Part shown: positions 1-64,000 of the stretch, piece after piece | Layout: the number at the start of each line of letters is the position of its first letter | Position numbering within the stretch: position 1 is the stretch's first letter | Assembly (NCBI RefSeq): GCF_037042905.1 | Contig: NC_087247.1 | Location: 11,354,148 to 11,418,147 of the forward strand | DNA from: Lytechinus pictus | Taxonomy: Eukaryota | Direction: 5' to 3' | Length of the DNA stretch: 64,000 bases | The notes under the pieces: model-generated | Database searches by the model: none | What the model was told of the DNA's origin: nothing | The model's input: the letters and a program-made list of their open reading frames with translations, nothing else | Program-made: the position numbers and the translations under genes

Positions 1-199
1 ACGCCTATTCTTTAATTTGATTTTATTGAGTAATTATCACATGTTGCCAATATTGCTTTGTGCTTTTATTGTTATCGTTGATTCATTATTGAAAATTGGA
101 AAGGTAATGAAAAAAAAAACGAAATTTTGATTAAATACTCTCATGTAGGAGTCCGGAACGATTCAAATTTCGATTTACAAAACTGTTAACTGTTCATAT

Positions 200-420
200 C
201 TCTATACCACTGGCGGATCCAAGGGGGGCACATCCGGCACGTGCTCCCCCCCCCCCCCCTTTGAAAGTGAGGACCTTTTTTTTACTTGTAAATTTAATCG
301 TGGACGAAATAGCCTTAAATTTCAAGCGAAAACCTTTTTTTTTCTTGCTAGTCAAATTTTCATCGGAAAATGCGCCCCCCTTTTGAAACTCCTGGATCCG
401 TTCCAGTTCTATACCTTACC
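200..420. mobile_element. MITE-like element with GGCGGATCCA(A/G)GGGGGG / ..CCTGGATCCG termini and C/G homopolymer tracts. A related copy lies at 17440-17580.
   Basis: ..actggcggatccaaggggggcacatccggcacgtgctcccccccccccccc... ...gcgcccccctttt gaaactcctggatccgttcc. 17446 gcaggggcggatccaggattttccagaggggggggg ... ccccccctctggatccgccggtg. Confidence 0.5.
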
Positions 421-2929
421 CTGTTCATAATTTTATAAAACGGCATCTAATTCAAAAAGTACGCATGGATATCATTCAATTTTGACGTGGTAAAGGAAGA
501 AAGAAAGAAAAAAAAAAAGAAAGAAAGAGAGATGAGTGTGCGTGTGTGTATGTCGGAGGGAGAGAGGGTGGATATAGAGGATTACTTATCTTTCTTTGAC
601 ATAGAAAATAATAAAACAATCGTAAACGCCTTTGTAGGCCTATGGTTCTTTTTGGTATCATTATTAACTGCCATGTATTGAACGACTTCTATTAAAATGT
701 CTATAATATACATTCTACTCATGAACTTAAGGGGAAAGTGTTATTTACTTACAATATCCCTTGCAAAGGGTCCTCAAACAATCGATCTTCGTCAAAATAA
801 TGATAAATTAAAGAAAAGCGATACGAATCGCTTTGAAATTGATACGTGATACGCACATAGATTTGTGATCCAGCGAAAACTCGAATTGGCTAGAGGCGTA
901 CGTCACTGAGAAAGCAAGATTTTTTCTCTTATGTTCGGTAGCTTTCTTTTCACTCTCGACGAAAAAGTGAGGCGACGAATTTTTCGTCACACGTGCGGCA
1001 CCGTCCACATGGTCCTCAAGTTCTCCCACGGATCAAAACAAAACCAAAAAAAAATTGTCAAAGCTTTCATAAGATTATCTTGATCATCGGGCGAAGATTT
1101 GCATTCATCTGATATACAACGAAAGTGTGGATCTGAGCAATGGGCCCCAAAATACGAATCTCTTAAAAGATTCACTAATTATGTTTATCCATCAGCCTTA
1201 AAAAAAAGTAATGTTGGAGGGTTCATGGATGTATTATTTTTTCTTATTCATCTCTCTATTACTCTTATTTTTCATGCGCAGTCCTTCTGCTTTTTCTTTC
1301 GTCCTTTTCTTTTACATTCTTTTAAACTTTTCCTTTTTACGTGACCATTTATTCAATATTTACCCATTTTTTCAATAATATATTTTTATAAGATAAATAT
1401 GACTAATGTATGTTTAATGACGAAAATTATTTTCTAAGTATAATTCTCAGTAGCATAATGTATGTATGTATGTATGTTTTATTTATTTAAATACGGGATA
1501 AAAAAAACCTGCTATCAGCCGCAAGGCTGTTTTTCCGTACATAAAAGTTGAAAAACATAAAACAATAAATTATAAATCATGAACAAAATAATAAATACAT
1601 GTACAAACATTTGAACAGATATAAGTTACATTGTACATGATAAGAATAAAGATTTGAGATAAGAGAATAAGAACTAAAAAAGCAACAAAAAATATATAAA
1701 TATATACTCATTCAAAACATTAACAAAAGTACAATCAATATATATGATAAAAAAAACGAAAAATGGAGATTTAAAAACTTTGGGGGAGACAGAAGAGGCG
1801 TATGGGGTAAAAAAATACTAACGCTTTAACCCTTTCAAAAGGGTAACAAACAAAAACCTTATGACCCTTTCAAAATTAAAATCTTATTATGCTAAAGATT
1901 ATGACGTATCATTCAGAAAATAATATTATATTTCACGAAATTCCCCATTCTTTCGTTTTTCCCCTTAAGTCCCCCTCCTCATAACCCCGTGACAGATGTA
2001 ACCCTTCATTTTCCCCCATTTATTTCACTATAATTTTTAAGAATAGAAACAAATCACTGTGATTATTTGAGACTCGCTTACTTCACTCGCTTGATTTGAT
2101 CATTGGCAATTCTTTAATGACCATTTAAAATCCTTTATTACATCATCTCTCTTTTCTGAAGTATTTTTTACACCATGCTTTTCTTCTCCCTTCCTTCGCT
2201 CACTCACACATAAAGTGTACACGAACACAAACGAATTGTTTACTGTTTGAGTATATATAATAGAATCTCACAGAAAAAGATCCAGGAAACAGATTCCGTA
2301 AAAAGGGGTGGCACCAGGACATTAGGGAGCGAGACAAACTATATAAAGATGAGATAGGCCCAATTCTTATGGGGTCATCTTTCAAATTTTGCTTCATCTT
2401 TTCTCCTCTCTTTTCTCATCTGTTTCCACTTCTCGCCCCTGCCCCTCGGAAGCGCAACCATTGACAAGTTCAAAAGGAGATAGGATCTTTTGGTCAGTTG
2501 GTTTTTCACATTTAAGCACTTCACCAAAATTGTTGGAAAATTCGGGTTTTGTGTTTGCTTGCGTTAAAGGTGCCCCATTTTCAAGAAATAGCCCTGATTT
2601 TTTTGGTGTGTACGAAAAATATTCCAGATAGATATTGTTTCTATACCCCAACTCTTCTCACCGGTTTATCGACCAATTCGGTAATTTTATACTTGGACCC
2701 CGTCTAACAAAGAGTAACGATTGATCCGATCAACCACAACTATGAAAAGCCAGCAACGTCAACATCTAAACTGCCTATCTTTATTATTATTTTGGTATAT
2801 ACCATTTACCAAAAGAAAGCATCACCAGTCGTTCCTAAAGTCGTTCTTAACTTACGAACAGCTTTATGAAACGGCCCCGGGCCATGTAACTTCCGCGGCA
2901 TGAATGATAACTTTATTTCAAGCGCACAA

Positions 2930-3080
2930 GTAACGCCGTGGTGTTAACATCAGGGGCCCGTAACACAAAGGTTAGCAATGATTGTAGAACATTTTCCTAC
3001 GATTGATTGCATTGGCTACAATGTACAATCAATCGTGAAAACCAAGCGTACGATTAATCGCTAACCTTTATGTTACGGGA
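2930..3080. mobile_element. MITE GGGGCCCGTAACACAAAGGTTAGC...GCTAACCTTTATGTTACGGGACCC. Related copies lie at 8315-8400, 16545-16640 and 53315-53350.
   Basis: TIRs are readable. The internal CGATTGATTG...CAATCAATCG inverted core is shared among copies. Confidence 0.75.
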
Positions 3081-6000
3081 CCCAGATCTTCACGACATCC
3101 TGGAGATCAGAAAGGGGGATTACACTTTAACTCTACATTAATTTGAAATTCACTACACAACCACCATTTCTATATGGTTCACCCTTAATCTGTCATTTGT
3201 TGTTTATTCTTAGAAACATATCATATTACTGCGTACAGTATACTAGGCGATGATACGGGAGCAAGGGGTTTTGTTTATCATTCCAGTCTTCGAGTTGTTC
3301 TACATCTTCAGTAGATCGGGTTATAATCTACTGGAACAGCGAACGTTCTTACGGTGGAATTATTCTGGCAACATGAATATCAATGAAAAATGATAATAAA
3401 AAATGTATCGACTCTTTTTGGCCCCAATGTATTGAACACACTCTAGCTTTTCCCCTTGTTATGTTTTATTATCAGAAAGGTCATAATTTGCATTGTAATA
3501 CATATGCCTATAATAAAAGAAAACTTCAAAACGTGAAAGCAGGTTAAGATATCATTTATTAGAAACTTCAACGAATATGGGCTGGAAATAACCATATCAC
3601 TAAATATGTTTAAATGATGAATTCGCTCCTACTAGTTCTACATCTACGTTAGATCTGGATTATCAAAAGTAGCCATTGATAAGAGACTACCAAGATAAAT
3701 ATTTGAATGTTTTCATAATCTACATACAAGCCAATGGACGTGGTTTTCATAAAATAGTATGCGAGTTACGAATGATTTCACGCCAGACTGGTGACCCTTT
3801 CTTTTGCTAAACGATGCATCCAAGTGTGGCTCATTTAGCACCGAAGAACATGTTCCAGTCGTGCGTAAAGTCTTAAGTTAATTCTCGAAAAGCTTTATGG
3901 AACACCCAAAAGGTGTATATGTGTGAGTCATAACTGATGGATTATCTTTCCGTTATAATGCAAACCATTAAGTAAAAATAAATATGCAAGTTTGTGGTGA
4001 CCTGCCGGTTCAATCGGGTTTGCTGATATTATTTTTGACAAGGCAATATTTGGAAAATTTTAGACCAGTCCACCCCCAAACTCCCCCCCCCCCCAATAAT
4101 CAATATAGAAAATGGTCATAATTCCCTTCACCATTCCAAACTATACAGGCCTCTAGGCCTAATGAAACACATGTACAAGCTTCCAATCATCGCTTTCGAT
4201 CGCTTTATTGAAGAAATTACACCCCGTTTATAAATGTCTCCATCTCCCATATATAACTTTTAGATGAATACATGACTTGTGTGTAATTTTCATGATGAGA
4301 ATTTGAGAAGATGCTGGGCTCCAAGCGCTTGGATGACAATTTTGATCTGACACCGGAGTCGTGTTGGAAGTTCAGTCAAAATGGGACCTATGCGTGTAGA
4401 CCTAGGCCACGCGAGAAAAGCAGAAATAGATAGAGGGGACGGGCATTAGGGAGGACTAGAATGACATGGAGGAGAGAAGGAGAGAGTATCAATTATAGAA
4501 GCGATGGCATTAATAAAGGGAGAAGAAATTCAATTAGAAAATACAGCAGGATGGTGGATGGTGTCATAGCCGGGGGAGAAGTATATGTATACCACATTGT
4601 ACCAACACTTATGTTACTTTACAATTTGATTACAAAGTGATAAAAAAAATGTCCAGTTGAAATTTTTTTTGCAGTACTAAGTATAACATCACACCCATGA
4701 AAAACTACACAGAGCCCTTCTTTCGATCTGGACGTCAGGGGTTCGAGACCCCTTAATCAATCATGATGTAAAAGATCTTGACCTTCTGTCTTCAGGTTAA
4801 GAGCTTGGCATGTTGAAACAGATTATCATGATCTGGACTTACATCAGAGAGAGAGAGAGAAAAAAAAGAAATTATGCCCTGCAAAAACGACCATATAGAC
4901 TAATTTGAGATAATCAACGTGGCTACCGTAGAAAAAAACCTTAATAAACCATTATTATTCGCATAATTCTTTGCCCAATCATATTTTAATGTGTTGATAC
5001 CGTTGTAATAGATGAGCATGATATTGAGTCACTGGCGTACCTAGGATTTTCCAGAAGGGGGGCAAATTTTTTGGAGGATATTTCATACCACAAAAAAATT
5101 TGACAAGCAAAAAAAAAAAAAAGTCTTCAACCACAAAATAATAAAGGATTTCTTACCACAAAAAAATTTTAAGGAAAAAAAAAAGGTCTTCAGGTTCAAA
5201 AGACGTATTTTTTTTATCGCATTTCACATTACAAATTATCAGTTGTGACTCGTCAGGGGGGCAGGGATACGTCCCCTGCATGAGTTGTGACTCGTCAGGG
5301 GGCAGTCTACCCCCCCCCCCTTAGGTACGCTAGTGTATTGAGTCCTTTTTATGCTTTCAGAATTAAACATGAAATTTAGAAGACATCCAGTCTGATTAAT
5401 CTAACTGAGGAAATCCGTGATGCATAATACATGTCCTCATAACATAACTGTCATACCATTCTATTTTATTTGGATTCATTCAAATTGAGCGTCTTTTTTT
5501 TTTCTTTTTTCCTAGTGAGCAAATCAAAAATCTAGATATTATTCAATCTTCAAATTAGTTACGAATTTCGCCTATAAATCTAATAAACTTGAGCGTAATT
5601 TTTACAATCAGTCATGACATTAATTACATTAAAAAAAGACAAGTCTGCAGTCTCGTCTGCACTACGCAATTCATACATGTAGTGATACTGTAAATTCGAA
5701 ACTTTTCTCTCTTTTATTTAACATTTGAAAATATAATGCAATAATCCATGGCCACTATTATTGAAAATGTAAATTATTGGTGCCCACTAATGCTGTAATA
5801 AAGAAATGTTCACTAAAGAGGAAATTGCCAAGCCCTAATATTGAATTTAAGGCATGATTATCATTTGATATCTACGAGAAAACATGCATATACACTTGCA
5901 ACATATAAATGGCAGATATTCCTGTACACAATATTATGACAAGTTTCAATGAATAAGGAAATGAATGGCTATGGCCGTTTACTTTTAAAAGTTGTAATCA

Positions 6001-6106
6001 CCAAATACATAAAATAAAGTAATTACTACAAAATCCTTTACAAAACTAATGGTCATAATGTATGCAGTATAATGGAGTATGACCATGATATGTTGAAAAA
6101 TATGTG

Positions 6107-7233
6107 ACAAGTGGAACGCATCTGGCAGTCTCGCCTGTATTACGCGATCCAATTTAGCAGCAGTGCTGACTTTGAAAACAACTATCGAATTATTCACAAA
6201 AACACCATTCATATGATAATATAATATTATGTTCATTGACCCTAAATGACCTTTGACCTTGGTTATGTGACATGACACTCACTCTGCATATTCAGTGATA
6301 TATGATTGCTCTTATGTAAAAGTTTCATGAACTAGATCTATAAACTTTCATAGTTATGATAGCAATTCAACAAATAACCCTAACATGGCCAAAGTTTATT
6401 GAACCTAATAACTTTGACCTTTGCCATGTGATCATAATGTTCAGTGATATACCATTACCCTTATGTCCAAGTTTCATGAACTGGATTCCTAAACTCACGA
6501 CATTTCAAAAACTTAACCTCAGTTAAGATGTTGAATACCACAACATGATATGTTAATTGACTCTAAATGACCTTTGACCTTAGTCCTGTAACCTGAAACT
6601 CCGGCAGGATGTTCAGTAACACTTGATTAATCTTATGTCCAAGTTTCATGAACCAAGTCCGTAAACCTTTTATAGGACAAGTCCACCCCAACAAAAAAAT
6701 GATTTGAATAAGAAGAGAAAAATCCATCAAGCATAACACTAAAATTTTCATCAAAATCGGATGTAAAATAAGAAAGTTATGACATTTTAAAGTTTCGCTT
6801 AATTTCACCAAACAGTTTGTTTAATACTGTATGATTCAGTCAAGTCGGTCCCTATGGTCAAATCTGTAAAAAAATGAAATATTGTATAATTCAAACAATA
6901 AAAAACAAAAGAAAAAGTGAGTGATGGACATCATCGACAGACTAATTTGCATGTCACTGAGTTGTGCATATCACTGTTTTGTGAAAAATAAGCGAAACTT
7001 TAAAATGCCATAATTTTCTTATTTTACATCCGATTTTGATGAAATTTTCAGTGTTATGCTAGTTTGATATTTCTCTATTTATTCAAATCAAAATTTTGCT
7101 GGGGTGGACTTGACCTTTAAGTTATGATATTTCAAAAACTTAACCTTGGTTAAGATTTTAATGTTGACGGCGCCGCCGTCGCAAAAGCGGGGCCTATATA
7201 GTCTCGCTCTGCCATGCAGGCAGGACAAAAATG
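6107..7233 (+). mobile_element. TIR-bounded non-autonomous element carrying an internal satellite-like array. About 14-bp terminal inverted repeats GTCTCGCCTGCAT / ATGCAGGCGAGAC. Internal tandem ~140-170-bp units (..ttcattgaccctaaatgacctttgaccttggt.atgtgac.tgaaactc..). Copy E1 is full length and hosts the nested Harbinger-like MITE.
   Basis: The start ..acaagtggaacgcatctggcaGTCTCGCCTGtattacgcg and the end ..ggcctatatagtctcgctctgccATGCAGGCaGGACaaaaatg are shared by six loci. The internal units are visibly reiterated. Confidence 0.75.
6680..7117. mobile_element. ~440-bp MITE with ~130-bp terminal inverted repeats (GGACAAGTCCACCCCAACAAAAA...). It has a 3-bp TTA target-site duplication, so it is PIF/Harbinger-like. 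Present in duplication copy A only.
   Basis: Copy A reads ..aaacctttta[tagGGACAAGTCC....GGACTTGACCttta]agttatgat. Copy B at about 11375 reads ..aaaccttttaagttataatgat with no element. Related copies lie at 22375..22960 and partially at 28330..28510. Confidence 0.8.
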
Positions 7234-7320
7234 ACATTCTTGTGACACAGTCATGACTGTGTCTGTGTACACACACACACACACGCATTATTATTTTATT
7301 CATTTTCATTTTCTAACAAG

Positions 7321-7475
7321 TGCACATCTAGTTACCAATAATGCATATAGCATTTCCATTTATTTGAAAGCAGGATAAAAGAGCAATGTCTTGCCAACGG
7401 GCATAGGTGCCGCAGCCGGGGATCGAACCCCGGACTTTCCATGTATAGCCAGGCGCCTTAGACCACTCGGCCACG
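7321..7475 (-). mobile_element. tRNA-derived SINE or tRNA pseudogene. The class-II-like head is GGTGCCGTGGCCGAGTGGTCTAAGGCGCC..GGGGTTCGATCCCC..CGGCACC. The tail is ..ATGGAAATGCTATATGCATT. It is duplicated at 11620..11782.
   Basis: Acceptor-like 7-bp stems pair. The D-loop GCCGAGTGGTCTAAGGCG and T-loop GGTTCGATCC are present. I could not form an anticodon stem-loop, so I do not call it a functional tRNA. Confidence 0.5.
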
Positions 7476-9104
7476 GCACCTCCACATACCCACACACCCA
7501 TCCTTACCCACTCACTCCCAGCGTCATACACTTAAATAAATTTAAAAAAAGTGAGTCAATAAGTCAATGTATTATGCCAACGATAAATTATTCATTATTT
7601 TTCAGGGAACTCCTTCCTTCAGTGGGGCTTTTAAAAACGATTATCATATTATTTTTTATATAAAATATACATACATGTATGACCTTGTGGAAACCCAATT
7701 AGCCAACATCCTCTATGATGAAGAACATAAAACATGTAACGGTAAAAGTCGAGCTGGTAACTCAATCTTATCACAATTTCAAAGGATTTGGTTCCATTCG
7801 ACTATTACCAGGTCTTTGAATAATTTCTCCCAACGTCTCTACCAACATTTAAACATTAAAACAGTATCCAATTGCTGACGTCATAAATTAACTTGAGTCG
7901 ATGCAGTTGTGAGTGGATTTGAGGTGTGACAAAACGCACGTACTCCTATTTTAATTTTTATCTACTTGCACAGAAAAAAAAAGAAAAGAAAAACTTAGAC
8001 AAATAAGATTGGTAATGTAATGTGGCAATTAGTTCTGATTATCCCTTTATGATAGTGTTCAATAAAGGATTGACTAAATCTGAAAGACACATTTACAAGG
8101 AAGAGGTCCTATTGCAAATATAATTTCCCCTGCGACTCTTTTGCTGTACTGCACTGCAAAAACACCGGTGTTGATTCAACACCAGCCCGGTATCTAAATT
8201 GTCCACATCAGAGAAGTGTTAAGCAACACCTATTTGATTTTGGTCTAACACTAGATAGGGGTTTATTATACAACACCAATTAGTAAAAACAGCATCGGTT
8301 TGATTCCAAACTGGGTCCCGTAACACAAAGGTTAGCGATTAATCGTAAGCTTGATTTTTACGATTGATTGTACATTGTAGTCAATGGAATCAATCGTAGA
8401 AAAATGTTGGTAAATCGACACTGGAGTTTTTGCATTGTAATTCAAATATTACACCTCCTTTTTTTTGGGGGGGGGGGGGGTAAGGTTACAATATAATCAC
8501 AATGTCTGATTGTTGTGTTTCAGGTCAGTGAAATACCAACTTCTTTGACTTTGTTCCTCTCTCCGTCTGTTCCTCGTATGCCACGCACCCTCATCTAATT
8601 TATTTATAAATAATTGGTAAAATGATTTTTTTTAAATGCCTCTGTCATTGTATGTTTTATGTCTGTATAATCATATCCCGTTTTAAACTGAATGTCATTC
8701 AGCCATTCGGCTATTTTCAGTACATATTTTTTTTCACATAAATCATTGAATAAATAAATAATAAATGAATAAACCAAAATCGGAACATTTATCATCCCGG
8801 TCGAATTTGTCAAATTGACTATTACTGAGTACTTAGATTCGATCCTCTTATTTCAATTAATCATATTCAACAAAGTGATAAAAAAGATTTCCAGTTGAAT
8901 TTTTTTTGCAGTACTAAGTATAACATCACACCCATGAAAAACTACACAGAGCCCCTCTTTCGATCTGGACGTCAGGGGTTCGAGACCCCTTAATCAATCA
9001 TGATGTAAAAGATCTTGACCTTCTGTCTTCAAGTTAAGAGCTTGGCATGTTGAAACAGATTATTATGATCTGGACTTACGTCAGAGAGAGAGAGAGAGCG
9101 AAAA

Positions 9105-10570
9105 AATTATGCCCTGCAAAAACGACCATATAGACCAATTTGAGATAATCAACGTGGCTACCGTAGAAAAAAACCTTCATAAACCATTATTATTCACATA
9201 ATTCTTTGCCCAATCATATTGAGCATGATATTGAGTCACTGGCGTACCTAGGATTTTCCAGAAGGGGGGTAAATTTTTTGGAGGATATTTCATACCACAA
9301 AAAATTGACAAGCAAAAAAAAAAAAAAAGGTCTTCAACCACAAATAAAAGAATTTCGTACCACCAAAAAGAAAAAAAAAAGAAAAAAAAAGGTCTTCAAC
9401 CAAAAAAAGGATTTCTTACCACCAAAAAATTTGACAAGCAAAAAAGAAAAAAAAAAGGTCTTCAGGTTCAAATGACGTCTTTTTTTATTGCATATTTACA
9501 TTACAAATTATTAATTTGGCATCTCAAAATGGGGGGGGGGGGGGGCACGTCCCCTGTATCAGTTGTGACTCGTCAGGGGGGGCAGGGAAACGTCCCCTGC
9601 ATGATTTGTGACTCGTCAGGGGGGCAGTCTGCCCCCCCCCCTTAGGTCCGCTAGTGTATTGAGTCCTTTTTATGCTTTCAGAATTAAACATAAAATTTAG
9701 AAGACATCCAGTCTGATTAATCTAACTGAGGAAATCCGTGATGCATAATACATGTCCTCATAACATAACTGTCATACCATTCTATTTTATTTGGATTCAT
9801 TCAAATTGAGAGTCTTTTTTCCCAGTGAGCAAATCACAAATCTAGATATTATTCAATCTTCAAATTAGTTACGAATTTCGCCTATAAATCTAATAAACTT
9901 GAGCGTAATTTGTACAATCAGCCTTGACATTAATTACATTTAAAAAAAAAGACAAAAGTCTGCAGTCTCGTCTGCACTACGCAATTCATACATGTAGTGA
10001 TACTGTAAATTCGAAACTTTTCTCTCTTTTATTTAACATTTGAAAATATAATGCAATAATCCACGGCCACTATTATTCAAAATGTAAATTATTGGTGCCC
10101 ACTAATGCTGTAATAAAGAAATGTTCACTAAACAGGAAATTGCCAAGCCCTAATATTCAATATTAGGGCTTGGCAATTTCCTGTTTAGTGAACATTTTTT
10201 TTTTCTTTTTTGCTTGTCAAATTTTTTGGTGGTAAGAAATCCTTTTTTTGGTTGAAGACCTTTTTTTTTCTTTTTCTTTTCTTTTTGGTGGTACGAAATT
10301 CTTTTATTTGTGGTTGAAGACCTTTTTTTTTTTTTTTTGCTTGTCAATTTTTTGTGGTATGAAATATCCTCCAAAAAATTTACCCCCCTTCTGGAAAATC
10401 CTAGGTACGCCAGTGACTCAATATCATGCTCAATATGATTGGGCAAAGAATTATGTGAATAATAATGGTTTATGAAGGTTTTTTTCTACGGTAGCCACGT
10501 TGATTATCTCAAATTGGTCTATATGGTCGTAAATATTAAATGATAATCAGGCCTGATTATCATTTAATAT
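9105..10570. repeat. Fold-back inverted duplication in copy B. 10159..10520 is the reverse complement of about 9105..9455 plus 10100..10157. It is joined through a perfect 81-bp palindrome centred at 10158 and closed by a second perfect ~50-bp palindrome at 10521..10570.
   Basis: Identical peptide MPNHIEHDIESLAYLGFSRRGVNFLEDISYHKKLTSKKKKK appears in ORF 9206..9475 (+) and ORF 10150..10446 (-). 10118-10157 is the exact reverse complement of 10159-10198. cgtaaatattaaatgataatcagg|cctgattatcatttaatatttacg is a perfect palindrome. Confidence 0.85.
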
Positions 10571-10805
10571 TTACGAGAAAACATGCATATACACTTGCAA
10601 CATATAAATGGCAGATATTCCTGTACACAATTATGACAAGTTTCAATGAATAAGGAAATGAATGGCTATGGCCGTTTACTTTTTAAAGTTTAATCACCAA
10701 ATACATAAAATAAAGTAATTACTACAAGATCATTTACAAAACTAATGGTCATAATTTATGCAGTATAATGGAGTAGTATGACCATGATATGTTGAAAAAT
10801 ATGTG

Positions 10806-11491
10806 ACAAGTTGAACGCATCTGGCAGTCTCGCCTGCATTACGCGATCCAATTTAGCAGCAGTGCTGACTTTGAAAACAACTATCGAATTATTCACAAAA
10901 ACACCATTCATATGATAATATAATACTATGTTCATTGACCCTAAATGACCTTTTACCTTGGTTATGTGACACGATACTCACTCTGCATGTTCAGTGATAT
11001 ATGATTGCTCTTATGTCAAAGTGTCATGAACTAGATCTATAAACTTTCAAAGTTATGATAGGAATTCAACAAATAACCCTAACATGGCCAAAGTTCATTG
11101 AACCTAATGACCTTTGCCATGTGATCTTATGTTCAGATATATACCATTACCCTTGTGTCCAAGTTTAATGAACTGGATTCATAAAATTTCAAAGTTATGA
11201 CGACATTTCAAAAACTTAACTTCAGTTAAGATTTTGATGTTGATTCCTCGAACATGTTAATTGACCATAATTGTCATTCGACCTTGGTCATGTAACCTGA
11301 AACTCCGGCAGGATGTTCAGTAACACTTGATTAATCTTATATCCAAGTTTCATGAACCAAGTCCGTAAACCTTTTAAGTTATAATGATATTTCAAAAACT
11401 TAACCTTGGTTAAGATTTTAATGTTGACGGCGCGCCGTCGCAAAAGCGGGGCCTATATAGTCTCGATCTGCTATGCAGGCGAGACAAAAAT
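10806..11491 (+). mobile_element. Same TIR/satellite element family, copy E2. Paralogue of E1 in duplication copy B, without the nested MITE.
   Basis: Start ..ttgaacgcatctggcagtctcgcctgcattacgcg. End ..tagtctcgatctgctatgcaggcgagacaaaaatg. Confidence 0.75.
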
Positions 11492-11619
11492 GACATTCAT
11501 GTGTGTGTACAATTAAAAAAAAATGAAAATAATAATAATGTGTGTGTGTGCATACACACAAATTATTATCTTTATGATAATTTTTTTTAAACAAGTGCAC
11601 ATCTACATGTAGTTACCAA

Positions 11620-11782
11620 TAATGCATATAGCATTTCCATTTACAGTATTTGAAAGCAGGATAAAAGAGCATTGTTGATTACGTGCCTTGCTCATGGACA
11701 TAGGTGCCGCGGCCGGGGATCGAACCCCGGACTTTCCATGTATAGCTAGGCGCCTTAGACCACTCGGCCACGGCACCTCCAC
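11620..11782 (-). mobile_element. Paralogous copy of the 7321-7475 tRNA-like SINE, within duplication copy B.
   Basis: Near-identical sequence ..ggtgccgcggccggggatcgaaccccggactttccatgtatagctaggcgccttagaccactcggccacggcacctcc. Confidence 0.5.
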
Positions 11783-12558
11783 ATAATCAGACACCCACCC
11801 TTACCCACTCACTCCCACCGTCATACACTTAAATAAATAAAATGAAAAAAATGAAAGTCAATAAGTCAATGTATTTATGCCAACGATCATTTATTCATTA
11901 TTTTTCAGGGGACTCCTTTCTGCATTGGGGCTTTTAAAAACGATGATTATATAATTTTTATATAAAATATACCCATGACTTTGTGGAAACCCAATTAGCC
12001 AGCTTCCTCTAGAATGAAGAACATAAAACATGTAACGGTAAAAGTCGAGCTGGTAACTCAATCTTATCACAATTTCAAAGGATTTGGTTCCATTCGACTA
12101 TTACCAGGTCTTTGAATAATTTCTCCCGTCTCTACCAACATTTAAACATTAAAACAGTATCCAATTGCTGACGTCATAAGTGAACTTGAGTGGATGTAGT
12201 GGTAGACTTGAGCGGATTTGAGGAGTGACAAAACCGCACGTACTCCTATTTTGATTTTTATCTACTTGCACTAAAAAAAGACAGAAAAGAAAACTTAGAC
12301 AAATAAGATTGGTAATGTAATGTGGCAATTAGTTCTGATTATCCCTTTATGATAGTGTTCAATAAAGGATTGACTAAATCTGAAAGACACATTTACAAGG
12401 AAGAGGTCCTATTGCAAATATTTCCCCTGCGACTCTATTGGTGTACTACACTGCAAAAACACCGGTGTTGATTCAACACCAGCGCGGTATCTAAATTGTC
12501 CACATCAGAGAAGTGTTAAGCAACACCTATTTGATTTTGGTCTAACACTAGATAGGGG

Positions 12559-12792
12559 TCTAAGTTCATTGACCCTAAATGACCTTGGTCATGTGACATG
12601 AAACTCATGCAGGATGTTCAGTGATACTTGATTAACCTTATGGCCAAGTTTCATGAACTAGGTCCATATACTTTCTAAGTTATGCTGTCATTTCAAAAAC
12701 TTAACATTCGGTTAAGATTTGGTGTTGACGCCGCCGCCGTCGGAAAAGCGACGCCTATAGTCTCACTCTGCTATGCAGGTGAGACAAAAATG
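12559..12792 (+). mobile_element. Same family, copy E3: 5'-truncated, with one internal unit plus the 3' terminus.
   Basis: ..gttcattgaccctaaatgaccttggtcatgtgacatgaaactc...gttgacgccgccgccgtcggaaaagcgacgcctatagtctcactctgctatgcaggtgagacaaaaatg. Confidence 0.7.
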
Positions 12793-15640
12793 AAAAAAAG
12801 AAGAAAACAGAAGAAATGAAGAAAAAAAAACAACTGAACAAAAGAGACTTACGCATATTTTTCACAACTATAATGCTGCTTTATTCTATTTTATAAACTT
12901 GGAAGAGATAACACTTGAAAAAAGTAAATGCACAATACATGATCAATCAAGGTATTTATTTAGAAGTTACAATATGCTTAATATCATATACATATGCACT
13001 GATCCTCGAATAAGCAAAGACTTTGTGGATTTCACTAATACTTCTTTTCAAATTAAGAATTTCTTTTCGTTCATACCATATTCTTTAAAATGATGCAAGT
13101 GTTGAGAGAAATTTTAAAATTCATGATTCAGTATACATTCCCCCTGAACAGGCATATTTTCCTCTCCATGAATAATGCATAAACCAAACAAAAAATTTTA
13201 AACCCAAATGAAATAAAACATGATTTATAATGGTAGTATTGTTTATTATTCCGCAATTCAAATACAATGCGTCCTTACTAACAGTGTTCTGTTTACTCAT
13301 TATATTTTGGGACTTGAAAATACCAATGAGAATATGATTTCATTTATGTTGTTTGATTACACTTAAATGCGTCTAAATACATCAAAAAAGGTAAATCCAA
13401 ACTAGAATACAAATAATTTTTTTCTCGTGGTCAAATTTTGCTCTTTTTTTTGGGGGGGGGGGGGGACGGTTGTCACAAGATTAAGTCCTTGATACATGCC
13501 TTCTCATCCTATTCATTTTACCAACAAAAAAGTGGCAAAATTTAATTTGAAAATTTATCGTACACCTGCTGAGCATAATGTTTCCATCTATTTCTACATT
13601 TGCCGATGGCTAACTATGTAAAAAAAATTCCAACAAAAGAAGCGGGGAAATTACACAATTCATTATACACCTGCTCAACAAAATGTCTCCATCTGATTCT
13701 CGCTGATTCTCGATTGCCCATGGCCGAATATGTTTCTCATAAATAGGTTTCATTGTGAATTCATATTCATGGAGCCTGGAGAGACAAAAAGAAACCACAT
13801 CAGAGGGGAGCTTTTCATCAACATTTTTGTCCGACAAGTAGTCAGATCTGACATCTTTCCTTGATTCTGATTTGCTGAAAGGCATTGTTGCTATGGTAAC
13901 TGTCGGTTTAAATGGTATTTGTCGGATAAAACGTCTGACAAATCCCTTCGTGAAACGCTACCCAGGTGTTGGAGTAATACACGGGGGGAAAACAGGAAGA
14001 GGCATTTGTCTGAAAAATAAAAAGCTTTTAATTTTTCTCTTGGACACACAAGCAATAGTTGTGATGTATAAATTACTGAGTTTGTAAATGGTTAAATGCA
14101 TAGCAAGAGTGAGGAAAAGATGCATAATATGCAGTGAAATATGGAGTAAGAATTTGGTTTACAAGCCAGACGGCACATAATAAATCTTTAACATTTCACC
14201 TTGATTGAAAATCCCAGTAAGAATAAACTTTATAATTCTTTTGTTAAAAAACCCCCATTGTTTTGGTCCTATCCACACCCCCTTTCACCAACGAGCAGCA
14301 TAAGCATTCCCAGATATAGATAAAAATCATTTAATATAACTGTTGATACTGGTATTTACAATGTCCATAGTATACTAAAATTTTCTAGTTAAATTAGATT
14401 TACATTTATCGACGAAGGAAAAGTAGGCAGGCAGTCTTTCATGTTTATATACAGATGATGAGATTTTTTTAGCCTTAATTATTGTAACTTCCATTGAAAC
14501 TTTGATGGTGATTGGATGACGAGTCCTGTTACCGTGGACGGTAGCTGCCACGATGGCAAAGTTATAGAGTACCGAACTGTGAGGTCATCAATTTTCACTT
14601 TTTGCATATGATCAGCACTTTTGATACCATATTTGGGTAGAGCATGATGAAAAAAAAAAACCACTACCAAAATTTGGTGGGAATCGGTCCATGGGGCCAC
14701 AAGATATGACCTCGTAAATACATAATTAGCCCAATTGAAGTCAATGTATTATTGGCCTGGTTCCTGACATTTAGAACCAGGCCAGTAATACACCAATAAC
14801 ACGCTGAAATGCTTTTAAAACAATTTGTGACGTCATTACTTCGGTACTTATGGTTGTGACTCTTTACGGAACGGACGCCTGATTATCCAATGTTAAGGTT
14901 TGGTAGGATGTCTTAAACAAAATGAACAAAGATCTTTATCAGCCACTGCTAACATATTTTTCTGAACTAGCATAGCATCGGTATATAAATAATGATGATG
15001 ATGGCATAATTCGATTAATAGCATTCTTTCCCTTCTAAATGTATTTACAATCCCGGCAAAACATGCAAACCAAACAAATCAAATAGTAATTTACTTGGAA
15101 AAGTGAGGGAGGGCCATTGATTCTTTGACCGGTGTTATTACATTTGCCATTTCTGGTATTTAACAAAATATCTTTATCATTCTCTTATCTTATCTTTCAT
15201 CAGTTCTTATGTATCTCTTTCTTTCAGCTATTCTTCCATCAATAATGTATTTCCTTGTTTTTCTTTCTTTCAACTTCCCTTTAAATTTTTCACTAATTTG
15301 CATTACAGTGCAACAAGTGTGTAGCAATAAAAAGAGATCATGCAAATTGTATGAGATATTTCTACTGCGCGTAAATCCACTGGACGAAGATGACTACGTC
15401 TATATGCCAAGGTTATCAGATGAATCAATACACCCCTTTCCTACGCTAAAGCAGTGATGATGTCACGAAGAAAATTTGCAGCCTTACATAATTGACTGCT
15501 TGATTCTGAAGAATATGTAATCTACTCATATCATTAAAATGTCTGTATAAAACATATAATGCACAGGGTCAAGTTTGTGACATTCGTGGCTCTGATGCAA
15601 GCATTTCTGATTATATAATTTTCCTCTCATTTTTACATCG

Positions 15641-15800
15641 GGGGCCCAGTTTCATAAAGAGTTACAACTGTTGTAACTTTGCCATTATGGCATCTACCAT
15701 GGTAACCTTGATTTTGATCGGCTGCTGAGCCCCATTGCCATGGTAGTTGCCATAACGGCAAAGTTATGACAGTTGTAACTCTTTATGAAACGGGCCCCTG
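15641..15800. mobile_element. MITE of the GGGGCCC.GTTTCATAAAG...CTTTATGAAACGGGCCCC family.
   Basis: Perfect ~45-bp TIRs gggggcccagtttcataaagagttacaactgttgtaactttgcc / ggcaaagttatgacagttgtaactctttatgaaacgggcccc. Confidence 0.8.
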
Positions 15801-15910
15801 GTTTTATCAAAGAGTTTTAAGGGTATTTCCCTTCAGTGTGTAGTGTTATTGCCGAGGATTGGAAGCTGCCCCCTGAAGATGGCTTCCAAATAATCTTGCA
15901 AGAAGGAACT

Positions 15911-16046
15911 GGGGAGTGTTTCATGGATCATCTTGTCAGTGATATTTCACTGACAAACTTGCACCCTGCCAATCACATGCAAGGATTTCAGTAGCTTTTA
16001 ACAGTTGTCAATGAAATTCACAACTTTGTTTCGTGAAACGCTCCCC
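15911..16046. mobile_element. MITE with TIR GGGGAGTGTTTCATG...CGTGAAACGCTCCCC and the internal ..CTGCCAATCACATGCAAGGATTTCAGTAGCTTTTAAC.. core. Related copies lie at about 24655-24800, 26100-26260, 30760-30930 and 31190-31345.
   Basis: The inverted termini and the shared internal CAGCCAATCA...TTCAGTAGCTT motif are visible in all listed copies. Confidence 0.7.
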
Positions 16047-16639
16047 AGGGACATGATGGAGTTCAACGAGATTTCTTGTGTTTCCTGCAACGGAAGAGAA
16101 ATAAAGAGACAGAGACAGAGATATAGAGATATTAATAATGATATCTATATGATTTAAAATAATATTCAATACGCTAAATTATGATCATGTTGTTGTTGGG
16201 TGTTAACACCTTGTATCTCAAAATTTAAAATAATTTAGGACAGCTTAGAAGATGCTTGCTTTTAGAATGATAAACCTAGCTACCTCTTTTGCCAAGAAAA
16301 GAGTTCTCTCTAGAAATTAGGAGACCCTTTTTCACACATTATGAGGCTGCCACCATTACAATATTTCTAAAAGAACATCTCTTCTGAGCTACTCTCAAGC
16401 TATTCAAATCTTAAGATACGAGGTTTTAAAATGCCAGCAATGATGCATTTAATATAAAATAATACAACAATTAAGTACTGCTAATTATTACCTCAGCTTT
16501 AGCACCCTCATAGGGCACTCAAGTATTCAAAGAATTCCATCATACCTGGGTCCCGTAATGAAAAGGTTAGCGATTAATCATATGCTTAAATTTCACGATT
16601 GATTGTACACTGTAGTCAATGCAATTGACCCCCTTCTCT

Positions 16640-16932
16640 CTCTTAACCTTGGTTACGATTTCGATATTGATTCCCCCAACATGGTCTAAGTTCATTGACC
16701 CTAAATGACCTTTGACCTTAGTCATGTGACCTGAAACTCAGGCAGGATGTTCAGTAATACTTGATTACCCTTATGTCCAAGTTTCATGAACTAGGTCCAT
16801 ATATACTTTCTAAGTTATGAGGACATTTCAAAAACTTTAACCTTGGTTAAGATTTCAATGTTGACGACACCGCCGCCGCCGTCGGAAAATCGGCGCCTGT
16901 AGTCTCGCTCTGCTATGCAGGCGAGACAAAAA
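16640..16932 (+). mobile_element. Same family, copy E4: 5'-truncated, abutting a MITE at 16545-16640.
   Basis: ..catggtctaagttcattgaccctaaatgacctttgacc...gtcggaaaatcggcgcctgtagtctcgctctgctatgcaggcgagacaaaaag. Confidence 0.7.
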
Positions 16933-18889
16933 GTAATGTTTGACTACATAAAATAATTTTTTTTAAAGGTAATGCTCAATGGCTTCACTACAATGTCAGA
17001 TATATCGTTTTTTTTTTCATATTGTACAGATTTATGATGTACTATATTAACAAAGCTACCTGTGGACAAGCTTTAATGGATTCATTAAAAAAGGTAAATC
17101 AAGTCTTTGGAGCAATGTCAGATATATATATATATATATATATGTCTCTGACAAATAAAAGAATTTTTAAAAGGGCAAGGTATTATTGTTGACATTGTAA
17201 GGATTCAGGATGTTATTGGCAGATTTACCAAAGCTAAAGACAATCTTTCATAGATTTATTGAAGAAGGTAAATGAAGTCATTGGAGCAATGCCAGACATA
17301 TAAAGAAACAAATGTTTGACTAAGTAAGAGAATTTAAAATGGTATCATGGTCAATGCCTTCAGTGCAATGTCTGACATTTTAAACTTCATAAAATGTATT
17401 ATATTCAATATCAAGAATGAAATTTTGATCTTTTCTATGCAGGGGCGGATCCAGGATTTTCCAGAGGGGGGGGGCACATTTTCCCAAGGAAAAATTTGAC
17501 AAGCCAAAAAAAAAGGTCTTCACTTTCAAAGGGGGGGGGGGGTACAGGCCGGCTGTGCCCCCCCTCTGGATCCGCCGGTGTTTTTATGATTCAGGGAGAT
17601 GTTTCATGAAGCTGTTTGTAAGTTAAGCTTGACAGCACTCGAACAGGGGCTGTATTCTGAGATCCATTTTATCTTTTGAATTTTTTCATTTAATCTTCAG
17701 AGAGTGAAAATCCATGCCAATATTTTCTTTCTTTTCTTCAAGAAGCATTGGCTTGATAAACAGACAAATCCTTTGTGTGTGTGTGTGTGTAATAGGTCCA
17801 TGGTGTGTGCAAGTAAATAATTGAGTCTTCACAGATGTGTATCAGTCAAATATAGTAATTTACTTTTAGGGCTGTCCTTAAACACCACCATCCAAATTTT
17901 ACGGGGGAAAAAATAAACGATATTAAGGAGTTCTAATGCCAGTCATAAACTTTGATAAAGATTCAATTTAAAGAGAATTATCTTACAAAATTGTAATTTC
18001 TTTTTTGTGTGTTATTCATTTGTTGATTCTCTGTGGAAATTTGAACTTTACCTTTAAGAATATCATAGTACCCTCTTTGGCAAGGTTTGATCTACGGTAT
18101 ACTCAGCAAAGGCCACATGTACCTTACACATGTAGTCAATTCCAATCAGAAGCTCCAAGGATTATAAACTTTTGCCAAGAAAAGTAGTTTTATATAAAAA
18201 AATATGCAATTAATTTTTTTCAGTAGGGATCCCAACCAAAAAGTATTTTTTAGATAGTTTGAAAATGAAAATCCATATTTTATTGTTCTAAATAGGCATG
18301 AAATGAAATACTCCGAATATTTGCTTTAAATGCCCGATTGATCGTTCAGAAGCCGCCCAGCCCCGCTCGCAAGACCCCCGTTACGAGACATCTCAGTTCC
18401 CCAGCCCTGCCAAAATTGTCAAGCGCAAGCACCGCATGCGAGTGATGCTCCTACCAGCTCCTAGTCTGCTGTGCAAACCCTTCACTCGAGTAAAGGGTCT
18501 GAATTGCAGCCCACTCATGCCTTGTGTACTGAAGGCCCTCTCGCTCAGAATTGAAACAGCAAGTTTTGTATGTGCTAGTCCGTGTGTGGAGACACACTTG
18601 TTGAAGAAAGTTTCAATCAGGGTCTGTGCCTGCGTACTAACCAGCTCCTAGTAGCCGCTCCAGTGCTATACCTACAGTGCCACGATCGCGTTCCATAGAC
18701 CCTGTTTTTCACACTGTGCGGTATATATTTAGTTCCCAAGACCCCGTACTTTACCCTTTTAGTCAGTTCCTTAGACCCCCATTTCAGAGTTTCGAGAGGC
18801 ACAGGCACACCCCCATCAAAAATACTTTGAGTGCCCCCCCCCCCCCCGGGCTCTCTCTCTCCCAGTGGTGTGAATTTCTTTTTTTCATA

Positions 18890-20290
18890 GGCAACAACTC
18901 TGGCACATTGTCCTCAATGATCAACGAAAGACTACTTTCCAGAGGCACTCCCTAATCACTTACAGAAAAGTTGATCAAGATGAGTGGAATGGAATTAGTA
19001 GATGCACACAATTTACACAAAGCCAAACCTTCAGGAGGATTTGTTTTCCTTAAAAATTAGTGTCCACCTCTTGCTAACCAAGACATGGCATTTGAGATGG
19101 CCAACACGTTCCTCTGTTTCTTTGGGGGGTTAGACGTCTAAAAATCTCTCTTGAGGTTACCAACTTCTTGAAGGTAACAGCAAAAATGGTATGCTGTGAA
19201 ATTGGTTGTTGGTTTTATTTCCCGACGGTTCCCTAGATTTCTTCCAAGCCTACAGGTATCAAAGAAGGATGATGAAATCTATTCTATGCTCATTCCTACA
19301 CATTTATCATTTTGAAATTTAAAAAAAAATCTTTCATCTTGGGCATCTCTCTCTGACAATGTTCTCAACTTCTCATTATACTTTCTAAAACTAGTTTACT
19401 GGAAATCAGTTCAGGAAAGCAATTTGGAAGATCGCTTTGCTAGCGTTCCCATTTAATCAGCCGAAAGTGGCTTAGAAATTAGTAAGTCTCAATCTCTTGC
19501 TTATCAAGATAGAGCATGTGAGATGGCCAACACGTTCCTTTGTTTCCTTGGGGGGTGGGGGAGGGGTCGGATGTCTAAAAATTCATCTTGAGGATACCAA
19601 CTTCTTGAAGGTAACAGCAAAAATGGTATGCTGTAAAATTGGTTATTGGTTTTATTTCCTGACGATCCCCTAGATTTCTTCCAAGCCTACAGGTATTAAA
19701 GAAGGATGATGAAATCTATTCTTTGTAAAGCATGCTCAATCCTACACATTTATCATTTTGAAGAAAAAAAAATCTCTTTCATCTTGGGCATCTTTCTCTA
19801 AAAAGATGTGTGGTCTTTTTTTTTCCATAGGCAACAACTCTGGCACATCGTCCTCAATGATCAATGCAAGACAGCTTTTCAAAGGCACTCCCTAATCACT
19901 TACAGAAAAGATGATCGAGATAAGTGGAATAGAATTAGCAGGTATTGATCATTGATGCACACAATTCACACAAAGCAGTACCCTTCGGGAGTATTTTTTT
20001 TCCTTGAAAATTATTTAGTTTCCACCTCTTGCTACCAGCTACCGGTAATCAAGATATGGCATGTGAGGTGGCCAACACGTTCCTCTGTATCCTTGGTGGG
20101 TTGGACGTCTAATAATCCATCTTAAGGTTACCAACTCCTTGAAGTTAATAGAGAAAAATATGATATGCTGCAAAATTGGTTAATGGTTTTATCTCCCGAC
20201 GATCCCCTAGATTTCTTCCAAGCCCACAGGCCATTAAAGAAGGATGATGAAATCTATTCTATGTAAGCATGATCAATTCTACAGAGTCAT
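18890..20290 (+). repeat. Tandem repeat of ~3 copies of a ~450-bp unit; the middle copy is partial.
   Basis: 18890-19330 and 19831-20290 are collinear (ggcaacaactctggcacat.gtcctcaatgatcaa...gatggccaacacgttcc...catttatcattttgaa). 19480-19800 repeats the second half. ORF-track peptides 18677..18955 and neighbours recur. Confidence 0.8.
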
Positions 20291-20759
20291 ATTTTCCAGA
20301 TTTTGCAAATTTCAGATTAGGAATTCAGATCAAAGGATGAAGGGGCACTTGTGAAGGAAAATTGAGCTTAGCCATTTCTTATCCTTCAAATCTTAGCACC
20401 ATAAATATTTTATTTGTAATTTATGACACGTGTGAACACAATTGTATGAAAACGGGGGTGGGCAGTGCTCTATTGATTAATAAAAAAGACATCTCCCAAA
20501 CTTTTCTTTTTCCGTCTTTGTTTTATTGAGAATCTCATTTTACGTACAACCTGCTGTCGAACAACGAAGTGGGGGACGAAAAAGAGGGGAAAGAATTGCT
20601 ACAACAGAACAGTTCAAAGAAAAAAAAAGAAAAAGCAAATAATAATTCTAATAATACATAGAATTTATCTAGCATCTCGTCCATTTTTACTAAATTCGGC
20701 ATCTCGCAACGAAATTTAACACAATTTTAATTTCAGCCCAGTTGACACTGTAGTGAACT

Positions 20760-21900
20760 ACATGTACATATTGGTGACATAAATTGAGGATATAGAATTA
20801 AAATTGTTGAAGAAATGACATAGAGCATTTTTTGTGATCTATGATTAAATTTCATATAAATTAAGCATAAATAATTATCTAGTCAAAATGTCTAAAATCT
20901 GTGTAGAACCTTGGTGAACCTCATGTAGCAGCTCTCTCAGATCTATGGAACAAAAATATTCAAAATCAATCAACAAATAAATAAGCATTTTTTTGTGAGT
21001 TTGAAAATATATGAATAAATTAGCATATTTAATTAGTTTCAAAATTCTGCGTTGAAATTTTGTATCACCACCTAGAGCTATCATATAAGGCAAACAAAAT
21101 TGAAATTGATCAACAAATGAAGGAGAAAAAACATTTTTTGTGATTTATGTACAAATTTTGCATAAATTAGCATAATTTTCTAATAAAAATTTCAAACTTT
21201 TGTGTAGAAGTTCGGTGAACCTCATGAAGTTCTACCGGATGAAATAAAAAAAAATCAAAATCGGTCAACAATTAAAGAAGCATTTTATGCGGATTTTTAA
21301 AAATACGCATAAATTAGCATATTTAATGAGTTTCAAAATTCTGTGTAGAAATTTCGAATCCCCCACCTAATGCTATCATATAAAGCAAACAGAATTGAAA
21401 TCGGACTTGAAATGACTAAGAAGCATTTTGAAATTCAGTCAACAAATATGAAGAGGCATTTTCTGTGATTTATGAATTTCGCATAAAGTAGCATAAATAA
21501 TTTTCTACTACAAATTTTAAAATTCTGTGTAGAAGTTTGGTGAACCTCATGAAGCTCTACCAGATGGAAGGAAAAAAAAATCAAAATCGGTCAACAAATA
21601 AAGAAGCATTTTATGTGAATTTTAAAAAATATGTATAAATTAATTTCGCATAAATTAGCATAAAAATTGTTCTAGTCAAAATTTCAAAACTCTGTGTAAA
21701 AGTTTAGTGAACCTCATGAAGCTCTACTAGATGGAAGCAAAAAATTCAATATCAGTCAACAAATAAAGAAGCATTTTTGAAAAATGCACATAAATTAGCA
21801 TATTTAATGAGTTTCAAAATTTTGTGTAAAAGTTTTGAATCCCCCACCTAGTGCTATCATATAAAGCAAACAGAATTGAAATCGGACTTGAAATGGCGAA
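20760..21900 (+). repeat. Tandem repeat of ~4 copies of a ~290-bp AT-rich unit.
   Basis: Reiterated ..gcataaattagcata..tttcaaaattctgtgtagaagtt.ggtgaacctcatgaagctctacc.gatgga.. at about 20880, 21170, 21480 and 21700. Confidence 0.8.
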
Positions 21901-22374
21901 GAAGAAGCATTTTGAAATTGTGGACGGACTACAGACGACGGACGCCTGATGAGCTAAAAAGGAGATAAAGAGAAGAAAGAAAAAGAGACAAAGAGATGAA
22001 AGAAAAGGAGCAAAAGAAGAAGGCAAAAATTAAGAAAAAGTACAGACAGAGATGAAGCAACATAGGAGTAAAAGAAAAAGTGGAGTTAAGGCTTGCTACA
22101 ACAATTCAACCTGAAGTGTAATTATATTCTCCTGACCCAGATACTTGCATGGGTGCATGGGAATACCCTTTTTGTAAACAGGGTGGAGTCATCAAGAAAG
22201 AGGGTACCAGATCGTCAACGTGACGCAGCGTACACGTTCTTGAGAGGTTCGATACACAGGAATGGTGCTCTATAAATGCACTTCTCCCCGGAGTAGCGAG
22301 CCCATAAATGGTTCAATCACAGCAAGCACTCTGTGTCTAAAAGCTGCCCTAACAATAAATTACATATTAAAGGA

Positions 22375-22960
22375 CAAGTCCACCCCAACAAAAAGTTGAT
22401 TTGAATAAAATCCACCAAGCATAACACTGAAAATTTCAGCAAAATCAGATGTAAAATAAGAAAGTTATGACATGTTAAAGTTTCACTTAATTTCACAAAA
22501 CAGTTATATGCACATCCTGGTCGGTATGCAAATGAGGTGACTGATGACGTCATCCACTCACTATTTCTTTTGTATTTTATTATATGAAATATTCTAATTT
22601 TCTCCACAATGTTAAGTGAATCAACGACTAATTCCTCCCTAAACATGTGGAATTAGCATTGTTTAATACTATATGGTTCAGTCAAGTTGGTCCTTATTGT
22701 CAAATCTGTAAAAAATGAAATATTGTATAATTCAAACAATAAAAAACAATAGAAATAGTGAGTGATGCACATCATCGACTGTCTCACTTGCATATCACTA
22801 AGTTGTGCATATCACTGTTTTGTGAAAAATAAGTGAAACTTTAAAATGTCATAACTTTCTTATTCTACATCTGATTTTGATGAAATTTTCACATTATGCT
22901 AGTTTGATTTTTCTCTATTTTTTCAAATCAACATTTTTCTGGGGTGGACTTGACCTTTAA
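22375..22960. mobile_element. Second copy of the GGACAAGTCCACCCC long-TIR MITE family.
   Basis: Termini ggacaagtccaccccaacaaaaagttgatttgaataaaat... and ...ttttcaaatcaacatttttctggggtggacttgacc. ORF-track peptides 22317..22646 and 6563..6811 are homologous (FLILH..L.K..VLCL.DF..I.F.LLGWTCP). Confidence 0.7.
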
Positions 22961-23168
22961 GGTAAGATGTGAACCTTGAAACTAATTGAAAGCATGTATA
23001 AAAACGAAACACTAATGAAACAGATCAATAAAAAATTGGGTGAACAATAAGGACATACATGTAACAAGCATTTATATGCCAAAAATGCAAATGCTATGGA
23101 CCCAAGAAGAATATCACAAATAGATAACTTTCCCCTATGATGGGGCAAATTACCCAAAAGCGTTAATT

Positions 23169-23803
23169 TTTGTCTCGCCTGCATAGCAGAGCGAGACTAT
23201 AGGCGCCACTTCTCTATGACGGCAGCGGCATCAACATTGAGATCTTTTGTGAAATTTTTGAAATGTCTTCATAACTTAGAAAGTATATGAACCTAGTTCA
23301 TGAAATTTTGGGTCTTCAATTAACAAGGAATTTCCTGCCTGAGTTTCAGGTCACATGGCCAAGATCAAAGGTCATTTAGGCTTAGGGTCAACTTAGACCA
23401 TGTTGGGTAAATAAACATCAAATCTTAACCAAGATTAAGTTTTTGAAATGTCATCATAACTTTGAAAGTTTATCATTCATGGATCGAGATCATGAAACAT
23501 AGACATACACTGTAAGAGCAATCAAGTATCAGTTAACATCCTGCCTGAGTTTCAGGTCACATGACCAAGGTCAAAGCTCATTTAAGGTCAATGAACTTTG
23601 GCCATGGCATGTTGGGGTATTTTTTGAATTGCCATTATAACTTTGAAAGTTTATGGATCCTTTTCATGAAACGTTACGGCCTTAGTATCACTGATCGTTT
23701 AGCACTAGTCTTAGGTCACATGATCAAGGTCAAATTCGGCATTGCTGCTATAATGAATCGAATGATGCAGGCAAGACTACCAGAGGAGTTCCACTTGTTT
23801 ACT
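23169..23803 (-). mobile_element. Same family, copy E5 in inverted orientation.
   Basis: 23169 tttttgtctcgcctgcatagcagagcgagactataggcgcc is the reverse complement of the 3' terminus. 23770-23803 ..gcaggcaagactaccagaggagttccacttgt is the reverse complement of the 5' terminus. Internal units lie between. Confidence 0.7.
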
Positions 23804-25843
23804 CATTCTGATGAAAGTACTACAAACTCTTTGTGTATCATATATTTTGTGATACGCCTGGGCCTCGTCTTTCGAAGAGTTGCGATATATTGAAATCAAG
23901 CTCGAACTGCGATTGACGTGAATGAAAATATGTCATGAAATTTATTCAAATGCATTTTAATTCAAGCAGTTTGAACTTAACATTTAGAGTTCATCCAATA
24001 TCACAATAATATCACTTTTTTTAAAACACCATTGATTATCCTTTACACATTCTTGGAACATACACTCTCCTAGCACAATTGATATGACGTGGAAAATATA
24101 ATATAATCTACATCAACAATCAATTATTCAAAATAATTGGTAAACTCTGCATTTATGGTTCCACAAAGACCACTATACCACTTTGAAAAAAATACAATTG
24201 GTTAACAGCTTGTAAATTAGACAGTTTGATGTGATTAACATGTACATGTAAGTAGGAAATAATGTCATCAGTGGAAGTAAAATGCAGGCAAAACATCCCC
24301 AATGTGATTTAGAGAGAAAACATTTTATCTGATTAATTCATAATGTTAGAAAAATGGCGAAATGGCATTACAATTCGCTCGGAGTCAGATAACGATCACC
24401 CTCCCCCAAAGACCTAAGGATATGCAGTAGGGCCACGGTTGTTGAACAAGTTATTTTTAACATGTGGCATAGGGATGGGGTTTGGGATTGGGTCCAAAAC
24501 ATCATGGAGGGAGCTTTCTACCTCCATGAATACATGTAGTGCAGTGCAGTACAATGTAGCTGGGAGGAAATCAGGAAATATCTTGGGGAAAAGATTATGT
24601 TACCGATTATCGGAGAGGCTGTGTGATTGAAGAGGTTGCTATGGAGACAGCATGCCTTTCAGGAGTGCTTTGTGAAGAGTCTTCTTGAGGGTGATATTTC
24701 ACCAACAAGCTTGCTCTCAGCCAATGAGATTTAAGGATTTCAGTAGCTTATAACATCAGGTTAATTCAGTTAATACCACTGAAAAGGTCCTGCATAAAAC
24801 ACTTCCCTGACCCCCCCCCCCCTTCCCTTTTATAATTCATGAAACAGAACATACGGAAAATGCTTTATCGGGTCTTACCATCCATACAATTAATCTGTAA
24901 ACAATAATCGGTTATTGGCCAATCATGTCTCTCCCAACATAACAATGTCACTGAAATGGACCAGCTATATCCCATCAACCATCCCAACTATCCAGACAAA
25001 ATAATACTCAATAGTACTGCTACAAGTGCAATGCTATCTAGTACAGTGACTACAGTCACACTTGTGAAATCAACACCAAACTGACAAAATACCCATCAAG
25101 CAACAGACCACTGGTTGGGTTGGAGTGTGACTGTACAGTGCGTCCCAGAAAAAAATGAAACTGAGATTAAGCCATGATTTATCATAACTTAATCACAAAT
25201 GCAATAGACAAATGACCTACCAATGTAAAGCTTAGAATCTCCTCTTTCACCTGATATTACATGTACTTAGATTATTCCTCATTCACGCAAGAGTGAGCAA
25301 AAACAATTTGAAGAAAGGATACCAAAAACTCCTTTGGCGGGGGGTATCTGAATTTTAAAAAGAAAATCACATGCCTAAAAAGTTCAATATCTGCTCTTTT
25401 ATTTGATACCTTAATCACAAAAATGGTCAAAAAGTAAAAAAAAAAGTTGTGTTCGCTCGAAACAATGCTTGTATTTCCATAATTTCATTAAATAAGCGTG
25501 TTTTCACCTGTTTCCCACAGAAGCTATTGCATGGTTAACAAGAGACTTAATAATGCATGGCTGATTGTCAACAAAACAGAGTGTCGAGTGAGTTTGAACG
25601 CTAGCCTGTAAAACCTCTTCATTTTATGAAATTATTGAAATTCAAGCCTTATTTCAAATAACCAGAACTTTGTTATTTCTTGACCATTTTCTGGAATTGA
25701 GGTATCAAATTAAAGAGCAGACCTATATTGAACTTTTTGAAAATGTGGTTTTCTTTTTGAAACCCAGATACAGCCCGCCGGATGACTTTTGGTATCCCCT
25801 TTTCAAATTGTTTTTGCTTTATGCATGGAAGCCTTAAGAAGCA

Positions 25844-25998
25844 GGGCCCCTGTTGCATAAAAGTTACGGTAACTTTGCATCCAATGGTAGTTACATGTAC
25901 CATGGTAACAATGGTCATCAGCCAATCAAAATCAAGGATTCCATGAAAGATACCGTTGGATGGCAAAGTTACCATAATGGTTCTTTTATGCAAGAGGG
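25844..25998. mobile_element. MITE GGGCCCCTGTTGCATAAAAGTTACGGTAACTTTGCA...GCAAAGTTACCATAATGGTTCTTTTATGCAAGAGGGCCC. It underlies the longest ORF in the window, which is therefore spurious.
   Basis: Near-perfect TIRs with the internal CAGCCAATCAAAATCAAGGATTCCATGAAAG core. Confidence 0.75.
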
Positions 25999-27100
25999 CC
26001 CAGAAGTAATATTGTGATTCAACATGTAGATAAGGGATAAGGTAATGAGCACAGGGAAGGGAGGGGGGGATGTCTAAATTTCTTTCAACCACCCCCCCCC
26101 CTGATGAGTCTGGTTTCAAGGGTGACCTTGGAGGTGTTTCAGGAAGCAATTTGTCAGTGATTGTCATTCATCCTTGTATCTGATTGGCTGAAAGCAACTT
26201 TGCCAATGAATTTCACCAAGAAAAGATGTTGGATGAAATGCTCCCTAATAACCAAGTTGAGTAGTACTTAGCAAACAACCTCCCCCCGCCCACTTTCCGT
26301 ACATGTATGTACAAGAATGCCTTGCCCTTTTTTTATTATCATTATGATTTTTTTGCATTTTGTGCTAATTTTTAATCATTCCAATCTTATAAATATGTAA
26401 TTATATGAATTTATTTCAATAAAATATAAAAAAGAGAGAATCATTTTGTAACACTTGAAGAGGACTTGATTCCGAATTATAACATTTTTGTATTTATGGC
26501 TCCCTTGAGAGGTAATTTTCTATGCAGATCCGACTGCATTTCTTTTCTCACAAATGGAGTCAAGACTATGCCTGCAGTAGGTGAGGCCTATTTGAGTCAA
26601 GGCCAAGTCAACTGCTATCCTATCGCCACAGGCAAAGTACTTGTAAATGACGCATTATTGGCAAGAGACTGAAACATTAACTGCCTGTTTCCATGGAAAC
26701 CGGAGGGTGGTTTAGTTAAACAGTGCAGGGAGTAGCTATGGCAATGGCAGTGACTGACATGCACTTTCTAACACTGTTCAATGGCACATGATTGCTGCAC
26801 AACAAAAACAAGTCCTCAATCAGCTCGTTCAAAAGACAAGGATTGAACAGAGGATAGGCGAGAGATGGAGCTATTTAGGTTAAGATCACGCTACTACACA
26901 ATCTTACAAAAAGTAGTAGAATGAGTTTTTAGTACATGTACACATACCTTGAGATCATGTTCAGTATATTACAATCAAGAACAAATGAAAGAAAAAAAAT
27001 GATATGAATCATCTGATAAATTAATATCCATTTGTGCTGGAAAATAGTAGGCTATAGTTGAACTTGAATAGATGCATTTCATTCAGAAAGCTCGACAGGA

Positions 27101-27275
27101 GGGTGTTTCATAAAGATGTTCGTAAGATACGAATGACTTTACGCACGACTGGTGATCCTTTCTTGTGCTATGTGGTATCCCTATGTAATTGAGTCATGAC
27201 CTAAGAACATGTTCCAGTCGTGCGTAAAGTCGTTTGTAACTTTACAAACAGCTTTATGAAACATCAACCAGGGCC
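27101..27275. mobile_element. MITE GGGTGTTTCATAAAGATGTTCGTAAG...CGTTTGTAACTTTACAAACAGCTTTATGAAACATCAACCAGGGCCC. Same family as 3760-3900, 2830-2895 and the nested 63510-63710.
   Basis: Shared internal ..ACGACTGGTGA.C.TTTCTT... / ..CCAGTCGT.C.TAAAGTCG.. inverted core. Confidence 0.7.
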
Positions 27276-27316
27276 CTATTGCTTAAAAGTTACCATAATA
27301 GTAAATTTCATGCAAG

Positions 27317-27769
27317 GCGGCCCAGATTTGAGAGCGAAGTTGGCTCAGTCGGTAACGCGTCTGCCCGTCGAACCAAAGATCGTGGGTTCGAGTCCACCCC
27401 GGGCGGATGACTGAAGCCAGTGCGTTGTGTGTAAACGTCTCTCCCATGTTTCATAGATGCAGGCTATGTTACAGTGGAAAACACTCCGTCCCTCGGATAG
27501 GACGTTAAATGGAGGCCCCGTGTAGAGGAGAATCACCACCTTTGCACGTTAAGAACCCACTGCACTATTCGAATAAGAGTAGGGGGAAACCCCGGTGTAG
27601 TGGTCCACCTGCATTCCCCCAGTTATCGAGAGGAGAGACCTGCGGGTCACAGTTCTGTGTGCGCGCCCTTGTAGGCGACCCAGATTTGCTGGCTCCTCCA
27701 ATGCGCCTTTGAATGTCTTTGACAGATACATGGCGCTATACAAATGCTGTGCATCATCATCATCATCCC
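27317..27769 (+). mobile_element. tRNA-derived SINE. The head has A-box/B-box-like GGCTCAGTCGGTAACGCG ... GTGGGTTCGAGTCCAC. The tail has ..TGGCGCTATACAAATGC followed by an (ATC)n microsatellite.
   Basis: Pol III box-like motifs are readable. The central region does not fold as a tRNA. The tail motif is shared with the SINEs at 59283-59500 and 7321-7475. Confidence 0.65.
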
Positions 27770-29765
27770 TCAGTAGGTCAGTCCAAGTAATTTTTTTCAG
27801 AACAGACTTTGCAAGCCAAATTTTGCATATATGTACTTTTGCATATATATGAAGTCAACAGATTTCTTTGTTAGAGATTTGAAAAAGGGGACTAACTTCT
27901 ATTTGTATCCCACATCCATATTGACAGGAACTCTGTCATGTACAAAACATTCATCCTCCAAAACAAAACAACAGGCCTCACAGTGGATGACGACAAATTA
28001 AAACACCTACGCACAACGTCAGCACTCTAATACATGATTGCATCATCAGAGATTAAGGCACACTGCCAGAAAAGAATGCTAATGAGGAGACTTCTCTCTT
28101 TTAAAAGAAGAAATCATAAAAAGGAGATTTGCAAGATGAATCAAACATTATTCATCCACATATCACGTTTATAGAAGAAAACAGAGCAAACAACATTGTA
28201 AAATGTTAGGAAATTCTAACAATCGATAATTTAAAAGCTTAATTTTATCAAAAGTAGTGATTTGCATATTGCATTAGCGCTGATGGTCTGCACCACTCCA
28301 ATATGCTATGTGCAAAATATGAACTGAGCAATTATATTTCAAATTATTCAACAATGGGGATTGTTTTGTGAAAGTAAGCGAAACTTTAAAATGTCATAAC
28401 TTTCTTATTTTACACTGTGACATCCGATTTTGATGAAATTTTCAGTGTTTTGCTTGTTGGATTTTTCTCCTTTTATTCAAATCAACTTTTTGTTGGGGTG
28501 GACTTGTCCTTTAATAAAGAAACAAGTAACTCCAGGCGAGCAAAGGAAGGTGGTGTGTTATTTCATAAACGCCGTGGCCAAGAGAGCGATCCCCAATCAA
28601 GCAGAGATATCGATAACATTAACAACTTAACAATTGACAACAATCATCATAATCGTTTTATGATGGTGATGGTGAGAAGTGTATGTGGCCCCAAATTTTG
28701 GCAATGTGAAATACTTGTATTTGAAAGACATTGGCCAGCCATGATCTTTATCTCGATGGAAAAGGGGTTATGAAAGCTAAATGAAAGTAGTTGCAGTAAA
28801 ACACTGATTTCATGAGAAAGTCTGTAAAACCAAGGTTAAGTATCACTTTATTATCGTGGATCTAGATCTGGTACAGTTACATAAACTGAACTTTGTGAAA
28901 TCATAAAATCTAAGCTGACAAACGATCACACTGAAGATCGCCAACACAGATAGGCACACGTGGGACAGTGTACATTATTATTGCTGGAATAAAGACCAAT
29001 AAAGACCCGACGGAGGTGCCCGAATACACGCTTATTTTACTTATTTCTTCCAGAATCCTTTGGCACATATTTTTCATTCATACAAACAGAAACATCGTTA
29101 CCACAACTGGCATTCATCTTTAATGACAACCACATCACTTACCAGGGAGATAAAGTGGTTTCTCTCTCTCTCTTTCTCTCCATCTCTCTAAAGTAGTTTG
29201 CAAGTGTACAGATACAGACTTGTGTGAAACATTATAGTTTGATAGTGCCTGAAAACTGAACCCACAATTCCTCGCTAAAAACGAAAGAGAAACTACACGC
29301 ATAAAACAGAGGGGTCGAGACCAAAAAAAGGAACATAAAACAAACTATTAGCAAAACCAAACAACAAATAAACAAAGCGATGAAAAGAATTACAATCAAT
29401 GACAATTGCCCAATTTGACACCTAACCCTGAATTCTCAACATTGCAAACTAAAATGTGAACATTTGACTTGGGGGAATTCCCTTTTAAACTCATGCAGTG
29501 GTATGCTGACAATTAAACCTTAGTCTACACTAGAATTTTAAACCGCACTTTTACGGAATGCTGGGATTCATAATATTTTCCCATATTCATTGCAATTATA
29601 ATGTATCGATTAACTCATCAAAATTCATCATATTTTTCCATTTTCCCATTCTACCAATTTCAGGACTCATCAATTTATTATTTTTTAAAACTTTATACAG
29701 CAGGATAAGAGAAATACCACTCATGGAACGTTTCAAGAGCCTTAGGCAAGGAAAACGACTTTGGA

Positions 29766-30247
29766 CACTAAAGGTGGTTTCAAACCGCCTCAATCATAAG
29801 AATCCCCATTAAATTACGAGAACTTTTTAGGCTAAAAAATACCCATTAATTATTCCTGCATTCACACCGCCCCGAAACAAACCCTTTGGGATAAGTTCCT
29901 GAAGTTACGAGCATGCGCAGTATGGTCTAATAAGCAAGCGAGGCGCGATATTCAAAATCACTAGCTCAGCAGCCACCCAAGGCCCCGCGCCCAACTACGA
30001 GCTGGGCTAAAAGTTCCAGTGAATTGCTTTCACATTGCCAAAATACCTGCGACCTTGGAAAAATCCCCGTGAAAGTTCTCGTAATTTTGACAAGTACCTA
30101 CTATTTAGTGGGTATTTTCTTTCGGGGAGATTACGCATAATTTGCTTTCACTTTGCCAATATTACCTGGTATTTTCTGATCAGGGTAAATTTCTCGATCA
30201 GAAAATACCTGGAACTGACGAACATCGAGGCGGTCTGAAACCACCTT
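29766..30247. mobile_element. ~480-bp MITE with TIR AGGTGGTTTCAAACCGCCTC / GAGGCGGTCTGAAACCACCT. It has internal TTACGAG reiterations and a TAA target duplication.
   Basis: ..gacacTAA[aggtggtttcaaaccgcctcaatc......cgaggcggtctgaaaccacct]TAAgaaagg. Confidence 0.65.
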
Positions 30248-32559
30248 AAGAAAGGGTTCTCTTCCTGTTACGGAGTGTCTGGGGAGAGTAGACTACATAG
30301 TATGGTTTCCTCACTGTTTCCAACACTTTGTTTTTGTGAGTCATCTTTTGACGCAAAATCCCCCTTTTCCTGTTTTTCTGCATGCATGGTGGTCAAACCC
30401 ATTTACGCAGCGGGGGAAACGTCAATTTGTAAAAGCCCACGACTGGGTGATATTTGTTTATTGTTTTTTCCTGTGACAGTTAAAGGCAATATAACCATAT
30501 TGAATGGCATCAGAGTGATCGAGTCCTGGGCCCAGTCTTACAAAGAGTTACGATTGATCCGATCAACCTCAACTATACGGAAATTTAGTCTACAGGAAAT
30601 TTGTAAAATGTCCTTTGTAAACAAAGAGAAGCAAAATGAATTATAAAGAAAATGATGGATGTATGAAAATATGTCATACCTAAAATATATTTTTAACAAA
30701 CGGTCATTTTATATGTTGGCGTTGCTGGCCATCCATAGTTGTGATTCATCAAATCAATTGCAACTCTTTGTAAGACAGGGCTCCATTTCATAAAACTTAT
30801 AACAAATTTACAGTAAGTTAAATGCTACTGAAATCCTTCAATCTGATTGGCTGATGGTAAATTTGTTATAGAAATTAGACATTTGTTATCATAACAGGTC
30901 TTTATGCAACGGGACTTTGAACTGCTTAAATGGTTCCTGATTCTTTACCCAGAATGCAATGTGTTTATTATGCACATTTTATAGCAGATCTCTCCCAACC
31001 CATGTGCCTGGTAAATTGAGATGGTTTTCAACCCCCCCCCCCCCAAAAAAAAAAAAGCAGGAGTGTAGTACAGTATTTCCAAAAGGATTGTACAATGAAG
31101 TTATCAAGCAAAATCAGAAAATTCTATTGAAACAACACCTAATTCATATTCTAGACTCCAAATTCAGAACTGTTGAGGAATCAGGAACCTGTTTCATAAA
31201 GACCTGTTATAATAACAAGTGCATAATTTCTGTTAACAAGGATGCTATCAGCCAATCAAATTGAATGATTTCAGTAGCTTTAAACTGCTATTGTAAATTT
31301 GTTATTATAATCAAAACAAGTTTTATGAAACAGGTCCCTGATTGACTTTTACTAAGAATGACCCCCTGCCCCTCCCCCCTCTGCCTTCTCAAAGAGCACG
31401 GAGCATTTCTATCAAATAGAAAATGGTGCTAGAAAAGAAATAGCATATATCATCATTACCATTATCATTATCATATCACACTTGTCATTGTTCATACAAT
31501 AGATATTGTGCTCCAGAATAATAGGATCACACACAGACTTCGAACATTCTAATTTTTCAATAAAAAAGGAATAAATGGACATCAAATTTCATCAAAACCA
31601 AACTTTTCAACTGTTTTATCAAGATGAAGCTGTTAATCCAACAGTAAATGACACTTCACTGTTGTGAATCCTAAAGGGATATATCATCTTTGCAGTGTTT
31701 TAGTTTGGATTCCATGTACAGTACATGTAGACCAAAAATTATCTGCACTATATCATGCTCATCGTTCATTTCAAAACGTCAATATATTTGAAGACTGCAA
31801 TATTTCTCAAATCAAACCACGTTTCATCACACTGCACCAGCTACAACGCAAGCTGTAACGAAGGTCTGGCGAATCTTGCAGCCTTGCGAGCGAAAGCTTA
31901 CCCCAAAAAACCAGGTAATTCTATTGTGAAAAAGAAAGTTTTCTCAAGTATATGTACACCTTTGTATTCTTTTCAACATTTCCATGTTTAGGGGATAAAC
32001 CCAAGTACATTCATGCACAGCTCAACTATGAATTAGACAAGTTCTGTCTGTAGTCGTTACATACTCAGACCTGCCAACCTCTGAGAATGAAAAACTGTAT
32101 TCTGTGATAAAAAAACTGTATTTTACCCAAAAAAAGTGTATTTCATAATAAAATGCTTGGCGCACTCGCTCATCGCGGCGCTCAAGCTGCATGCAAGCTA
32201 AAATGCGCACTGCTCTTGCAGATGAAAAAAAAAACATCAAAACATATGTATATCTTCACCCTGACTTGAACAAAATGATTGAAAAAAAAAACAAGTTACC
32301 TGAAATTACATTGATCTAATAACCATATTTGTGCACATTTTATGAAATAGAGACATATAGAGATTATTTTTCTCAATAAATTACGATTTAGTTTAAAAAA
32401 ATATTTTATTATTATTATTATTTTTTTATTTATTTTTTTTACAAAAAAACATATTTTTCAAAGGAAAAAACGTACTGCCGTATTTTGGTTGCAAAAACGT
32501 ACTAAATACGGCTAAAACGTACTGGTTGGCAGGTCTGCATACTGTGAGTCAATAAACAA

Positions 32560-34030
32560 AACAAAATAAATGGAAAAAAAAAGTTCTGCACACGATCATT
32601 ATGACCAGGCCTAGCTCAATGCAACAAAGAGAAAACACAACATGGGAGAAAAATTCAACAACACTATAAAGAGAAAAGTTCTGCATGCAATATTAAAGGT
32701 TGTTTACACTGATGATAGCCAAACATGAAATGGAAGATAATTCAATGTCATTATATGGAGCAAAGTTCTGCATGCAATCATAGTACAATAAAAAACATAA
32801 AGTGAGAGCTCAACTGTAAATAGAAACCTCCTACATGCAATATTGATAGTGGATTGGTGGAACACCCAGAAAACATAAAATGGAAAATACTCGATGTTAT
32901 TAATACTGTATATGGAGCAAAGTTCTGCATGCAATCATAATAACCAGGTTTTGGTCAAGTACAACATAAAGAGAAAACATAGAATAAGAGCTTAAGTGTA
33001 TTTAGATCAAAACCTTCTACATGCAATATCAATAGTGGATGACTGAAAATAGCCAGAAAACACAAGAAAATTCATATTAGAAGCAAAGTTCTACATGCAA
33101 TCACAATAACCAGGTTTTGGTCAAATAAAACATAGAATAAGAGCTTAACCCTAAAAGAGCCGGGTTATTTGGACACATCTCACAGCCGGGGAAGGGTGGA
33201 TTCTGCCCCCCCCCCCCCCCCGAGATCTCGGCGTTCGATCGCGCCAGTGCCGCGAAAATTTGCAGTGGTAGTGTGTGATATAATCTACAAGGCTGTATGG
33301 TTAATTTTTTGGAAATAATAAGATTTTTAATTTCATGAATTAATTATGCTAATTTATTCATTAACATTTGCTCTAATCAACTATTATACTGCCTAAAAAC
33401 TGCTAATTTGTTATTCACAGACTCTTTGGAGGATCCTGATCAAATGTACTTCAAAAAAAATTTGGTATCACAATTTTTTTCTTATGTATTTTATTGTGTT
33501 TAAATTTCTTTGTTTTTCAACTTTTTTGTTTTTATTGTTTTTTCGATGGAAATTGTTGCAGACTTAATTTTGAATAACAAACAAGACAAAAATTATCCAA
33601 TTTAATCAGTAAAAGTAGAAATAATGATACGTTTATGAATTTTGGCTAAATACACAATTTGCATTGGATTTGTACATGAATTCACGTTTTTGAGCAGTTT
33701 TGGGTCTGACATGCACTTACATAATGTTAAGTAATTTTGTAATCGTGTACCCGGGCATCACAAATTTGGTCTCAAAAGTTGCGCGAGATTTGAAAGTAAA
33801 AAGTCAGCGGCAGGGTTGAAAAATTTCACGCGGCGGATTTATCGTAAAAATGTAGATGGGGGGGGGAAGGAATCTGCCCCAGGCCTTTTAGGGTTAAGTG
33901 TAGATCAAAACCTTCTACATGCAATATCAATAGTTGATTACTGACAATAGCCAGAAAACACAACATAATTCAATGTTATTATTTGGAGCAAAGTTCTGCA
34001 TGCAATCATTAAAACCAGGCATGGCTTCTT
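32560..34030 (+). repeat. Tandem array of ~150-bp units (..agcaaagttctgcatgcaatcat...ccttctacatgcaatatcaatagtgga..), split by the piggyBac-like insertion.
   Basis: At least six reiterations of ..aagttctgcatgcaat.. / ..ctacatgcaatat.. are visible on both sides of 33149-33893. Confidence 0.8.
33149..33893. mobile_element. piggyBac-like non-autonomous element (~745 bp). Termini are CCCTAAAAG..../....CCTTTTAGGG. It is flanked by a duplicated TTAA and inserted into a 150-bp tandem repeat.
   Basis: ..gagcTTAA[CCCTAAAAGAGCCGGG...GGGGCAGATTC... ...GAATCTGCCCCAGGCCTTTTAGGG]TTAAgtgtagatc.. The uninterrupted repeat units read ..gagcttaagtgtatttagatc.. with a single TTAA. Confidence 0.7.
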
Positions 34031-35597
34031 TGAAACAAAGAAAGAGATACATGTAGCAATAAATGGGAGAATATTGGTGAGTTTTAGAATGAGTGAACGA
34101 GAACGACGTATCAGTCCACTGATCTGGTGTGTCAACGTAGTCGTCTGTCTATTTTCACTACAGATATGCATATTTAAGATTTTGCTCGACGTGTACGTAC
34201 GTCCACATGAAACTGTGTGATAGCGAGCGGGTCATGACATGCTGACCAACCCGGAAGATCTGGCGTACCATCACGTCACGACCCGGTCGGCTGATGCGAA
34301 GGTGCAACTTATGCACACTTGCTTTGATTCCTTTTTACCGGAGTTAGGAGATATAGCGATACAAATTTTGGAGTTCAGAAAATAATTTCAAATATGATAA
34401 ACATAATGCATCGTGCAACTTACATTAATTTTGTGTAAATTCACTGAAAACTGTGTTTTATAGGGCAATGATCCATTACAATTGATCTTCATGCTGAGCT
34501 TGAGCGGTTGAAATGACGTCACTCACGTGCACGTCGACCATAATTTAGGAGAACAGCAGAATGCAGGTGGCGAGGCCAAAAAATTACTCAACTATAGGGA
34601 AATAAGTTCCGCAATGGTGTTCATTATAACTAGACGTGGCTCAATGAAACAGACAGAACACATGCAATGGGAGATAATCTTGATTTCTGCATTAAAAAAC
34701 AACAAAAACAAATGAGAAGGGAGAAACTTACTTGTTTGCCACAGTATGTACAGCTGATATTGTCGAAGACCCTGCCTTGTGTTCTAGCCCAACAGCACAC
34801 TGCACAAGAAAGATAAAACACAAGTGCATTAAAGGGACTGGTTAATATCAATTTGACTAATTATAAAAAAAACCTGTGCTGCAAGGGACTTAAGGCATTT
34901 CTTTTTTCCAGTCCAGAGTTTTAGGATTGCAAATTTCATTTTATACTTGATGTGTGTTCTTTTTGTTGTTGTTTGCGCTTTGGGCCATTTTGGGAAAAGC
35001 ACAGTACATAAATAATATTAAGGTACCAATTGTCACCTCCTCTATGATATGTTATAAAATTAATGTCCTGATAAAATAGCCTCAAAAATAATTATTTAGT
35101 GCTATGTAATTAAAAAAACTAGAGTGACCACAAACACCATCCCAATTTTATTCCATGTATGTGTTACAATTTGTATCCCCAGGGGGACAACTTAGATGAC
35201 GATATTCCAGTCACAGATCTCTTAAAAGTGCATGAATTTGATTTTTTTTTCCTTCCCAGGTATTTTAATTATCAGTATAAAAAATGTTAAATATAATGCA
35301 CATTAAAGTTTGGGATTTTAGACCTTTGTACTATTATTAATGCTACCTTAAGTATTTGGATTTACGTAAAGAAAATTAGAGACAAAACAACACCCCCCCC
35401 CCCCCTCCTCCCCAAAAAACCCAGTCATCCATAATGCTCATCTTATATAAAGGGACTGAGCCATATACATAGTGGTTTTCTTTATTACTGATTAATTTTT
35501 GTTAGCCAGTGATTATGTTAATTTTGGTGCAAACAAGTTTCACAGGAAAATGAAAGTATAAAGTTAATAGTAACATTATATGAGATTAATTGGAGAG

Positions 35598-35878
35598 TAC
35601 TACTGGGTCCTGTCTTTCAAAGAGTTGCGATTGATCCGATCGACCACAACTATGAAAAGCCAACAACGTCCACATGTAAAATGTATGATTGTTCGAAATT
35701 TTTTCTAGATATCCTGTATATCCATGCATACTTTGTTTTCTTGAAAATTTTTGTATGCTTCTCTACAGAGGACATTGTGAAAATTTCCTGTAGAGAAAAA
35801 TGTGACAATGATGATGTTCCACATGGTTTTAGTCGATCGGATCAATCTTGACTCGATCTTTGTAAGACGGGGCCTACA
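35598..35878. mobile_element. MITE GGGTCCTGTCTTTCAAAGAGTTGCGATTGATCCGATCGACCACAACTATG...GTCGATCGGATCAATCTTGACTCGATCTTTGTAAGACGGGGCC. Related partial copies lie at 2690-2760 and 30525-30600.
   Basis: Inverted termini are visible. The same 60-bp terminus occurs at three loci. Confidence 0.7.
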
Positions 35879-36366
35879 AATGTTGGTGTATGAACCAAAC
35901 GACAGATCATCAAGAGGAAGTCTTTACTCTAGACTACTGTAGATCACCAAAGTCTTGTTTCCGTAGTTCATACTACTGGTCATGCACTGCACCGGGGAAA
36001 TACCATGCTATGACTGAGTCATACTTCTGTGTACAATATGTGTGGGTTCCCATGCATACAGCAACTTGTATGGGTTTTTTTTTCAGTTAACTGCTATACA
36101 GTGACTTTAGTCTGCTTGCAAACCCTTCGCTCAAGTTAAGGGGTCTGAATAAGCAGCCTACAGTGACTCGTGTACTGAAGGCCAAATTGAAACAGCAAGC
36201 TTTATATGTGATAGTCTTGTGTGACTACCCTCTTGTTGATCAAAGTTCAATCAGGGTCTGTGCCTGAAGACTAGTGACACAGGGGTTCAACAAAATGTTG
36301 AAACATGCATTCCATCAGGAACTTTATAGAAAGCACATCCTCACAAAAGCAATATATCATTCTACG

Positions 36367-36723
36367 GGGTTCCCAGCTTTTCAAGAAAACAAAATTCCCT
36401 GATGAAGTTTAACTATTCCCTGATAATTACCCATTCCCAGTTTCGCATGTTTTCTAGTGTATTTTCAGTATAATAACAATAATGTAAAACTAATTAGTAC
36501 CACCATAACCTGTCATTCAATGGACGTTGCTCTGATATGCAACAAAATATAACAGAGTCTGTGCTTTCGACTTTTGGGCTGATAAAAATTCCCTGATTTT
36601 TCCCTCATTTGAGGCATTTTCCCCTGATATGAGGTATTTTTGATCAAATTCCCTGAATTTTCCCTGACTGGAAAAAAAGTAAAATAATTTTCCCCGATTT
36701 CCCTGATGGGCTGGGAACCCTGT
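36367..36723. mobile_element. MITE with TIR GGGTTCCCAGC...GCTGGGAACCCTG and internal TTCCCTGAT reiterations. A related copy lies at 53100-53235.
   Basis: ggggttcccagcttttcaagaaaacaaaattccctgat ... ttccctgatgggctgggaaccctg. The second locus shares cccctgattattcctgatgggctgggaaccctg. Confidence 0.65.
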
Positions 36724-36859
36724 TCTAAGACCAATCAAGTCATTTTATATATTGGAACAGATGCGTAGTCAATATACTACATTATATCCTACATAGATTG
36801 AATCCTGTATAGTGATTGGTTCAAATAGCATCATGTGACCGAATATATTTCAACTATGA

Positions 36860-37056
36860 TGTTGCGTGACGTCAGACCTCGATATATTTTTTGCTATACC
36901 AATATTCTGACGTCACTATTTCAGAAAACTGGATATTAAGCTAAACTCTCGGGCGCACCGGCCAGCAAGCTCTCTCTCCCGGGCAAGTCCCGTGATGCGT
37001 TGGCGCAGGCACTCATCTGCGTTCCGCTGAGCACGGTGGCTCGGAGAAAAGTACGT
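36860..37056 (+). promoter_or_regulatory. CpG-rich promoter-like segment with two perfect CRE palindromes (TGACGTCA at 36867-36874 and 36908-36915). It ends in a strong splice donor AAAAG|GTACGT at about 37051. Possibly an unannotated TSS or non-coding first exon.
   Basis: Local CpG density (..ctcgggcgcaccggccagcaag..cccgtgatgcgttggcgcaggc..gcgttccgctgagcacggtggctcgg) contrasts sharply with the AT-rich surroundings. The CRE octamers are exact. Confidence 0.3.
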
Positions 37057-37127
37057 AATTCAAGGCAAGTAACCGGACTTTGCAAGCTCAGCGCATAGAT
37101 TTTGGTTATAAATTATTAAATGTAGGA

Positions 37128-37310
37128 TATAAAACAAATATATCAGGCGTTTCATTCGAAAGCATAGTGGGAATTATTAATACTCGGTTGGACTGGCAAA
37201 ACTACTTTATTTCCCTCGGGGCTTCGCCCCTCGGGAAAAATAGTAATTGCCAGACCAACCTCGGATAAATAATTCCACTATACTTTCTCAAAGCCTGATA
37301 TATTTGTTTA
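37128..37310. repeat. Imperfect ~180-bp fold-back, MITE-like hairpin, immediately downstream of the CRE/CpG segment.
   Basis: gatatatcaggcgtttcattcgaaagcatagtgggaattatt...ggttggactggcaa..ccctcggggcttcgcccctcggg..ttgccagaccaacc...aataattccactatactttctcaaagcctgatatat. The outer and inner arms are reverse-complementary. Confidence 0.6.
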
Positions 37311-37536
37311 CTGTACTTAATGGACAGGGTTACATTTGTGGCCAAATTACAACTTTTGATAATTCAAATCTTTAATCAACATAAATATTATATTCCAACC
37401 ATAGCAAACAATTATGACAAGAGCACGTTCGTTACTGGACCTTTTCATTATTAATTTATTACACAAAAGCTTCATAGACCATCATATATGGTTCAAACCA
37501 GATTCAAGATCAACTTTGTGAATTCCTTCTTGCTGA

Positions 37537-37612
37537 AGGAAAACACGCCATGGCTACAATTCGAACCCACAACGCTCAAAGGTGTGAGTCAGAACCACTA
37601 GACCACGACGCA
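37537..37612 (-). pseudogene. tRNA-like sequence, tRNA-Glu-like by its D-arm, probably a pseudogene or SINE head.
   Basis: Minus strand reads ..GGGTGCGTCGTGGTCTAGTGGTTCTGACTCACACCTTTGAGCGTTGTGGGTTCGAATTGTAGCC. The D-loop TGGTCTAGTGGTT and T-loop GGGTTCGAAT are present. The anticodon arm is degenerate, with a 4-bp stem and a 6-nt loop. Confidence 0.35.
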
Positions 37613-38039
37613 CCCACAGGGAACACAGAAGATAAAACAGCAATTTTCTTGTCCCCAAAATCGGAATATTCCCATTTCATGATAGTACTTGACAGGTAGG
37701 TAAATGGTAGCTAGACCAAATGGTTGGTAGATGAAGTGGTTGAAGACCAAACAGGATTATACCATGCGGGATTAGACCATACAGGAAGTAGGCAAAGCGG
37801 GTGTAGACCAATCGGCAATTCACCCCTGGATATCCAAATCCTACAAGGGTGCCTTTGCAGTTTGCACAAGGTCAGGCCTTTGACCACTAACACACACGGT
37901 ACAGGTGTCCGTCTATCACACATGAAGGATATGTGGAACACCAATGCTTTGCCAACAGTTTCTTATCTTGATGAAGTGTGCAGACACACGTGCCCCTATA
38001 CACCTGTTCATTTATTGACTGGCAAAGCATACTGCCTCA

Positions 38040-39890
38040 AACTAGTGCTGTAGCCGAACCGCCGAACCGAACGGTAGTTCGCCGAACATGGCACTTCCGA
38101 ACCGAACAGAACCGAACCGAACACTAAGACTTGGTTCGGAAGTTCGGCAAAAAAAAAAAAAAAACGGCTTTCAGCTAACAAATTTATAAGTTTACACCCT
38201 TTCTAATCATTATATTTGCGCATTCTCTATTTAATCTTCTTTGCAATTGTATGTTGGAAGTATGCGCTTATTTTGCGGTTACTAGATTTTGTTTTCATTT
38301 TCATGTTGACATTGTGGTTTTTACGGCCCTGATTAAGAAAGGAGATCAGATGAATGATGTTGCGCGAGCTTGCGCTATAATCATTTTACTGGCTTTCATC
38401 ATCTCTCGCTCTGTGGCCGAATCGCCGAAGCATGGTAAAGAAAACCAAAACTGTATGAGTGTTCATTGGTTAAATCTAATTATCTAAAATATTGTTGTTT
38501 TTAGGTGGCGAACAAGATTCTTGTTTGAAAATCTTCAAAGTATTTTGAATGAACGAGCTCAATAAACCGAAAGTGAAAGATGAAGTACCATTAATATTAC
38601 GAATTACGATACGATGTGATTAAGATCGTAACTCGTGTATTGTTGCGGCGGAGAATAAAGATCTGATTGAGATGATTGACATTATTATTGAGGTGTCGGC
38701 TCGCTACAGTACTGTCTAGTTTTCATGATTTTAGAGAGAAGTAAAGAGTTTTGAAAACGAGAGATCCAGTGAAAGTGGGAAATAAAGTGAGTGACTGTTA
38801 GAGATGAAAAGGAGAGACGCAAAACAAATAATATAGAAATGAGATGAGGTGAAGTTATCTTTTTTATTATTAACAATCAGATGAAAATAAAAATCAAACA
38901 CTCATGAATGATTACGGTATAGCATATAGCAAGATCCACTTCCCCTAGTTGACAAGTTGAATGAAGATAAAGCCATGCGGAAACATTCATCTCTTGGGGG
39001 AAAATGACCCCCAATCTTTACTTTTTTCCCCTTTCTTATCAACTTCTCAAATTAACCATAAACAATTCGATGATCACTCTACTCCCCCTGTCCCATTACA
39101 GTCGTAAAACTTTGCATCCCACTTGGTCTGTATGTTCATGGTCGAATGAAATCTGACCAATGAAATCATAGAAATCTCGGGAATTGCTCTTCAATCAAGT
39201 GAGCTGAGTTTCGCGAGCAGACAAAGCACGTGGCTGTATGTACCGATGCGACAAGCGATTGGTGGTTTAGTTCACCCATCGAGCCAATTAGCGAAAGGCG
39301 CATTACATAAGCACGCTTTCTTCGACACGCCCCTGGCCCTACTATGCCTAGTTCAGTGCACTGCACTGGCGCTGGCCGCCTCGTATGTGATGCAATTGCC
39401 AATCACGTTTGGCCGGACTGTATATATAAATATTCATGAGCTCAGAGTCCCGCTACAAGGGGACTGCATGCGCTGGCCTAGCTGGTACGGGTACGAGTCG
39501 AGTGCGATCGCGAGCGTAGTTAATTTGGCAAGTATCCAAAGTGTGGTCCAGGTATGGACGACTAGGAAGAGTCGCCATTTTAGAACTGTGAGTTACCCAA
39601 TAAATCTGTCATCAGATAATCAAATTCGAGATAACAGTTGGTTCGTTGAGCGCTATAACTTTCATAGTTTCATGTCAACAAGATAGAGATAAAATGGTTT
39701 GATGTGACAGAGGTACGCGCGAGCACATGCAGTCAATCAAGTACAAATTGTCTACCGGTACGCGCTACGTATACCTGAATGAACTATAGCTTTATCAGTC
39801 TATCATTACCGAACCCCGAACCGAACCAATGTTCGGCAAATTTCTGCCGAACCTTGCCGAACCGAACCGAACCCGAACATGGCGCCTGAC
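38040..39890. mobile_element. ~1.85 kb TIR element. Its termini are rich in CCGAAC/GTTCGG subterminal repeats, with a possible AACTAGT target duplication. The interior contains CCAAT and TATATATAAAT motifs and ORF 39246..39686 with no recognisable domain.
   Basis: Left end ..caaactagtGCTGTAGCCGAACCGCCGAACCGAACGGTAGTTCGCCGAACATGGCAC... Right end ..GTTCGGCAAATTTCTGCCGAACCTTGCCGAACCGAACCGAACCCGAACATGGCGCCTGACTTGCAGCaactagtatg. Reiterated hexamers are typical of hAT/CACTA-type subterminal regions. Confidence 0.55.
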
Positions 39891-42231
39891 TTGCAGCAAC
39901 TAGTATGATGAACTAAGTGACTTGATAATGACCTCATTTAATATGTTAAGAGCATGGTGCATATGCTCCTCACCAGAAAATTACACGAAAACATGCAAGT
40001 CAGGTACAAGTGTACGGAAAATTCAAATTTGGCAATGAGCTGCAAATTTGGCAATTGGAAGCATTTTTTTTTTCAATTTCACAAAATAACAGGAAAGCAG
40101 TTTAACCTGTGCCAAACTACAGAAATGAGATAAAATGAGGTGGTGTAATATCCAATTTCGCAGCTCTTAACAGTAAACATGATAATTTGCACTCATGCAA
40201 ACATTCTGGAAAGTAGGAGCAATGCGAACAAACCCATAAATCTCGGGAGAACAAACATGACACATTAGAAACCATGGCAAAGACATGAAGCGACACAACT
40301 GTTTCAAAGCTCTGTTAACCTTCCTGCTATTTCCCCCTCCCGGGTTGTATTGACTGTAACAAGCAAGGACACATCCTGTGGTTTGATGGAGAAGGGATGG
40401 GAGGGGGGGGGGTAGTGGTATGGAGAAGGGCAATAACATGTGATAAACACTTGTGTCATGTGACCTATGAATGAACTTCTAATGCAAGAGCCAATGTGCT
40501 CTTCCTGTGCGTGACCGAGTTTTGTTTGCAATGTGGTACACACATACATGAATCAGGGAGCTGTTTACTCACAGCATGTTATTAGTTCAGGCTAGGTCAA
40601 AGCACCTCTATCATCCCCCCCCCCCCCATTCTCCGAGGTCTTGAACTTTTAACATAAGCTACTGGACTACTCCCCTGCCCCCAGTACGGGTACTCCCACA
40701 CAACATCAAAAGTACATAGCGCTTGTAAGAAGATGATAGCTTGCCAAAAGCATAATAGGTAGACTTGGATTTGAAATAATTTAATTTCCTGTTGCTTTCA
40801 TTGGGTGGTATGTTGTTTTGTAGCAGTGACCCAGAGGAGAGTATAATGCTTAAAGAAGGTTGTTTTTGCAAAGAGAATGACAATGTTTCAGTGAGGTGGG
40901 GGGGGGGGAGTTTTCAAAAAAAAAAATCTATATCCGACTTTAAAGATAAATGCCAGTTCGTACAGAGTCCAATAAAATGACCACCTAAGCGTCCGAAAGC
41001 GCCCAAAGGATTCTGCAAGATATTGTGTAATTGCAGAGAAATAAGTGAGAAAAATAAAGCACAATATTCCAGCCATCTGGCGGGTATTTTCCCCAAGCAT
41101 TATCAATACACTGTCCCACATGTGCTTATCTTTGCTGGCAATCTACAGCATGATCATTTTTCAGCTTAGATTTCAGCATTTTACAAAATTCAGTCAATGT
41201 AAATGTAACAGACCTAGATCCACGATGACAAAGTGACAATTAATCTTGGTCTCACTGAATATCTTGTGAAATCGGTGTTTACTGCAACAACTTTCAATAA
41301 TCCTTAACTACATGTAGTCCTACTGTATATACAAATTGACACATGCACAGAACTGAACTTAATGCAATCAGGTATAGCCTACCAAGCCTAGCACCTGAGA
41401 AAGAATGAATAATTACTAGATAGGCCCTCAAAACAATTTTTTCCCTTAAAAAATAATATTCCCAAACTCTCCTGTGATTCACTCTCCCTGATGATGATCA
41501 TCTGTCAGATCAACAAGATTTTATGACAAGAAAGTTGACCTTCTAAAAAGGAGAAACTCCCTCACGTGTCTGGGGCAGGCATGACACATTGGACATCACA
41601 TGACTCAAGAAGAAGACGTATCACGTGAGATCTGAAGCATGTGACCTCGCCAAGGAAATAAGCCCTTCTTCATTGGGAATGTGTATTTCAACCATTGGAT
41701 TTGAGTTGTGCCTTGATCTAAGTATATATCCTAATTATATTATGGCTTCCCTCCTTTCTAAATCATGCCCAAAAAAGAAATTTTGAAACTGGATAAACAA
41801 AAGGTTGAAGTAGGGAAAGTGTGGGGGATGCAAAACTGGCAATCAATCCATAGTCTTTTTTCTTGCAACAGAAAGTACGTTTCTATAATTCAAAGAATTA
41901 TCAATTGCAAATTTGCAATTGATATTTGCAACTGACTGGGAACTTATTGCCAACAAAACCCATGAATATACTGCTTAAAGTTTGCTTTATAGAGTTGGAT
42001 CATGGCCTTAGTTAAAACAGAATACTGGCCACAGACGTAATTGTTCTATTATACACAAGTTGACAAGAATGTCATGCTTTTCTGGGAGAGTTTTATAATG
42101 ACAACTGTTACAAGCTACTGAAATTCTATCTTATCTGACTGGACGAGAATAAATATTTAGTCAATGAAAGTCACTGAATATTTTCTTTAAATATCATTTC
42201 CCTGGTACTCATTTTGGTTTTCGCCCTTCAA

Positions 42232-42915
42232 CCTACATTTGGTCCTGTGGTCAGCGGATCTTCAATCAATTTTAGTCTTTGTTCCACCCCCTCCCCGATA
42301 CCTCCCAAATCCTCATTACAATTGATCTTACCCTTGTTTCTACATCCGTCCATTCACCGCTGTACTGCTCAGGGGGGCGTTTCATGAAAGGACTTGTCGG
42401 ACGTTTTATCTGACAAGTCCCATTTTATCCAACAGTTACCATAGGAACAGTGCCTCTCAGCCAATCAAAATCATGGAAAGATGTCAGATCTGACAACTTG
42501 TCGGATGAAAATATTGATGAAACGCTCCCCTGGGTCATCTTCAACCCTCCGTTTGGTCCTCATGATGGCTGTGGTCAGTGGATCTTCGGTTAATCATGGC
42601 CCTTGTGCCACCCCCTCCCAAACCCATCCCCAATCCCCATTACAATTTATTTTACCCTTGTTTCTACATCCGTCCATTCACCGCTGTACTGCTCAGGGTC
42701 GTCTTCAACCCTAAGTTTGGTCCTCATGGCGGATGTGGTCAGCGGATCTTCAATCAATCTTGCTCTTTGTGCCACCCCCTCCCCGATACCTCCCCAATCC
42801 ACATTACAATTTATCTTACCCTTGTTTCTACATCCGTCCATTCACCGCTGTACTGCTCGGGGTCGTCTTCAACCCTCCGTTTGGTCCTCGTGGTCGTCAG
42901 TGGATCTTCGGACTT
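42232..42915 (-). repeat. Tandem array of about four ~161-bp units. Each unit is a copy of the 3' ~100 bp of the KIF23 terminal coding exon, including the TAA stop, plus ~60 bp of 3' flank. One unit is interrupted by a MITE.
   Basis: Direct repeats of ..tctacatccgtccattcaccgctgtactgctc(a/g)ggg tcgtcttcaaccct..ggtcctc(a/g)tgg..gtcag(c/t)ggatcttc.. at about 42232-42357, 42536-42697, 42698-42858 and 42859-42915. Minus-strand ORF 42647..42841 repeats ..RVEDDPEQYSGEWTDVETRVK*. Confidence 0.85.
42358..42535. mobile_element. MITE inserted inside one unit of the KIF23 3' tandem array. TIR GGGG(G)CGTTTCATGAAAG ... CATCAATGAAACGCTCCCC.
   Basis: Terminal inverted repeats are visible. The insertion interrupts the otherwise collinear repeat unit between ..gctcaggg and gggtcatcttcaaccc... 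It is related to the copy at about 13600-13700. Confidence 0.7.
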
Positions 42916-42978
42916 CAACTTCTCAACATCAGTGAACTGCACTGCCCGTCCACCGCCTCTGGTTGGTATCACTTCAGC
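42811..42978 (-). CDS. KIF23: KIF23 terminal coding exon: AEVIPTRGGGRAVQFTDVEKLKSEDPLTTTRTKRRVEDDPEQYSGEWTDVETR(VR*). TAA stop at 42811-42813 if unspliced. A GTAAGA donor sits immediately after ..ETR, so a further short 3' coding exon cannot be excluded.
   Basis: Acceptor catcctcag|GCTGAAG. Matches human [22 protein letters not shown]...SEWTDVETR. The in-frame stop lies 2 codons after ETR. Confidence 0.7.
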   Translation of the reverse strand, partial: AEVIPTRGGGRAVQFTDVEKLKSEDPLTTTRTKRRVEDDPEQYSGEWTDVETRVR

Positions 42979-43710
42979 CTGAGGATGTGAACATAAGATG
43001 CAACACATAAAAACACCCAAAACTATGACTGTTTCCTTCTCATTTACAATATCTGAGAATGAAACGTAGGAAAACATAAATTACGAACAGTAATTAATAA
43101 GGTTTTCATGTTGAATATAAATTGCTGAAATACTTTGGTAGACTTATAAAGAAAAAAAAATTCCCTAATTTTCTTTTCATGGTTTGTGTTTCAAGCTCCA
43201 GAAACGTTTACAAATTAAATGGGAGATTTGAGTACTGGAAAAAGTCAAGTCTAGACCAGTAATAATAACAATAATACTAGCATGCTTATATAGCGAATAT
43301 CGGCGCTGCCAAATGCATCGCAATATGGATAGACTACATGGATTTAACTAATTAGATTTAACCCATATGGAATGAGACTTTCTGAAATGTAGTGCAACTG
43401 TTTGTAAATCAAGTGAATTTCAATCCTTTGAAACTTGTAATAAAACCATTTGTTTTCCCATTCAGGGTTGTGAGTGATCACAAATAAAAATAAAAAATTT
43501 AAAAAAAGAGCTGAAAAAAAGCTGCAGAGTGTTGAATAAAGATGAAATTGTTGAAGAGAGCTCCCAAGGCTTTTGTATAAAGGAAAGCTAGATCAAATCA
43601 ACAGCAAAAAAAACAAACTGAAAGTGAAACCAGCTATAAAGAAGCTGAAGACCTCATAGGATAAATAAATCATCCTTTGAACCTGTGTAAGTATTTCGCT
43701 GCTTCCTTAC

Positions 43711-43853
43711 CTTATAGATCTTGGTCTCCAGTTCTCCAGCGGAGTCTTCCTCTTGGTGGGTCAGCATGTAGTTATCTGTCTTCCTGATATCCTTCAGGGA
43801 TGGGTTGGATACACGCTTGGCATTCTTGGATTTGTTGGGCTGCAGGACCGTTT
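43711..43853 (-). CDS. KIF23: KIF23 exon: (E)TVLQPNKSKNAKRVSNPSLKDIRKTDNYMLTHQEEDSAGELETKIYK.
   Basis: Acceptor attgaacag|AAACGG; donor CTATAAG|gtaaggaag. Matches human ETVMQP...[21 protein letters not shown]. Confidence 0.8.
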
Positions 43854-44240
43854 CTGTTCAATCAAAACAAGAAATGCATGCAATGTTATATCACCAAGCA
43901 CAGAAAACAGCAACTGGAGCTAAAGCTGCAACAATACTAATGACGCTACAAAGGGAAAACTTGGACAGTTAATAGATCGTGGAGTGATATGTTTGGGTAG
44001 GGTACCCACAAAGCGCTGGGTAGCTACAAGTATATACACATACTGTCATTCGAGCTATCCACATTCAAATTTTTCATGTAAAATAATGTTTTTTCTTTTT
44101 CATCGTGACATGCTTCTTGAGGCACTACTGAAGAATTCTGAACTATACGTGACTGGATTTATGGAAAGTACTTGCACCCGTTTACAATTGACTTTCTTGA
44201 ATTTTCATTTTGAGATATTCGAAATTACTTCTCCACCTAC

Positions 44241-44520
44241 CTGTGTCCAGGGTCTCAATGGGTTGGTGATCGATCCAGATGCTGTTGGAGGCTGACCGCG
44301 ATCGACGATGTCGCAGCCTGACCGGTGGTGGGTTGGTCTTCCTCTGCGGAGGCGGTGACTTGGATCGATTGAAGCTCTCGGCCAGCACCTCCTTGGCTGC
44401 TTTCTTGGCGCTCTCCTCCTCCTCGTGGCCCTGGACGATCTCCTTCAGCTGGCGAAGCTTCTCCTCCCGGACCCACATCTCCGTCTGCATCTTCATCTCC
44501 GTCTGGCGGACCCTCTTCGC
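44241..44520 (-). CDS. KIF23: KIF23 exon: [93 protein letters not shown](+1 nt).
   Basis: Acceptor catgattgtag|GCGAAG; donor GACACAG|gtaggtgg. Matches human [22 protein letters not shown], the basic RRSRS motif region of MKLP1. Confidence 0.85.
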
Positions 44521-44794
44521 CTACAATCATGTGTAGATGAAGGAAAGTGGTTTAAGAGCCTCTATAAAACTTTGGTAAAAGTTCAATAATGTGAGATATA
44601 TTCCAGTATCATCTTACGTATAGTGTTGTGGCTGAGTGGATGAGTCTCTGGACTTAGAACCACATGGTCCGGGGTCGATTCTGAGTGGATAAGTCTCTGG
44701 ACTTAGAACCATATGGTCCAGGGTCGATTCTGAGTGGATAAGTCTCTGGTCCACCAAGGCACTAACATACTTAATCTGCATTTGCCACAATCCA

Positions 44795-44950
44795 TCCAGG
44801 GGTCCGTTGCAGAAAGAGTTGCGTTTAAACGCAAGTCAAAAAATCAATCGCAAGTCAAAAATGCGCGCTATTGATTGGTTGAAAATCAAGTTGCGCATGA
44901 TTTTTAGAGTTGCGTTTGATTGCAACTCTTTCTGCAACGGACCCCCAGGT
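44795..44950. mobile_element. Intronic MITE GGGGTCCGTTGCAGAAAGAGTTGCG...CGCAACTCTTTCTGCAACGGACCCCC. Related GGGG..GTTTCA(C/T)AAAGAG elements lie at 45895-46050, 46068-46310, 52575-52765 and 53885-54110.
   Basis: Perfect ~27-bp TIRs. The other intronic copies share the ttgcaat.gatcgcaa / ttgcgat.aattgcaa internal cores. Confidence 0.7.
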
Positions 44951-46546
44951 GTAGTAAATTGCAGTTAAATCGCAAAATACATCCACTTGTATACATTCTA
45001 CATTTACTTTTAGGATAGACACTTTCATGTAATGTAATAATAAACTGGTAGATTGCTCAACACCTTTTTGAGAATTACCTAATCTCAAGAGAGGCTTTTA
45101 AGCTAAACTCAAGTATCTGTAGTGTGCAGTGAAGTCTTTAAAATCAAGGTTAAGTTTTATCACGATATCATCATGGCTCTAGATCAAGTAAGTTCCCATC
45201 TAGTTTGCACATGAAATATTGAAATGAATATCGAAATCTAGGCAGGAAATGAAGTATGCTGAAAATTGCCATCAGATGTAAGCTCACAGGGGGTCTGTAG
45301 TACTTTCTCAAAGAAAAACAAAGCATAACATGTGTATTCCAGTAAAATTTCATGCTTATCTTAGGAATTATGGAGCACTCAATTACCCCTATTCTATCAA
45401 AGTTATTTAGCACATAATTGAATTGAATTTATTGAATTTCCACAATCGAAATAAAAGTGTACAAAGTAAGCATTTTATAATGCAGTGGAGGAGATAACAA
45501 AAGTAAAATTACTTATCTAGGTTATCCCCTTACAAAACAACAAGTACACATAAAACATATAAAATTATACATTTCAATGTAATACAGCAAAAAAATCACT
45601 AAGTAAATAATTTACAATTAAACATAATCATGTATATACTCACACAAACACACACACACACCCACGCACACACTTACACTTTATACACATGCAGGAAAAT
45701 CCTATCTCTTATCGCGCTGTAACAAAAAGTGCCTATATCTCCTTTTGAATGAGTTCAATGTTGGTTTTTCTCTTATAATTACTTCAATATTGTTCCAAAT
45801 TTCTGGACCTTTAAAGAAAATAGAAAATTTTGAGCTGTTTGTTCTTGTTTGGGGAAAATGATAATTTTTTTAATTATACAAAGCACTCTGGTAAAGGACC
45901 TGGGCCCCGTTCATAAAAAGATGCTATGATAGTAACTCTTGCTGGAATGTCAAATTTCGTTGGAAGAGCCAATCAGGAAACAGAATTTTCACTGTTGTCA
46001 TGGGAGTTGACATTCTAGCTATCATAGCAACTCTTCATGAAATAGGGCCCTAGAGGGGTGTTTCACAAAGAGTTAAATATGACTTAGAGGGTGTTGCATG
46101 AAAATATTTGCAATCGATTGCAAATATTCTGCTGCAATTTTACAATTGATAGATCAAGTTTTAGCAAATCAGATTGCTCTGCTCGTTTCAAGGAGCTGAT
46201 TAGATATCAATTGCAAATTTGCAATTAATCGCAAGACATTATGATTGATTTAGGGACCAAAAATAGACTTGTATTTGATCGCAAGTTTCTTGCAACGCCC
46301 CATTGAACTCATGGTTAAATGCTGACACACATTCTGTGTACCAATCTTAATGATTGGTACGAAGTAGCGCACATCCTAACTACGAATGTAAGTTTGACTT
46401 TTAATCACATTTAAAATCTTTGTGAAACATTCCCCTTGGTAAACTGTACATTTTCTTTTTCATTGCAAAATAGAGATGTCTTACAGATATATCAGTACAT
46501 TTACTCTCATATCCTCCATTGAAAATTGATGACCAGCTAATACTCA

Positions 46547-46658
46547 CACACTCCTTTTCCCATTTATCTCTCTGGTTACTGACGGCTCCCTTGAGGGCTT
46601 GCTTCAGACGAGCTCTTTCCTGCGTTTCCATCTGGATCATTTTTTGCTTCTCAGAAAG
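46547..46658 (-). CDS. KIF23: KIF23 exon: LSEKQKMIQMETQERARLKQALKGAVSNQRDKWEKEC. Coordinates are +/-1; my hand count and the ORF track disagree by 1 nt here.
   Basis: Acceptor atatttcag|CTTTCT; donor GAGTGT|gtgagtat. Matches human ..TETTMKWEKEC. Confidence 0.75.
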
Positions 46659-46699
46659 CTGAAATATGACAATTAAAAAGAAATTATATATATATATAT

Positions 46700-48150
46700 T
46701 TTTTTTTTTTTTGCAGGATTTTCTGCATTTATTGGAATATATACAAAACAAATTTACAATGCTTGAGACATAATCATAATATAGCATAAAGTACATAACC
46801 AAGTGACAATCTTATATGTAGTGACTGGAGAAAGACATAAATACAATATATAAAAAATATATATAATAAGTAAAATGCAGAGGCAAACTATATAAGCAAA
46901 TATATGCTTGAAGCATAGCAGCCAAAAAAGGGAAGGGCTACATGGAGACCTAAGAAATTAATTGTGTCTGTAAGAAAAAAAAAATTAATGTCACGAATCA
47001 TCAAATAACGGGGAAAAAAGTAGAAATTGACAAATGAAGTGTGTGCTAGTGAGTGCTAGTGGGTGCAAGTGCAGGTGAGAGATTTATGAATATCTGGATA
47101 AAATATATTTTTTCAATGAAGCTTTAAAAGAAAAGACAGATGCAGTGAGTTTAATATGATTTGGTATGTTGTTCCATATATCTGGGCCGTGGTGTCTAAT
47201 TGTTTTCTGTGCTAAAATTATTTTCGGGTTTGTCAAATGAAAGTCTGATGAGTGACGTGTAGGATATGAATGAATGTCGCTATTGTAGGTAAACATGTTT
47301 TGAAAGGATGTAGGTATAGCATTGGTTGAGAATTTGTACATAAAAATGGCAGATTGTAAAGTATGGATATCGTTCATTTTCAACGTTTTGAGTTTCCGAA
47401 AAATGGGATCAGAGTGAGCTAAATATTGCGAATGGGTGCAAATACGGAGTGCCTTTTTTTGAAGGCGCAGAATTGAATCTATTTTTGTTTTATTGCTATT
47501 ACCCCACAATATATTGCAATATGAAATATGTGATAAATATGTGACAACATAAATAGTGATCTTTGGGAAAGACAATATTTGAGTTTATATAATATACCAA
47601 TACCTCTGGCAACTAGTGTGCTAACATTATGAATGTGGCTGTTCCAAGTTAAATTAGAATCGATTATTACCCCTAAAAATTTTGTATCTTGTTTTTCAAT
47701 GAGACTGATGTTATTAATTTGAATGGAACCACGAAATGTATGTTTAGAATTAAGGTGTTTAAAGTATATGAAATTTGTTTTGTTAATGTTTAACAAAACA
47801 ATTTGATACATACGCAAGTGATCTTTGTCTTTTTTCTAAGTTTCTCCTAGAATATAAATATAGGGAGATTCATGCTGCAGTAAATACATGTTGGCGTTTT
47901 CATGATAATGGGTGTGATGCTTTTCTTCTCGTTTAGCATTCCCGGATGAATAAAGGTTAAAGGTCACAAGATCAATCGCAGGATATCCCTGATATGTGAT
48001 ATCATAACATTGATAACTAGATTGATTCATGACTGCGGACAGTTTATGCCCCTGCCATTGCCAGCCTGAGAATGTATTACACACTTTTAATAACTGTTCA
48101 AATACTCCAATTGGAGTATTCAAGCATTGAGCAGCTACGTCACTCATGCA
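46700..48150 (-). mobile_element. 5'-truncated non-LTR retrotransposon (CR1/L2-like LINE): RT C-terminal fragment plus 3' tail, in the KIF23 intron between the 48.6 kb and 46.6 kb exons.
   Basis: Minus-strand ORFs 47479..47817 and 47084..47575 carry LINE RT C-terminal signatures. These include LGVIIDSNLTWNSHI, ..YCNILWGNSNKTKIDSILRLQKKALRICT..AHSDPIFRKLKTLKM, and a CR1-like ..FKASLKKYILSRYS* end. An A-rich tail follows at about 46700-46716 on the minus strand. Confidence 0.7.
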
Positions 48151-48646
48151 TACCTGCCAACCTTTGATAATAGAAATTCAGTATCAAAGCTACGAGAGCA
48201 CGGTGCCCCAGAGTGGGGGGGGGGGGAGAATTTTGAAATCACAATTAGAAATGTGTATTAGATATTGCACATGATGATAATGGCGCTGGCCCCCTAAATT
48301 TGTTTACTCGCCGGCAACAACCTGGCTTTGTCCTTTTTTCTGTACCACATGTATGCAAAAACAAAACAAATGAAGGGTTGGCAATCGCTATGAGCTCTGT
48401 TAGACGATATGCACTAGTGTTGCATAACCGTGTGCTCCAGCTGATTAATACTTCGTTATGAGTTAGTTTCATACTATTCAGAATTCAGAATTGGAGTTCA
48501 AAAATCAGAAAAATTACGCCCAAATGGGAATAGTTGGCAGATATGCTCATAGAATTACACCACAGTGAATTCAGGGGCTTAAATTTTGTATGACTGTATC
48601 CTATATGACAGATTAAAAAAAAATAAAAACCCCAATATGCTCTCAC

Positions 48647-48855
48647 CTCTGTAGCCATCTCTCGTTTGTCTTTCTCGTACATGTTGTGAGTGCGTTGCAG
48701 CATGGCGTTGTCCTGTTCCAGAGAACGGATGCGTTTCTCGTTCCGCTCATTTTCGCGGGTCTTAGAGTTCAGTTTGGCTGAAAGCTCTGAGACGGTGGTG
48801 CGGAGATGATCCAACTCGTGCTCTCTTTCAACCAGCATTGCCCGGAAAGCGCCCT
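48647..48855 (-). CDS. KIF23: KIF23 exon: (Q)GAFRAMLVEREHELDHLRTTVSELSAKLNSKTRENERNEKRIRSLEQDNAMLQRTHNMYEKDKREMATE. Coiled-coil stalk.
   Basis: Acceptor ttttacacacag|AGGGCG; donor TACAGAG|gtgagagc. Heptad-rich E/K/R/L composition. Matches the ORF-track entry 48485..48838. Confidence 0.8.
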
Positions 48856-49520
48856 CTGTGTGTAAAACGAGACAATATGAGGATGTTGGTAAGTAGAGTA
48901 AGTATGAGCCTTAGACAAAATATACTCATATTATTTGATGGTTTCATTCATATTTTATACTTGCAGATTCATTACATTATGAAAAATTAGAAAAAAAAAA
49001 AGAAAAAAGAATTTATAACTTGAGGTTCTAATATAATAGTAATAAAATTGGGGAATTATTTGCAGTATTCTTATTTCAATAATTCTACTTGGCAATATCA
49101 TAGGAAAGTTTAAATATATCTTTACTTATCTAAATTTTTCAGTTTTTGGTGACAGTGAATGTCTGAAGTATTTCTTTATTTCAATGGTCCAATGGTCTCC
49201 ACTGAAAAAAAAAATCTGTCAAAACAACTCTCATACGACTCAGGCCTAATATCAACATTATGACATATATAGCCTTCACTCTCCCAGAAGTAAAAGTAAC
49301 ATACAGTCAAAAGTGACTATCATGGCCACCCAGGAGAAACAGAATAGCGGCCATCGGCGACAGGTGGACTCTATAGACAAGGTTCTATTAAAAAACACAA
49401 ACACACATTTCTTCCAAATGTGAGACAATTTTGGTTGCCATTGAAGACAGATTTTCACTACAGACAGGTGACCACTAAGCAAGTTTGACTGCACATCAAT
49501 GGATAACAGTTTCTTCTTAC

Positions 49521-49623
49521 GTTTTCTTGCGAGTTCGTCCTCCATGGTTCTCCTCCTTTTCTGTCTCTCCGCCAAGAAGGCAATAAGATTGGATAAGGTG
49601 TCCTCATCCGATGGATCGGAAAT
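49521..49623 (-). CDS. KIF23: KIF23 exon: ISDPSDEDTLSNLIAFLAERQKRRRTMEDELARK(+1 nt).
   Basis: Acceptor attctag|ATTTCC; donor GAAAAC|gtaagaag. Collinear with human [28 protein letters not shown]. Confidence 0.75.
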
Positions 49624-50817
49624 CTAGAATGGGACAGACAATAATAATGAAATGCAACACTTATCATACTTAATACAATGTAAATTATGATTCTAAGCAC
49701 TGTTCACTATTACCCTGGCAATATCCTAGTTATAAGCCTGATCTCACTGGTTTTAAGAAATTTAAGGGTAATTAGTGTTATTCATATATTTTAATGGTTA
49801 AGGTAATTCACCTTATTGTTGCTCTTTTCTCTGTAGGATTTCAATAGATTAAAGGAGAATGAAACCCTTGAAACCAGCTGAATCCATATCATAGAGAAAA
49901 ATCAAAGAAACATATTGTTGGAAGTTTGAGGAAGATTGAATGAATAATAAGAAAGTTATGAGCATTTGAATATTGAGATCACTAATGCCATGTAGATCCT
50001 CCCATTGGCAATGCGACCAAGATCTGTGATGTCACACACGTACAACTCCCTTATTACTTTAGTACTTATTTCACCTATATTCTCACTTTTATAGAGTCTA
50101 ACACAAGGTTAGGTGTTCTCTTTATGAGAGGACAAGTACAGAGGTTTCACAACATTATATCATTGATGAATCGTTTGTCATATGATTAGAATGAGCAAAA
50201 AGAGATGTTTTGGGGTATATTTTCAGTGTCCAAAAGGGGAGAGTTGTTCATCTGTGATATCATAGATCTTGGTCGCATTGCCAATGGGAGGATCTCCATA
50301 GCATTAGTGATCTCGACATTCAAATGCTCATAACTCTTCTATTGCTAGTCCTATTTTACTCAAACTTTTGTTGATCTTATTCTTTGATTTTTCTGCTTTC
50401 ACAAAAGCTAACTTGCTTCAAGAGTTTCATTCTCCTTTAATATTTACATCCATCTCATTAGTTTAATTATCAATGATTGCTAAGTTTAATTTCATGAAAG
50501 TATATGCTGGGTCATTTTCCTGGTGCACTCTAGGTTAATGTTTTATAGTCAATTTCTCCAGGGTGCCTGGATACTCTCCTCTTTTCCTCCTCCTTTTCGG
50601 TTCTTTCTCAAGTGCACTACGGGAATGACCTTGTAATGCCCAATGTTTTATACTCTTTATTGTTTAATTTCTCATGATTCTTCTGATAGGTAATTCATGT
50701 TCATTTCAGTTTGTACTGCTAGACATGTTCTTTTCAATAAAATCCATTTTATCTATCTTATTTAATGTTTCTAATGTTTTTTTTAAATCAAATATTCCAA
50801 AATAAAAACGAACGAAC

Positions 50818-50915
50818 CTGTAAGAGTGGAAACGGTGGTCCAAGGGAGAGAAGTGGGGATGGAGGTGGCAGATCACCACCGTTCTCCTCAAGAAGTTTCT
50901 TATATTCTTCATTGG
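50818..50915 (-). CDS. KIF23: KIF23 exon: (G/A)NEEYKKLLEENGGDLPPPSPLLSLGPPFPLLQ.
   Basis: Acceptor tttcttgcag|CCAATG; donor CTTACAG|gttcgtt, a weaker GTTCGT donor. The frame is fixed by the flanking exons. Confidence 0.65.
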
Positions 50916-51359
50916 CTGCAAGAAAAATAGAAAATGCAATATTTAATGAGAATTAAAGATAACTTGACTTTTGATGGGGGGTTAATTTGTCAGCTAAACA
51001 AATTTCCGATCATCTTAACCATGTCAACAATTTTATTTTGCGTAACCAGAAGAACTGATTTGCATTTTATTATATTCTTTCTCTTAGTAGTACTGACTAA
51101 GATATATACTCTCTTGTGAATTGAAAACCCTCAAACTACTCAGAATAAATTTAAAAAAGCTGAAGCACGTTGAAAAGACTAAAATTGAAAGAGCTCCCAT
51201 GGCTTTTGTACAGACGGAAGCTAAAATAAAGCTGGAATTAAGCTGAAAATAAAAAAGCGAAATAGCTGAAATCTCACTCCTCAGATAGTCTATCATAGTC
51301 AAGCACTCCACTTCAAAATCAACAAAGTTTCTGATAATCTTAAATGTATATGCACTCAC

Positions 51360-51456
51360 CCTTTCTCCTGCCTGGGGTAAGACCGATGTCAAATCTGACC
51401 TCTGTTGGTCTCGCTACTTGTACTTCCTGCGTGATCTCTGCAAACCTCATAACATG
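51360..51456 (-). CDS. KIF23: KIF23 exon: HVMRFAEITQEVQVARPTEVRFDIGLTPGRRK(+1 nt). Neck linker.
   Basis: Acceptor cttcaaacag|CATGTT; donor AGAAAGG|gtgagtgc. Matches human LQVMRFAEVTQEVEVARP..GLTPGRR. Confidence 0.85.
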
Positions 51457-52338
51457 CTGTTTGAAGCAAAAACAAGACCAAAGCTTCATCAGTAATCAAC
51501 CATTCATATTCATCATAGAACTTTCAACTGTATTTTCCGAATGCAGACAATCGCAGTCAACGGCAACAAAGAACAAAAAGTTAAATACAACTAAATACAA
51601 GTTTAATACGCAGAAGCCTTGTGTCCTAGCTCAGCAGTTGGATTTTTTTGTCCAAGTATTCGCAACTGAATGCAACTAAATCCAAATGAGCAAAGACGAG
51701 TGGTAATGACAGTGGCAACGACAAATTCGAGCAAGGACACGCAAGGATGCGAAACAAGTAACAGCAAGCATCTCATGCAGGGTAACAGTGTTACTGCTCA
51801 ATTTACCTTGCCTTAGCTTGCATCACCTCGCTACGCCGAGTGCAACTCTATCGAGTTGGTACGCAAAAAAGGAAGTGCAATCAAATATAATGCGGAGAAT
51901 GCTGTGTAAAACTGCATCTTGTTGCTTTCTGTTTGCAAAGCAATACTAGTAAGTAGCTTAAAATGCAAAGGTGTGAGCCAATCCTACAGGGGATTATTCT
52001 TCAGTCATTGTCAAATTATGCTTGGTATTGAACTAGGTAGTAATTGGAGGGCTCTTTCGTAACAAGGATTATCTGAAAAGGGGGATGATCAAGGATAAAA
52101 ATCTGAAAACTATTTGGTTTATATTCCGTTGTAGCGGTGCAAGAATGCCCTCAGCAAAACATTTTCGTGCACCACATCCGTAAAGAAACGCCTTTACATA
52201 TTGCACTTATGTGCGTTGCCAAGGGCGTTTTTGTGCGCATGTGATACAAAAAATTGTGGTTATAAGGGCGTTCTTGCACTGACACGATTTACATATACAC
52301 GCAAATTAAGCTATATCGGAGATTATACCAAAACTTAC

Positions 52339-52458
52339 AGTGGTTTCATCATAGTCCTTTGCACTGGGGTTGACACACACCACCATACGGACTTTACCCT
52401 CACCGTCAAAGTAGTTCTTGAAAAGATGGGTGAGTTTGGACGTTCTGTAAGGGACCAT
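52339..52458 (-). CDS. KIF23: KIF23 exon: [40 protein letters not shown].
   Basis: Acceptor cttttccacag|ATGGTC; donor ACCACT|gtaagtttt. Near-identical to human [31 protein letters not shown]. Confidence 0.9.
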
Positions 52459-52831
52459 CTGTGGAAAAGAAACATCATTTCATTACCAGTGAGCAGCGAT
52501 TGACAATAGATTAACTCTGTTCCGATTCAGTCTTTGTGTTTTGTTATTAGAGGTAACAGAGAATTACGGAATGTTGAAAGTCCTTCAAATCAAAATTAAT
52601 TGCAATTAATTACAAATTTGCAATAGATCGCAAGTCTCCTTTTTCTATCAACAGGTATATATCGATTTGCTTTGATTGAACATCGACCTATCATTGGAAA
52701 ATTTGCATCCGAAATTTGCAATTGATAGCAAAAATTTTCTTGCAATGCAACACCCCCAAAGTCGCAACCTTGAACAACTCCAACCCAGATCAAGAGAAGA
52801 TCCATCAGATTCTGAGACAGTTTCAACTGAC

Positions 52832-53014
52832 CTTGTTGGCTCCTTCCGACTGGTTCTCTCTCAACGTCTCGATGCATGTTCTGAGTGTCATCAGCGACGC
52901 ATTGATGCTACCGGCTTCCTTGAGTCTGTCCCCCGTGTTGTTGGTTCGGTTGGTCCTTTCACTTCCAGCCAGGTCAACCAGGGACAGCTGGCTGATGGCA
53001 ATCTGGTCCTTGTC
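52832..53014 (-). CDS. KIF23: KIF23 exon: [61 protein letters not shown]. Contains switch II.
   Basis: Acceptor tattgttcag|GACAAG; donor AACAAG|gtcagttg. DLAGSE switch II and the ..NxSL..L..CI motif. Confidence 0.9.
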
Positions 53015-53446
53015 CTGAACAATAGTAATTATCATAAAAAATGGTTTACTGAACTGTTGCTGAAGCGGCCTCCGTAGTACACACAATTGCCTTAAGCATG
53101 TTTAGCACAAGAGTTGAAGCCAATCAAACTTCCCTGATTTGAGGCATTTCTATCCAATTCCTCGAATTTTTGTCGAGTGGAAAAAGAAAAACGATTGCCC
53201 CTGATTATTCCTGATGGGCTGGGAACCCTGCCAATCATTCAGTGAATTTTCATATCCTAAAAAACATAAAGACCTACTCCGGAACATTTCCATTCACATC
53301 AAATGCCAAACTGGGCCCGGTAACACAAAGCTTAGCAATCATCATAGAACAATATGAACAATTACTCATGAAAATCAAGCATACGGCTACTGGCTGGCTA
53401 ACGTTTGTGTTTATAATACAGGACCCCGCTCTGTTGACTGTCTTAC

Positions 53447-53568
53447 CTGTATGACCTCCTGGCCCAGTGAGTCTAGGGGTGCCTGGACCAGTCTGATATT
53501 GAAGACACTGTGGCTACGACTTGACTCTGTGTTCAGCTGGGTGTGAGCAACCTTACGCCTGGCCTGAC
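53447..53568 (-). CDS. KIF23: KIF23 exon: (G)[40 protein letters not shown]. Contains switch I.
   Basis: Acceptor ttaacacaacag|GTCAGG; donor CATACAG|gtaagac. The SSRSH switch I motif is present. Matches human [21 protein letters not shown]. Confidence 0.9.
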
Positions 53569-54354
53569 CTGTTGTGTTAACAGTCAAGGTCAAAGGTCAT
53601 TTATGGATAGCTTTCAAAATACTTATTTTGCTCCTCCTGACCTTCTCAGCTGTGAATACGCTATTGATTCACTTGATTAATAATTGGCAGAATGTCAATA
53701 GGTGAGAACCAAAAACATGACACCAAGCAACTTTCCACATTCAGTTCCCATTCTCCCTTAACTTGCCTGAGAAGCAAAACTCTATTATCCTTCTATAAAC
53801 AGTTTGATTCATTGACATGTACATGTAGGTAACCTTGCATGAGAAGACCTTCCCTAAGTCAAATATTTGCCAGAGTCAAATAAATTCTTTAGACCATGGG
53901 GCCGTTTCACAAAGATTTAAGTATGACTTAGAGTTGTATCTAAATGCCGACACGTACATGATATGCAACACGCAATCATTGCGCAATAGTGCGCGTCCTC
54001 TTGGCACGATCTGACAAATGCGGACATGCATTTTATATCGCAGGCAACTAGGCATTTAAGTGCGACTCTAAGTTATACTTAAATCATGGTGAAACACCCC
54101 CCTCCCCTCTCCTCTCCTAGGTAAAATTTCTCCTCTAAGTGGAACAGATTCCTGTGGAGTCCCAAAATATTCGACTAATGCAGAGTTTCCCTTACTTCTA
54201 CATGTGTCATCCAACATATACCTTGCCATACTTTTTAACTTGCTAAGCTGATGATGCCAAATGAAGTAAAATCCAATATTGCATCACAATATACCAAATT
54301 GAACGATTTTATTAAAAAGGAGGGAGTCTTATTTGGATTGTTACCTTTGAGGAA

Positions 54355-54467
54355 GACCTTATATGCATCATCTGTTGACTTGACCTCTATCTCAGTACAC
54401 ATCGCAACATACATGTTATGATTGCAATCTTCTCTCAGAATTCTTGGTGTCAAACCCCTAAAAAGTA
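54355..54467 (-). CDS. KIF23: KIF23 exon: (K)GLTPRILREDCNHNMYVAMCTEIEVKSTDDAYKVFLK(+1 nt).
   Basis: Acceptor tactttttag|GGGTTTG; donor CTCAAAG|gtaacaat. Matches human [30 protein letters not shown]. Confidence 0.85.
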
Positions 54468-57212
54468 AATGAAATAGGAAAAAAATATGGTTAAAATTTT
54501 TTTTTTTCAGAGTGGACATCATAATGCAAATGGGCATGAGAACAATGAAAGAGAAAGTAAACATTAATGTACAATTGAAAGGTACATAGGTATGGCATTC
54601 ATCTTCTCTACATTTATGACAAATTTTAAGACACACACACACACACCCAAATAAGGAAAGTACCATTCTGTATTGTTTTTGTCTTTAGGTAACATCCACA
54701 ACCAGCCTTGTTTAACCAATTCCGATTCTTATTCTTGACTTACATATAGACCAAATTTACAAGACCCTTTCTTACATATAGACCAAATTTACAAGACCCT
54801 TTCCTTGCATTAAAAATTGAATACTGCATGCTAAGCAACATACATGTACTATTCAATACAAGTTTAACAGTACTAAATTACTTTTAGTCAAACTTTGAAT
54901 TGCATATCCATTGTAGATGCCCAACTCTACCCGAACTTATATTGACTACTGAAGTTCTATTACAATCATTTTTTTAACAAGAGATATGCAATATATTGCA
55001 AAGAGACAATGAATTGGATTATTTGAGTACAAGGTCTGCTTTGCGTAGCAGTATTTTTTTTAATGTTTTCAATATCATTTCCTCAAAGTTATTTGAAAAG
55101 CTAATAGCCATTAACTAAAATCTTCATAATCTAAAGCCCCCATCACACTTATTCCGAATCAAGCAGAATTGGCCAGAATGAAAGGACTATTGTTCGACCA
55201 CCAGTTGGTCATTTAAATCTACTTCCAACACCGTTCGAAAATACCCCTCGAATGTTTTGAACATGACCAAAACCTTCGGGACGGCCAAAAGAAATGACAA
55301 AATATTTCGAATGCACTCAGAATATTTAGAATGTGCCTAGAATGTCCAAGAATATAGCACGAATTATCAATCTGACTCCATTGCAGTTCATTTTTACTAG
55401 TGTATGATGATTCACCTGGTCAATTTACTGAATTTCAACTCCAGTTTGGTGAATTCATAAGTTCCTCCCAAAAATTTCTAGATTTTTGAATACTTTTTTT
55501 GTTCCAGCTTCTGCTTGATTCCTGCTGATTCCGACTAAGTGTGAGGGGGGCTTAAGGTAAATAAAAGCTGAAAAGGAATATCACCTAAACACAATTATAA
55601 ACAGGCCTTGAAATTCCTTACAACAAAGAGGAGCATGTTTTGGGTTTTTTTTCATATAGCCTTCTACATGTACATTCATACTAAAATAGCTGCAAAAGTG
55701 CCTTTTACATGCAAAATGACTAATGCCTCAGATGATCTTTGTAGGTTTGCATGGTGGAGTTAATGACGTGGAGACGGTTTACGGTCGGTCCACCATGTGT
55801 AATATGAAGAAGGGAAAGGAAATACAGGCAGAAAATTGAAATGGAAAGACAAGAAAGGGTGAAAAGAGGAAATTAGAAGTATTCTTTTTCGACTAATGAC
55901 TAATTGTTAATATGCATATAAAACTTAACAGTGAATTAGCTTTGAAATATAAACAAATAGTAACTGTATGCACTTCAGTCACAGGGAAAATGAGAGGACA
56001 GCATCAAGTGGAAGGGAAAATAAATTAATATAATAATTAATCATAAATTGAATAAAATAATGTGTAGGCTTCTACCAACCCTGAACAATATATTTTGACA
56101 GGCTTTAGAATGTCCATGAGAGTGGATGAGAGCTTGTCAAAAATATTATTAAGGTTGGTAGAAACTTACATACTTTGCTTTGATACAGAACTTAATACAT
56201 CAGATCAGAATCTCTAAAGCGATTTACATATAAATAGAATAGTGAGTAGAATTTGGTAATACAAATTTGTTTAAAACAAAACATGATTGAAAGAAGAGTG
56301 ATACTAAAACCACTTTAATAACACCATTTTCAATCACTGCACTTAGTTGTGAAGTGGCCCTAATTAAAAAGAACTAAACAGAAAAGCAAAGCAGGAAACA
56401 TAAAACCAGCTATAAAATAAATATGAAATAAAGAAACCAAACAGAAAACTCAATAACATACATTTCATCTCTGTTCCAACGATTCCTGGTGTAAGCAACA
56501 AGGTATTGAAGAAAAAAGAGAAATGTATAAAATCATAAAGTACATAAACATAATGAATAAGCGTTAGGGACGTGTAACTTCATAGCTTCATTTCATTGGG
56601 TGAACTGTATGGTAAAGTGATGTGAACCTCCAAGTTGGCATGATAACATGAAATGAGTTACAAATGATTAACAAACAGTGGAACATGACTTTTATACAAT
56701 GATTGTGACATGTATGTCAACACACAGTTATGACAATGTCATTTGACCCCATGATCTAATGGTGATTAAAATCACTGAGCACCAAATGTGCCGAAAAAAT
56801 TTAACCTTTGGTGTATGAGGTTTAATAGTGTCAGTCATACTTGCCAGCATTTAGAGATATGCAAAATCTGGACAGCCAAGCCCAAAGGCCGAGGGTCCAG
56901 AGGGCCGACTGAGACCCTGGGAATGAGGCAGGGGTCAAGATGGAAGTTCCCCCTGAATATCCTGTATTTTAGCAACTTTAACCTTAAAAGGACTGGGCTA
57001 TTAAAGATGTATTAAGGAGTGAATGGCTCTATTTATCAGCACATCCTGATTTTTTTTTTGCCATTTTGAAAGTTGAAAATCAGGACCATCCTGATAAAAT
57101 CAGGACAGTTGGCAGGTCTGGGGTATTCATCGATATAATTACTGAACTTGAGATCAGAGTATGAATCAAACCCAAGATTAGAATACAGGCATTTATGTTT
57201 CAAGATACTCAC

Positions 57213-57377
57213 TTTGAATGGAGTGAGTAGGGAACCTCCTCTAGGAGGTCAAAGATCTGATTGTTGTAGATCTCAACGTAGGAAACATAGATGGCATAGT
57301 TGTTATCCTCGTCCACGGTGCTGAGGCAAGTAGGGTCCGGAACCCGTACAAAGTTGTCCAAGTCCGGAAAAGCTTTC
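57213..57377 (-). CDS. KIF23: KIF23 exon: (K)KAFPDLDNFVRVPDPTCLSTVDEDNNYAIYVSYVEIYNNQIFDLLEEVPYSLHS(+2 nt).
   Basis: Acceptor caatccccag|GAAAGC; donor TTCAAA|gtgagtat. Conserved kinesin Y.VS..EIYNE...DLL block. Confidence 0.85.
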
Positions 57378-57875
57378 CTGGGGATTGAAAAAAGAATCAA
57401 TGGTTCACAACTGATAAAGACCTGCAAACATCAAACATCCTTCTACATTATTATTTAGTTGGAGAAGGGCAATTATTACCCTTCTGCAACTAAATACTGA
57501 GTGGCAAGATGGCAGGAAGAAGGTCCCATAATACCTCTGTTGTAATCAATGCTTGGGCAGATTTGCCAACATTTGAAATGCAGAAAACTGAACCAAATAT
57601 TGCGAGAGAGCAAAGCGACCAAGGGGGTGTCCCCCTCCCACGGTAGGGAGCTTTTGCATTTTTGGACTTACAATTGTGCAAACTGGTATCTTGAGAGAAA
57701 ATTCAGCCTCAAGAATAACTCTACTTGGGTGTGTTATGATTTGCCCAACCAGAATACAGAAATGGATAATTGAATATATTAAAAAACAATATTAATAATT
57801 GACACACTAAAAGATGCACCCAAATCCATACTCACAAAATCTGAATGTTAAGTTTTTTAGGGAAATTAAATCTTC

Positions 57876-59056
57876 AACAAGTGGAACGCCTCTGGCAGTC
57901 TCGCCTGCATTACGCGATTTAATATAGCAGCAGTGCTAACTTTGAAAACTACTATTAAATAATCATTCACAAAAACACCATTCATATAATGACATAATAC
58001 CACGTTCATTGACCATAAATGACATTTGAACGGTGACTTAAGACTTGTCAACTACACCCATGTCCACACTTCATTCACTCTATCCATAAACTTTCAAAGT
58101 TATGATGGCAATTCAACAATTACCCTTACATGGCCTAAGTTTATTGACCTTAACTGACCTTTGAACTTGGTTTTGTGACCTGAAACTCACAGGGGATGTT
58201 CAGTGATACTTGATTACTCTTATATCCCAAGTTGTATGAACTAGATCCATAAACTTTCAGAGTTAGGATGGTAATTCAACAAATACCCCTAACACGGCCA
58301 AAGTTCATTGACGTTTAATGACCTTTGACCATGGTCATGTGACCTGAAACTTGTACAGGATGCTCAGTGATACTTGATTACTCTTATGTCCAAGTTTTAT
58401 GAACTAGATCCATAAACTTTCAGAGTTAGGATGGTAATTTAACAAATATCCCCAACACGGCCAAAGTTCATTGACCTTAAATGACCATTGACCATGGTCA
58501 TGTGACCTGAAACTCGCACAGGATATTCAGTGGTACTTGATTAATCTTATGTCCAAGTTTCATGAAAAAGATCCATAAATTTTCAAAGTTATGATAGTAA
58601 TTCAACAAATACCCCCAACTTGACCAAAGTTCATTGACCCAAAATGACCTTTGACCTTGGTCACGTGACCTGAATCTCAAGCAGGATGTTCAGTAATACT
58701 TGATTAACCTTAAGCTCAAGTTTCATGAACTAGGTCCATATACTTTCTAAGTTATGATGTCATTTCAAAAACTTAACCTTCGATTAAAATTTTGAAAATA
58801 ATTCTCCCAACATGGTCTAAGTTCATTGACCCTAAATGACCTTTGACCTTGGTCATGTGACCTGAAACTCAGGCAGGATATTCAGTAATACTTGATTAAG
58901 CTTATGTCCAAGTTTCATGAACTAGGTCCATATACTTTCTAAGTTATGATGTAATTTCAAAAACTTAACCTTAGGTTAAGATTTGATGTTGACGCCGCCG
59001 CCGGCGTCGGAAAAGCGGCGCCTATAGTCTCGCTCTGCTATGCAGGCGAGACAAAA
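57876..59056 (+). mobile_element. Same family, copy E6: full length with about six internal units, located in a KIF23 intron.
   Basis: Start ..acaagtggaacgcctctggcagtctcgcctgcattacgcg. End ..cgcctatagtctcgctctgctatgcaggcgagacaaaaactgg. ORF-track peptides 57866..58051 and 5985..6278 are homologous. Confidence 0.75.
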
Positions 59057-59282
59057 ACTGGACGGTTCAGTTAAAAAGTGAATGGTAGGCAACACTGCTT
59101 GGGTTTCAAAGCTACCATCTCCTACTCTATCACTGATATCTAGAAAAAATACACGTTCCAAAATATATAATTACAAATCAATATGAAAACCACAAAGATC
59201 CAATGCAAGTTTTATTGAATGTGGATCATTATTGTCCAAATGTAACTGCCTCGAAGCCATGCAACATTGCCTCTGGCATGTA

Positions 59283-59500
59283 GGCGCATTGTGATCCAGT
59301 GGTTACGACTCGTCTTTCAATCGGAGGGACGTGGGTTCGAATCCCAGCCATGGTGTGTTTTCCTTCAGCAAGGACTTTACCCACTGAAAGGCAGCTCGAG
59401 CTAAAGCTGGGGTATTAATAATAGTGCGCCTCGGAATAGATAATAGAAATAGATTATTTCTAGATAGATGGCACTATATAAATGCCTACTATGATTTTTA
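59283..59500 (+). mobile_element. tRNA-derived SINE with a different head: GATCCAGTGGTTACGACTCG ... GTGGGTTCGAATCCCAGCC. It shares the tail motif ..ATGGCACTATATAAATGC. It lies in a KIF23 intron.
   Basis: Same tail motif ATGG..GCTATA.AAATGC as the SINE at 27.7 kb. The head has tRNA-like D- and T-arm boxes but no valid cloverleaf. Confidence 0.6.
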
Positions 59501-59717
59501 TCATTTCATTAAATGCATTTCATAAATGAAATTACGTCTCAGATAAAGGGGCACACTTTGGCACTTAAGATTGCCTCCTAGTATACCTTAACACTTTGTG
59601 AAACTCCAAACCGGTCGACTAAAATTCAATTCAAAAGTGCGTCATAATGGATATTTTGCATAACGTAGTCTAAATAAATGTGATTTGACTTTAATAGGAA
59701 TACTTCACAGTACTAAC

Positions 59718-59887
59718 TTTGGTTTTCTGCTAGGTGTGATGGGCGCACGAGCGCTTTGGGGTGTCCTGGGAGTGCGTGGGGTACGTGGTGCTACCGGCGG
59801 AGGCATCAACTCCTTCTTCTGTCTCTCCAACATAGCATCGGCCTCCGTCTGTACATCCATGCCATTCACCCTGTCCGGCTTGAAAAC
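59718..59887 (-). CDS. KIF23: KIF23 exon: VFKPDRVNGMDVQTEADAMLERQKKELMPPPVAPRTPRTPRTPQSARAPITPSRKP(+2 nt). The long loop-6 insertion typical of kinesin-6.
   Basis: Acceptor cttgtgtag|GTTTTCAAG; donor CCAAA|gttagtac. Collinear with human [27 protein letters not shown]. Confidence 0.75.
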
Positions 59888-60460
59888 CTACACAAGATTA
59901 ACAAATGTTTTGAGTCAAGATTATGAAAATGGTTGATGAAGAAATTAAAATTTTCAACTTTTCAGTTTTCTATACTTACAGTTGTAATCTTTCTAGTCTT
60001 GAATAAGGGATACCCTAGTCTTACTTCTGACAAGTTAATTTTCTGTAAACACTTATCCAATTGTGATTTACTATTTAACCAGATATGTACATGTAGGACT
60101 GTGTGACTACACCAAAATGTCACTTTTCTTCAGTTGTGCAAGGTTTTGTAGTAGAGTGGAACTCGCATAAGTCGAATCTCTTGGGACTGGAGTTAGGATA
60201 GTGATTTTCCATTTACTGGAAAAGCAAAACAGAAAATTTGTTTTGGTTCTTTACTTTTCACTTGGAAATTCATACAATATATAACTTTGAAAATATTCAT
60301 CTTTTTTTAATGACAAAATAGAATTTCCATTTTAGATCAAATTTGGAAATGAAATAAACAAGCTTTCGGAAATTGAAAATTCACTGTCCCTTCTGGAGGA
60401 TTGACAAATTCTGAAAATCTGTTCGATGGTGGTTGGTACGTATTGATGATAATAACTTAC

Positions 60461-60597
60461 ATATTTCCTGGCCTGTAGATCACCGAGGCTGTTGAAAAGG
60501 ACATCAAGACACCTCGGCAGGACTCCTCCGTCCGTGGGTGTCCCCTGCATGGTGTACGTCTTACCCGACCCCGTCACTCCATACATAAACAGCAAAG
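60461..60597 (-). CDS. KIF23: KIF23 exon: (S)[46 protein letters not shown]-loop plus the kinesin-6-specific loop-6 start.
   Basis: Acceptor tttctttttcag|CTTTGCTG; donor GAAATAT|gtaagtt. GxxxxGKT Walker A. LPRCLD..FNS matches the MKLP1 insertion. Confidence 0.9.
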
Positions 60598-61205
60598 CTG
60601 AAAAAGAAATCAGGATGAAAATGGATGAATACTGATAACACCAAGTTACATTGAGAATGTATTCATCCTCAGAAAAAAATTAGTAACTGCAAGGCCAAAC
60701 CTTCAATGAATGATTCCCCACTATACTTTCTAAAACCTGGTAAAGTTGTATACTAAATTTAAGATATCTGGTAACGGCCAATCATCTGAAATGATATTGG
60801 CAACAAATCAATACCAAAGTAATGATATTCATCTAAGAGCCTTGAAATACAAAGAGATAAAATCAATACATGTATTTATAAACAATTACAATTTGTACAT
60901 GATTTGCCACATAAATAAAAACAAAATTAATTCTACTGTCCAATGTTTCTTTTAGTTTCAGAGCTAAGGGCTCTGTAAAGTTACAGAAAAATCCTAACAG
61001 TATCTTCAAAACATTAGAAAATTATGAATATCAAAATGTGAATCCCATATGTGATTAAAAGTATAATTGATCAATTTTGACAAGTTTTACATTCACAAGA
61101 GCAATAAAATCCAATTCATCAAACTGTTTTTACAACTAAAATATAACTTTGTTGTTTTATAATGGGTTAGGAAGTGATAGTTGGTAATCTAAAAAGATAA
61201 CTTAC

Positions 61206-61311
61206 AATTCTTTCCATGGAGAAGGTCTTCAACCAATGGCAGTGCGATGCTGTCATACACTGCTTTCTGCGAGTATTCCTCGCTGAAAACAAATTTGAAG
61301 ACATGCTGTGT
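61206..61311 (-). CDS. KIF23: KIF23 exon: TQHVFKFVFSEEYSQKAVYDSIALPLVEDLLHGKN(+1 nt).
   Basis: Acceptor ttcttacag|ACACAG; donor GAATT|gtaagtt. Classic kinesin FxFDxVF..Q..VY....PLV..L.GYN block. Confidence 0.85.
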
Positions 61312-61696
61312 CTGTAAGAAAAAGAGATCATGACCAAGAATTCTATCAATTTGCTCCAAAGCTTTTAAAAACATGATTTTAACAGTACACAAAAACACAT
61401 ATGATGAATATATTTTAATAAAAGATCGCTCATGGAAAGAAAGAGTAATACAAATTGATGAATAAAGTATGGTCAAAAAGGGAAAACATGGAATTCCAAA
61501 TAGGTAGAGAGATACATAGAGAGAGAGAGGGGGGGGGTGGAAGATAGATGGAGAGAGGGGGGGGGTGGAAGATAGATGGAGAGACAGGGAGAGGTGCATG
61601 GAGAAAAGGAAAGGAAGAGATCTATAGATAGCTGGAGAGAGACAGGAAGAAAGCACACTTCACAGACATCATATGAAATGTAAAATGTAAATTTAC

Positions 61697-61732
61697 CTCT
61701 TTGTAATTGCCAGTTCTGAATGCATGAGAACC
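61697..61732 (-). CDS. KIF23: KIF23 micro-exon: GSHAFRTGNYKE.
   Basis: Acceptor cattacag|GGTTCT and donor AAAGAG|gtaaattt. Collinear with the human MKLP1 segment ..EGYRLNRNGDYKE. Confidence 0.7.
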
Positions 61733-61948
61733 CTGTAATGAATAAACAACAGAAGTACTGTAAATAATTTTATAAGTGACTTTGCATTAAGTTTACATTT
61801 TCATTTTCAAGTCAGTTGAGCTACATCATGTATCTCAATATTTAAGTTCCATTTCGTATAAAACTTGAACTGGCGGATTAAGTGGGTTTATGAGAAGCAC
61901 AGATTATTGCAGACATGCATACAAAAAGGCAGAGGTTCTGAATCATAC

Positions 61949-62038
61949 CTCAGGTGGTTTGAGCTGGATTGTGTTGCTGTTGATGACCTCAATACACAGC
62001 TCCTCAATCTCTTGCAGTGGTCGCAACCTGCAGTAAAC
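61949..62038 (-). CDS. KIF23: KIF23 exon (first recognised): VYCRLRPLQEIEELCIEVINSNTIQLKPPE, start of motor domain. Phase 0 at both ends.
   Basis: Acceptor ..tgtgtccgtgtag|GTTTACTGC on minus strand; donor CCTGAG|gtatgatt. Matches the kinesin N-terminal beta1 motif (hV+hRP). Confidence 0.8.
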
Positions 62039-63025
62039 CTACACGGACACAATAGAATACATTTCAAATGAATTAATCAAAGATATATTCATATTTACAT
62101 TTCAACTAACGATGGATTGTGATGGAATGTCAAGTACGATGAAACCTGTCTATAGTGACCACTAGGAACCACCCTTGGAAGGGAAACACAAAATGTGATC
62201 TTTATAGACAGATGGCTGCTATAGACAGGTTCTTATACACACAATCTGCCTCCATGGGAACCAGTTTTAGTGGTCATTGTAGGCAGGTGGCCACTAACAC
62301 AGGTTTAAATGGACATGTACAGTATGTATGTTTTTAATAATTTATGCATAAAAGCATTTTCACATCCCATAAACCCTTATATTTCTTTGAAAAATAAAAG
62401 GAAACAAAACTTTTATCCTCAATTTAAATCCAGCTACCCCCCCCCCCCATAACTGATCCCTAATTATACCATTGTAAGTCAACTTATTTGGAATTTGCTG
62501 GAATACCTGGGGCGGTATTCTGAGGTCATTTTATCTCTCAAATATTTCATTTTATCTCTTAAAATGAAATTGGTATTCTGAGATGACATTTTATCTCTCA
62601 GATAAAATTTACAATTTTTTCTTGCGTATAAATTTTATTTTGGGTATCCATAGATTATACGCAACAGAACTATTGTCTGCGCAGACATACCCTTCGCGTA
62701 TCTGGCCATTGCAACGCGGATGTGTGCTTGCGCCCATGTTACTTTGAAGAAAAAATGAAATAAACTTAAAAGAGGGTAGGGGCTATTTTATCTCTGCGAC
62801 GTTAATTTCACCAATATTTCTAGGTGAATTAACCCAAATGTTGACATCAAAATGAAGAAAAATTATATATTTATTGAGAATAACACCTTAACGTTATTCC
62901 TGTACAATCAGAAAGTATTTCATAAGACTTTTCTTCACTAATATAGTCTTTGAAATGATGCTTGAAAAGATGCGATATAGACTTCGAAAAAAGATGAGAG
63001 TATTGTCATTTTTGTTTAAAAAAAA

Positions 63026-64000
63026 TCTCTGTAAAGACGCGCAAGCGTATACAAAGTCAATAAATTGACGCAATCTCACCCCTTTGCCACACCTCCTGGC
63101 GGAATGGATTTCCATTGGTTGAGTGACATGAGAATGCTATAAAAGCGCGTTTCTATTTGGATATTGATTAAAAAGTAGGTGTGTCTTACAGAGATAAAAT
63201 GAAGATTTTGTTCTCAGAATACCGATTCGGAGAGATTTTAAGGGTATTTTATCTCACTGATTTTAACGGAGATAAAATATTTTATTTTATCTGAGATAAA
63301 ATGTGAGATAAAATGGATCTCAGAATACCACCCCTAGTTTTTAAATGAAATTTGAACAATTTCATGGTATACAGCTTTAAATAACCTCCCATTTTTGCAT
63401 TACAAAAGCAGTGTACTGTTAAGAATAATATCCGTTTATCAACAGATTCTGATTATCTATTTCTACCAGGCATTTAGCTCAATTTTTAAAGTCCCTTAGT
63501 TTTAATGACCTGGTGGGTGTTTCATAAAGCTGTTCGTAAGTTAAGAGCGACTTTAAGAACGACTGGTGATCATTTCTTGTTGTTAATTGTATATTCATTG
63601 GCGATGGTTTAGCGCGTAGGCGATGGTTTAGCGCGTAAGAAATGTTCACCAGTCGTTCTTAAAGTCGCTCTTATTTTACGAACAGCTTTATGAAACGGGC
63701 CCCAGGGGTGGTATTCTGAGATCCATTTTATCTCAGATGAAATAAAATATTTTATATCCGTTAAAATCAGTGAGATAAAATACCCTTAAAATCTCTCCGA
63801 ATTGGTATTCTGAGAACAATTTTATCTTCATTTTATTTCTGTAAGACATACCTACTTTTTAATCAATATCCAAATAGAAACGCGCTTTTATAGCTTTCTC
63901 GTGTCACTCAACCAATTGAAATCCATTCCGCCAGGAGGTGTGGCAAAGGGGTGAGATTGCGTCAATTTATTGACTTAAAAAACGCTTGCACTAAACGCTT
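63026..64000. mobile_element. Long-TIR fold-back element with ~290-bp inverted arms (63026-63330 vs 63700-64000), a nested MITE at 63510-63710, and a related partial arm at 62505-62600. It extends past the window end.
   Basis: 63050-63120 ..tttgccacacctcctggcggaatggatttccattggttgagtgacatgag.. is the reverse complement of 63895-63960. The ggtattctgagatccattttatctcagat motif appears in both orientations. The nested element has TIR GGGTGTTTCATAAAGCTGTTCGTAAG...CTTTATGAAACGGGCCCC. Confidence 0.75.

Follow-up and report, generated by a model that had tools for sequence, protein, structure and literature searches.

The window, by which we mean the whole 64,000-nucleotide stretch of DNA analysed here, harbours two collinear copies, on the same strand, of a non-coding, transposon-rich unit of metazoan DNA. 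The copies and the sequence that separates them are laid out as follows:

4632-8262, no strand assigned: copy A, 3,631 bp, delimited by gapped alignment to copy B
8263-8869, no strand assigned: spacer of 607 bp, not duplicated, carrying on an element bounded by inverted repeats whose start lies within copy A
8870-12559, no strand assigned: copy B, 3,690 bp, cut short on the right by comparison with copy A and the spacer

This arrangement bears out the initial annotation, which had placed two collinear copies about 600 bp apart. Over 3,091 aligned columns, made up of 2,956 matches and 135 mismatches, the copies are 95.6% identical (95.5% in a wider alignment frame), with a K2P distance of 0.045 and a ratio of transitions to transversions of 61:74; within single BLAST segments, identity lies between 88% and 96%. 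The copies are also separated by 51 gap events, mostly of 1-11 nt, and identity is 87% when gap columns are counted and two large copy-specific insertions are left out. The predicted identity of more than 95% was thus barely reached with indels ignored, and missed with gap columns included. Divergence averages 4.4% but is uneven, ranging by segment from 2.4% to 9.1% (chi-square p = 6.5e-6): the outer parts of the unit differ by 2.4-3%, positions 6107-7757 by 6-9%, and the segment around a MITE present in copy A is the most diverged of all, at up to 9%. Unless gene conversion or locally differing rates are invoked, a single duplication date does not account for this unevenness, and the label 'young', which had been given to the duplication, is too strong for such values. 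Outside its known repeat families, no part of the unit recurs anywhere else in the 64-kb window.

Three nested elements occupy matching positions in the two copies and predate the duplication:

5030-5335, strand +: MITE with an 8-bp TSD, copy A; TIR CACTGGCGTACCTAGG, TSD TATTGAGT at 5022-5029 and 5336-5343
9237-9656, strand +: copy B counterpart of this MITE, with additional internal repeat units; TSD TATTGAGT at 9229-9236 and 9657-9664
6107-7231, strand -: satellite-bearing element of HINE/Helentron-like architecture, copy A, split by a Kolobok-like MITE
10806-11490, strand -: copy B counterpart of the satellite-bearing element, without interruption
7270-7483, strand -: tRNA-like, SINE-like element, copy A; A box TGGCCGAGTGG, B box GGTTCGATCCC
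11541-11780, strand -: copy B counterpart of the tRNA-like element

The MITE with the 8-bp TSD contains internal tandem units of 59-68 bp and 43 bp in copy A. Since its TSD TATTGAGT is identical in A and B, it was inserted before the duplication, and the earlier claim that the nested repeats common to both copies are older than the duplication stands on this identity and on the matching positions. The satellite-bearing element combines repeat units of about 165 bp with a 13-nt subterminal inverted repeat (GTCTCGCCTGCAT), a palindrome (GTCTCGC..GCGAGAC) and a string of five T at one end. It shares with HINE/DINE-1-like non-autonomous Helentrons a subterminal inverted repeat of 13 nt, a short inverted repeat nested within one subterminal repeat, a central tandem array, a T string at one boundary and the lack of a target duplication (PMC4067079; PMC7492417). 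It differs from them in that neither a microsatellite module nor a Helentron Rep/helicase partner was seen, and the comparison rests on three full copies, too few to judge a TT insertion preference. The tRNA-like element retains intact acceptor, D and T arms and has an A/T-rich tail followed by (TG)n. The Rfam tRNA model matches copy A at 7408-7480, strand -, with 22.5 bits, which is below the gathering score of 29, and copy B at 11705-11777, strand -, with 22.4 bits; ARAGORN found no tRNA in this element.

Copy B had also been credited with a fold-back inverted duplication of its own. Such a structure is present and could be mapped to the base, at 10159-10551 (393 nt), but it is a templated insertion of three inverted local pieces rather than a simple fold-back:

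10159-10197, strand -: piece 1, exact reverse complement of 10119-10157, with the turn at base 10158
10195-10530, strand -: piece 2, reverse complement of 9122-9456, copy B's own sequence
10527-10551, strand -: piece 3, exact reverse complement of 10552-10576, with the palindrome centre AGG|CCT

Piece 2 takes in 115 bp of flanking host DNA together with the left portion of the MITE with the 8-bp TSD; in some 335 nt, a mismatch at 10276 and a homopolymer indel are all that set it apart from its source. Its identity to copy B is 99-100%, against no more than 97% to copy A, and it carries B-specific indels. The fold-back was therefore copied from the already diverged sequence of copy B and postdates the duplication. 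Pieces 1 and 2 overlap by 3 nt (TTT) and pieces 2 and 3 by 4 nt (TCGT, the complement of ACGA). Taken with the microhomology of the two turn-arounds, 3 nt at one and up to 6 nt at the other, which we infer with copy A as a proxy for the ancestral copy-B sequence, these overlaps form a signature of template switching. Breaks and replication forks are known to yield fold-back and templated inverted insertions with microhomology (PMC3907307; PMC11724301). The insertion resembles such MMBIR/FoSTeS products in its inverted copies of nearby DNA, its junction microhomologies and its hairpin-type turn-arounds at the short palindromes AATATT and AGGCCT. It is far smaller than human fold-back duplications, larger than the insertions of about 5-34 bp described in yeast, and known here as the fixed sequence of one assembly.

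A rival reading is an artefact, in which the duplication is real while the fold-back is a chimeric or palindromic long read, or an amplification chimera, carried into the consensus. Its arms are 99-100% complementary amid surroundings that have diverged by about 4%, its two turn-arounds are perfect hairpins with loops of 0-1 nt, and no other inverted repeat in the 64 kb attains this complementarity. Moreover, amplification chimeras likewise carry inverted segments joined at microhomology. A missed-adapter palindrome would, however, be simpler than a path of four junctions and three sources with an internal jump over 662 nt, the arms are not perfectly complementary, and a few ancestral bases have been replaced, as in a repair event. 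We regard the artefact as doubtful, though deserving of serious attention; if it is set aside, the fold-back looks like a germline rearrangement much younger than the duplication.

The other copy-specific insertion is a MITE with long TIRs, which had been reported in copy A alone with an intact empty site in copy B. Both parts of that report are confirmed, and the window contains further members of the family:

6674-7116, no strand assigned: long-TIR MITE of Kolobok/T2 type, copy A only, 443 bp; TTAT (6670-6673) on the left, TTAA (7117-7120) on the right
11374-11377, no strand assigned: empty target site in copy B, a single TTAA in the context AAACCTTTTAAGTTAT, without footprint
22371-22956: further family member, with TTAA on both sides
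28362-28510: half-copy of the family, followed by TTAA

The arms of the copy-A element are about 143 nt long and 86-88% complementary. Kolobok transposons are defined by a TTAA target and AG or AGGRR termini (PMC6004289). On sequence grounds we assign the element to the Kolobok/T2 type because TTAA adjoins four of the five family termini in the window (TTAT adjoins the fifth), the empty site is a single TTAA, and the terminus AGGACAAGTCCACCCC matches the TIR of the Xenopus Kolobok XKol-A3, AGGACATGTCAACCCC, at 14 of 16 positions. With the Xenopus Xmix/T2 and XKol elements, which stand for the Kolobok superfamily and the T2-family MITEs (PMC6004289), it has in common the TTAA flank, the AGG start, the small size, the lack of coding sequence and the inverted ends, whereas its arms are far longer and fold-back-like. 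Its fifth base is C where the AGGRR consensus has R, although XKol-A3 and A4 likewise read AGGAC. Two mismatches fall within positions 1-11, one more than a Repbase rule of thumb permits, no partner transposase was seen, and the host is an invertebrate-like metazoan rather than a frog.

The element had been called Harbinger-like, with a TTA target. As a short TIR element in an A/T-rich target, with TTA readable at both sides, it does resemble the PIF/Harbinger (Tourist-like) MITEs. That assignment fails, however, on the TTAA flanks, the TTAA empty site and the Kolobok-type TIR: a 3-bp TTA reading leaves, on the left of each full copy, one extra base (A or T) without a partner, and all three right ends show an A after TTA. 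The termini, moreover, are not known to resemble Harbinger TIRs. Nor is the description of the family as recently active supported, given that its three copies in the window are 7-12% apart and that one flanking TTAA has already mutated.

Insertion into copy A after the duplication is the parsimonious reading of this MITE. An order in which the Kolobok-type MITE is older than the duplication and was later cleanly excised from copy B appears unlikely, although several observations are in its favour. Under a single-burst model, the 7-12% between family copies exceeds the about 2% of change per copy since the duplication, the left flanking TTAA of copy A has become TTAT, and the surrounding segment is the most diverged of the unit. 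In addition, piggyBac elements, which also target TTAA, restore the site when excised (PMC5381638). Precise excision is, however, documented for piggyBac and not for Kolobok, and the description of the latter (PMC6004289) makes no mention of excision. Insertion is commoner than excision, the differences between family copies may stem from different source copies, and the empty site bears no footprint. Insertion into copy A after the duplication continues to be preferred.

The boundaries of the unit indicate which copy is derived. Its flanks are not duplicated, and comparison of the spacer with the left flank of A and the right flank of B gave no homology except a dispersed MITE, of which a truncated example lies in the spacer at 8311-8408, and low-complexity T(n)G(n) runs. 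Two features mark the ends:

8145-8444, no strand assigned: candidate TIR-bounded element running from copy A into the spacer (boundary at 8262); of the 40 positions in its arms, 8145-8184 and 8405-8444, 30 are complementary
12557-12790, strand -: truncated satellite-bearing element of about 1.3 units and one terminus, directly adjoining the end of copy B

Within 8050-8900 no inverted repeat scores higher than the arms of the former, and 200 shuffles yielded 28 at most. Copy B has the left arm only, the right arm being missing downstream of it. The inverted repeat across the A/spacer boundary thus points to copy B as the truncated, derived copy, so that A plus spacer would be the original contiguous sequence and both ends of copy B would be rearrangement breakpoints. 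The truncated satellite-bearing element shares GGT with the copy B junction and matches 16683-16932 and 58814-59057 at 86-90%. The structure is more than a plain tandem duplication, since copy B is cut within the TIR-bounded element and adjoins a truncated satellite element; one additional rearrangement, or more, has to be assumed.

Copies A and B could also be two haplotypes of a highly heterozygous individual set in series, with the MITE, the fold-back and the indels as allelic differences. A divergence of 4.4%, an indel about every 60 bp and presence/absence differences of transposons are typical of alleles in very heterozygous marine invertebrates. Such a false duplication would, however, predict that the left flanks of A and B, or their right flanks, are allelic, and a search at word size 7 found neither to be so; the window holds no Ns or gap marks, and the inverted-repeat-bounded element crosses the A/spacer boundary smoothly. 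We therefore consider it distinctly improbable. A reading of A and B as separate insertions of a single composite mobile element, about 3.6 kb long, is scarcely credible, for although the copies lie near each other and have sharp ends, the unit as read lacks terminal inverted or direct repeats, a target duplication and Helitron-type ends, the 64 kb hold no third copy, and the right end of copy B cuts an element that is complete only in A plus spacer.

The whole is best, and in our judgement probably, explained by a true segmental duplication of some 3.6 kb, local and near-tandem, after which the copies decayed in the ordinary way and each underwent one event of its own. The MITE with the 8-bp TSD and its mini-satellite, the Helentron/HINE-like satellite element and the tRNA-derived SINE-like element would already have been present when the unit was copied, with A plus spacer as the original and copy B as the derivative. 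We infer two possible routes: 4632-8869 may have been duplicated in tandem, with a later deletion reaching into the downstream satellite element, or a single replication event may have switched template twice. The copies would then have diverged by 2.4-9% and gained 51 indels, after which the Kolobok/T2-type MITE would have entered a TTAA within the satellite element of copy A. Much later, the 393-nt inverted insertion would have arisen in copy B from three pieces lying within about 1.4 kb of the site, through a series of template switches at a break or stalled fork, of the fold-back, MMBIR or FoSTeS kind. The chronology proposed at the outset survives in that the shared elements come first and the fold-back follows the duplication, with the MITE placed after it by parsimony; to call it clean was an overstatement. 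As in tandem segmental duplications dated by nested transposons, shared insertions with identical TSDs predate the copying and copy-specific insertions postdate it, whereas here a unique 607-bp spacer divides the copies. The locus is an ordinary example of neutral genome turnover, and no function is implied for any of its parts.

Judged from the sequence, copies A (4632-8262) and B (8870-12559) constitute a near-tandem local segmental duplication in repeat-rich non-coding DNA. BLAST and gapped global alignment place the two copies collinearly, on the same strand and 607 bp apart, which confirms the initial annotation of a collinear pair separated by about 600 bp. Substitutions leave them 95.6% identical (135 mismatches in 3,091 aligned columns; 95.5% in a slightly wider frame), with a K2P distance of 0.045, a transition to transversion ratio of 61:74 and 51 indels, mostly of 1-11 nt. 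The identity above 95% that had been expected therefore holds for substitutions, but not when gap columns are counted, where the value is 87%, a figure that omits the two large copy-specific insertions. Divergence is significantly uneven along the unit (chi-square p = 6.5e-6), amounting to 2.4-3.0% in 4632-5029, 5336-6106 and 7758-8262 and to 6.0-9.1% in 6107-7757. This pattern might stem from gene conversion of the outer parts, from rates that differ locally, as in quicker decay of the satellite and SINE stretches, or from alignment noise.

The window is metazoan-like DNA (36.6% G+C, no Ns), dense in interspersed repeats. Between 4.6 and 12.6 kb, ORF and Pfam scans revealed no coding potential, and neither Rfam nor ARAGORN returned matches at curated thresholds. 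Among the matches obtained under relaxed Rfam thresholds, a sub-threshold tRNA is the only meaningful one; miRNA-family matches at 10113-10201 merely reflect a perfect hairpin, and a Hammerhead_1 match (17 bits, E = 4) is due to chance, its core motifs lying on opposite strands. Coding features were recognised in the window as follows.

52.9-61.3 kb (region 52650-61400), minus strand: exons of a kinesin-6 gene of the KIF23 type (KIF23/MKLP1-like), with DLAGSE among the motifs
47084-47575, minus strand: retrotransposon ORF, probably the C-terminal end of a non-LTR element

When joined, the KIF23-like exons find their best protein matches at 63-79% identity (molluscs, coral, hemichordate and others). 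They lie about 40 kb from the duplicated unit, and the direction of the gene is towards the duplicated region. A Pfam search of the retrotransposon ORF found no family. Its relatives are metagenome proteins only, at no more than 78% identity, from contigs that share with the window just that retroelement, and an RT domain (PF00078) is present in a relative that ranks 46th by E-value, with 48% query coverage.

Homology between the two copies has sharp ends, starting at ACAAAGTG on the left and stopping on the right after GATAGGGGT, where copy A passes into spacer sequence TTATTATACAACACC. This right end of copy A is crossed by an inverted repeat (8145-8184 and 8405-8444; 30 of 40 positions complementary), the best within 8050-8900 and equalled in none of 200 shuffles (maximum 28). 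Its right arm is found in the spacer only, and copy B has the left arm alone. Since the right arm is confined to the spacer, copy A and the spacer would represent the original contiguous sequence, of which B is a cut-down copy. Copy B directly adjoins a truncated satellite-bearing element (12557-12790) whose other end is missing, and the junction shares GGT. This arrangement would most simply have come about in one of two ways: either 4632-8869 was duplicated in tandem and a deletion then ran from 8263' into a downstream satellite element, or the template was switched twice in a single replication event. The stretch 8681-8780, which matches 13112-13209 at 66%, was considered as evidence of a second spacer copy and rejected as non-collinear and much too diverged; apart from T(n)G(n) runs and a dispersed MITE, the spacer has no homology to the outer flanks.

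It is less likely that the duplication is a haplotype mis-join in the assembly: the spacer is unlike either outer flank, which argues against a plain end-to-end join of haplotype contigs, and the window is uninterrupted by Ns. Lack of terminal repeats, a TSD and Helitron-type ends makes it unlikely that the unit is a mobile composite element; dispersed repeat families aside, there is no third copy of the unit in the 64-kb window.

Several nested elements are common to both copies of the duplication.

5030-5335 (A) and 9237-9656 (B): MITE with an 8-bp TSD and TIRs CACTGGCGTACCTAGG
6107-7231 (A) and 10806-11490 (B): satellite-bearing element
57877-59057 (complete), about 23166-23810 (minus strand), 16663-16932 and 12557-12790: further copies of the satellite-bearing element
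Head at 7483 (A) and 11780 (B), minus strand: tRNA-like element

The MITE is flanked on both sides by an identical 8-bp duplication, TATTGAGT, in A and in B, and since the same duplication flanks both copies, this is direct proof that the element inserted ahead of the duplication. With the shared positions of the nested repeats, it upholds the earlier proposal that these repeats predate the duplication. The internal tandem units of the MITE (59-68 bp and 43 bp) differ in number between A and B. The element belongs among the superfamilies that make 8-bp duplications. Its TSD has the size of hAT targets, and hAT termini follow a YARNG-type consensus; the TSD length thus speaks for hAT, whereas CACTG, the terminus found here, departs from that consensus.

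The satellite-bearing element has a 13-nt subterminal inverted repeat, GTCTCGCCTGCAT, near both ends. A short inverted repeat, GTCTCGC..GCGAGAC, is nested in one of these subterminal repeats, with five consecutive Ts at the same end (minus strand); the centre is an array of units of about 165 bp, and no TSD was seen in three copies. It thereby shows these architectural features of HINEs, which are non-autonomous Helentrons: subterminal inverted repeats of 12-15 bp, an adjacent short palindrome or inverted repeat, central tandem repeats, a T-string boundary and no TSD. This architecture has been described for HINE/DINE-1 elements (PMC4067079), and satellite-carrying forms are reported from oyster (PMC7492417). 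The window contains no autonomous Helentron partner. A stretch resembling the subterminal part of the element, GCAGTCTCGTCTGCACTACGC, stands alone at 5640-5670 and 9955-9985, about 470 bp upstream of the satellite-bearing element in both copies, and might represent a solo terminus. At 42201-42852 and 19126-19725 there are other repeats, tandem or dispersed, whose unit length of about 164 bp is near that of the satellite.

The tRNA-like element is a plausible candidate SINE. Its head carries the pol III A box (TGGCCGAGTGG) and B box (GGTTCGATCCC) that characterize tRNA-derived SINEs, the acceptor, D and T arms pair, and the head is followed by an unrelated body and by an A/T-rich and (TG)n tail. 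The Rfam tRNA score of 22.5 bits falls short of the gathering score (29), and no tRNA is called by ARAGORN; besides the duplicated pair, the 64-kb window holds no other copies, and no TSD was recognised.

A further MITE is confined to copy A.

6674-7116: A-only MITE, 443 bp, inside the last satellite unit

The arms of this element, of about 143 nt, are 86-88% complementary. The site in copy A reads AAACCTT-TTAT-AGGACAAG...CTTGACCT-TTAA-GTTAT, the central part being the element, and that in copy B reads AAACCTT-TTAA-GTTAT; the restriction of the element to A and the intact empty site in B, with its single TTAA, are thus borne out. Within the window, a full family member at 22371-22956 has TTAA on both sides and a half-copy at 28362-28510 has TTAA after it. 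Across these three copies, TTAA adjoins four of the five termini, and the fifth (TTAT) is one base off, which points to a TTAA target. Kolobok elements and T2-family MITEs are defined by this target and by AG/AGGRR termini (PMC6004289). The MITE combines such termini with TIR similarity, its terminus AGGACAAGTCCACCCC being identical at 14 of 16 positions to the TIR of Xenopus XKol-A3, AGGACATGTCAACCCC (termini AGGAC/AGGTC; PMC6004289 Table 5), and with two mismatches in positions 1-11 it narrowly misses the Repbase rule, which allows one. On account of the TTAA target and the match to XKol-A3, the element is assigned, as far as its termini and target can tell, to the Kolobok/T2 type and not to Harbinger. 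The window yielded no transposase ORF.

The piggyBac superfamily also targets TTAA, and the first C of its TIR is one highly conserved position (PMC5381638), but the MITE has termini of the form A...T (AGG...CCT), without the conserved C...G. The description of the MITE in the initial annotation as Harbinger-like, with a TTA duplication, has to be abandoned. PIF/Harbinger elements have a 3-bp TWA TSD outside symmetrical TIRs, an arrangement not seen here. A 3-bp TTA reading is formally possible for each copy, but under it both full copies would have one base too many, unpaired, at their left terminus, and the A after all three right flanks would be unaccounted for; the reading is also at odds with the flanking TTAA at four of five termini and with the TTAA of the empty site. 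Nor do the family copies, which differ pairwise by 7-12% and of which one flanking TTAA has decayed, support the recent activity once ascribed to them. A metagenome scan for additional copies produced a single match, to an unrelated GC-rich contig with no window similarity, which is ascribed to chance; a literature search with four transposable-element termini as text strings returned nothing relevant.

Copy B alone carries the fold-back, a 393-nt inverted insertion (10159-10551) composed of three pieces.

10159-10197: piece 1, exact reverse complement of 10119-10157
10195-10530: piece 2, reverse complement of 9122-9456, with a mismatch at 10276 and T16 versus A15
10527-10551: piece 3, exact reverse complement of 10552-10576

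Mapping at base level thus confirms the insertion, but replaces the plain inverted duplication proposed earlier with three templated pieces, which share 3 nt (TTT) at one internal junction and 4 nt (TCGT, complementary to ACGA) at the other. If copy A stands in for B as it was before the event (...CCCTAATATTGAATTTAAGGCATGATT...), the first turn-around shares ATT and the second would lie in AGGCCT, provided that B already had C there, so that the microhomology at the turn-arounds would be 3 nt and up to 6 nt; about three ancestral bases were lost. Piece 2 consists of 115 bp of host flank and part of the 8-bp-TSD MITE. Because it carries B-specific indels and matches copy B (99-100%) better than copy A (at most 97%), it is a local copy made after A and B had diverged and not a transposition. 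Piece 2 shows a single mismatch over about 335 nt, as against 4.4% between the copies, so that the fold-back would be much younger than the duplication. All pieces derive from nearby and are joined at microhomology, as in MMBIR/FoSTeS, and the nearby templates, inversion, junction microhomology and turns at short palindromes resemble fold-back or template-switch repair (PMC3907307, PMC11724301).

The inverted repeat that results, whose arms add up to about 375 nt around a spacer of about 740 nt, is the only one in the window with 99-100% complementarity. This uniqueness also speaks for an artefact of a chimeric read, an explanation that is unlikely but must be taken seriously. Otherwise the fold-back may be a genuine and very recent germline event, and would then record four successive template switches within about 1.4 kb, of which two lie at short palindromes.

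Other repeats in the window include the following.

63041-63989 (window end): compound inverted repeat with arms of 166 nt (95% complementary), 96 nt (97%) and 70 nt (90%)
2955-3088 (minus strand), 8311-8408 and 16546-16625: small MITE family with TIR GGGTCCCGTAACAYAAAGGTTAGC
4080-4099, 5308-5320, 8452-8474, 9533-9548, 13436-13458 and 31031-31053: G/C homopolymer runs of 10-16 nt

The compound repeat may represent a Foldback-like element or some other rearrangement. The small MITE is complete (about 135 bp) only at 2955-3088, the spacer and 16.5-kb copies being truncated; the latter lies directly upstream of a satellite-bearing element, and the same pair of families brackets copy B. The G/C runs often stand right behind a stretch of Ts (T(n)G(n)); some belong to the 8-bp-TSD MITE, and the others are likely to be hard spots for sequencing.

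The order of events is firm as far as it leads from the three shared elements through the duplication to the fold-back, if real. To this extent the clean chronology originally proposed stands; the timing of the A-only MITE is only probable. Insertion of this MITE after the duplication is favoured with fairly good confidence. The element may nevertheless be older than the duplication and have been cleanly excised from B later, as its TTAA target, the age of its family, which is not young, and its position in the most diverged segment would allow; against this, precise excision is documented for piggyBac (PMC5381638), not for Kolobok (PMC6004289).

The locus as a whole is ordinary neutral genome turnover, and its importance beyond annotation is small; it offers a compact example of nested transposons that order events around a duplication. 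Three lessons for annotation follow: a TTA seen at one copy may hide a TTAA target, the absence of a cut-and-paste element from one copy is not enough to date its insertion, and near-perfect fold-backs and diverged adjacent copies should be verified against reads before being called biology. The strikingly close agreement of a Kolobok terminus between frog and this apparently invertebrate genome is mildly notable, as is a candidate template-switch insertion with multiple directly readable junctions. On the most far-reaching reading, which is rather improbable, the latter would be a natural, small-scale example, in a wild invertebrate, of the replication-based process to which complex rearrangements in humans are attributed, and the fold-back inverted repeat could be a new hairpin-RNA or fragile-site locus, polymorphic in the population.

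Follow-up and report, generated by a model that had tools for sequence, protein, structure and literature searches.

Six loci in a 64-kb window form one family of probable non-autonomous Helentrons carrying a ~163-bp tandem repeat

Six loci in the window (the whole 64-kb stretch of DNA analysed) were found to make up one repeat family, which we assign with good confidence to the non-autonomous Helentron-type transposons (HINEs) and which carries ~163-bp tandem repeats as cargo; dependence on a Rep/helicase is likely by analogy with described members of this class. HINE is the current name for elements that were earlier called pearl or DTC84-type 'tandem-repeat-containing MITEs' in molluscs and DINE-1-like elements in insects. 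The anatomy of the copies, their presence at five independent sites, the lack of coding capacity and the lack of target-site duplications (TSDs) were observed directly. The family works like a HINE and very probably is one, and we hold this status short of proven because a 3' stem-loop was the one defining feature tested that the copies did not show. Elements of this kind are already well described; the family is an ordinary one for an animal genome, does not represent a new kind of element and involves no new principle.

The window is AT-rich (33-41% G+C) and without long ORFs, indicating eukaryotic DNA. It contains a KIF23/MKLP1-like gene as well as a fragment of a non-LTR reverse transcriptase (RT), and one copy of the repeat family lies within an intron of the kinesin gene. 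The earlier note on this DNA had listed six loci with a shared 3' end. A motif scan for this end (End B, ..TAGTCTCGCTCTGCTATGCAGGCGAGAC followed by AAAAA) gave six occurrences in the window with no more than 3 mismatches, where none were expected by chance, confirming the claim. These were at 7199-7226, 11458-11485, 12758-12785, 16900-16927, 23172-23199 (minus strand) and 59025-59052. When the best copy (57878-59062) was compared to the window by BLAST, the same six loci were recovered and nothing else. The opposite end (End A, the 5' end in the orientation of the earlier note) was common to four of the six loci only. It matched with at most one mismatch at 6123, 10822 and 57893 and a degraded fourth form was present on the minus strand at 23765-23798. 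End A was missing from the loci at 12.56 and 16.64 kb, as the earlier description of copies as truncated had implied. The copies differed from each other by ~10-25% and the family is therefore not very young.

The count of six copies held for loci and had to be lowered to five for independent insertions. The copies at 6.1 kb (c6, 6107-7231, minus strand) and 10.8 kb (c10, 10806-11490, minus strand) sit in one tandem segmental duplication (4632-8265 vs 8870-12562, 86-96% identity) and share their flanks, making c10 a paralogue of c6 and not a separate insertion. Both have both ends and three units, and in c6 the subterminal inverted repeats (subTIRs) are mutated. The region 6107-7233, which had been taken as one element, does correspond to c6, with the exception of 6673-7117. 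This internal segment is an unrelated nested MITE with inverted arms of 143 nt (6670-6812 and 6978-7120) and is absent from c10. Two further copies, c12 (12557-12790) and c16 (16642-16932), both on the minus strand, are truncated. The copy at 23 kb (c23, 23167-23798) is the only one on the plus strand, has both ends and ~2.5 units and is the most diverged; its 3' subTIR (23765-23777) has one mismatch. The best-preserved copy, c57 (57877-59057, minus strand), is full length at 1181 bp. The practical value lies in repeat annotation, where all six loci should be masked under a single HINE name and two of them treated as a segmental duplicate.

The boundaries of the elements were set by aligning the ends of the copies together with their flanks. 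On the minus strand, which is the Helentron convention, c57 reads as five T, the 5' subTIR, a short complementary inverted repeat (IR), a (GGC)n microsatellite, five units and a vestige, a spacer, the 3' subTIR and the terminus ..CCACTTGT. The end that carries the T run, the 13-nt inverted repeat, its fold-back partner and the short microsatellite is the one shared by all six loci. In c57, with all features on the minus strand, the T run forms the 5' terminus (59053-59057, A5 on the plus strand) and in six of six copies it is exactly five bases long. It is followed by the 13-nt 5' subTIR GTCTCGCCTGCAT (59040-59052), by AGCAGA and by the IR GCGAGAC (59027-59033), which lies six nt downstream of the subTIR and pairs with its first seven nt. 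The microsatellite (58992-59010), which reads (GGC)n in this direction and (GCC)n on the plus strand, begins ~20 nt beyond this hairpin and differs in length between copies. Downstream of it is a segment with the palindrome TTAACC..GGTTAA and then the tandem array (58082-58984), in which four 163-bp A-type units are followed by one 192-bp B-type unit on the microsatellite side. At the far end a spacer and a degenerate unit precede the 3' subTIR ATGCAGGCGAGAC (57898-57910), complementary to the 5' 13-mer at every position, and a further 21 nt lead to the terminus, past which the three independent full-length copies diverge. The 13-nt inverted repeat, which had been proposed as a 13-14-bp TIR formed by the extremities, was perfect in c10 and c57.

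The order of subTIR, IR, microsatellite, repeats and T run agrees with the Helentron convention only if the strand used earlier is exchanged for the other, and the earlier orientation was rejected as the functional one. This reversal also applies to the hairpin that had been placed at the 3' end. The hairpin itself was real, with fold energies of -11.4 and -13.8 kcal/mol in intact copies (z = -3.2 and -6.2 vs dinucleotide shuffles) and base pairs retained in 5 to 6 of 6 copies. As the element reads on the opposite strand, this '3' hairpin' is the 5' subTIR folding on the IR. In the 12.7-kb copy a G-C pair of the hairpin is replaced by A-U, with one change on each arm; these are both CpG transitions and therefore only weak evidence of selection. 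At the 3' end of this reading, no convincing stem-loop was detected downstream of the 3' subTIR. The final 21 nt (TGCCAGAGGCGTTCCACTTGT) contain just a 3-bp GCC/GGC stem in c57, which is broken in c6, c10 and c23, and the fold energies of the right flank were no better than those of shuffles (z = +0.4, +0.8 and -0.4).

Internal units were counted by a profile search using a profile built from 15 unit cores, and c6, c10, c12, c16, c23 and c57 contained 3, 3, 1, 1, ~2.5 and 5 units plus a vestige, respectively. This matched the earlier estimate of one to six units, and the period was corrected from 140-170 bp to 163 or 192 bp (Tandem Repeats Finder). All 18 profile matches with E < 1e-3 in the 64-kb window fell inside the six elements, the lone exception outside being a 23-nt vestige at 53.6 kb with E = 0.0095. 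The units had a fixed orientation in all copies and an identical junction with the microsatellite in every copy. Two forms were told apart by their linker. The A linker is 56 nt long and gives the 163-bp period, while the B linker is 65-92 nt long, gives the 192-bp period and repeats part of the 5' module including the palindrome. Every multi-unit copy had one B-type unit adjoining the 5' module with the A-type units after it. In the 12.7-, 16.8- and 58.9-kb copies the units adjoining the 5' module shared 94-96% identity; the figure fell to 61-90% for distal units and for the more diverged 6/10-kb and 23-kb copies. The earlier proposal of a non-autonomous, Helitron-superfamily-like family with a short satellite-like array as cargo was supported. 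Termini and units co-occur without exception in the window. A 164-bp tandem repeat at 42.5 kb was also considered as a second HINE family and was rejected, as it has no such end modules.

Neither the copies nor the rest of the window offered a candidate for an autonomous partner. No Rep/helicase domain was found in the window's 28 ORFs of at least 95 aa, and the ORFs overlapping the copies were all short (110 aa at most) with no Pfam match. A search for protein relatives using 526 aa of concatenated stop-free element translations returned nothing at E <= 1. Exact-pattern scans with the 26-nt hairpin of the 5' module and with 23-nt and 32-nt satellite cores gave no matches in metagenome, viral and genome contig collections. 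ENA and Logan contigs of related but distinct organisms were matched by the RT fragment or the KIF23 exons (~71-80% nucleotide identity), and none of these contigs carried the element family. The subTIR and unit motifs likewise had no relevant match in papers and searchable supplements.

Cut-and-paste MITEs have symmetric terminal inverted repeats and a fixed-length TSD, and a reading of this kind was the historical one for pearl and DTC84. Here a DDE transposase would recognise the 13-nt inverted repeats and generate a 2-bp TT/AA TSD. There are indeed inverted repeats near both ends. The 5' junction was N|TTTTT in all six copies, T's precede that end, and the base right after ..CCACTTG was T in three of three independent full-length copies and TT in two of the three; the conserved AA was taken as a TSD in the older literature (PMC3879986). 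However, one repeat lies 5 nt inside the 5' end and the other 21 nt inside the 3' end, an asymmetric placement, and the c6/c10 site is TC and not TT. Comparison of the flanks of full-length and truncated copies yielded no direct repeat longer than in random sequence pairs, which means that the TSDs suggested earlier as a check were not present above chance. In addition, elements of this architecture are now classed with the Helentrons on the grounds that autonomous Helentrons carry the same termini, and C. gigas empty sites lack a TSD (PMC4067079, PMC7492417). We therefore consider cut-and-paste transposition improbable.

A retroposon origin appeared less probable again, to the point of being very unlikely. 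SINEs and related retroposons typically have a Pol III-type head, a variable A-rich or microsatellite tail and TSDs of variable length. Under this explanation a LINE reverse transcriptase would recognise the terminal hairpin and the short A-run, and the truncated copies would be products of 5' truncation. In the orientation of the earlier note the element does end in the hairpin and AAAAA, both truncated copies retain that end and a non-LTR RT fragment is present in the window. Against this, the A-run is fixed at five bases in six of six copies instead of being variable, neither full-length nor truncated copies are flanked by TSDs, the 13-nt inverted repeat links both ends, no Rfam family matched, and the element has no tRNA, 5S or 7SL head.

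The truncated copies also bear on this point. It had been noted that such copies always keep the 3' end, and both did keep the same end, which is the 5' module. In c12 the 5' module (T5, subTIR, IR and microsatellite) and one unit remain, and the truncated end is within 5 bp of the right boundary of the segmental duplication. The sequence beyond c12 is not homologous to that beyond the paralogous boundary, and this combination points to rearrangement after insertion rather than to truncation by reverse transcription. In c16 the 5' module, one unit and part of a B-type linker remain, and the truncation falls precisely on the linker palindrome CTTAACCTTGGTTA, with another short repeat 16 bp away. 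With only two truncated cases, no conclusion was drawn on truncation linked to transposition. One speculative reading, to which we give little credence, is that the family has dispensed with the 3' stem-loop and that the linker palindrome (TTAACC-NN-GGTTAA) may serve as an alternative, premature rolling-circle terminator, yielding copies like c16 with a 5' module and one unit. If true, this would provide a concrete route for Helentron transposition to seed single satellite monomers at new sites.

Foldback elements consist largely of terminal inverted arms, which are long and often repetitive internally. Such an element, or an independent satellite lying beside unrelated conserved sequences or spread by segmental duplication, would accommodate the long inverted arms within 6107-7233 and the two of six copies that are segmental duplication products, yet it can be set aside as highly improbable because the long arms belong to the nested MITE missing from c10, the inverted repeat of the family itself spans no more than 13 nt, flanks are unrelated in the remaining four copies and the window's units lie inside elements in one orientation and with the same microsatellite junction. 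The earlier suggestion of a foldback-like family was not supported. Even taken together, the MITE, retroposon and satellite or foldback explanations are unlikely.

Under the preferred assignment to the HINEs, the Rep/helicase (with endonuclease) of a Helentron located elsewhere in the genome would act in trans to mobilise the copies. By analogy, transposition would proceed by a rolling-circle mechanism into T-rich (TT) sites without duplication of the target. The tandem array would travel as cargo and its unit number may change by unequal exchange or replication slippage within the element, with the expected result that short satellite-like arrays become dispersed through gene-rich DNA. The TT target, insertion without TSD and Helentron dependence are argued from analogy, as the window contained no Rep/helicase ORF and, by chimeric flank queries of its 64 kb, no empty site, and the searches gave no related DNA or named-family match. 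Elements of this kind are documented carriers that scatter short satellite-like arrays in the euchromatin of bivalves, insects and other invertebrates, and they tie transposons to the birth of satellite DNA. To these the window adds another family in which the architecture is cleanly displayed, the unit variants follow a set order and one copy sits in an intron of a KIF23-like gene.

Most of the features that define HINEs were found in this family. There is a pair of subTIRs within the 11-15 nt range, one near the 5' terminus and the other tens of nt from the 3' terminus, and a short IR complementary to the 5' subTIR lies 6 nt downstream of it, within the 1-22 nt seen in elements of the DINE-1 and Cg_HINE type. 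A microsatellite is present at the inner end of the 5' module together with repeats of the 100-200-bp class in fixed orientation, and the element has no coding capacity. Members of the class also insert into TT or T-rich sites without a TSD, have T strings at their boundaries and share their termini with an autonomous Helentron of the same genome that encodes Rep/helicase (with APE endonuclease). On these points the copies showed T5 at the 5' junction in six of six, a T after ..CCACTTG in three of three independent full-length copies and no TSD above chance, and the window contained no empty site and no Rep/helicase domain in its 28 ORFs. What the family did not show is a palindrome or stem-loop in the stretch from the 3' subTIR to the 3' terminus. 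A 3' stem-loop downstream of the 3' subTIR has been reported in all Cg_HINEs, in DINE-1 and in the mite HINEs (PMC7492417, PMC4067079).

The earlier note had described the family as Helitron-like or foldback-like, and Helitron was right at the level of the superfamily, with Helentron/HINE as the matching class and not the canonical Helitron. Canonical Helitrons are marked by a 5' TC, a 3' CTRR, a hairpin ~11 nt from the 3' end and insertion between A and T. The family resembles them in its asymmetric ends, a hairpin near one end, the absence of TSDs and the capture or carriage of foreign or tandem sequence. It differs in having no 5' TC, 3' CTRR or A|T target and in possessing subterminal IRs, which are absent from canonical Helitrons. 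The ends of the element are TTTTTGTC.. and ..CACTTGT, or ACAAG.. and ..GACAAAAA on the other strand. The A|T insertion preference that had been suggested as a check was not seen, as the junction bases were T|T-compatible, and a canonical Helitron was rejected on these grounds.

The pearl elements of Crassostrea virginica (CvA, CvE and CvG) and DTC84 of Donax trunculus have the same modular order when the family is read in the orientation of the earlier note. In the published scheme an L module with a subterminal IR is followed by core repeats, a microsatellite and an R module with a terminal IR, and then AA, with the core-repeat variants of DTC84 in fixed order (PMC3879986). Pearl has since been re-categorised as a non-autonomous Helentron (PMC7492417). 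Shared with these systems are arrays of up to ~5-6 core repeats, the fixed order of variants and truncation of the array on the L side with a constant microsatellite junction (PMC3879986). A palindrome near the repeat junctions is also shared, and the likeness is one of layout. The microsatellite is ACGG-like in DTC84 and CvG, in contrast to GCC/GGC here, and the palindrome is TTGTCCGGACAA there vs TTAACC..GGTTAA here.

The DINE-1 (INE-1) elements of Drosophila and the mite HINE-Mo were also compared. In DINE-1 and the mite HINEs (Thomas et al. 2014) the subTIRs are 12-15 bp long, the 5' one lying 2-4 nt from its terminus and the 3' one tens of nt from its own, strings of T lie at the boundaries, the target is TT and the termini are common with autonomous Helentron partners (PMC4067079). 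DINE-1 and HINE-Mo differ in a defined 3' stem-loop, which lies 8-35 bp from the terminus, and in autonomous partners that have been identified (PMC4067079), neither of which was seen for the family in the window. The points of agreement are 13-bp subTIRs, an IR near the 5' subTIR, a microsatellite and optional central tandem repeats, along with boundary T strings, a non-coding sequence and high copy number (PMC4067079).

The Cg_HINEs of Crassostrea gigas (Vojvoda Zeljko et al. 2020) have a left flank with a 5' subTIR of 11-12 bp, a complementary IR of 7-12 bp at a distance of 1-12 bp and a short variable microsatellite, a centre formed by a short array of 140-180-bp satellite-like repeats in a single orientation, and a right flank with the 3' subTIR and then a palindrome (PMC7492417). 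They insert at T-rich (TT) sites without a TSD, and empty sites in C. gigas show none (PMC7492417). The family described here is unlike them in having no clear palindrome after the 3' subTIR and a trinucleotide (GGC)n microsatellite instead of the commoner GTCY type; its motifs were absent from the searchable supplements, and the likeness shown is one of layout. It shares with them the left flank of 5' subTIR, nearby complementary IR and short variable microsatellite and the 3' subTIR of the right flank. The units of ~160-180 bp, usually 2-5 per array and in one orientation, are also alike, as are the T-rich junctions without TSDs and the dispersal of the copies in introns and euchromatin.

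A KIF23/MKLP1-like mitotic kinesin was identified as the host gene on the minus strand at window positions ~44180-61311. Its motor-domain exons were located at 61311-61206 and 60597-60461 (both minus strand) and its SSRSH exon near 53.5 kb and its DLAGSE exon near 52.97 kb (also minus strand), and a match to MKLP1_Arf_bdg was detected in the ORF at 44182-44496. A full-length copy of the HINE (non-autonomous Helentron) family at 57877-59057 is intronic in this gene. An intronic stretch directly upstream of a kinesin exon was found at 53584-53606 (minus strand), where 23 nt resemble the best-conserved part of the HINE unit (AATGACCTTTGACCTT) with a profile E of 0.0095; this stretch represents a relic or has arisen by chance. 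At 47084-47817 on the minus strand, a non-LTR retrotransposon ORF is represented by its C-terminal fragment. Relatives of this fragment showed 42-78% amino acid identity and came mostly from ENA metagenome assemblies, with one cluster in Logan. All three fetched contigs carrying such relatives belong to assembly ERZ26222911, which evidently includes DNA from a related animal.

Further repeats were observed in the window. In the interval 42370-42893, an array called at 42532-42893 holds 2.2 copies of a 164-bp tandem repeat (87% identity) that bears no relation to the units of the HINE family. Directly upstream of this array, 42370-42532 is occupied by a small MITE whose TIR is CAGGGGGGCGTTTCATGAA. 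Three copies of a ~100-bp repeat were found at 2988-3085, 8311-8408 and 16546-16625 with 87-93% identity, and a gap of 16 bp separates one of them from the point where the HINE copy at 16642-16932 is truncated.

Comparison of 4632-8265 to 8870-12562 revealed a tandem segmental duplication of ~3.6 kb with an identity of 86-96%, and ~600 bp of unrelated sequence separates the two copies. The right boundary of the duplication coincides with the truncated end of the HINE copy at 12557-12790. The second copy of the duplication contains a 1.4-kb structure (9122-10530) with inverted arms of 339 nt that are 99% identical (9122-9459 versus 10530-10192), and the first copy contains only a single arm-like segment at 4887-5192. 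A recent inverted duplication and a long-TIR element are both possible readings of this structure.

On the downstream side, the 6.1-kb HINE copy is adjoined by a tRNA-like sequence (7408-7480, minus strand) that scored 22.5 bits against the Rfam tRNA model, where the gathering score is 29. ARAGORN called no tRNA at this position, and the sequence probably represents either the head of a tRNA-derived SINE or a pseudogene. The same HINE copy carries a foldback-type MITE at 6673-7117, with arms (6670-6812 and 6978-7120) of 143 nt each and a complementarity of 86%. The 10.8-kb paralogue does not carry this MITE and represents the empty site, and comparison of the two copies revealed a PIF/Harbinger-like 3-bp TTA target-site duplication.

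Follow-up and report, generated by a model that had tools for sequence, protein, structure and literature searches.

Genes and repeats around the locus

We analysed a stretch of 64,000 nt from Lytechinus pictus (GCF_037042905.1, NC_087247.1 positions 11,354,148–11,418,147, forward strand), referred to below as the window. It has the look of animal nuclear DNA: its GC content is about 36%, just 15 of its open reading frames (ORFs) reach at least 110 amino acids, and neither tRNA nor Rfam matches were found in the 64 kb. Motor-domain exons of a kinesin-6 (KIF23/MKLP1-like), with the motif VPYRTSKLT, lie on the minus strand between 52309 and 61656; the best database matches of the concatenated exons are 72–78% identical and come from various invertebrates. 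A coiled-coil-like ORF on the same strand (48485–48838) may be a further KIF23-like exon. Two overlapping minus-strand ORFs of 163 and 112 amino acids (47084–47817), with the motifs FLGVIIDSNLTWNSHI and YCNILWG, bear what we take to be a resemblance to the C-terminal region of non-LTR retrotransposon ORF2. Four larger ORFs from other parts of the window, among them those at 47084–47817, had no Pfam match.

A dispersed repeat family with a unit of about 150–190 bp forms a tandem array of four to five copies at 58082–58984, with further monomers at 6255–6729, 10926–11433, 12557–12793, 16642–16932 and 23513–23669 (minus strand). Single units or short arrays are present inside both copies of the duplication described below as well as elsewhere in the window, and the family looks like a satellite or an internal repeat of a transposon. 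Other tandem repeats were found at 42532–42893 (164-bp period, 2.2 copies, 87% matches) and 44632–44749 (49-bp period, 2.4 copies, 95% matches).

A rearranged patch in one copy of a segmental duplication

The locus of interest lies in a non-coding segmental duplication, whose two copies (A and B, Table 1) differ by 6.8% substitutions over 3121 aligned nt and by a handful of indels. In both copies lies a MITE-like element (5030–5335 in copy A, about 306 bp; 9237–9656 in copy B, about 420 bp), which is therefore older than the duplication. It has imperfect terminal inverted repeats (CACTGGCGTACCTAGG / CACTAGCGGACCTAAGG), and exact direct repeats of 8 bp (TATTGAGT) border it on both sides, a target-site duplication (TSD) length that we take to be a hallmark of hAT transposons. 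Inside the element are A-rich tandem repeats of about 60-bp period (9287–9464) and 43-bp repeats with G-runs and C-runs (9533–9624), which are able to form GC hairpins. An insertion of 444 bp is found in copy A only (6680–7123), the corresponding empty site in copy B being at approximately 11375–11384 (AACCTTTTAAGTT). It carries inverted arms of about 143 nt (6670–6812 / 6978–7120) that are 86% complementary, its termini are GGACAAGTCCACCCC / GGGGTGGACTTGACC, and TTA/TTTA may represent a target duplication; we read the insertion as a probable second MITE that arrived after the segmental duplication.

Collinear BLAST blocks (B 9557–10169 to A 5237–5853, and B 10549–11185 to A 5850–6493) show that copy B follows copy A through 10161 and then again from 10549, which corresponds to A 5850. 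Between these points copy B holds a patch of 387 nt (10162–10548) in place of the trinucleotide TTA of copy A, a net gain of 384 nt; these 3 nt are the minimum missing from the copy B target relative to copy A. The empty site of copy A already contains inverted repeats of 3 nt, namely ATT.AAT and, given the A>C change in copy B, AGG beside CCT. We also inspected the other indels of at least 6 nt between A and B, and inverted local templating was found in none of the 12; a general proneness of the locus to such events is thus unsupported.

Table 1. Coordinates of the duplication, the patch and its parts (positions in the window; rc, reverse complement).
Feature	Position	Strand	Length or sequence	Basis or remark
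Segmental duplication, copy A	4632–8262		~4 kb	non-coding
Segmental duplication, copy B	8870–12559		~4 kb	non-coding
Copy A empty site	5837–5856	+	AATATT-G-AAT-TTA-AGG-CATG; AATATTGAATTTAAGGCATG	
A-like collinear allele without the patch			AATATTGAATTTAAGGCCTG; also given as AATATTGAATTTAAGGCCTGATT	
Segment a, template of the long filler	9122–9456	+		BLAST against 10530–10195, 99.4%; three-way alignment
Segment c, native left flank and left arm of palindrome 1	10119–10157	+		homologous to A 5804–5842
Palindrome 1	10119–10197		79 bp (39+1+39)	exact; odd, centre C10158
Tract 1 (c')	10158–10197	+		rc(10119–10157 + native G known from copy A)
Joint 1	10159–10161		AAT, 3 nt	equally native (copy A GAAT)
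Joint 2	10195–10197		TTT, 3 nt (5/6 if extended)	overlap of tracts 1 and 2
Tract 2 (a')	10195–10530	+	335–338 nt	rc(9122–9456), 99.4% identity
Joint 3	10527–10530		TCGT, 4 nt	overlap of tracts 2 and 3
Palindrome 2	10527–10576		50 bp	exact; spacer 0 (10551/10552)
Tract 3 (d')	10527–10551	+		rc(10552–10576); left arm of palindrome 2
Joint 4	10549–10551		AGG, 3 nt	copy A likewise AAGG
Segment d, native right flank and right arm of palindrome 2	10552–10576	+		collinear with copy A
Junction-specific k-mers of the patch			AATATTCAATATTAGGG, GGTCGTAAATATTAAATG	
Further junction k-mers of the patch			AATATTCAATATTAGGGC, GAACATTTTTTTTTTCTTTTTTGC, ATATGGTCGTAAATATTAAATG, GATAATCAGGCCTGATTATC	

Two exact palindromes at the ends of the patch

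An exhaustive scan of the window for perfect palindromes returned the two listed in Table 1, followed by palindromes of 26 bp. In dinucleotide-preserving shuffles of the window (n = 60), the longest perfect palindrome had a mean length of 18.3 bp and a maximum of 23 bp. The spacers between the inverted arms are extremely short, with 1 nt (10158) in palindrome 1 and 0 nt in palindrome 2. Folded as single-stranded DNA, palindrome 1 reaches −44.4 kcal/mol (z = −16.5) and palindrome 2 −20.4 kcal/mol (z = −11.0); the homologous site of copy A gives −2.1 kcal/mol, on par with shuffled sequence. An earlier note on this DNA had reported an exact palindrome of 81 bp at 10118–10198 and another of about 50 bp at 10521–10570. 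Exactness was confirmed for both, but the first is 79 bp long, with 10118 (G) and 10198 (T) unpaired, and the second, which does measure 50 bp, lies at 10527–10576. Its statement that both palindromes are absent from copy A was borne out at the homologous site (5837–5856). The argument that such palindromes are unstable seems to us overstated for lengths of 79 and 50 bp, given the length thresholds that have been reported.

The two perfect 26-bp palindromes are found at 41899–41924 and 46103–46128 (TATCAATTGCAAATTTGCAATTGATA and AATATTTGCAATCGATTGCAAATATT). Both centre on TTGCAA, their surroundings hold more TTGCAA(C/T) motifs, and their length is just above the shuffle maximum of 23 bp. They may belong to a repeat family or represent a recurring motif that resembles a binding site.

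Three inverted tracts and four microhomologous joints

All 387 inserted nucleotides are templated at most 1.05 kb away, on copy B itself, and the patch resolves into three reverse-complement tracts, rc(10119–10158), rc(9122–9456) and rc(10552–10576). The source of the long tract, about 700 nt upstream, comprises 115 bp of unique flank and the left 220 bp of the hAT-like MITE, including its A-rich array of ~60-bp repeats; it thus cuts across the boundary of the MITE, and its ends do not coincide with transposon ends. Tract 2 differs from this source by a C for T at 10276 and by one extra T in a T-run at approximately 10323–10338. Inverted re-insertion of upstream sequence had been proposed before, as a single piece of about 360 bp. 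We confirmed the inversion, but the copied piece (10195–10530, the reverse complement of 9122–9456) is somewhat shorter, at 335–338 nt, and it is one of three inverted pieces, with microhomology at every joint and a loss of 3 target nt.

The path can be rebuilt as native sequence up to 10157, rc(10119–10157 + G), rc(9122–9453), rc(10552–10572) and native sequence again from 10552, that is, with four switches. This path reproduces the 521 nt from 10100 to 10620 with only two differences, the substitution at 10276 and the length of the T-run. The chance of finding at least 3 nt of microhomology at a random forward-to-inverted joint in this region is P = 0.07, and for all four joints together about 2.4e-5. 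The presence of microhomology at 4/4 joints points to priming by a polymerase and not to blunt ligation. In ancestral coordinates, the first and the last turning points are merely 3–10 nt apart.

The patch was copied from copy B and is young

To place the patch relative to the duplication, we compared the filler with its source and with copy A. In 222 unambiguously aligned columns, the filler matches the copy B source at all six B-specific substitutions, and it also carries the 28-bp deletion of copy B, indicating that it was copied from copy B after the divergence of A and B. Filler and source differ by one substitution in about 335 nt, as against 6.8% between A and B, so that the duplication is older than the patch by a factor of ten or more; an age of zero would even be possible if both differences were errors of synthesis. 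On the sequence evidence, the patch is best read as the product of a single recent mutational event in copy B. These results fit the earlier suggestion of either a very recent event or an artefact, the filler being 99.4% identical to its source against the A/B divergence of 6.8%.

Two opposing 3' ends as the probable origin of the patch

Taken together, we consider it probable that the patch arose in a single recent event of microhomology-primed template switching, in which two opposing 3' ends at one lesion copied in trans. Two opposing ends at one lesion are suggested by turning points only 3–10 nt apart, and by the fact that each flank bears a fold-back of itself. The earlier note had favoured a template-switch or hairpin error over transposition, and this agrees with the local source, the lack of a TSD, the loss of TTA and the microhomology at 4/4 joints. 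Between the two mechanisms that it named, template switching accounts well for the data, whereas a self-hairpin or a single fold-back is less fitting for spacer-less centres, four switches and three tracts.

We infer the following order of steps. The ancestral site would have read ...CCCTAATATT-G-AAT-TTA-AGG-CCTGATT..., and the lesion, a double-strand break with two ends or else a pair of stalled forks that converged, would have produced two 3' ends in opposition. On the left, the top-strand 3' end (...ATT) would have paired with AAT just downstream on a same-sense strand, provided by the sister chromatid or by the lagging-strand template, and copied 40 nt backwards (G to C, then c'), thereby creating the 79-bp palindrome. 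After dissociation, it would have re-annealed by TTT/AAA about 660 nt farther upstream, where synthesis of another 335 nt (a') would have followed. On the right, the bottom-strand 3' end would have made a mirror-image turn at the natural AGGCCT palindrome, with 22–25 nt of copying giving rise to the 50-bp palindrome. Finally, the extended ends could have paired via TCGT/ACGA (...GGTCGT-3' with ...TTTACGA-3') and been sealed, with loss of TTA. In an equivalent variant, the 335-nt tract would have been made by the right end.

We favour copying in trans, from a sister chromatid or a lagging-strand template, over a self-hairpin because the spacers are just 1 and 0 nt. Copy A has a G at the position of C10158, the centre of palindrome 1; the two bases are complementary, as expected if copying began at that G after annealing of ATT with AAT. 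This reading assumes that ancestral copy B had the G; an independent G>C change at 10158 is possible instead, given the 6.8% divergence. Hairpin loops require approximately 4–6 unpaired bases (PMC7999016), and the spacer between the arms that an intramolecular snap-back loop would need, some 3–6 nt or more, is absent from both palindromes. A possible variant of the snap-back would use a stem of 1–2 bp closing a loop made of the natural palindrome itself. As for the enzyme, synthesis could be of the Pol theta-type SD-MMEJ or of the MMBIR/FoSTeS kind. The length of the 335-nt tract, more than ten times that of a typical POLQ insert, makes TMEJ alone a forced explanation, and a polymerase of the MMBIR type may be required. 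We saw no evidence of function for the product, which is probably a neutral scar in non-coding DNA.

Alternative explanations

The closest rival is one-ended FoSTeS/MMBIR proper, in which one nascent 3' end makes four serial switches: a stalled or collapsed fork would take the opposite template at 10158, jump to 9456, jump to 10576 and return at 10552. Judged from the assembled sequence, a two-ended break and such a serial switch would give the same product, and the rival overlaps with our main explanation; the strictly one-ended version alone is credible but on the unlikely side. The three inverted tracts, all from the same strand and in the same direction, with microhomology of 3–4 nt at every switch, are in line with it, as are tract lengths of tens to hundreds of nt, which suit MMBIR over POLQ, and leading-to-lagging switches at short inverted repeats have been shown experimentally (PMC10766183). 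However, the end would have to land 25 nt past the stall and then turn within 3–10 nt of its point of departure, which would be a coincidence, and the fork switches described in yeast involve interrupted repeats with a span of about 40–80 bp (PMC10766183) instead of spacers of 0–1 nt. An in-vitro or assembly artefact is a poorer candidate still, and we hold it to be rather improbable. Here the patch would be a chimera made by a strand-displacing or repair polymerase, for example during whole-genome amplification or library end-repair, or by a gap-closing or consensus step. Perfect palindrome arms and a near-perfect filler fit zero age, the patch structure rests on one assembly, and chimeras from multiple displacement amplification (MDA) are 85% inverted, mostly join sites less than 10 kb apart and show at least 2 nt of complementarity at 77% of joints (PMC1855051). 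Every joint of the patch bears a close likeness to these and, taken singly, could have formed in vitro. Yet such chimeras occur about once per 10–22 kb (PMC1855051), as compared with four joints in 420 nt here. An exact return to collinearity with 3 nt lost is unexpected from one displaced 3' end, no in-vitro step joins two ends, and an error in a single read is normally outvoted in the consensus. Furthermore, the filler bears a true substitution (10276) besides the homopolymer difference, and the rest of the window is free of other long palindromes or fold-backs. Database searches for the rearranged allele gave no exact record of the ORFs unique to it (10150–10446, minus, and 10540–10653, plus), and none was found for the two flanking native ORFs either, in collections whose best KIF23 match was just 72–78% identical. 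A homology search with the chimeric 98-amino-acid ORF found no match, and the native left flank had 0 matches in metagenome contigs. Short-read contigs would tend to break at inverted exact repeats.

Readings that involve a transposon are less probable again. In the footprint of a hairpin-forming cut-and-paste element (hAT, Transib or RAG-like), excision hairpins on both flanks would be nicked far off-centre to give long 'P-nucleotide' palindromes, and the filler would be captured in joining. Spacer-less palindromic self-copies on both flanks are what a hairpin model predicts, and the hAT-like MITE with its 8-bp TSD 500 bp upstream indicates that such elements were once active in this genome. 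Against this, the site shows no trace of an 8-bp target duplication, 3 target nt are gone, and there is no sign that any element was ever present. A covalent hairpin at a flush end could not yield the odd centre, complementary to the base in copy A. With arms of 39 and 25 nt, the palindromes far exceed any excision footprint known to us, and we regard this origin as very unlikely. We give hardly any credence to the insertion of a foldback-type or long-TIR element, or to an ancestral structure later deleted from copy A. The 335-nt inverted pair (9122–9456 and 10195–10530) superficially resembles long terminal inverted repeats, but every inserted base is local copy B sequence with nothing foreign in it, and the source segment is not bounded by element ends. 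Neither a target-site duplication nor a flanking direct repeat was detected around the patch, and no additional copy of it was present in the 64-kb window. Transposon insertion was therefore rejected on these grounds, as was an ancestral structure lost from copy A, since the filler is B-specific and about 20 times less diverged than A is from B.

Discussion

If real, the patch offers an unusually readable natural record of a multi-step template-switch mutation, with copy A as an internal outgroup from which the ancestral state can be read at every base. All four joints would be resolved, and their geometry would argue for two opposing 3' ends and templating in trans. Cases of this kind help to calibrate models of complex germline mutation, which are now limited to a single switch and return, and they illustrate that long perfect hairpins and 335-bp inverted repeats can arise in one step. 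In practical terms, the site will confuse aligners and variant callers and needs validation at the level of reads. More speculatively, and with little confidence, mirrored spacer-less fold-backs 3 nt apart together with a long filler could be the germline record of a rarely documented repair route, in which converging forks or both ends of a break might prime on the same-sense strand of the sister, for instance after an interstrand crosslink. If this were true and the region were transcribed, the perfect hairpin with its 39-bp stem could seed a new hairpin or small-RNA locus, for which it would be a candidate. The origin of miRNAs by template switching offers a comparison (PMC10710096).

Several known systems share features with the patch. 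Chimeras from MDA and other strand-displacement reactions (PMC1855051) likewise join nearby segments in inverted orientation on short complementarity, although they normally contain single joints, about one per 10–22 kb, and do not go back to the template they left. Fold-back inverted duplications and ODIRA (PMC3907307, PMC10766183) also turn at short inverted repeats, of 2–8 (or 2–14) nt, and leave a palindromic junction. Human fold-backs, however, always keep a single-copy spacer of 766 bp–70 kb and end in terminal deletions or dicentrics (PMC3907307), and ODIRA uses interrupted repeats spanning about 40–80 bp and produces a triplication (PMC10766183), whereas copy B has spacers of 1 and 0 nt and the chromosome keeps its collinearity. 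We looked for a forward-inverted-forward triplication at the locus and found no segment present three times; the last turn (10552) is on the right-hand side of the first (10158), and the outcome is hence an insertion and not a triplication.

The four-point template-switch model, like Ripley's quasi-palindrome correction, involves a switch to the opposite strand and a return, by which perfect inverted repeats form in one step, and its cases were detected, as ours was with copies A and B, by comparing close sequences (PMC5453318). That model was applied to primate genomes and describes a single switch and return, with multi-round events explicitly left out (PMC5453318); the patch differs in having three inverted fragments and four switches. 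With POLQ end joining and SD-MMEJ (PMC2943611, PMC5068794) it shares a small deletion with an insert copied in reverse complement from the flanks, repeated rounds of priming, extension and dissociation, a final annealing on short microhomology and occasional misincorporation. Most POLQ inserts are shorter than 25 bp, their templates usually lie no more than 10 bp from the break, and snap-backs are a minority (PMC5068794). The tracts in copy B measure 40, 335 and 25 nt: the first and the last begin right at the break, in keeping with this pattern, that of 335 nt, from 700 nt away, falls outside it, and spacers of 0–1 nt argue against intramolecular snap-back. MMBIR/FoSTeS, finally, has in common with the patch its serial switches on 2–5 nt of microhomology, its nearby and often inverted tracts of tens to hundreds of nt and its error-prone synthesis. 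The patch departs from that class in its tiny scale (387 bp, with sources at most 1.05 kb away), in producing an insertion with a 3-nt loss instead of a change in copy number, and in the two mirror-image fold-backs that face each other at one site. The event calls for neither a new mechanism nor a new element, and we assign it to the MMBIR/FoSTeS or SD-MMEJ class as a clean example of an ordinary kind of event.

Follow-up and report, generated by a model that had tools for sequence, protein, structure and literature searches.

Transposons of the piggyBac superfamily duplicate a TTAA tetranucleotide upon insertion (PMC5381638, PMC4122938) and carry terminal inverted repeats (TIRs) of 12–19 bp, the termini of which start with CCC or, more generally, with C[C/A/T][C/A/T] (PMC5381638, PMC10813416). 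In the T. ni piggyBac, a 13-bp TIR is followed by a spacer, which measures 3 bp on one side of the transposon but 31 bp on the opposite side, and then by identical 19-bp palindromic repeats, which are bound by dimerised C-terminal cysteine-rich domains (CRDs) of the transposase (PMC5381638, PMC11707139). From these spacers, the repeat centres can be calculated to lie at distances of ∼26 and ∼54 nt to the respective tip. Short relatives of such transposons have been described as well, for example the coral CMITEs (Acropora), which are piggyBac MITEs with TTAA flanks and TIRs of the CCCTTT… and CCCCTC… types (PMC2872659). Duplication of TTAA is also seen for Kolobok elements and T2-MITEs, whose termini begin with RR/AG (AGGRR in T2-MITEs) (PMC6004289), and PIF/Harbinger elements generate 3-bp duplications (PMC4122938).

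Here, we analysed a 745-bp segment located at positions 33149–33893 of a 64-kb stretch of DNA (hereafter, the window). The segment is very probably a non-autonomous DNA transposon of the piggyBac superfamily, and the piggyBac interpretation of an initial annotation of this DNA is thus supported. It is an ordinary piggyBac-type insertion, that is, a well-understood kind of mobile DNA.

A TTAA-flanked insertion in a short tandem array

The window is AT-rich, eukaryote-type DNA with a GC content of 31–41%. Across the locus, the sequence reads …AGAATAAGAGC TTAA CCCTAAAAGAGCCGGG … CCCAGGCCTTTTAGGG TTAA GTGTAGATC…, and the element itself starts with CCCTAAAAGAGCCGGG and ends with CCCAGGCCTTTTAGGG, its tips being CCCTAAAAG…CTTTTAGGG. 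The boundaries originally assigned to it (33149–33893, 745 bp) and the TTAA on either side were exact in both coordinates and sequence. The features of the insertion and its surroundings are as follows:

32575–34040, unstranded: host array interrupted by the element, ∼4.5 degenerate dimers of 155–180 bp with internal repeat spacings of 87–95 and 157–166
32992–32995, unstranded: unoccupied paralogous TTAA in the neighbouring unit (…AGAATAAGAGCTTAAGTGTATTTAGATCAAAACC…), from the unit alignment
33145–33148, unstranded: left TTAA of the target-site duplication (TSD), exactly the tetranucleotide in which both flanks overlap when aligned with the neighbouring unit
33149–33164, plus strand: TIR on the long-spacer side, CCCTAAAAGAGCCGGG, 13/16 complementary to 33878–33893
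33878–33893, minus strand: TIR on the short-spacer side, reverse complement CCCTAAAAGGCCTGGG, pairing with 33149–33164
33894–33897, unstranded: right TTAA of the TSD, from the sequence and the alignment of the neighbouring unit

The tandem array into which the element is inserted provides an empty site for comparison. When the neighbouring unit (32909–33074) was aligned to both flanks of the element, its positions q8–87 matched 33082–33148 with 80% identity and its positions q84–166 matched 33894–33972 with 89% identity. The two flank alignments share q84–87, i.e. exactly four bases, and these are the single TTAA of the unit (32992–32995). The segment 33149–33893 is therefore an insertion with a 4-bp TTAA duplication, and the short tandem array that it entered, within one of the units, was already in place. 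The element would have to be regarded as ancestral if other units of the array already contained it, as had been pointed out initially; we saw it in no other unit, and it is therefore an insertion. The initial statement that uninterrupted units carry a single TTAA at the corresponding position holds for one other alignable unit, but another has TCAA instead. The locus thereby illustrates cleanly, within one window, how a filled site compares with its empty counterpart.

Without the insertion, the host array would measure roughly 720 bp. Each of its dimers consists of two related half-units of ∼75–95 bp, both of which contain TTCTRCATGCAAT, and identity among the units ranges from 70 to 92%. 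Tandem Repeats Finder (TRF) made no call for the array, neither in the window nor after in silico removal of the insertion, and no further copies of the array unit were found elsewhere in the 64-kb window. Satellite DNA in the sense of a long array of many homogeneous units is therefore not what we observed, and the earlier description as a "150-bp satellite" overstated a run of ∼4.5 degenerate dimers of 155–180 bp that TRF does not call. For annotation purposes, the surrounding repeat should not be treated as a satellite.

Terminal sequences and coding capacity

The TIR of the element is ungapped and 16 nt long, with 13/16 complementary positions (81%), the outer nine of which pair perfectly (tips CCCTAAAAGAGCC / CCCTAAAAGGCCT). 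Its length falls within the 12–19 bp of piggyBac TIRs, and it starts with 5′-CCC and ends with GGG-3′. Within the 64-kb window, TTAACCCTAAAAG occurs in two places only, namely at the two termini of the element, which is also the sole TTAA-CCC…GGG-TTAA pair of the window. We could hence verify all sequence-level hallmarks on which the piggyBac assignment had originally been based, i.e. the CCC..GGG termini together with the TTAA TSD. A second copy was not found in the 64-kb window, where blastn with a word size of 7 gave only low-complexity or G/C-run matches.

Markov-1 simulations (spacing 50–5000 nt) predicted 0.26 TTAA-flanked pairs of perfect 9-nt TIRs per window by chance. Eight TTAA-flanked perfect-TIR pairs were counted, mostly as parts of longer inverted repeats with the TTAA inside an arm, and this excess was therefore not taken as a sign of widespread piggyBac activity.

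These counts bear on the possibility that no mobile element is involved at all and that the segment reflects part of an ancestral unit lost elsewhere, an inverted repeat that arose by chance, or an error of the assembly. Short inverted repeats beside TTAA do arise by chance at the rate given above for 9-nt arms, and for several further inverted repeats next to TTAA in the window, inspection showed that they just belong to longer palindromes. Nevertheless, we consider such an origin extremely improbable: comparison with the neighbouring unit joins the two flanks precisely at a single TTAA, the GC-rich ends contrast sharply with the composition of the array, and a homologous TTAA-flanked element is present in unrelated DNA of another data set (see below). 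Loss from the other units would, in addition, need several independent base-perfect deletions.

Inside the segment, the composition changes from GC-rich ends (left 56–72%, right 44–58%) to an AT-rich interior:

33234–33800, unstranded: non-coding AT-rich interior, 16–36% GC over ∼33300–33750, without homology to the interior of the metagenomic relative described below

Each frame of the element is interrupted by 6–20 stop codons, and the longest open stretch comprises 65 codons, in agreement with the initial view that the element has no coding capacity. No remnant of a piggyBac transposase was detected by tblastn with the T. ni transposase in the whole window at E ≤ 10, which is a weak negative. 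Likewise, the window contained no tRNA genes or Rfam matches and hence nothing that would point to a SINE or to an element of tRNA origin. Being non-coding, 745 bp long and equipped with TIRs and a TSD, the element falls within the size range of MITEs (<∼800 bp). The label "MITE-type", however, further implies amplification to a high number of homogeneous copies, and the element is best described as a candidate MITE. As a side observation, the open reading frames of the elements do not lend themselves to use as protein-level probes, being too short and shifted in frame by a C-run of variable length.

A relative with common ends in a metagenome contig

We scanned public metagenome contigs with the pattern CCCTAAAAGNNCNGGGN{10,40}GATTCNNNCCCC, from which TTAA was deliberately omitted. 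The scan returned one locus, on contig JAAUXV010110332.1 (L001), where a 240-bp element (1755–1994) reads TTAA-CCCTAAAAGGGCCGGGCTTTTTGGACCCATCTCACCGCCGGGGGGTGGATTCCACCCCCCTAAGATCTCGG … GGGAGTGGATTCTGCCCCCCCAGTCCTTTTAGGG-TTAA. Its TIR matches at 14/16 positions and likewise has the CCC…GGG form. Given the TTAA density of the window (485 per 64 kb), the chance of finding TTAA on both sides of the L001 element is ∼6e-5. In 596 Gb of prokaryotic genomes as well as in IMG/VR, patterns of the same kind for the left and right ends had no match, and the L001 match is therefore not a chance hit. The proposal to inspect other copies for flanking TTAA was thus borne out in a sample of one extra copy, and insertion at TTAA, seen as a duplication in the window, is matched by TTAA flanks in L001.

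The similarity between the two elements is concentrated at their ends. The left TIRs are identical at 15/16 positions, and the common part continues well beyond them:

33149–33233, plus strand: left end block common to L001 (TIR, spacer, GCCGGGG, subterminal motif, C-run, AGATCTCGG), 53/63 identical

Alignment of the left ends scored 76, as compared with a mean of 15 and a maximum of 23 for shuffled sequences, and the similarity extends through AGATCTCGG, past a C-run of different length. The right ends align at 38/52 positions. By contrast, the interiors of the two elements are unrelated, with a best interior local alignment of 10 nt, and so are their flanks. Judged by these alignments, the family of the element has at least one other member elsewhere, with common ends (∼85 nt on one side and ∼50–80 nt on the other) and a different interior. 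Because the interiors of the 745-bp and 240-bp members differ, selection for transposition would seem to act on the ∼85-nt and 50–80-nt ends only, as would be expected for non-autonomous elements.

In total, we saw one copy in the 64-kb window and one 240-bp relative in a metagenome contig; no copies were present in ∼70 kb of related-species contigs, which were fetched via LINE and KIF23 protein matches, and an exact-protein look-up of a window ORF gave no match. How large the family is, and how general its TTAA flanks are, is hence judged from two insertions. With these numbers, it is possible, if the less probable case, that the segment is a one-off, i.e. a deleted or rearranged piggyBac copy, or a pair of MITE ends around filler, in which case the true MITE would be the ∼240-bp form and no amplified 745-bp family would exist. 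The single copy in 64 kb would fit such a history, as would the fact that the sole relative found is 240 bp long and has the ends in common but not the interior. The length of 745 bp is also at the upper limit for MITEs, and the ∼450-bp interior is AT-rich like the host genome while the ends are GC-rich. A simple recent deletion derivative, on the other hand, is not what the interior suggests, since no transposase-coding remnant was detected in it. In any case, the distinction concerns sub-classification only and is compatible with our reading of the segment as a piggyBac non-autonomous transposon.

Known piggyBac MITEs resemble the element in several respects. The CMITEs, Daphnia mPok and the insect MITEs collected in iMITEdb are also non-coding and TTAA-flanked, with CCC TIRs of 13–14 bp; they are moved in trans by piggyBac-like transposases, and their past insertion has been shown by comparing filled with empty sites. 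The CMITEs differ in that they are ∼100 bp long, with a conserved interior and variable TIRs, whereas the present family has conserved ends and a replaced interior (745 versus 240 bp). The copy number of the CMITEs is ∼1600 per genome.

Subterminal motifs and end geometry

A GTGGATTCYRCCCC-like motif occurs once near each end of both the window and the L001 element:

33194–33221, plus strand: left motif of the window element, GGGTGGATTCTGCCCC followed by C16, core GGATTC at 33198–33203, centre 53 nt from the tip
33858–33880, plus strand: right motif of the window element, G9-AA-GGAATCTGCCCC, core centre 22 nt from the tip
L001, left end: motif GGGGGGTGGATTCCACCCCCC, centre 50 nt from the tip
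L001, right end: motif GGGAGTGGATTCTGCCCCCCC, centre 25 nt from the tip

The initial annotation had reported GGATTCTGCCCC as a subterminal motif at both ends of the window element, which is exact on the left (33198–33209), but on the right the sequence is GGAATCTGCCCC (33869–33880) and differs by one mismatch (11/12, direct orientation). Between the elements, GTGGATTCTGCCCCCCC from the left end of the window copy is identical at 17/17 positions to the right end of L001 (1965–1981), again in direct orientation, and all best matches between ends were direct. On the long-spacer side of both elements, the motif is closely preceded by GCCGGGG, which repeats the GCCGGG of the TIR. A clean palindrome was found at one of the four ends, the left end of L001 (10+1+10), and the other three are only weakly palindromic. 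By analogy with T. ni piggyBac, the subterminal motif may be a protein-binding site, a role that is putative in view of the single clean palindrome and of the G/C runs of the motif, which resemble G-run and C-run sequences common in related genomes.

Taken together, the centres of the motifs are placed asymmetrically, at 53 and 22 nt from the tips in the window element (an offset of 31 nt) and at 50 and 25 nt in L001 (an offset of 25 nt), a piggyBac-like trait that the initial annotation had not mentioned. Such asymmetry is known from T. ni piggyBac and some structural groups but is not universal in piggyBac. The distances are conserved in both family members and come close to the T. ni piggyBac spacing.

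Comparison with T. ni piggyBac and other superfamilies

The likeness to T. ni piggyBac (IFP2) comprises the TTAA duplication, tips that start with CCCTA (the T. ni TIR is CCCTAGAAAGATA, a string confirmed in the literature) and short TIRs, of 13 bp in T. ni and of 16 imperfect nucleotides in the element. The tip CCCTAAAAG of the element and the T. ni tip CCCTAGAAAG are a single-base indel apart. Furthermore, each end carries a single subterminal repeat in both, and its distance to the tip differs between the two ends, being ∼26/54 nt in T. ni and 22–25/50–53 nt in the present family. They differ in size and content, as T. ni piggyBac is 2.5 kb long and carries a transposase gene, whereas the element measures 745 bp and lacks one. 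Moreover, the motif of the element (GTGGATTCYRCCCC between G/C runs) is unrelated in sequence to the subterminal repeat of T. ni piggyBac, which reportedly reads TGCGTAAAATTGACGCATG, and is best read as a direct repeat. The hosts also differ, being a moth in one case and, in the other, an invertebrate whose KIF23 is closest to lophotrochozoan sequences.

More speculatively, the family may have kept a T. ni-like asymmetric end geometry, with a subterminal site that binds the transposase but has an unrelated motif sequence, in a host that is distant and, by its KIF23, lophotrochozoan-like; we regard this as somewhat doubtful. If it were true, the ∼28-bp offset would not be peculiar to the moth element but would stem from an ancient structural constraint on the piggyBac transpososome. 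Should the spacing hold in more copies and the cognate transposase be found, this spacing would bear on how piggyBac transposases discriminate between left and right ends, and it could indicate that an invertebrate lineage with scarce transgenesis tools has a native piggyBac system.

A different superfamily with TTAA or TWA targets would have to be considered as the source of the insertion as well: Kolobok, with its TTAA duplications, Sola, whose elements have 4-bp duplications, or PIF/Harbinger, with a 3-bp TTA/TAA duplication and one terminal base misassigned. TTAA duplication is not unique to piggyBac, being shared with Kolobok and T2-MITEs (PMC6004289), and inspection of the TTAA-adjacent inverted repeats of the window revealed one further candidate:

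49849–50440: Kolobok-like TTAA-AGGAGAATGA… element, likely a Kolobok member

Transposases of the Kolobok kind were thus probably once active in this genome. The Xenopus Xmix and related Kolobok elements or T2-MITEs are likewise short and non-autonomous, have TIRs and duplicate TTAA. Their termini, however, start with AG/AGGRR and follow the RR/AG rule (PMC6004289), whereas the element starts with CCC and ends with GGG, so that it has the TTAA of a Kolobok element but not its ends. As for PIF/Harbinger, the empty site GCTTAAGT would formally accommodate a 3-bp TTA/TAA duplication as well if the element boundary were off by one. Yet the 3-bp (TWA) duplications generated by PIF/Harbinger (PMC4122938) would require unequal termini here, while the 4-bp TTAA reading is the symmetric solution: it gives a symmetric TIR in both the window and L001, and the full TTAA is present on both sides of both elements. 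Finally, the asymmetric placement of the subterminal motifs matches piggyBac specifically (PMC5381638). Altogether, we consider an origin from one of these other superfamilies quite unlikely and retain piggyBac as the assignment.

Proposed mobilisation

Because the element encodes nothing, a piggyBac-type (DDD) transposase encoded elsewhere would have to move it in trans. By analogy with T. ni piggyBac, the catalytic core of this transposase would recognise the CCCTAAAAG tips, with the GTGGATTCYRCCCC-like site ∼22–25 or ∼50–53 nt away from them serving as the target of its C-terminal DNA-binding domain. Transposition would then proceed by cut-and-paste at TTAA, with precise excision restoring a single TTAA, and an empty allele or orthologous site would be expected to read …GAGCTTAAGTGTAG… / …AGAATAAGAGCTTAAGTGTAGATCAAAACC…. 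More speculatively still, the intact TTAA duplications and conserved ends would fit a family that a cognate transposase, yet to be discovered, may be able to mobilise to this day. For its part, the paralogous unit of the array fits precise excision to a single TTAA in its sequence but is no excision product. In annotations, the segment should be masked or labelled as a piggyBac-type non-autonomous DNA transposon.

Genomic context

The window also contains a KIF23/MKLP1-like kinesin gene on the minus strand, which runs from ∼62.0 kb to ∼42.3 kb:

61925–51343, minus strand: KIF23-like motor-domain exons
43.9–42.3 kb, minus strand: KIF23-like C-terminal exons with YMLTHQE, GGGRAVQFTDVEKLK and EWTDVETR, which we take to be KIF23 motifs

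On the downstream side of this gene, ∼9 kb separate the element from the last coding exon. Its position is apparently intergenic and, as far as seen, nothing suggests a host function. The best relatives of the KIF23-like protein are invertebrate, several of them lophotrochozoan, with 69–81% identity, and in the collections searched the best protein relatives of the window ORFs were at most 78–81% identical.

Sequence context of the piggyBac-like element

G/C homopolymer runs adjoining short motifs are a general trait of these genomes, since G-run…C-run quasi-palindromes were seen repeatedly, both in the window and in contigs of a related species (L003). Their general occurrence lowers the weight of the G/C runs of the piggyBac-like element itself. 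Three features concern this element or its host array:

9533–9624 in the window, and ∼1300, ∼2350 and ∼4370 in L003: G-run…C-run quasi-palindromes, e.g. GGGGGGGCAGGGGGCAATTGCCCCCCCC
34060–34600: CpG-rich block of ∼500 bp, between units of the element's host tandem array
20800–21900: second degenerate tandem array, spacings ∼150–165 and ∼300 bp

The CpG-rich block contains TGACGTCA- and CACGTG-type motifs as well as a 20-nt inverted repeat (34179–34198 and 34525–34544), and could be a further insertion or a promoter-like island. The second degenerate array went mostly undetected by TRF. Its units share 96% identity, in reverse orientation, with 24 nt of the element's interior (33338–33361), a likeness that may be an AT-rich coincidence.

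A KIF23-like gene and the elements within its span

The minus strand carries a KIF23/MKLP1-like kinesin gene; among named sequences, its best relatives are KIF23s of invertebrates, at identities of 69–81%.

62047–42275, minus: KIF23/MKLP1-like kinesin gene
near 61925–62047, 61207–61332, 60422–60667, 59801–59887 and 57008–57430, minus: motor-domain exons
near 54238–54501, 53405–53590, 52715–53098, 52264–52479 and 51343–51456, minus: further motor-domain exons
near 49.3–49.6, 48.5–48.9, 46.4–46.8, 44.2–44.5, 43.7–43.9 and 42.8–43.1 kb, minus: coiled-coil and C-terminal exons
42814–43080, 42650–42841 and 42275–42424, minus: open stretches with the EQYSGEWTDVETRV motif
49849–50440: 584-bp element with a TTAA flank on either side
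47084–47835, minus: non-LTR retrotransposon (LINE) fragment, reverse-transcriptase C-terminal region

The last coding segment of the gene has apparently been multiplied in tandem (42275–43080). Within this interval, EQYSGEWTDVETRV, part of the C-terminal KIF23 coding motif, occurs three times in minus-strand open stretches, and a tandem repeat detected by TRF (42532–42893; period 164 bp, 87% identity) coincides with the threefold motif.

The 584-bp element lies in an intron of this gene. Its terminal inverted repeats of ∼20 nt start with AGGAGAATGAAAC[C/T]CTTGAA and, beyond the TTAA, its flanks are unrelated. AGGRR termini combined with TTAA constitute the Kolobok/T2-MITE signature (PMC6004289), which this element carries; it is likely Kolobok-like. 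Relatives of the LINE fragment (42–78% identical) were almost all found in ENA metagenome assemblies. All the ENA contigs looked up for these relatives came from ERZ26222911, where ORFs adjoining the relatives contained RVT_1 and Exo_endo_phos domains.

Other repeats in the window

6787–7003 and 22475–22844: two short inverted-repeat elements, related to each other
63168–63862: large nested inverted repeat or palindrome
58082–58984: 163/192-bp tandem repeats containing TTGACCCTAAATGACCTTTGACC

The arms of the two short elements read GACATTTTAAAGTTTC[G/A]CTTA…, and their TTAA, situated within the inverted repeat, is no target-site duplication. At the palindrome, arms whose match extends past the TTAA sites lie at 63168/63862, 63238/63789 and 63553/63662. 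Finally, the TTGACCCTAAATG core of the tandem repeats at 58082–58984 also occurs at four scattered sites (6236, 10935, 12569 and 16695), which suggests a dispersed family that has formed tandem arrays as well.

Follow-up and report, generated by a model that had tools for sequence, protein, structure and literature searches.

Intronic copies of an exon end and its 5′ splice site in the KIF23 gene of the sea urchin Lytechinus pictus

Results

The KIF23 locus

The minus strand of the window (the whole 64,000-nucleotide stretch of DNA that was analysed) carries the KIF23 (MKLP1, kinesin-6) gene of Lytechinus pictus. An earlier reading made from the letters alone, here called the sequence-only reading, had already named the gene, and that identification was borne out by protein comparisons. 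Joined translations of the minus-strand exons matched the kinesin motor domain (Pfam PF00225, E = 1.8e-81) and the C-terminal Arf6-interacting domain MKLP1_Arf_bdg (PF16540, E = 7.5e-37), and they matched PDB 3VHX chain B (human MKLP1, Arf6-MKLP1) at 1.7e-29. In an exhaustive protein search, XP_054752223 (870 aa) showed 100% identity across all 219 query residues; the cluster that holds it is made up of RefSeq entries for L. pictus and L. variegatus titled "kinesin-like protein KIF23". A tblastn search also located in the window the residues of XP_063952438/9, the newer L. pictus models. The gene model is already in RefSeq, where the KIF23 isoforms differ solely by an 8-residue micro-exon, NRWNRDEM. 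The repeat array described below is, as far as these tools show, undescribed so far.

The features at the 3′ end of the gene are as follows (a slash marks an exon-intron boundary):

42978..42820, minus strand: KIF23 coding exon, third from last, 159 nt, phase 0/0
42822..42814, minus strand: predicted working 5′ splice site AGG/GTAAGA, from orthologue and annotated protein continuity
42819..34800, minus strand: intron of 8,020 nt holding U2-U4 and the 3′ 68 nt of U1 (units defined below), from the flanking exon boundaries
34799..34732, minus strand: next coding exon, 68 nt, CAVGLEHKAGSSTISAVHTVAN plus AA; acceptor tttatctttcttgtgcag, donor AA/GTAAGT
16084..16063, minus strand: true last coding exon, coding part; acceptor ttccgttgcag

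The exon at 42978-42820 encodes AEVIPTRGGGRAVQFTDVEKLKSEDPLTTTRTKRRVEDDPEQYSGEWTDVETR, which covers the final part of the Arf6-binding domain and, after a linker, the WTDVETR motif. Its acceptor is cctcag/GCT, preceded by ...ttcacatcctcag, and its donor is AGG/GTAAGA. When a RefSeq KIF23 protein (P0166) was aligned to the window by tblastn, residues 794-847 fell on 42981-42820 and residues 847-870 on 34802-34731. The second of these segments is the exon beginning CAVGLE. It is the sole minus-strand match in the window to the pattern C.[VIL][GAS][VIML]E, and it stands in phase 0 after the acceptor at 34799. It was also the top match of a profile of orthologue tails run against the six-frame translation; that match is weak alone (E = 0.44), and its rank, strand, phase and acceptor mutually agree.

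The expected tail after WTDVETR, C-x-[VI]-[AG]-[VIM]-E with a basic end, is therefore present as CAVGLEHKAGSSTISAVHTVANKKHKKSR at 34799-34732 and 16084-16066, identical to the RefSeq Lytechinus KIF23 proteins. The last exon reads G AAA CAC AAG AAA TCT CGT TGA, that is, (K)KHKKSR and a stop, in agreement with the C-termini of the RefSeq KIF23 proteins (P0164, P0165 and P0166). XP_063952438/9 of L. pictus and XP_041460992 of L. variegatus both read ...SGEWTDVETR/CAVGLEHKAGSSTISAVHTVAN K/KHKKSR, and the Lytechinus RefSeq proteins end in ...WTDVETRCAVGLEHKAGSSTISAVHTVANKKHKKSR. We rejected a 45-nt mini-intron after 34732 (AA/gtaagt...aatgcag), given that the annotated KHKKSR and stop sit at 16084. 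In older RefSeq models the 3′ end of the gene was uncertain and lay at another exon (VANK and a stop).

An apparent stop codon that is predicted to lie in an intron

The sequence-only reading had taken the exon at 42978-42820 for the last coding exon, ending in ...ETRVR and a stop at 42813-42811, with the repeats beyond it serving as a 3′ UTR VNTR or as alternative terminal exons. There is indeed an in-frame TAA 9 nt after ETR, and the older RefSeq models were unsure of the 3′ end, though they placed it at a different exon. However, all annotated Lytechinus KIF23 proteins pass ETR, as does every orthologue that we retrieved (mammal, fish and annelid sequences and invertebrate transcripts), each continuing with C[SAK][VI][AG][VIM]E and a basic end. 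The continuation exons are in phase and have strong splice sites, the ETR/GT junction is kept in three urchin sequences (L. pictus, L. variegatus and a TARA contig), and no usable acceptor lies ahead of the copies. We consider a terminal exon at this position extremely unlikely.

Because orthologues and annotated proteins continue past ETR, AGG/GTAAGA at 42820/42819 is predicted to be the working donor, joined to the CAVGLE exon 8 kb downstream, and the codons GTA AGA TAA, misread as VR and a stop, would be intron sequence. This assignment draws on RefSeq (Gnomon) models together with deep protein conservation. With the donor at 42820/42819, U2-U4 would be intronic and outside any 3′ UTR. Of the two locations offered earlier for the downstream copies, it is the intron (8,020 nt) that stands and the 3′ UTR that falls away. 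Nor is the repeated piece the end of MKLP1, as had been supposed. The protein runs 29 residues beyond WTDVETR and ends 26.7 kb beyond the apparent stop codon, the remainder being encoded by the two further exons at 34799 and 16084.

Anatomy of the array

On the minus strand, 42909-42222 is a head-to-tail array of three full units and a 42-nt stub with a period of 164:

42909-42752, minus strand: U1, 158 nt, with 90 nt (30 codons) from the exon end and 68 nt from the intron start
42751-42588, minus strand: U2, 164 nt, intronic; pseudo-donor AGG/GTAAAA at 42658-42650
42587-42264, minus strand: U3, 324 nt (164 plus a 160-nt insertion), intronic; pseudo-donor AGG/GTAAGA at 42334-42326
42263-~42222, minus strand: U4 stub, ~42 nt, GAAGATCCGCTGACCAC..AGGACCAAATGTAGGTTGAAG; orthologous to the L. 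variegatus stub at L002:33611
42530..42372, minus strand: MITE-like element, 159 nt, with a 14-nt TIR GGGGRGCGTTTCAT, inserted in U3

Tandem Repeats Finder (TRF) reported a period of 164 with 2.2 copies, 87% matches and a score of 563 (42532-42893), and a repeat search recovered a third in-register copy after a 324-nt step, displaced by the insertion. The anchor GAAGATCC recurs at 42909, 42751, 42587 and 42263. The donor anchor AGG/GTAA recurs at 42820, 42656 and 42332, giving donor-to-donor spacings of 164 and 324 nt. When unit 2 was compared with the 64-kb window by blastn, matches were confined to the array (E = 1e-46, 1e-30 and 1e-13). The sequence-only reading was thus right that a direct-repeat array lies here, and its figures need adjusting: it counted about four repeats of ~161 bp, each copying the last ~33 codons, where we find three units with a 42-nt stub, a period of 164 and an exon-derived part of 30-32 codons.

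In every unit, ~30 codons taken from the exon are followed by a consensus 5′ splice site, and a G-run lies 25-45 nt into the intron. The copies begin 69 nt into the exon, so that the donor is included and the acceptor is absent; this is not a whole-exon duplication. As had been noted, only the most upstream copy is continuous with an acceptor and with the remainder of the exon, and GTAAGATAA lies directly 3′ of that working exon. The downstream copies had also been credited with intact ORFs and donors, which is true in part. U2 has an intact exon-like ORF (EDPLTTSAMRTKLRVEDDPEQYSGEWTDVETR) with two extra codons and is the sole intact downstream copy. The exon-like copy in U3 is broken by the MITE and also carries one additional nucleotide, and the U4 stub has neither an intact ORF nor a donor; donors are present in U2 and U3. 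The period of 164 nt is not a multiple of 3.

Searches outside the locus returned nothing further. An exact-pattern scan of metagenome contigs with a 31-nt core gave no match, a protein-guided scan of the same contig collection gave no relatives, and ORFs across the unit junctions, sought in public assemblies by exact look-up and homology search, had none on record. Within the window, a 16-nt match of the U3 intron start to 34483-34468 had no extended similarity and was treated as chance.

The array in L. variegatus and in an outgroup urchin

We compared the locus with its L. variegatus counterpart (L002, from GCA_018143015.1), using one assembly per species. The orthologous exon lies at L002:32961-33119 and has the same ETR donor junction. 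It is followed by an array of four units, V1-V4, at L002:33030-33610 and a stub from 33611, with a TRF period of 140 and no MITE. The array therefore occurs in both species, and the duplication predates the L. pictus/L. variegatus split. Copy number differs, with three units and a stub in L. pictus and four units and a stub in L. variegatus, a comparison that is between species only. To that extent the earlier description of a variable array (VNTR) is apt, though not its placement in a 3′ UTR.

The L. variegatus copies have not been kept as coding sequence. V2 and V3 have a common 13-nt frameshifting deletion, V3 also has an in-frame TAG and a weakened GTAACA donor, and V4 has lost WTD; V2-V4 thus all carry frameshifts or a stop, which argues against coding constraint on the copies. 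This decay, along with the pyrimidine-poor spacers described below, makes the suggested use of the copies as cryptic alternative terminal exons unlikely.

A 715-bp TARA metagenome contig (L001) served as the outgroup. Its urchin exon is 85% identical at the protein level, and its junction, AGA/GTAAGT, is in the same place as the L. pictus donor. After the outgroup donor the contig covers 290 nt of intron, and no second copy lies there.

Tandem repeats mis-assemble readily, and with one assembly per species it is conceivable that a single junction has been falsely expanded. We give this very little credence. The units differ from one another by 5-26% and by indels, one of them contains a MITE, and the array in the independent L. 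variegatus assembly GCA_018143015.1 shows changes particular to its own units.

A MITE in U3

The 159-nt element in U3 is short, non-coding, bounded by TIRs and present in dispersed copies, as is characteristic of MITEs; its boundaries are uncertain by ±1-2 nt. It folds into a hairpin of -28.9 kcal/mol (z = -4.7). A second copy at 13805-13958 is 86% identical, 15911-16046 holds a related element that shares its TIR, and relatives occur in the L. variegatus locus at L002:72225-72347 and L002:69424-69582. These features uphold the claim of the sequence-only reading that one unit is split by a MITE.

The orthologous site in V4 of L. variegatus is empty and reads GACCC/TGATCAG (here the slash marks the insertion point). 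Relative to the empty site GACCC/TGA, the net gain in L. pictus is 160 nt; comparison of the two copies and the empty site revealed no unambiguous target-site duplication. The MITE landed in U3 after the L. pictus/L. variegatus split, and the array is older, as had been proposed.

Could the copies be spliced?

We evaluated the spacers of the array as potential acceptors. Those before U2 and U3 are poor in pyrimidine (31-34%) and rich in G (35-39%). Within the array, no AG follows a tract of more than 65% pyrimidine, and the true acceptors of KIF23 have 75-85%. Splicing from the phase-0 donor to a unit-boundary AG would give ATC CGC TGA. U2 and U3 were excluded as cassette exons on these grounds, the poor acceptors and the frame. 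More generally, the copies cannot act as mutually exclusive or cassette exons, since they lack an acceptor, represent a partial exon and recur with a period that is not a multiple of 3.

One more elaborate arrangement was considered, in which the MITE would have made the U3 core a cryptic 36-nt in-frame cassette exon, inserting a second QYSGEWTDVETR between ETR and CAVGLE. The acceptor would be a C-run at the MITE end with GAG/ at 42368 and the donor that of U3 at 42332, so that the exon with its flanks would read TTTCATGAAACGCCCCCCTGAG/CAG TAC ... ACA AGG/GTAAGA. It would run from phase 0 to phase 0, and the tract before its AG, at 65% pyrimidine, is the joint highest among the candidate AGs of the array. 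However, the polypyrimidine tract is short, the exon is in no RefSeq isoform, and L. variegatus has no MITE there and no such site. We regard this exon as very unlikely.

An older form of the exon

Alignment of all copies showed that 6 nt are missing from both working exons (U1 in L. pictus, V1 in L. variegatus) and are present in five of five downstream copies and in the outgroup exon. Because the downstream copies and the outgroup keep these 6 nt, the deletion must have occurred in the working exon after duplication. The copies therefore preserve the ancestral exon, which was longer by two codons.

Probable sequence exchange within the array

A 43-nt core around the donor, GAGCAGTACAGCGGTGAATGGACGGATGTAGAAACAAGGGTAA, shows no difference among U1, U2 and U3. 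Elsewhere, variation affects 33 of 165 columns of the alignment, and by permutation an invariant core of this kind has p = 4.2e-4. L. pictus units share 93-95% identity with one another in the part that comes from the exon and 74-90% in the part from the intron. The same core varies and is eroded in L. variegatus, which makes conversion a more economical explanation than selection. The identity of the core and the mosaic make-up of the units are, we infer, most readily accounted for by gene conversion or unequal exchange that took place recently within the L. pictus array. The identity could instead reflect selection on the copies in L. pictus, but we judged purifying selection on the core less likely given its erosion in the sister species.

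Some details suggest that the exchange may have reached the working exon. At two synonymous sites, the L. pictus exon, U3 and V4 agree in having AGC and GAA; AGT and GAG stand at these positions in the exon of L. variegatus and in the outgroup. The intron part of L. pictus U1 matches V4 at 55/63 positions, compared with 42/53 and an 11-nt gap for its positional counterpart V1. The unit-junction types are also ordered differently in the two species. This pattern, drawn from small counts that include two synonymous sites and a single 11-nt indel, suggests that the end of the L. pictus working exon may have been overwritten from a downstream copy.

It is also conceivable that the intronic 5′ splice-site modules are functional, whether as decoy or backup donors, U1-binding sites, G-run enhancers or elements for AS-NMD of KIF23. 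The donor and its 34 upstream nt are 100% identical in three L. pictus units, two of the three donors are equal in strength, a G-run lies 3′ of the donor in all units and in the outgroup intron, and the array has been kept since before the L. pictus/L. variegatus split. On the other side, substitutions and a 13-nt deletion have eroded the core in L. variegatus, where one donor reads GTAACA, neither the number nor the order of the units is conserved, a MITE is tolerated within U3, and homogeneity in a single species is what gene conversion predicts. We therefore think such a function unlikely. A combined account is also improbable, in which the copies would have rewritten the L. pictus exon end and donor by conversion and would feed regulated, low-level alternative or unproductive splicing, possibly including the 36-nt QYSGEWTDVETR mini-exon.

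Discussion

We think it very probable that a 164-bp exon-end/donor segment was tandemly duplicated, that its intronic copies are non-coding, minisatellite-like relics, and that sequence has been exchanged within the array. The segment, consisting of the exon 3′ end and the first ~70 nt of the intron, would have been duplicated in the ancestor of both Lytechinus species. Only the first unit would have stayed continuous with the exon, with U2-U4 removed along with the intron. The extra copies would then have behaved as a minisatellite, coming to differ in number and structure between species, and the MITE would have been inserted later in U3 of L. pictus. We regard the feature as ordinary, a partial-exon duplication that is specific to this lineage, is decaying and bears signs of concerted evolution. 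It fits best among intronic minisatellites, with an exon/5′ splice-site junction as its seed.

The present-day effect of the array on KIF23 is most likely none, and we see no evident consequence for KIF23 function. At most, a pseudo-donor might occasionally be used. In that event GTAAGATAA would be retained in frame and would bring in a premature stop codon over 50 nt ahead of the last junctions, and the transcript would probably be an NMD substrate. A stop placed that early, with two exon junctions well downstream of it, is expected to trigger NMD.

What looked like a stop codon followed by a repeated C-terminus is thus most probably a splice donor with an intronic minisatellite behind it, and our result is mostly a correction. 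It also offers a small evolutionary case, in which the origin and later decay of a partial exon/5′ splice-site duplication can be followed. Intronic copies of this kind can fossilise an earlier state of an exon and may swap sequence with the working copy.

Several known systems resemble the array in part. The nearest category is tandem exon duplication, for which many unannotated intronic exon copies are on record in animal genomes (Ivanov & Pervouchine 2022, PMC9013439; PMC8373072; see also Letunic et al. 2002, as cited in PMC9013439). There, as here, exon sequence and adjacent intron are copied locally and exon-like copies are left in the neighbouring intron. The KIF23 array differs in that the copying took in no more than the 3′ 90-96 nt of an exon of 159 nt, with a donor and without an acceptor, and in that the copies are decaying in the sister species.

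The array also resembles intronic minisatellites or VNTRs. It consists of head-to-tail units of 140-164 bp (TRF periods 164 in L. pictus and 140 in L. variegatus), within the tens to hundreds of base pairs usual for minisatellites, and a G-rich stretch, GGGGAGG..GGGGAGGGGGTGG, occurs in every unit. The sister species differ in how many units they have and in how these are built, and the units show signs of having been homogenised through unequal exchange or conversion. The difference is that the KIF23 unit derives from a functional exon-intron junction, and its first unit still is that junction.

Classical tandem-donor constructs and pseudo-5′ splice sites likewise place identical or near-identical donors, with identical upstream context, in tandem downstream of one acceptor, as in the KIF23 array. 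Unlike those constructs, this array is natural and has spacings of 164-324 nt, and only its first donor, which sets the end of the 159-nt exon, is used according to the annotation.

As for the KIF23/MKLP1 C-terminus itself (PDB 3VHX, PF16540), the exon supplies the last part of the Arf6-interacting domain together with the conserved WTDVETR, and, as in vertebrates, a short basic tail comes after it. The linker between the domain and WTDVETR is lineage-specific, and it is there that the Lytechinus exon lost its two codons after duplication.

KIF23 isoforms and annotated 3' end

The two L. pictus RefSeq isoforms of KIF23, X1 and X2, differ solely in a micro-exon. At the 3' end, the older RefSeq models (XP_054752223/4) read through a donor that also contains an in-frame stop codon, giving the C-terminus ...VANK*; the newer models join this donor to the exon encoding KHKKSR*, 18.6 kb downstream.

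~56461-56484, minus: NRWNRDEM micro-exon, 24 nt
34730-34732, minus: donor AA|GTAAGT, also in-frame TAA

Elements near the ETR donor and the stop codon

A G-run lies 25-45 nt 3' of the ETR donor (the 5' splice site at the repeated exon/intron junction) and is common to L. pictus, L. variegatus and the outgroup urchin. Every repeat unit carries its own copy, and we regard the run as a candidate intronic splicing enhancer.

42770-42800 in the window, 33140-33165 in the L. variegatus locus (L002), 410-425 in the outgroup contig (L001): G-run GGGGAGG[G/T]G…

Two relatives of the MITE inserted in repeat unit U3 were found in the window. The shorter has the termini of the U3 MITE, GGGGAGCGTTTCA...TGAAACACTCCCC, but differs from it internally; it begins 17 nt past the KIF23 stop codon and therefore lies within the 3' UTR.

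15911-16046, minus: 136-nt MITE-like element with termini matching the U3 MITE
13805-13958, plus: second full-length copy of the U3 MITE, 86% identical to it

U3 also shares an exact 16-nt match with the flank of the CAVGLE exon, the next coding exon. Since no similarity was found between the two sites beyond these 16 nt, the match is probably due to chance.

42314-42329, minus: AAGATCAATTGTAATG, at the start of the intron part of U3
34468-34483, minus: AAGATCAATTGTAATG, ~250 nt 3' of the CAVGLE exon

Other repeats in the window

A 49-bp tandem repeat (44632-44749; 2.4 copies, 95% identity) is intronic, upstream of the KIF23 exon at 44520. At 47087-47835 (minus), within a KIF23 intron, there are open frames, including …FLGVIIDSNLTWNSHI…, with a resemblance to the C-terminal portion of a LINE reverse transcriptase. 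Members of a dispersed family have an open frame in common, VSCHITKVKGHLGSMNI…VFKVSTAAKLDRV.QARLP, and the arms of an inverted duplication, separated by about 700 bp, have near-identical translated frames (KKTFINHYYSHNSLPNHIEHDIESLAYLGF…).

5988-6278 (minus), 10759-10977 (minus), 23549-23890 (plus), 57869-58051 (minus): dispersed repeat family
9167-9472 (plus) and 10153-10485 (minus): inverted duplication, about 300 bp
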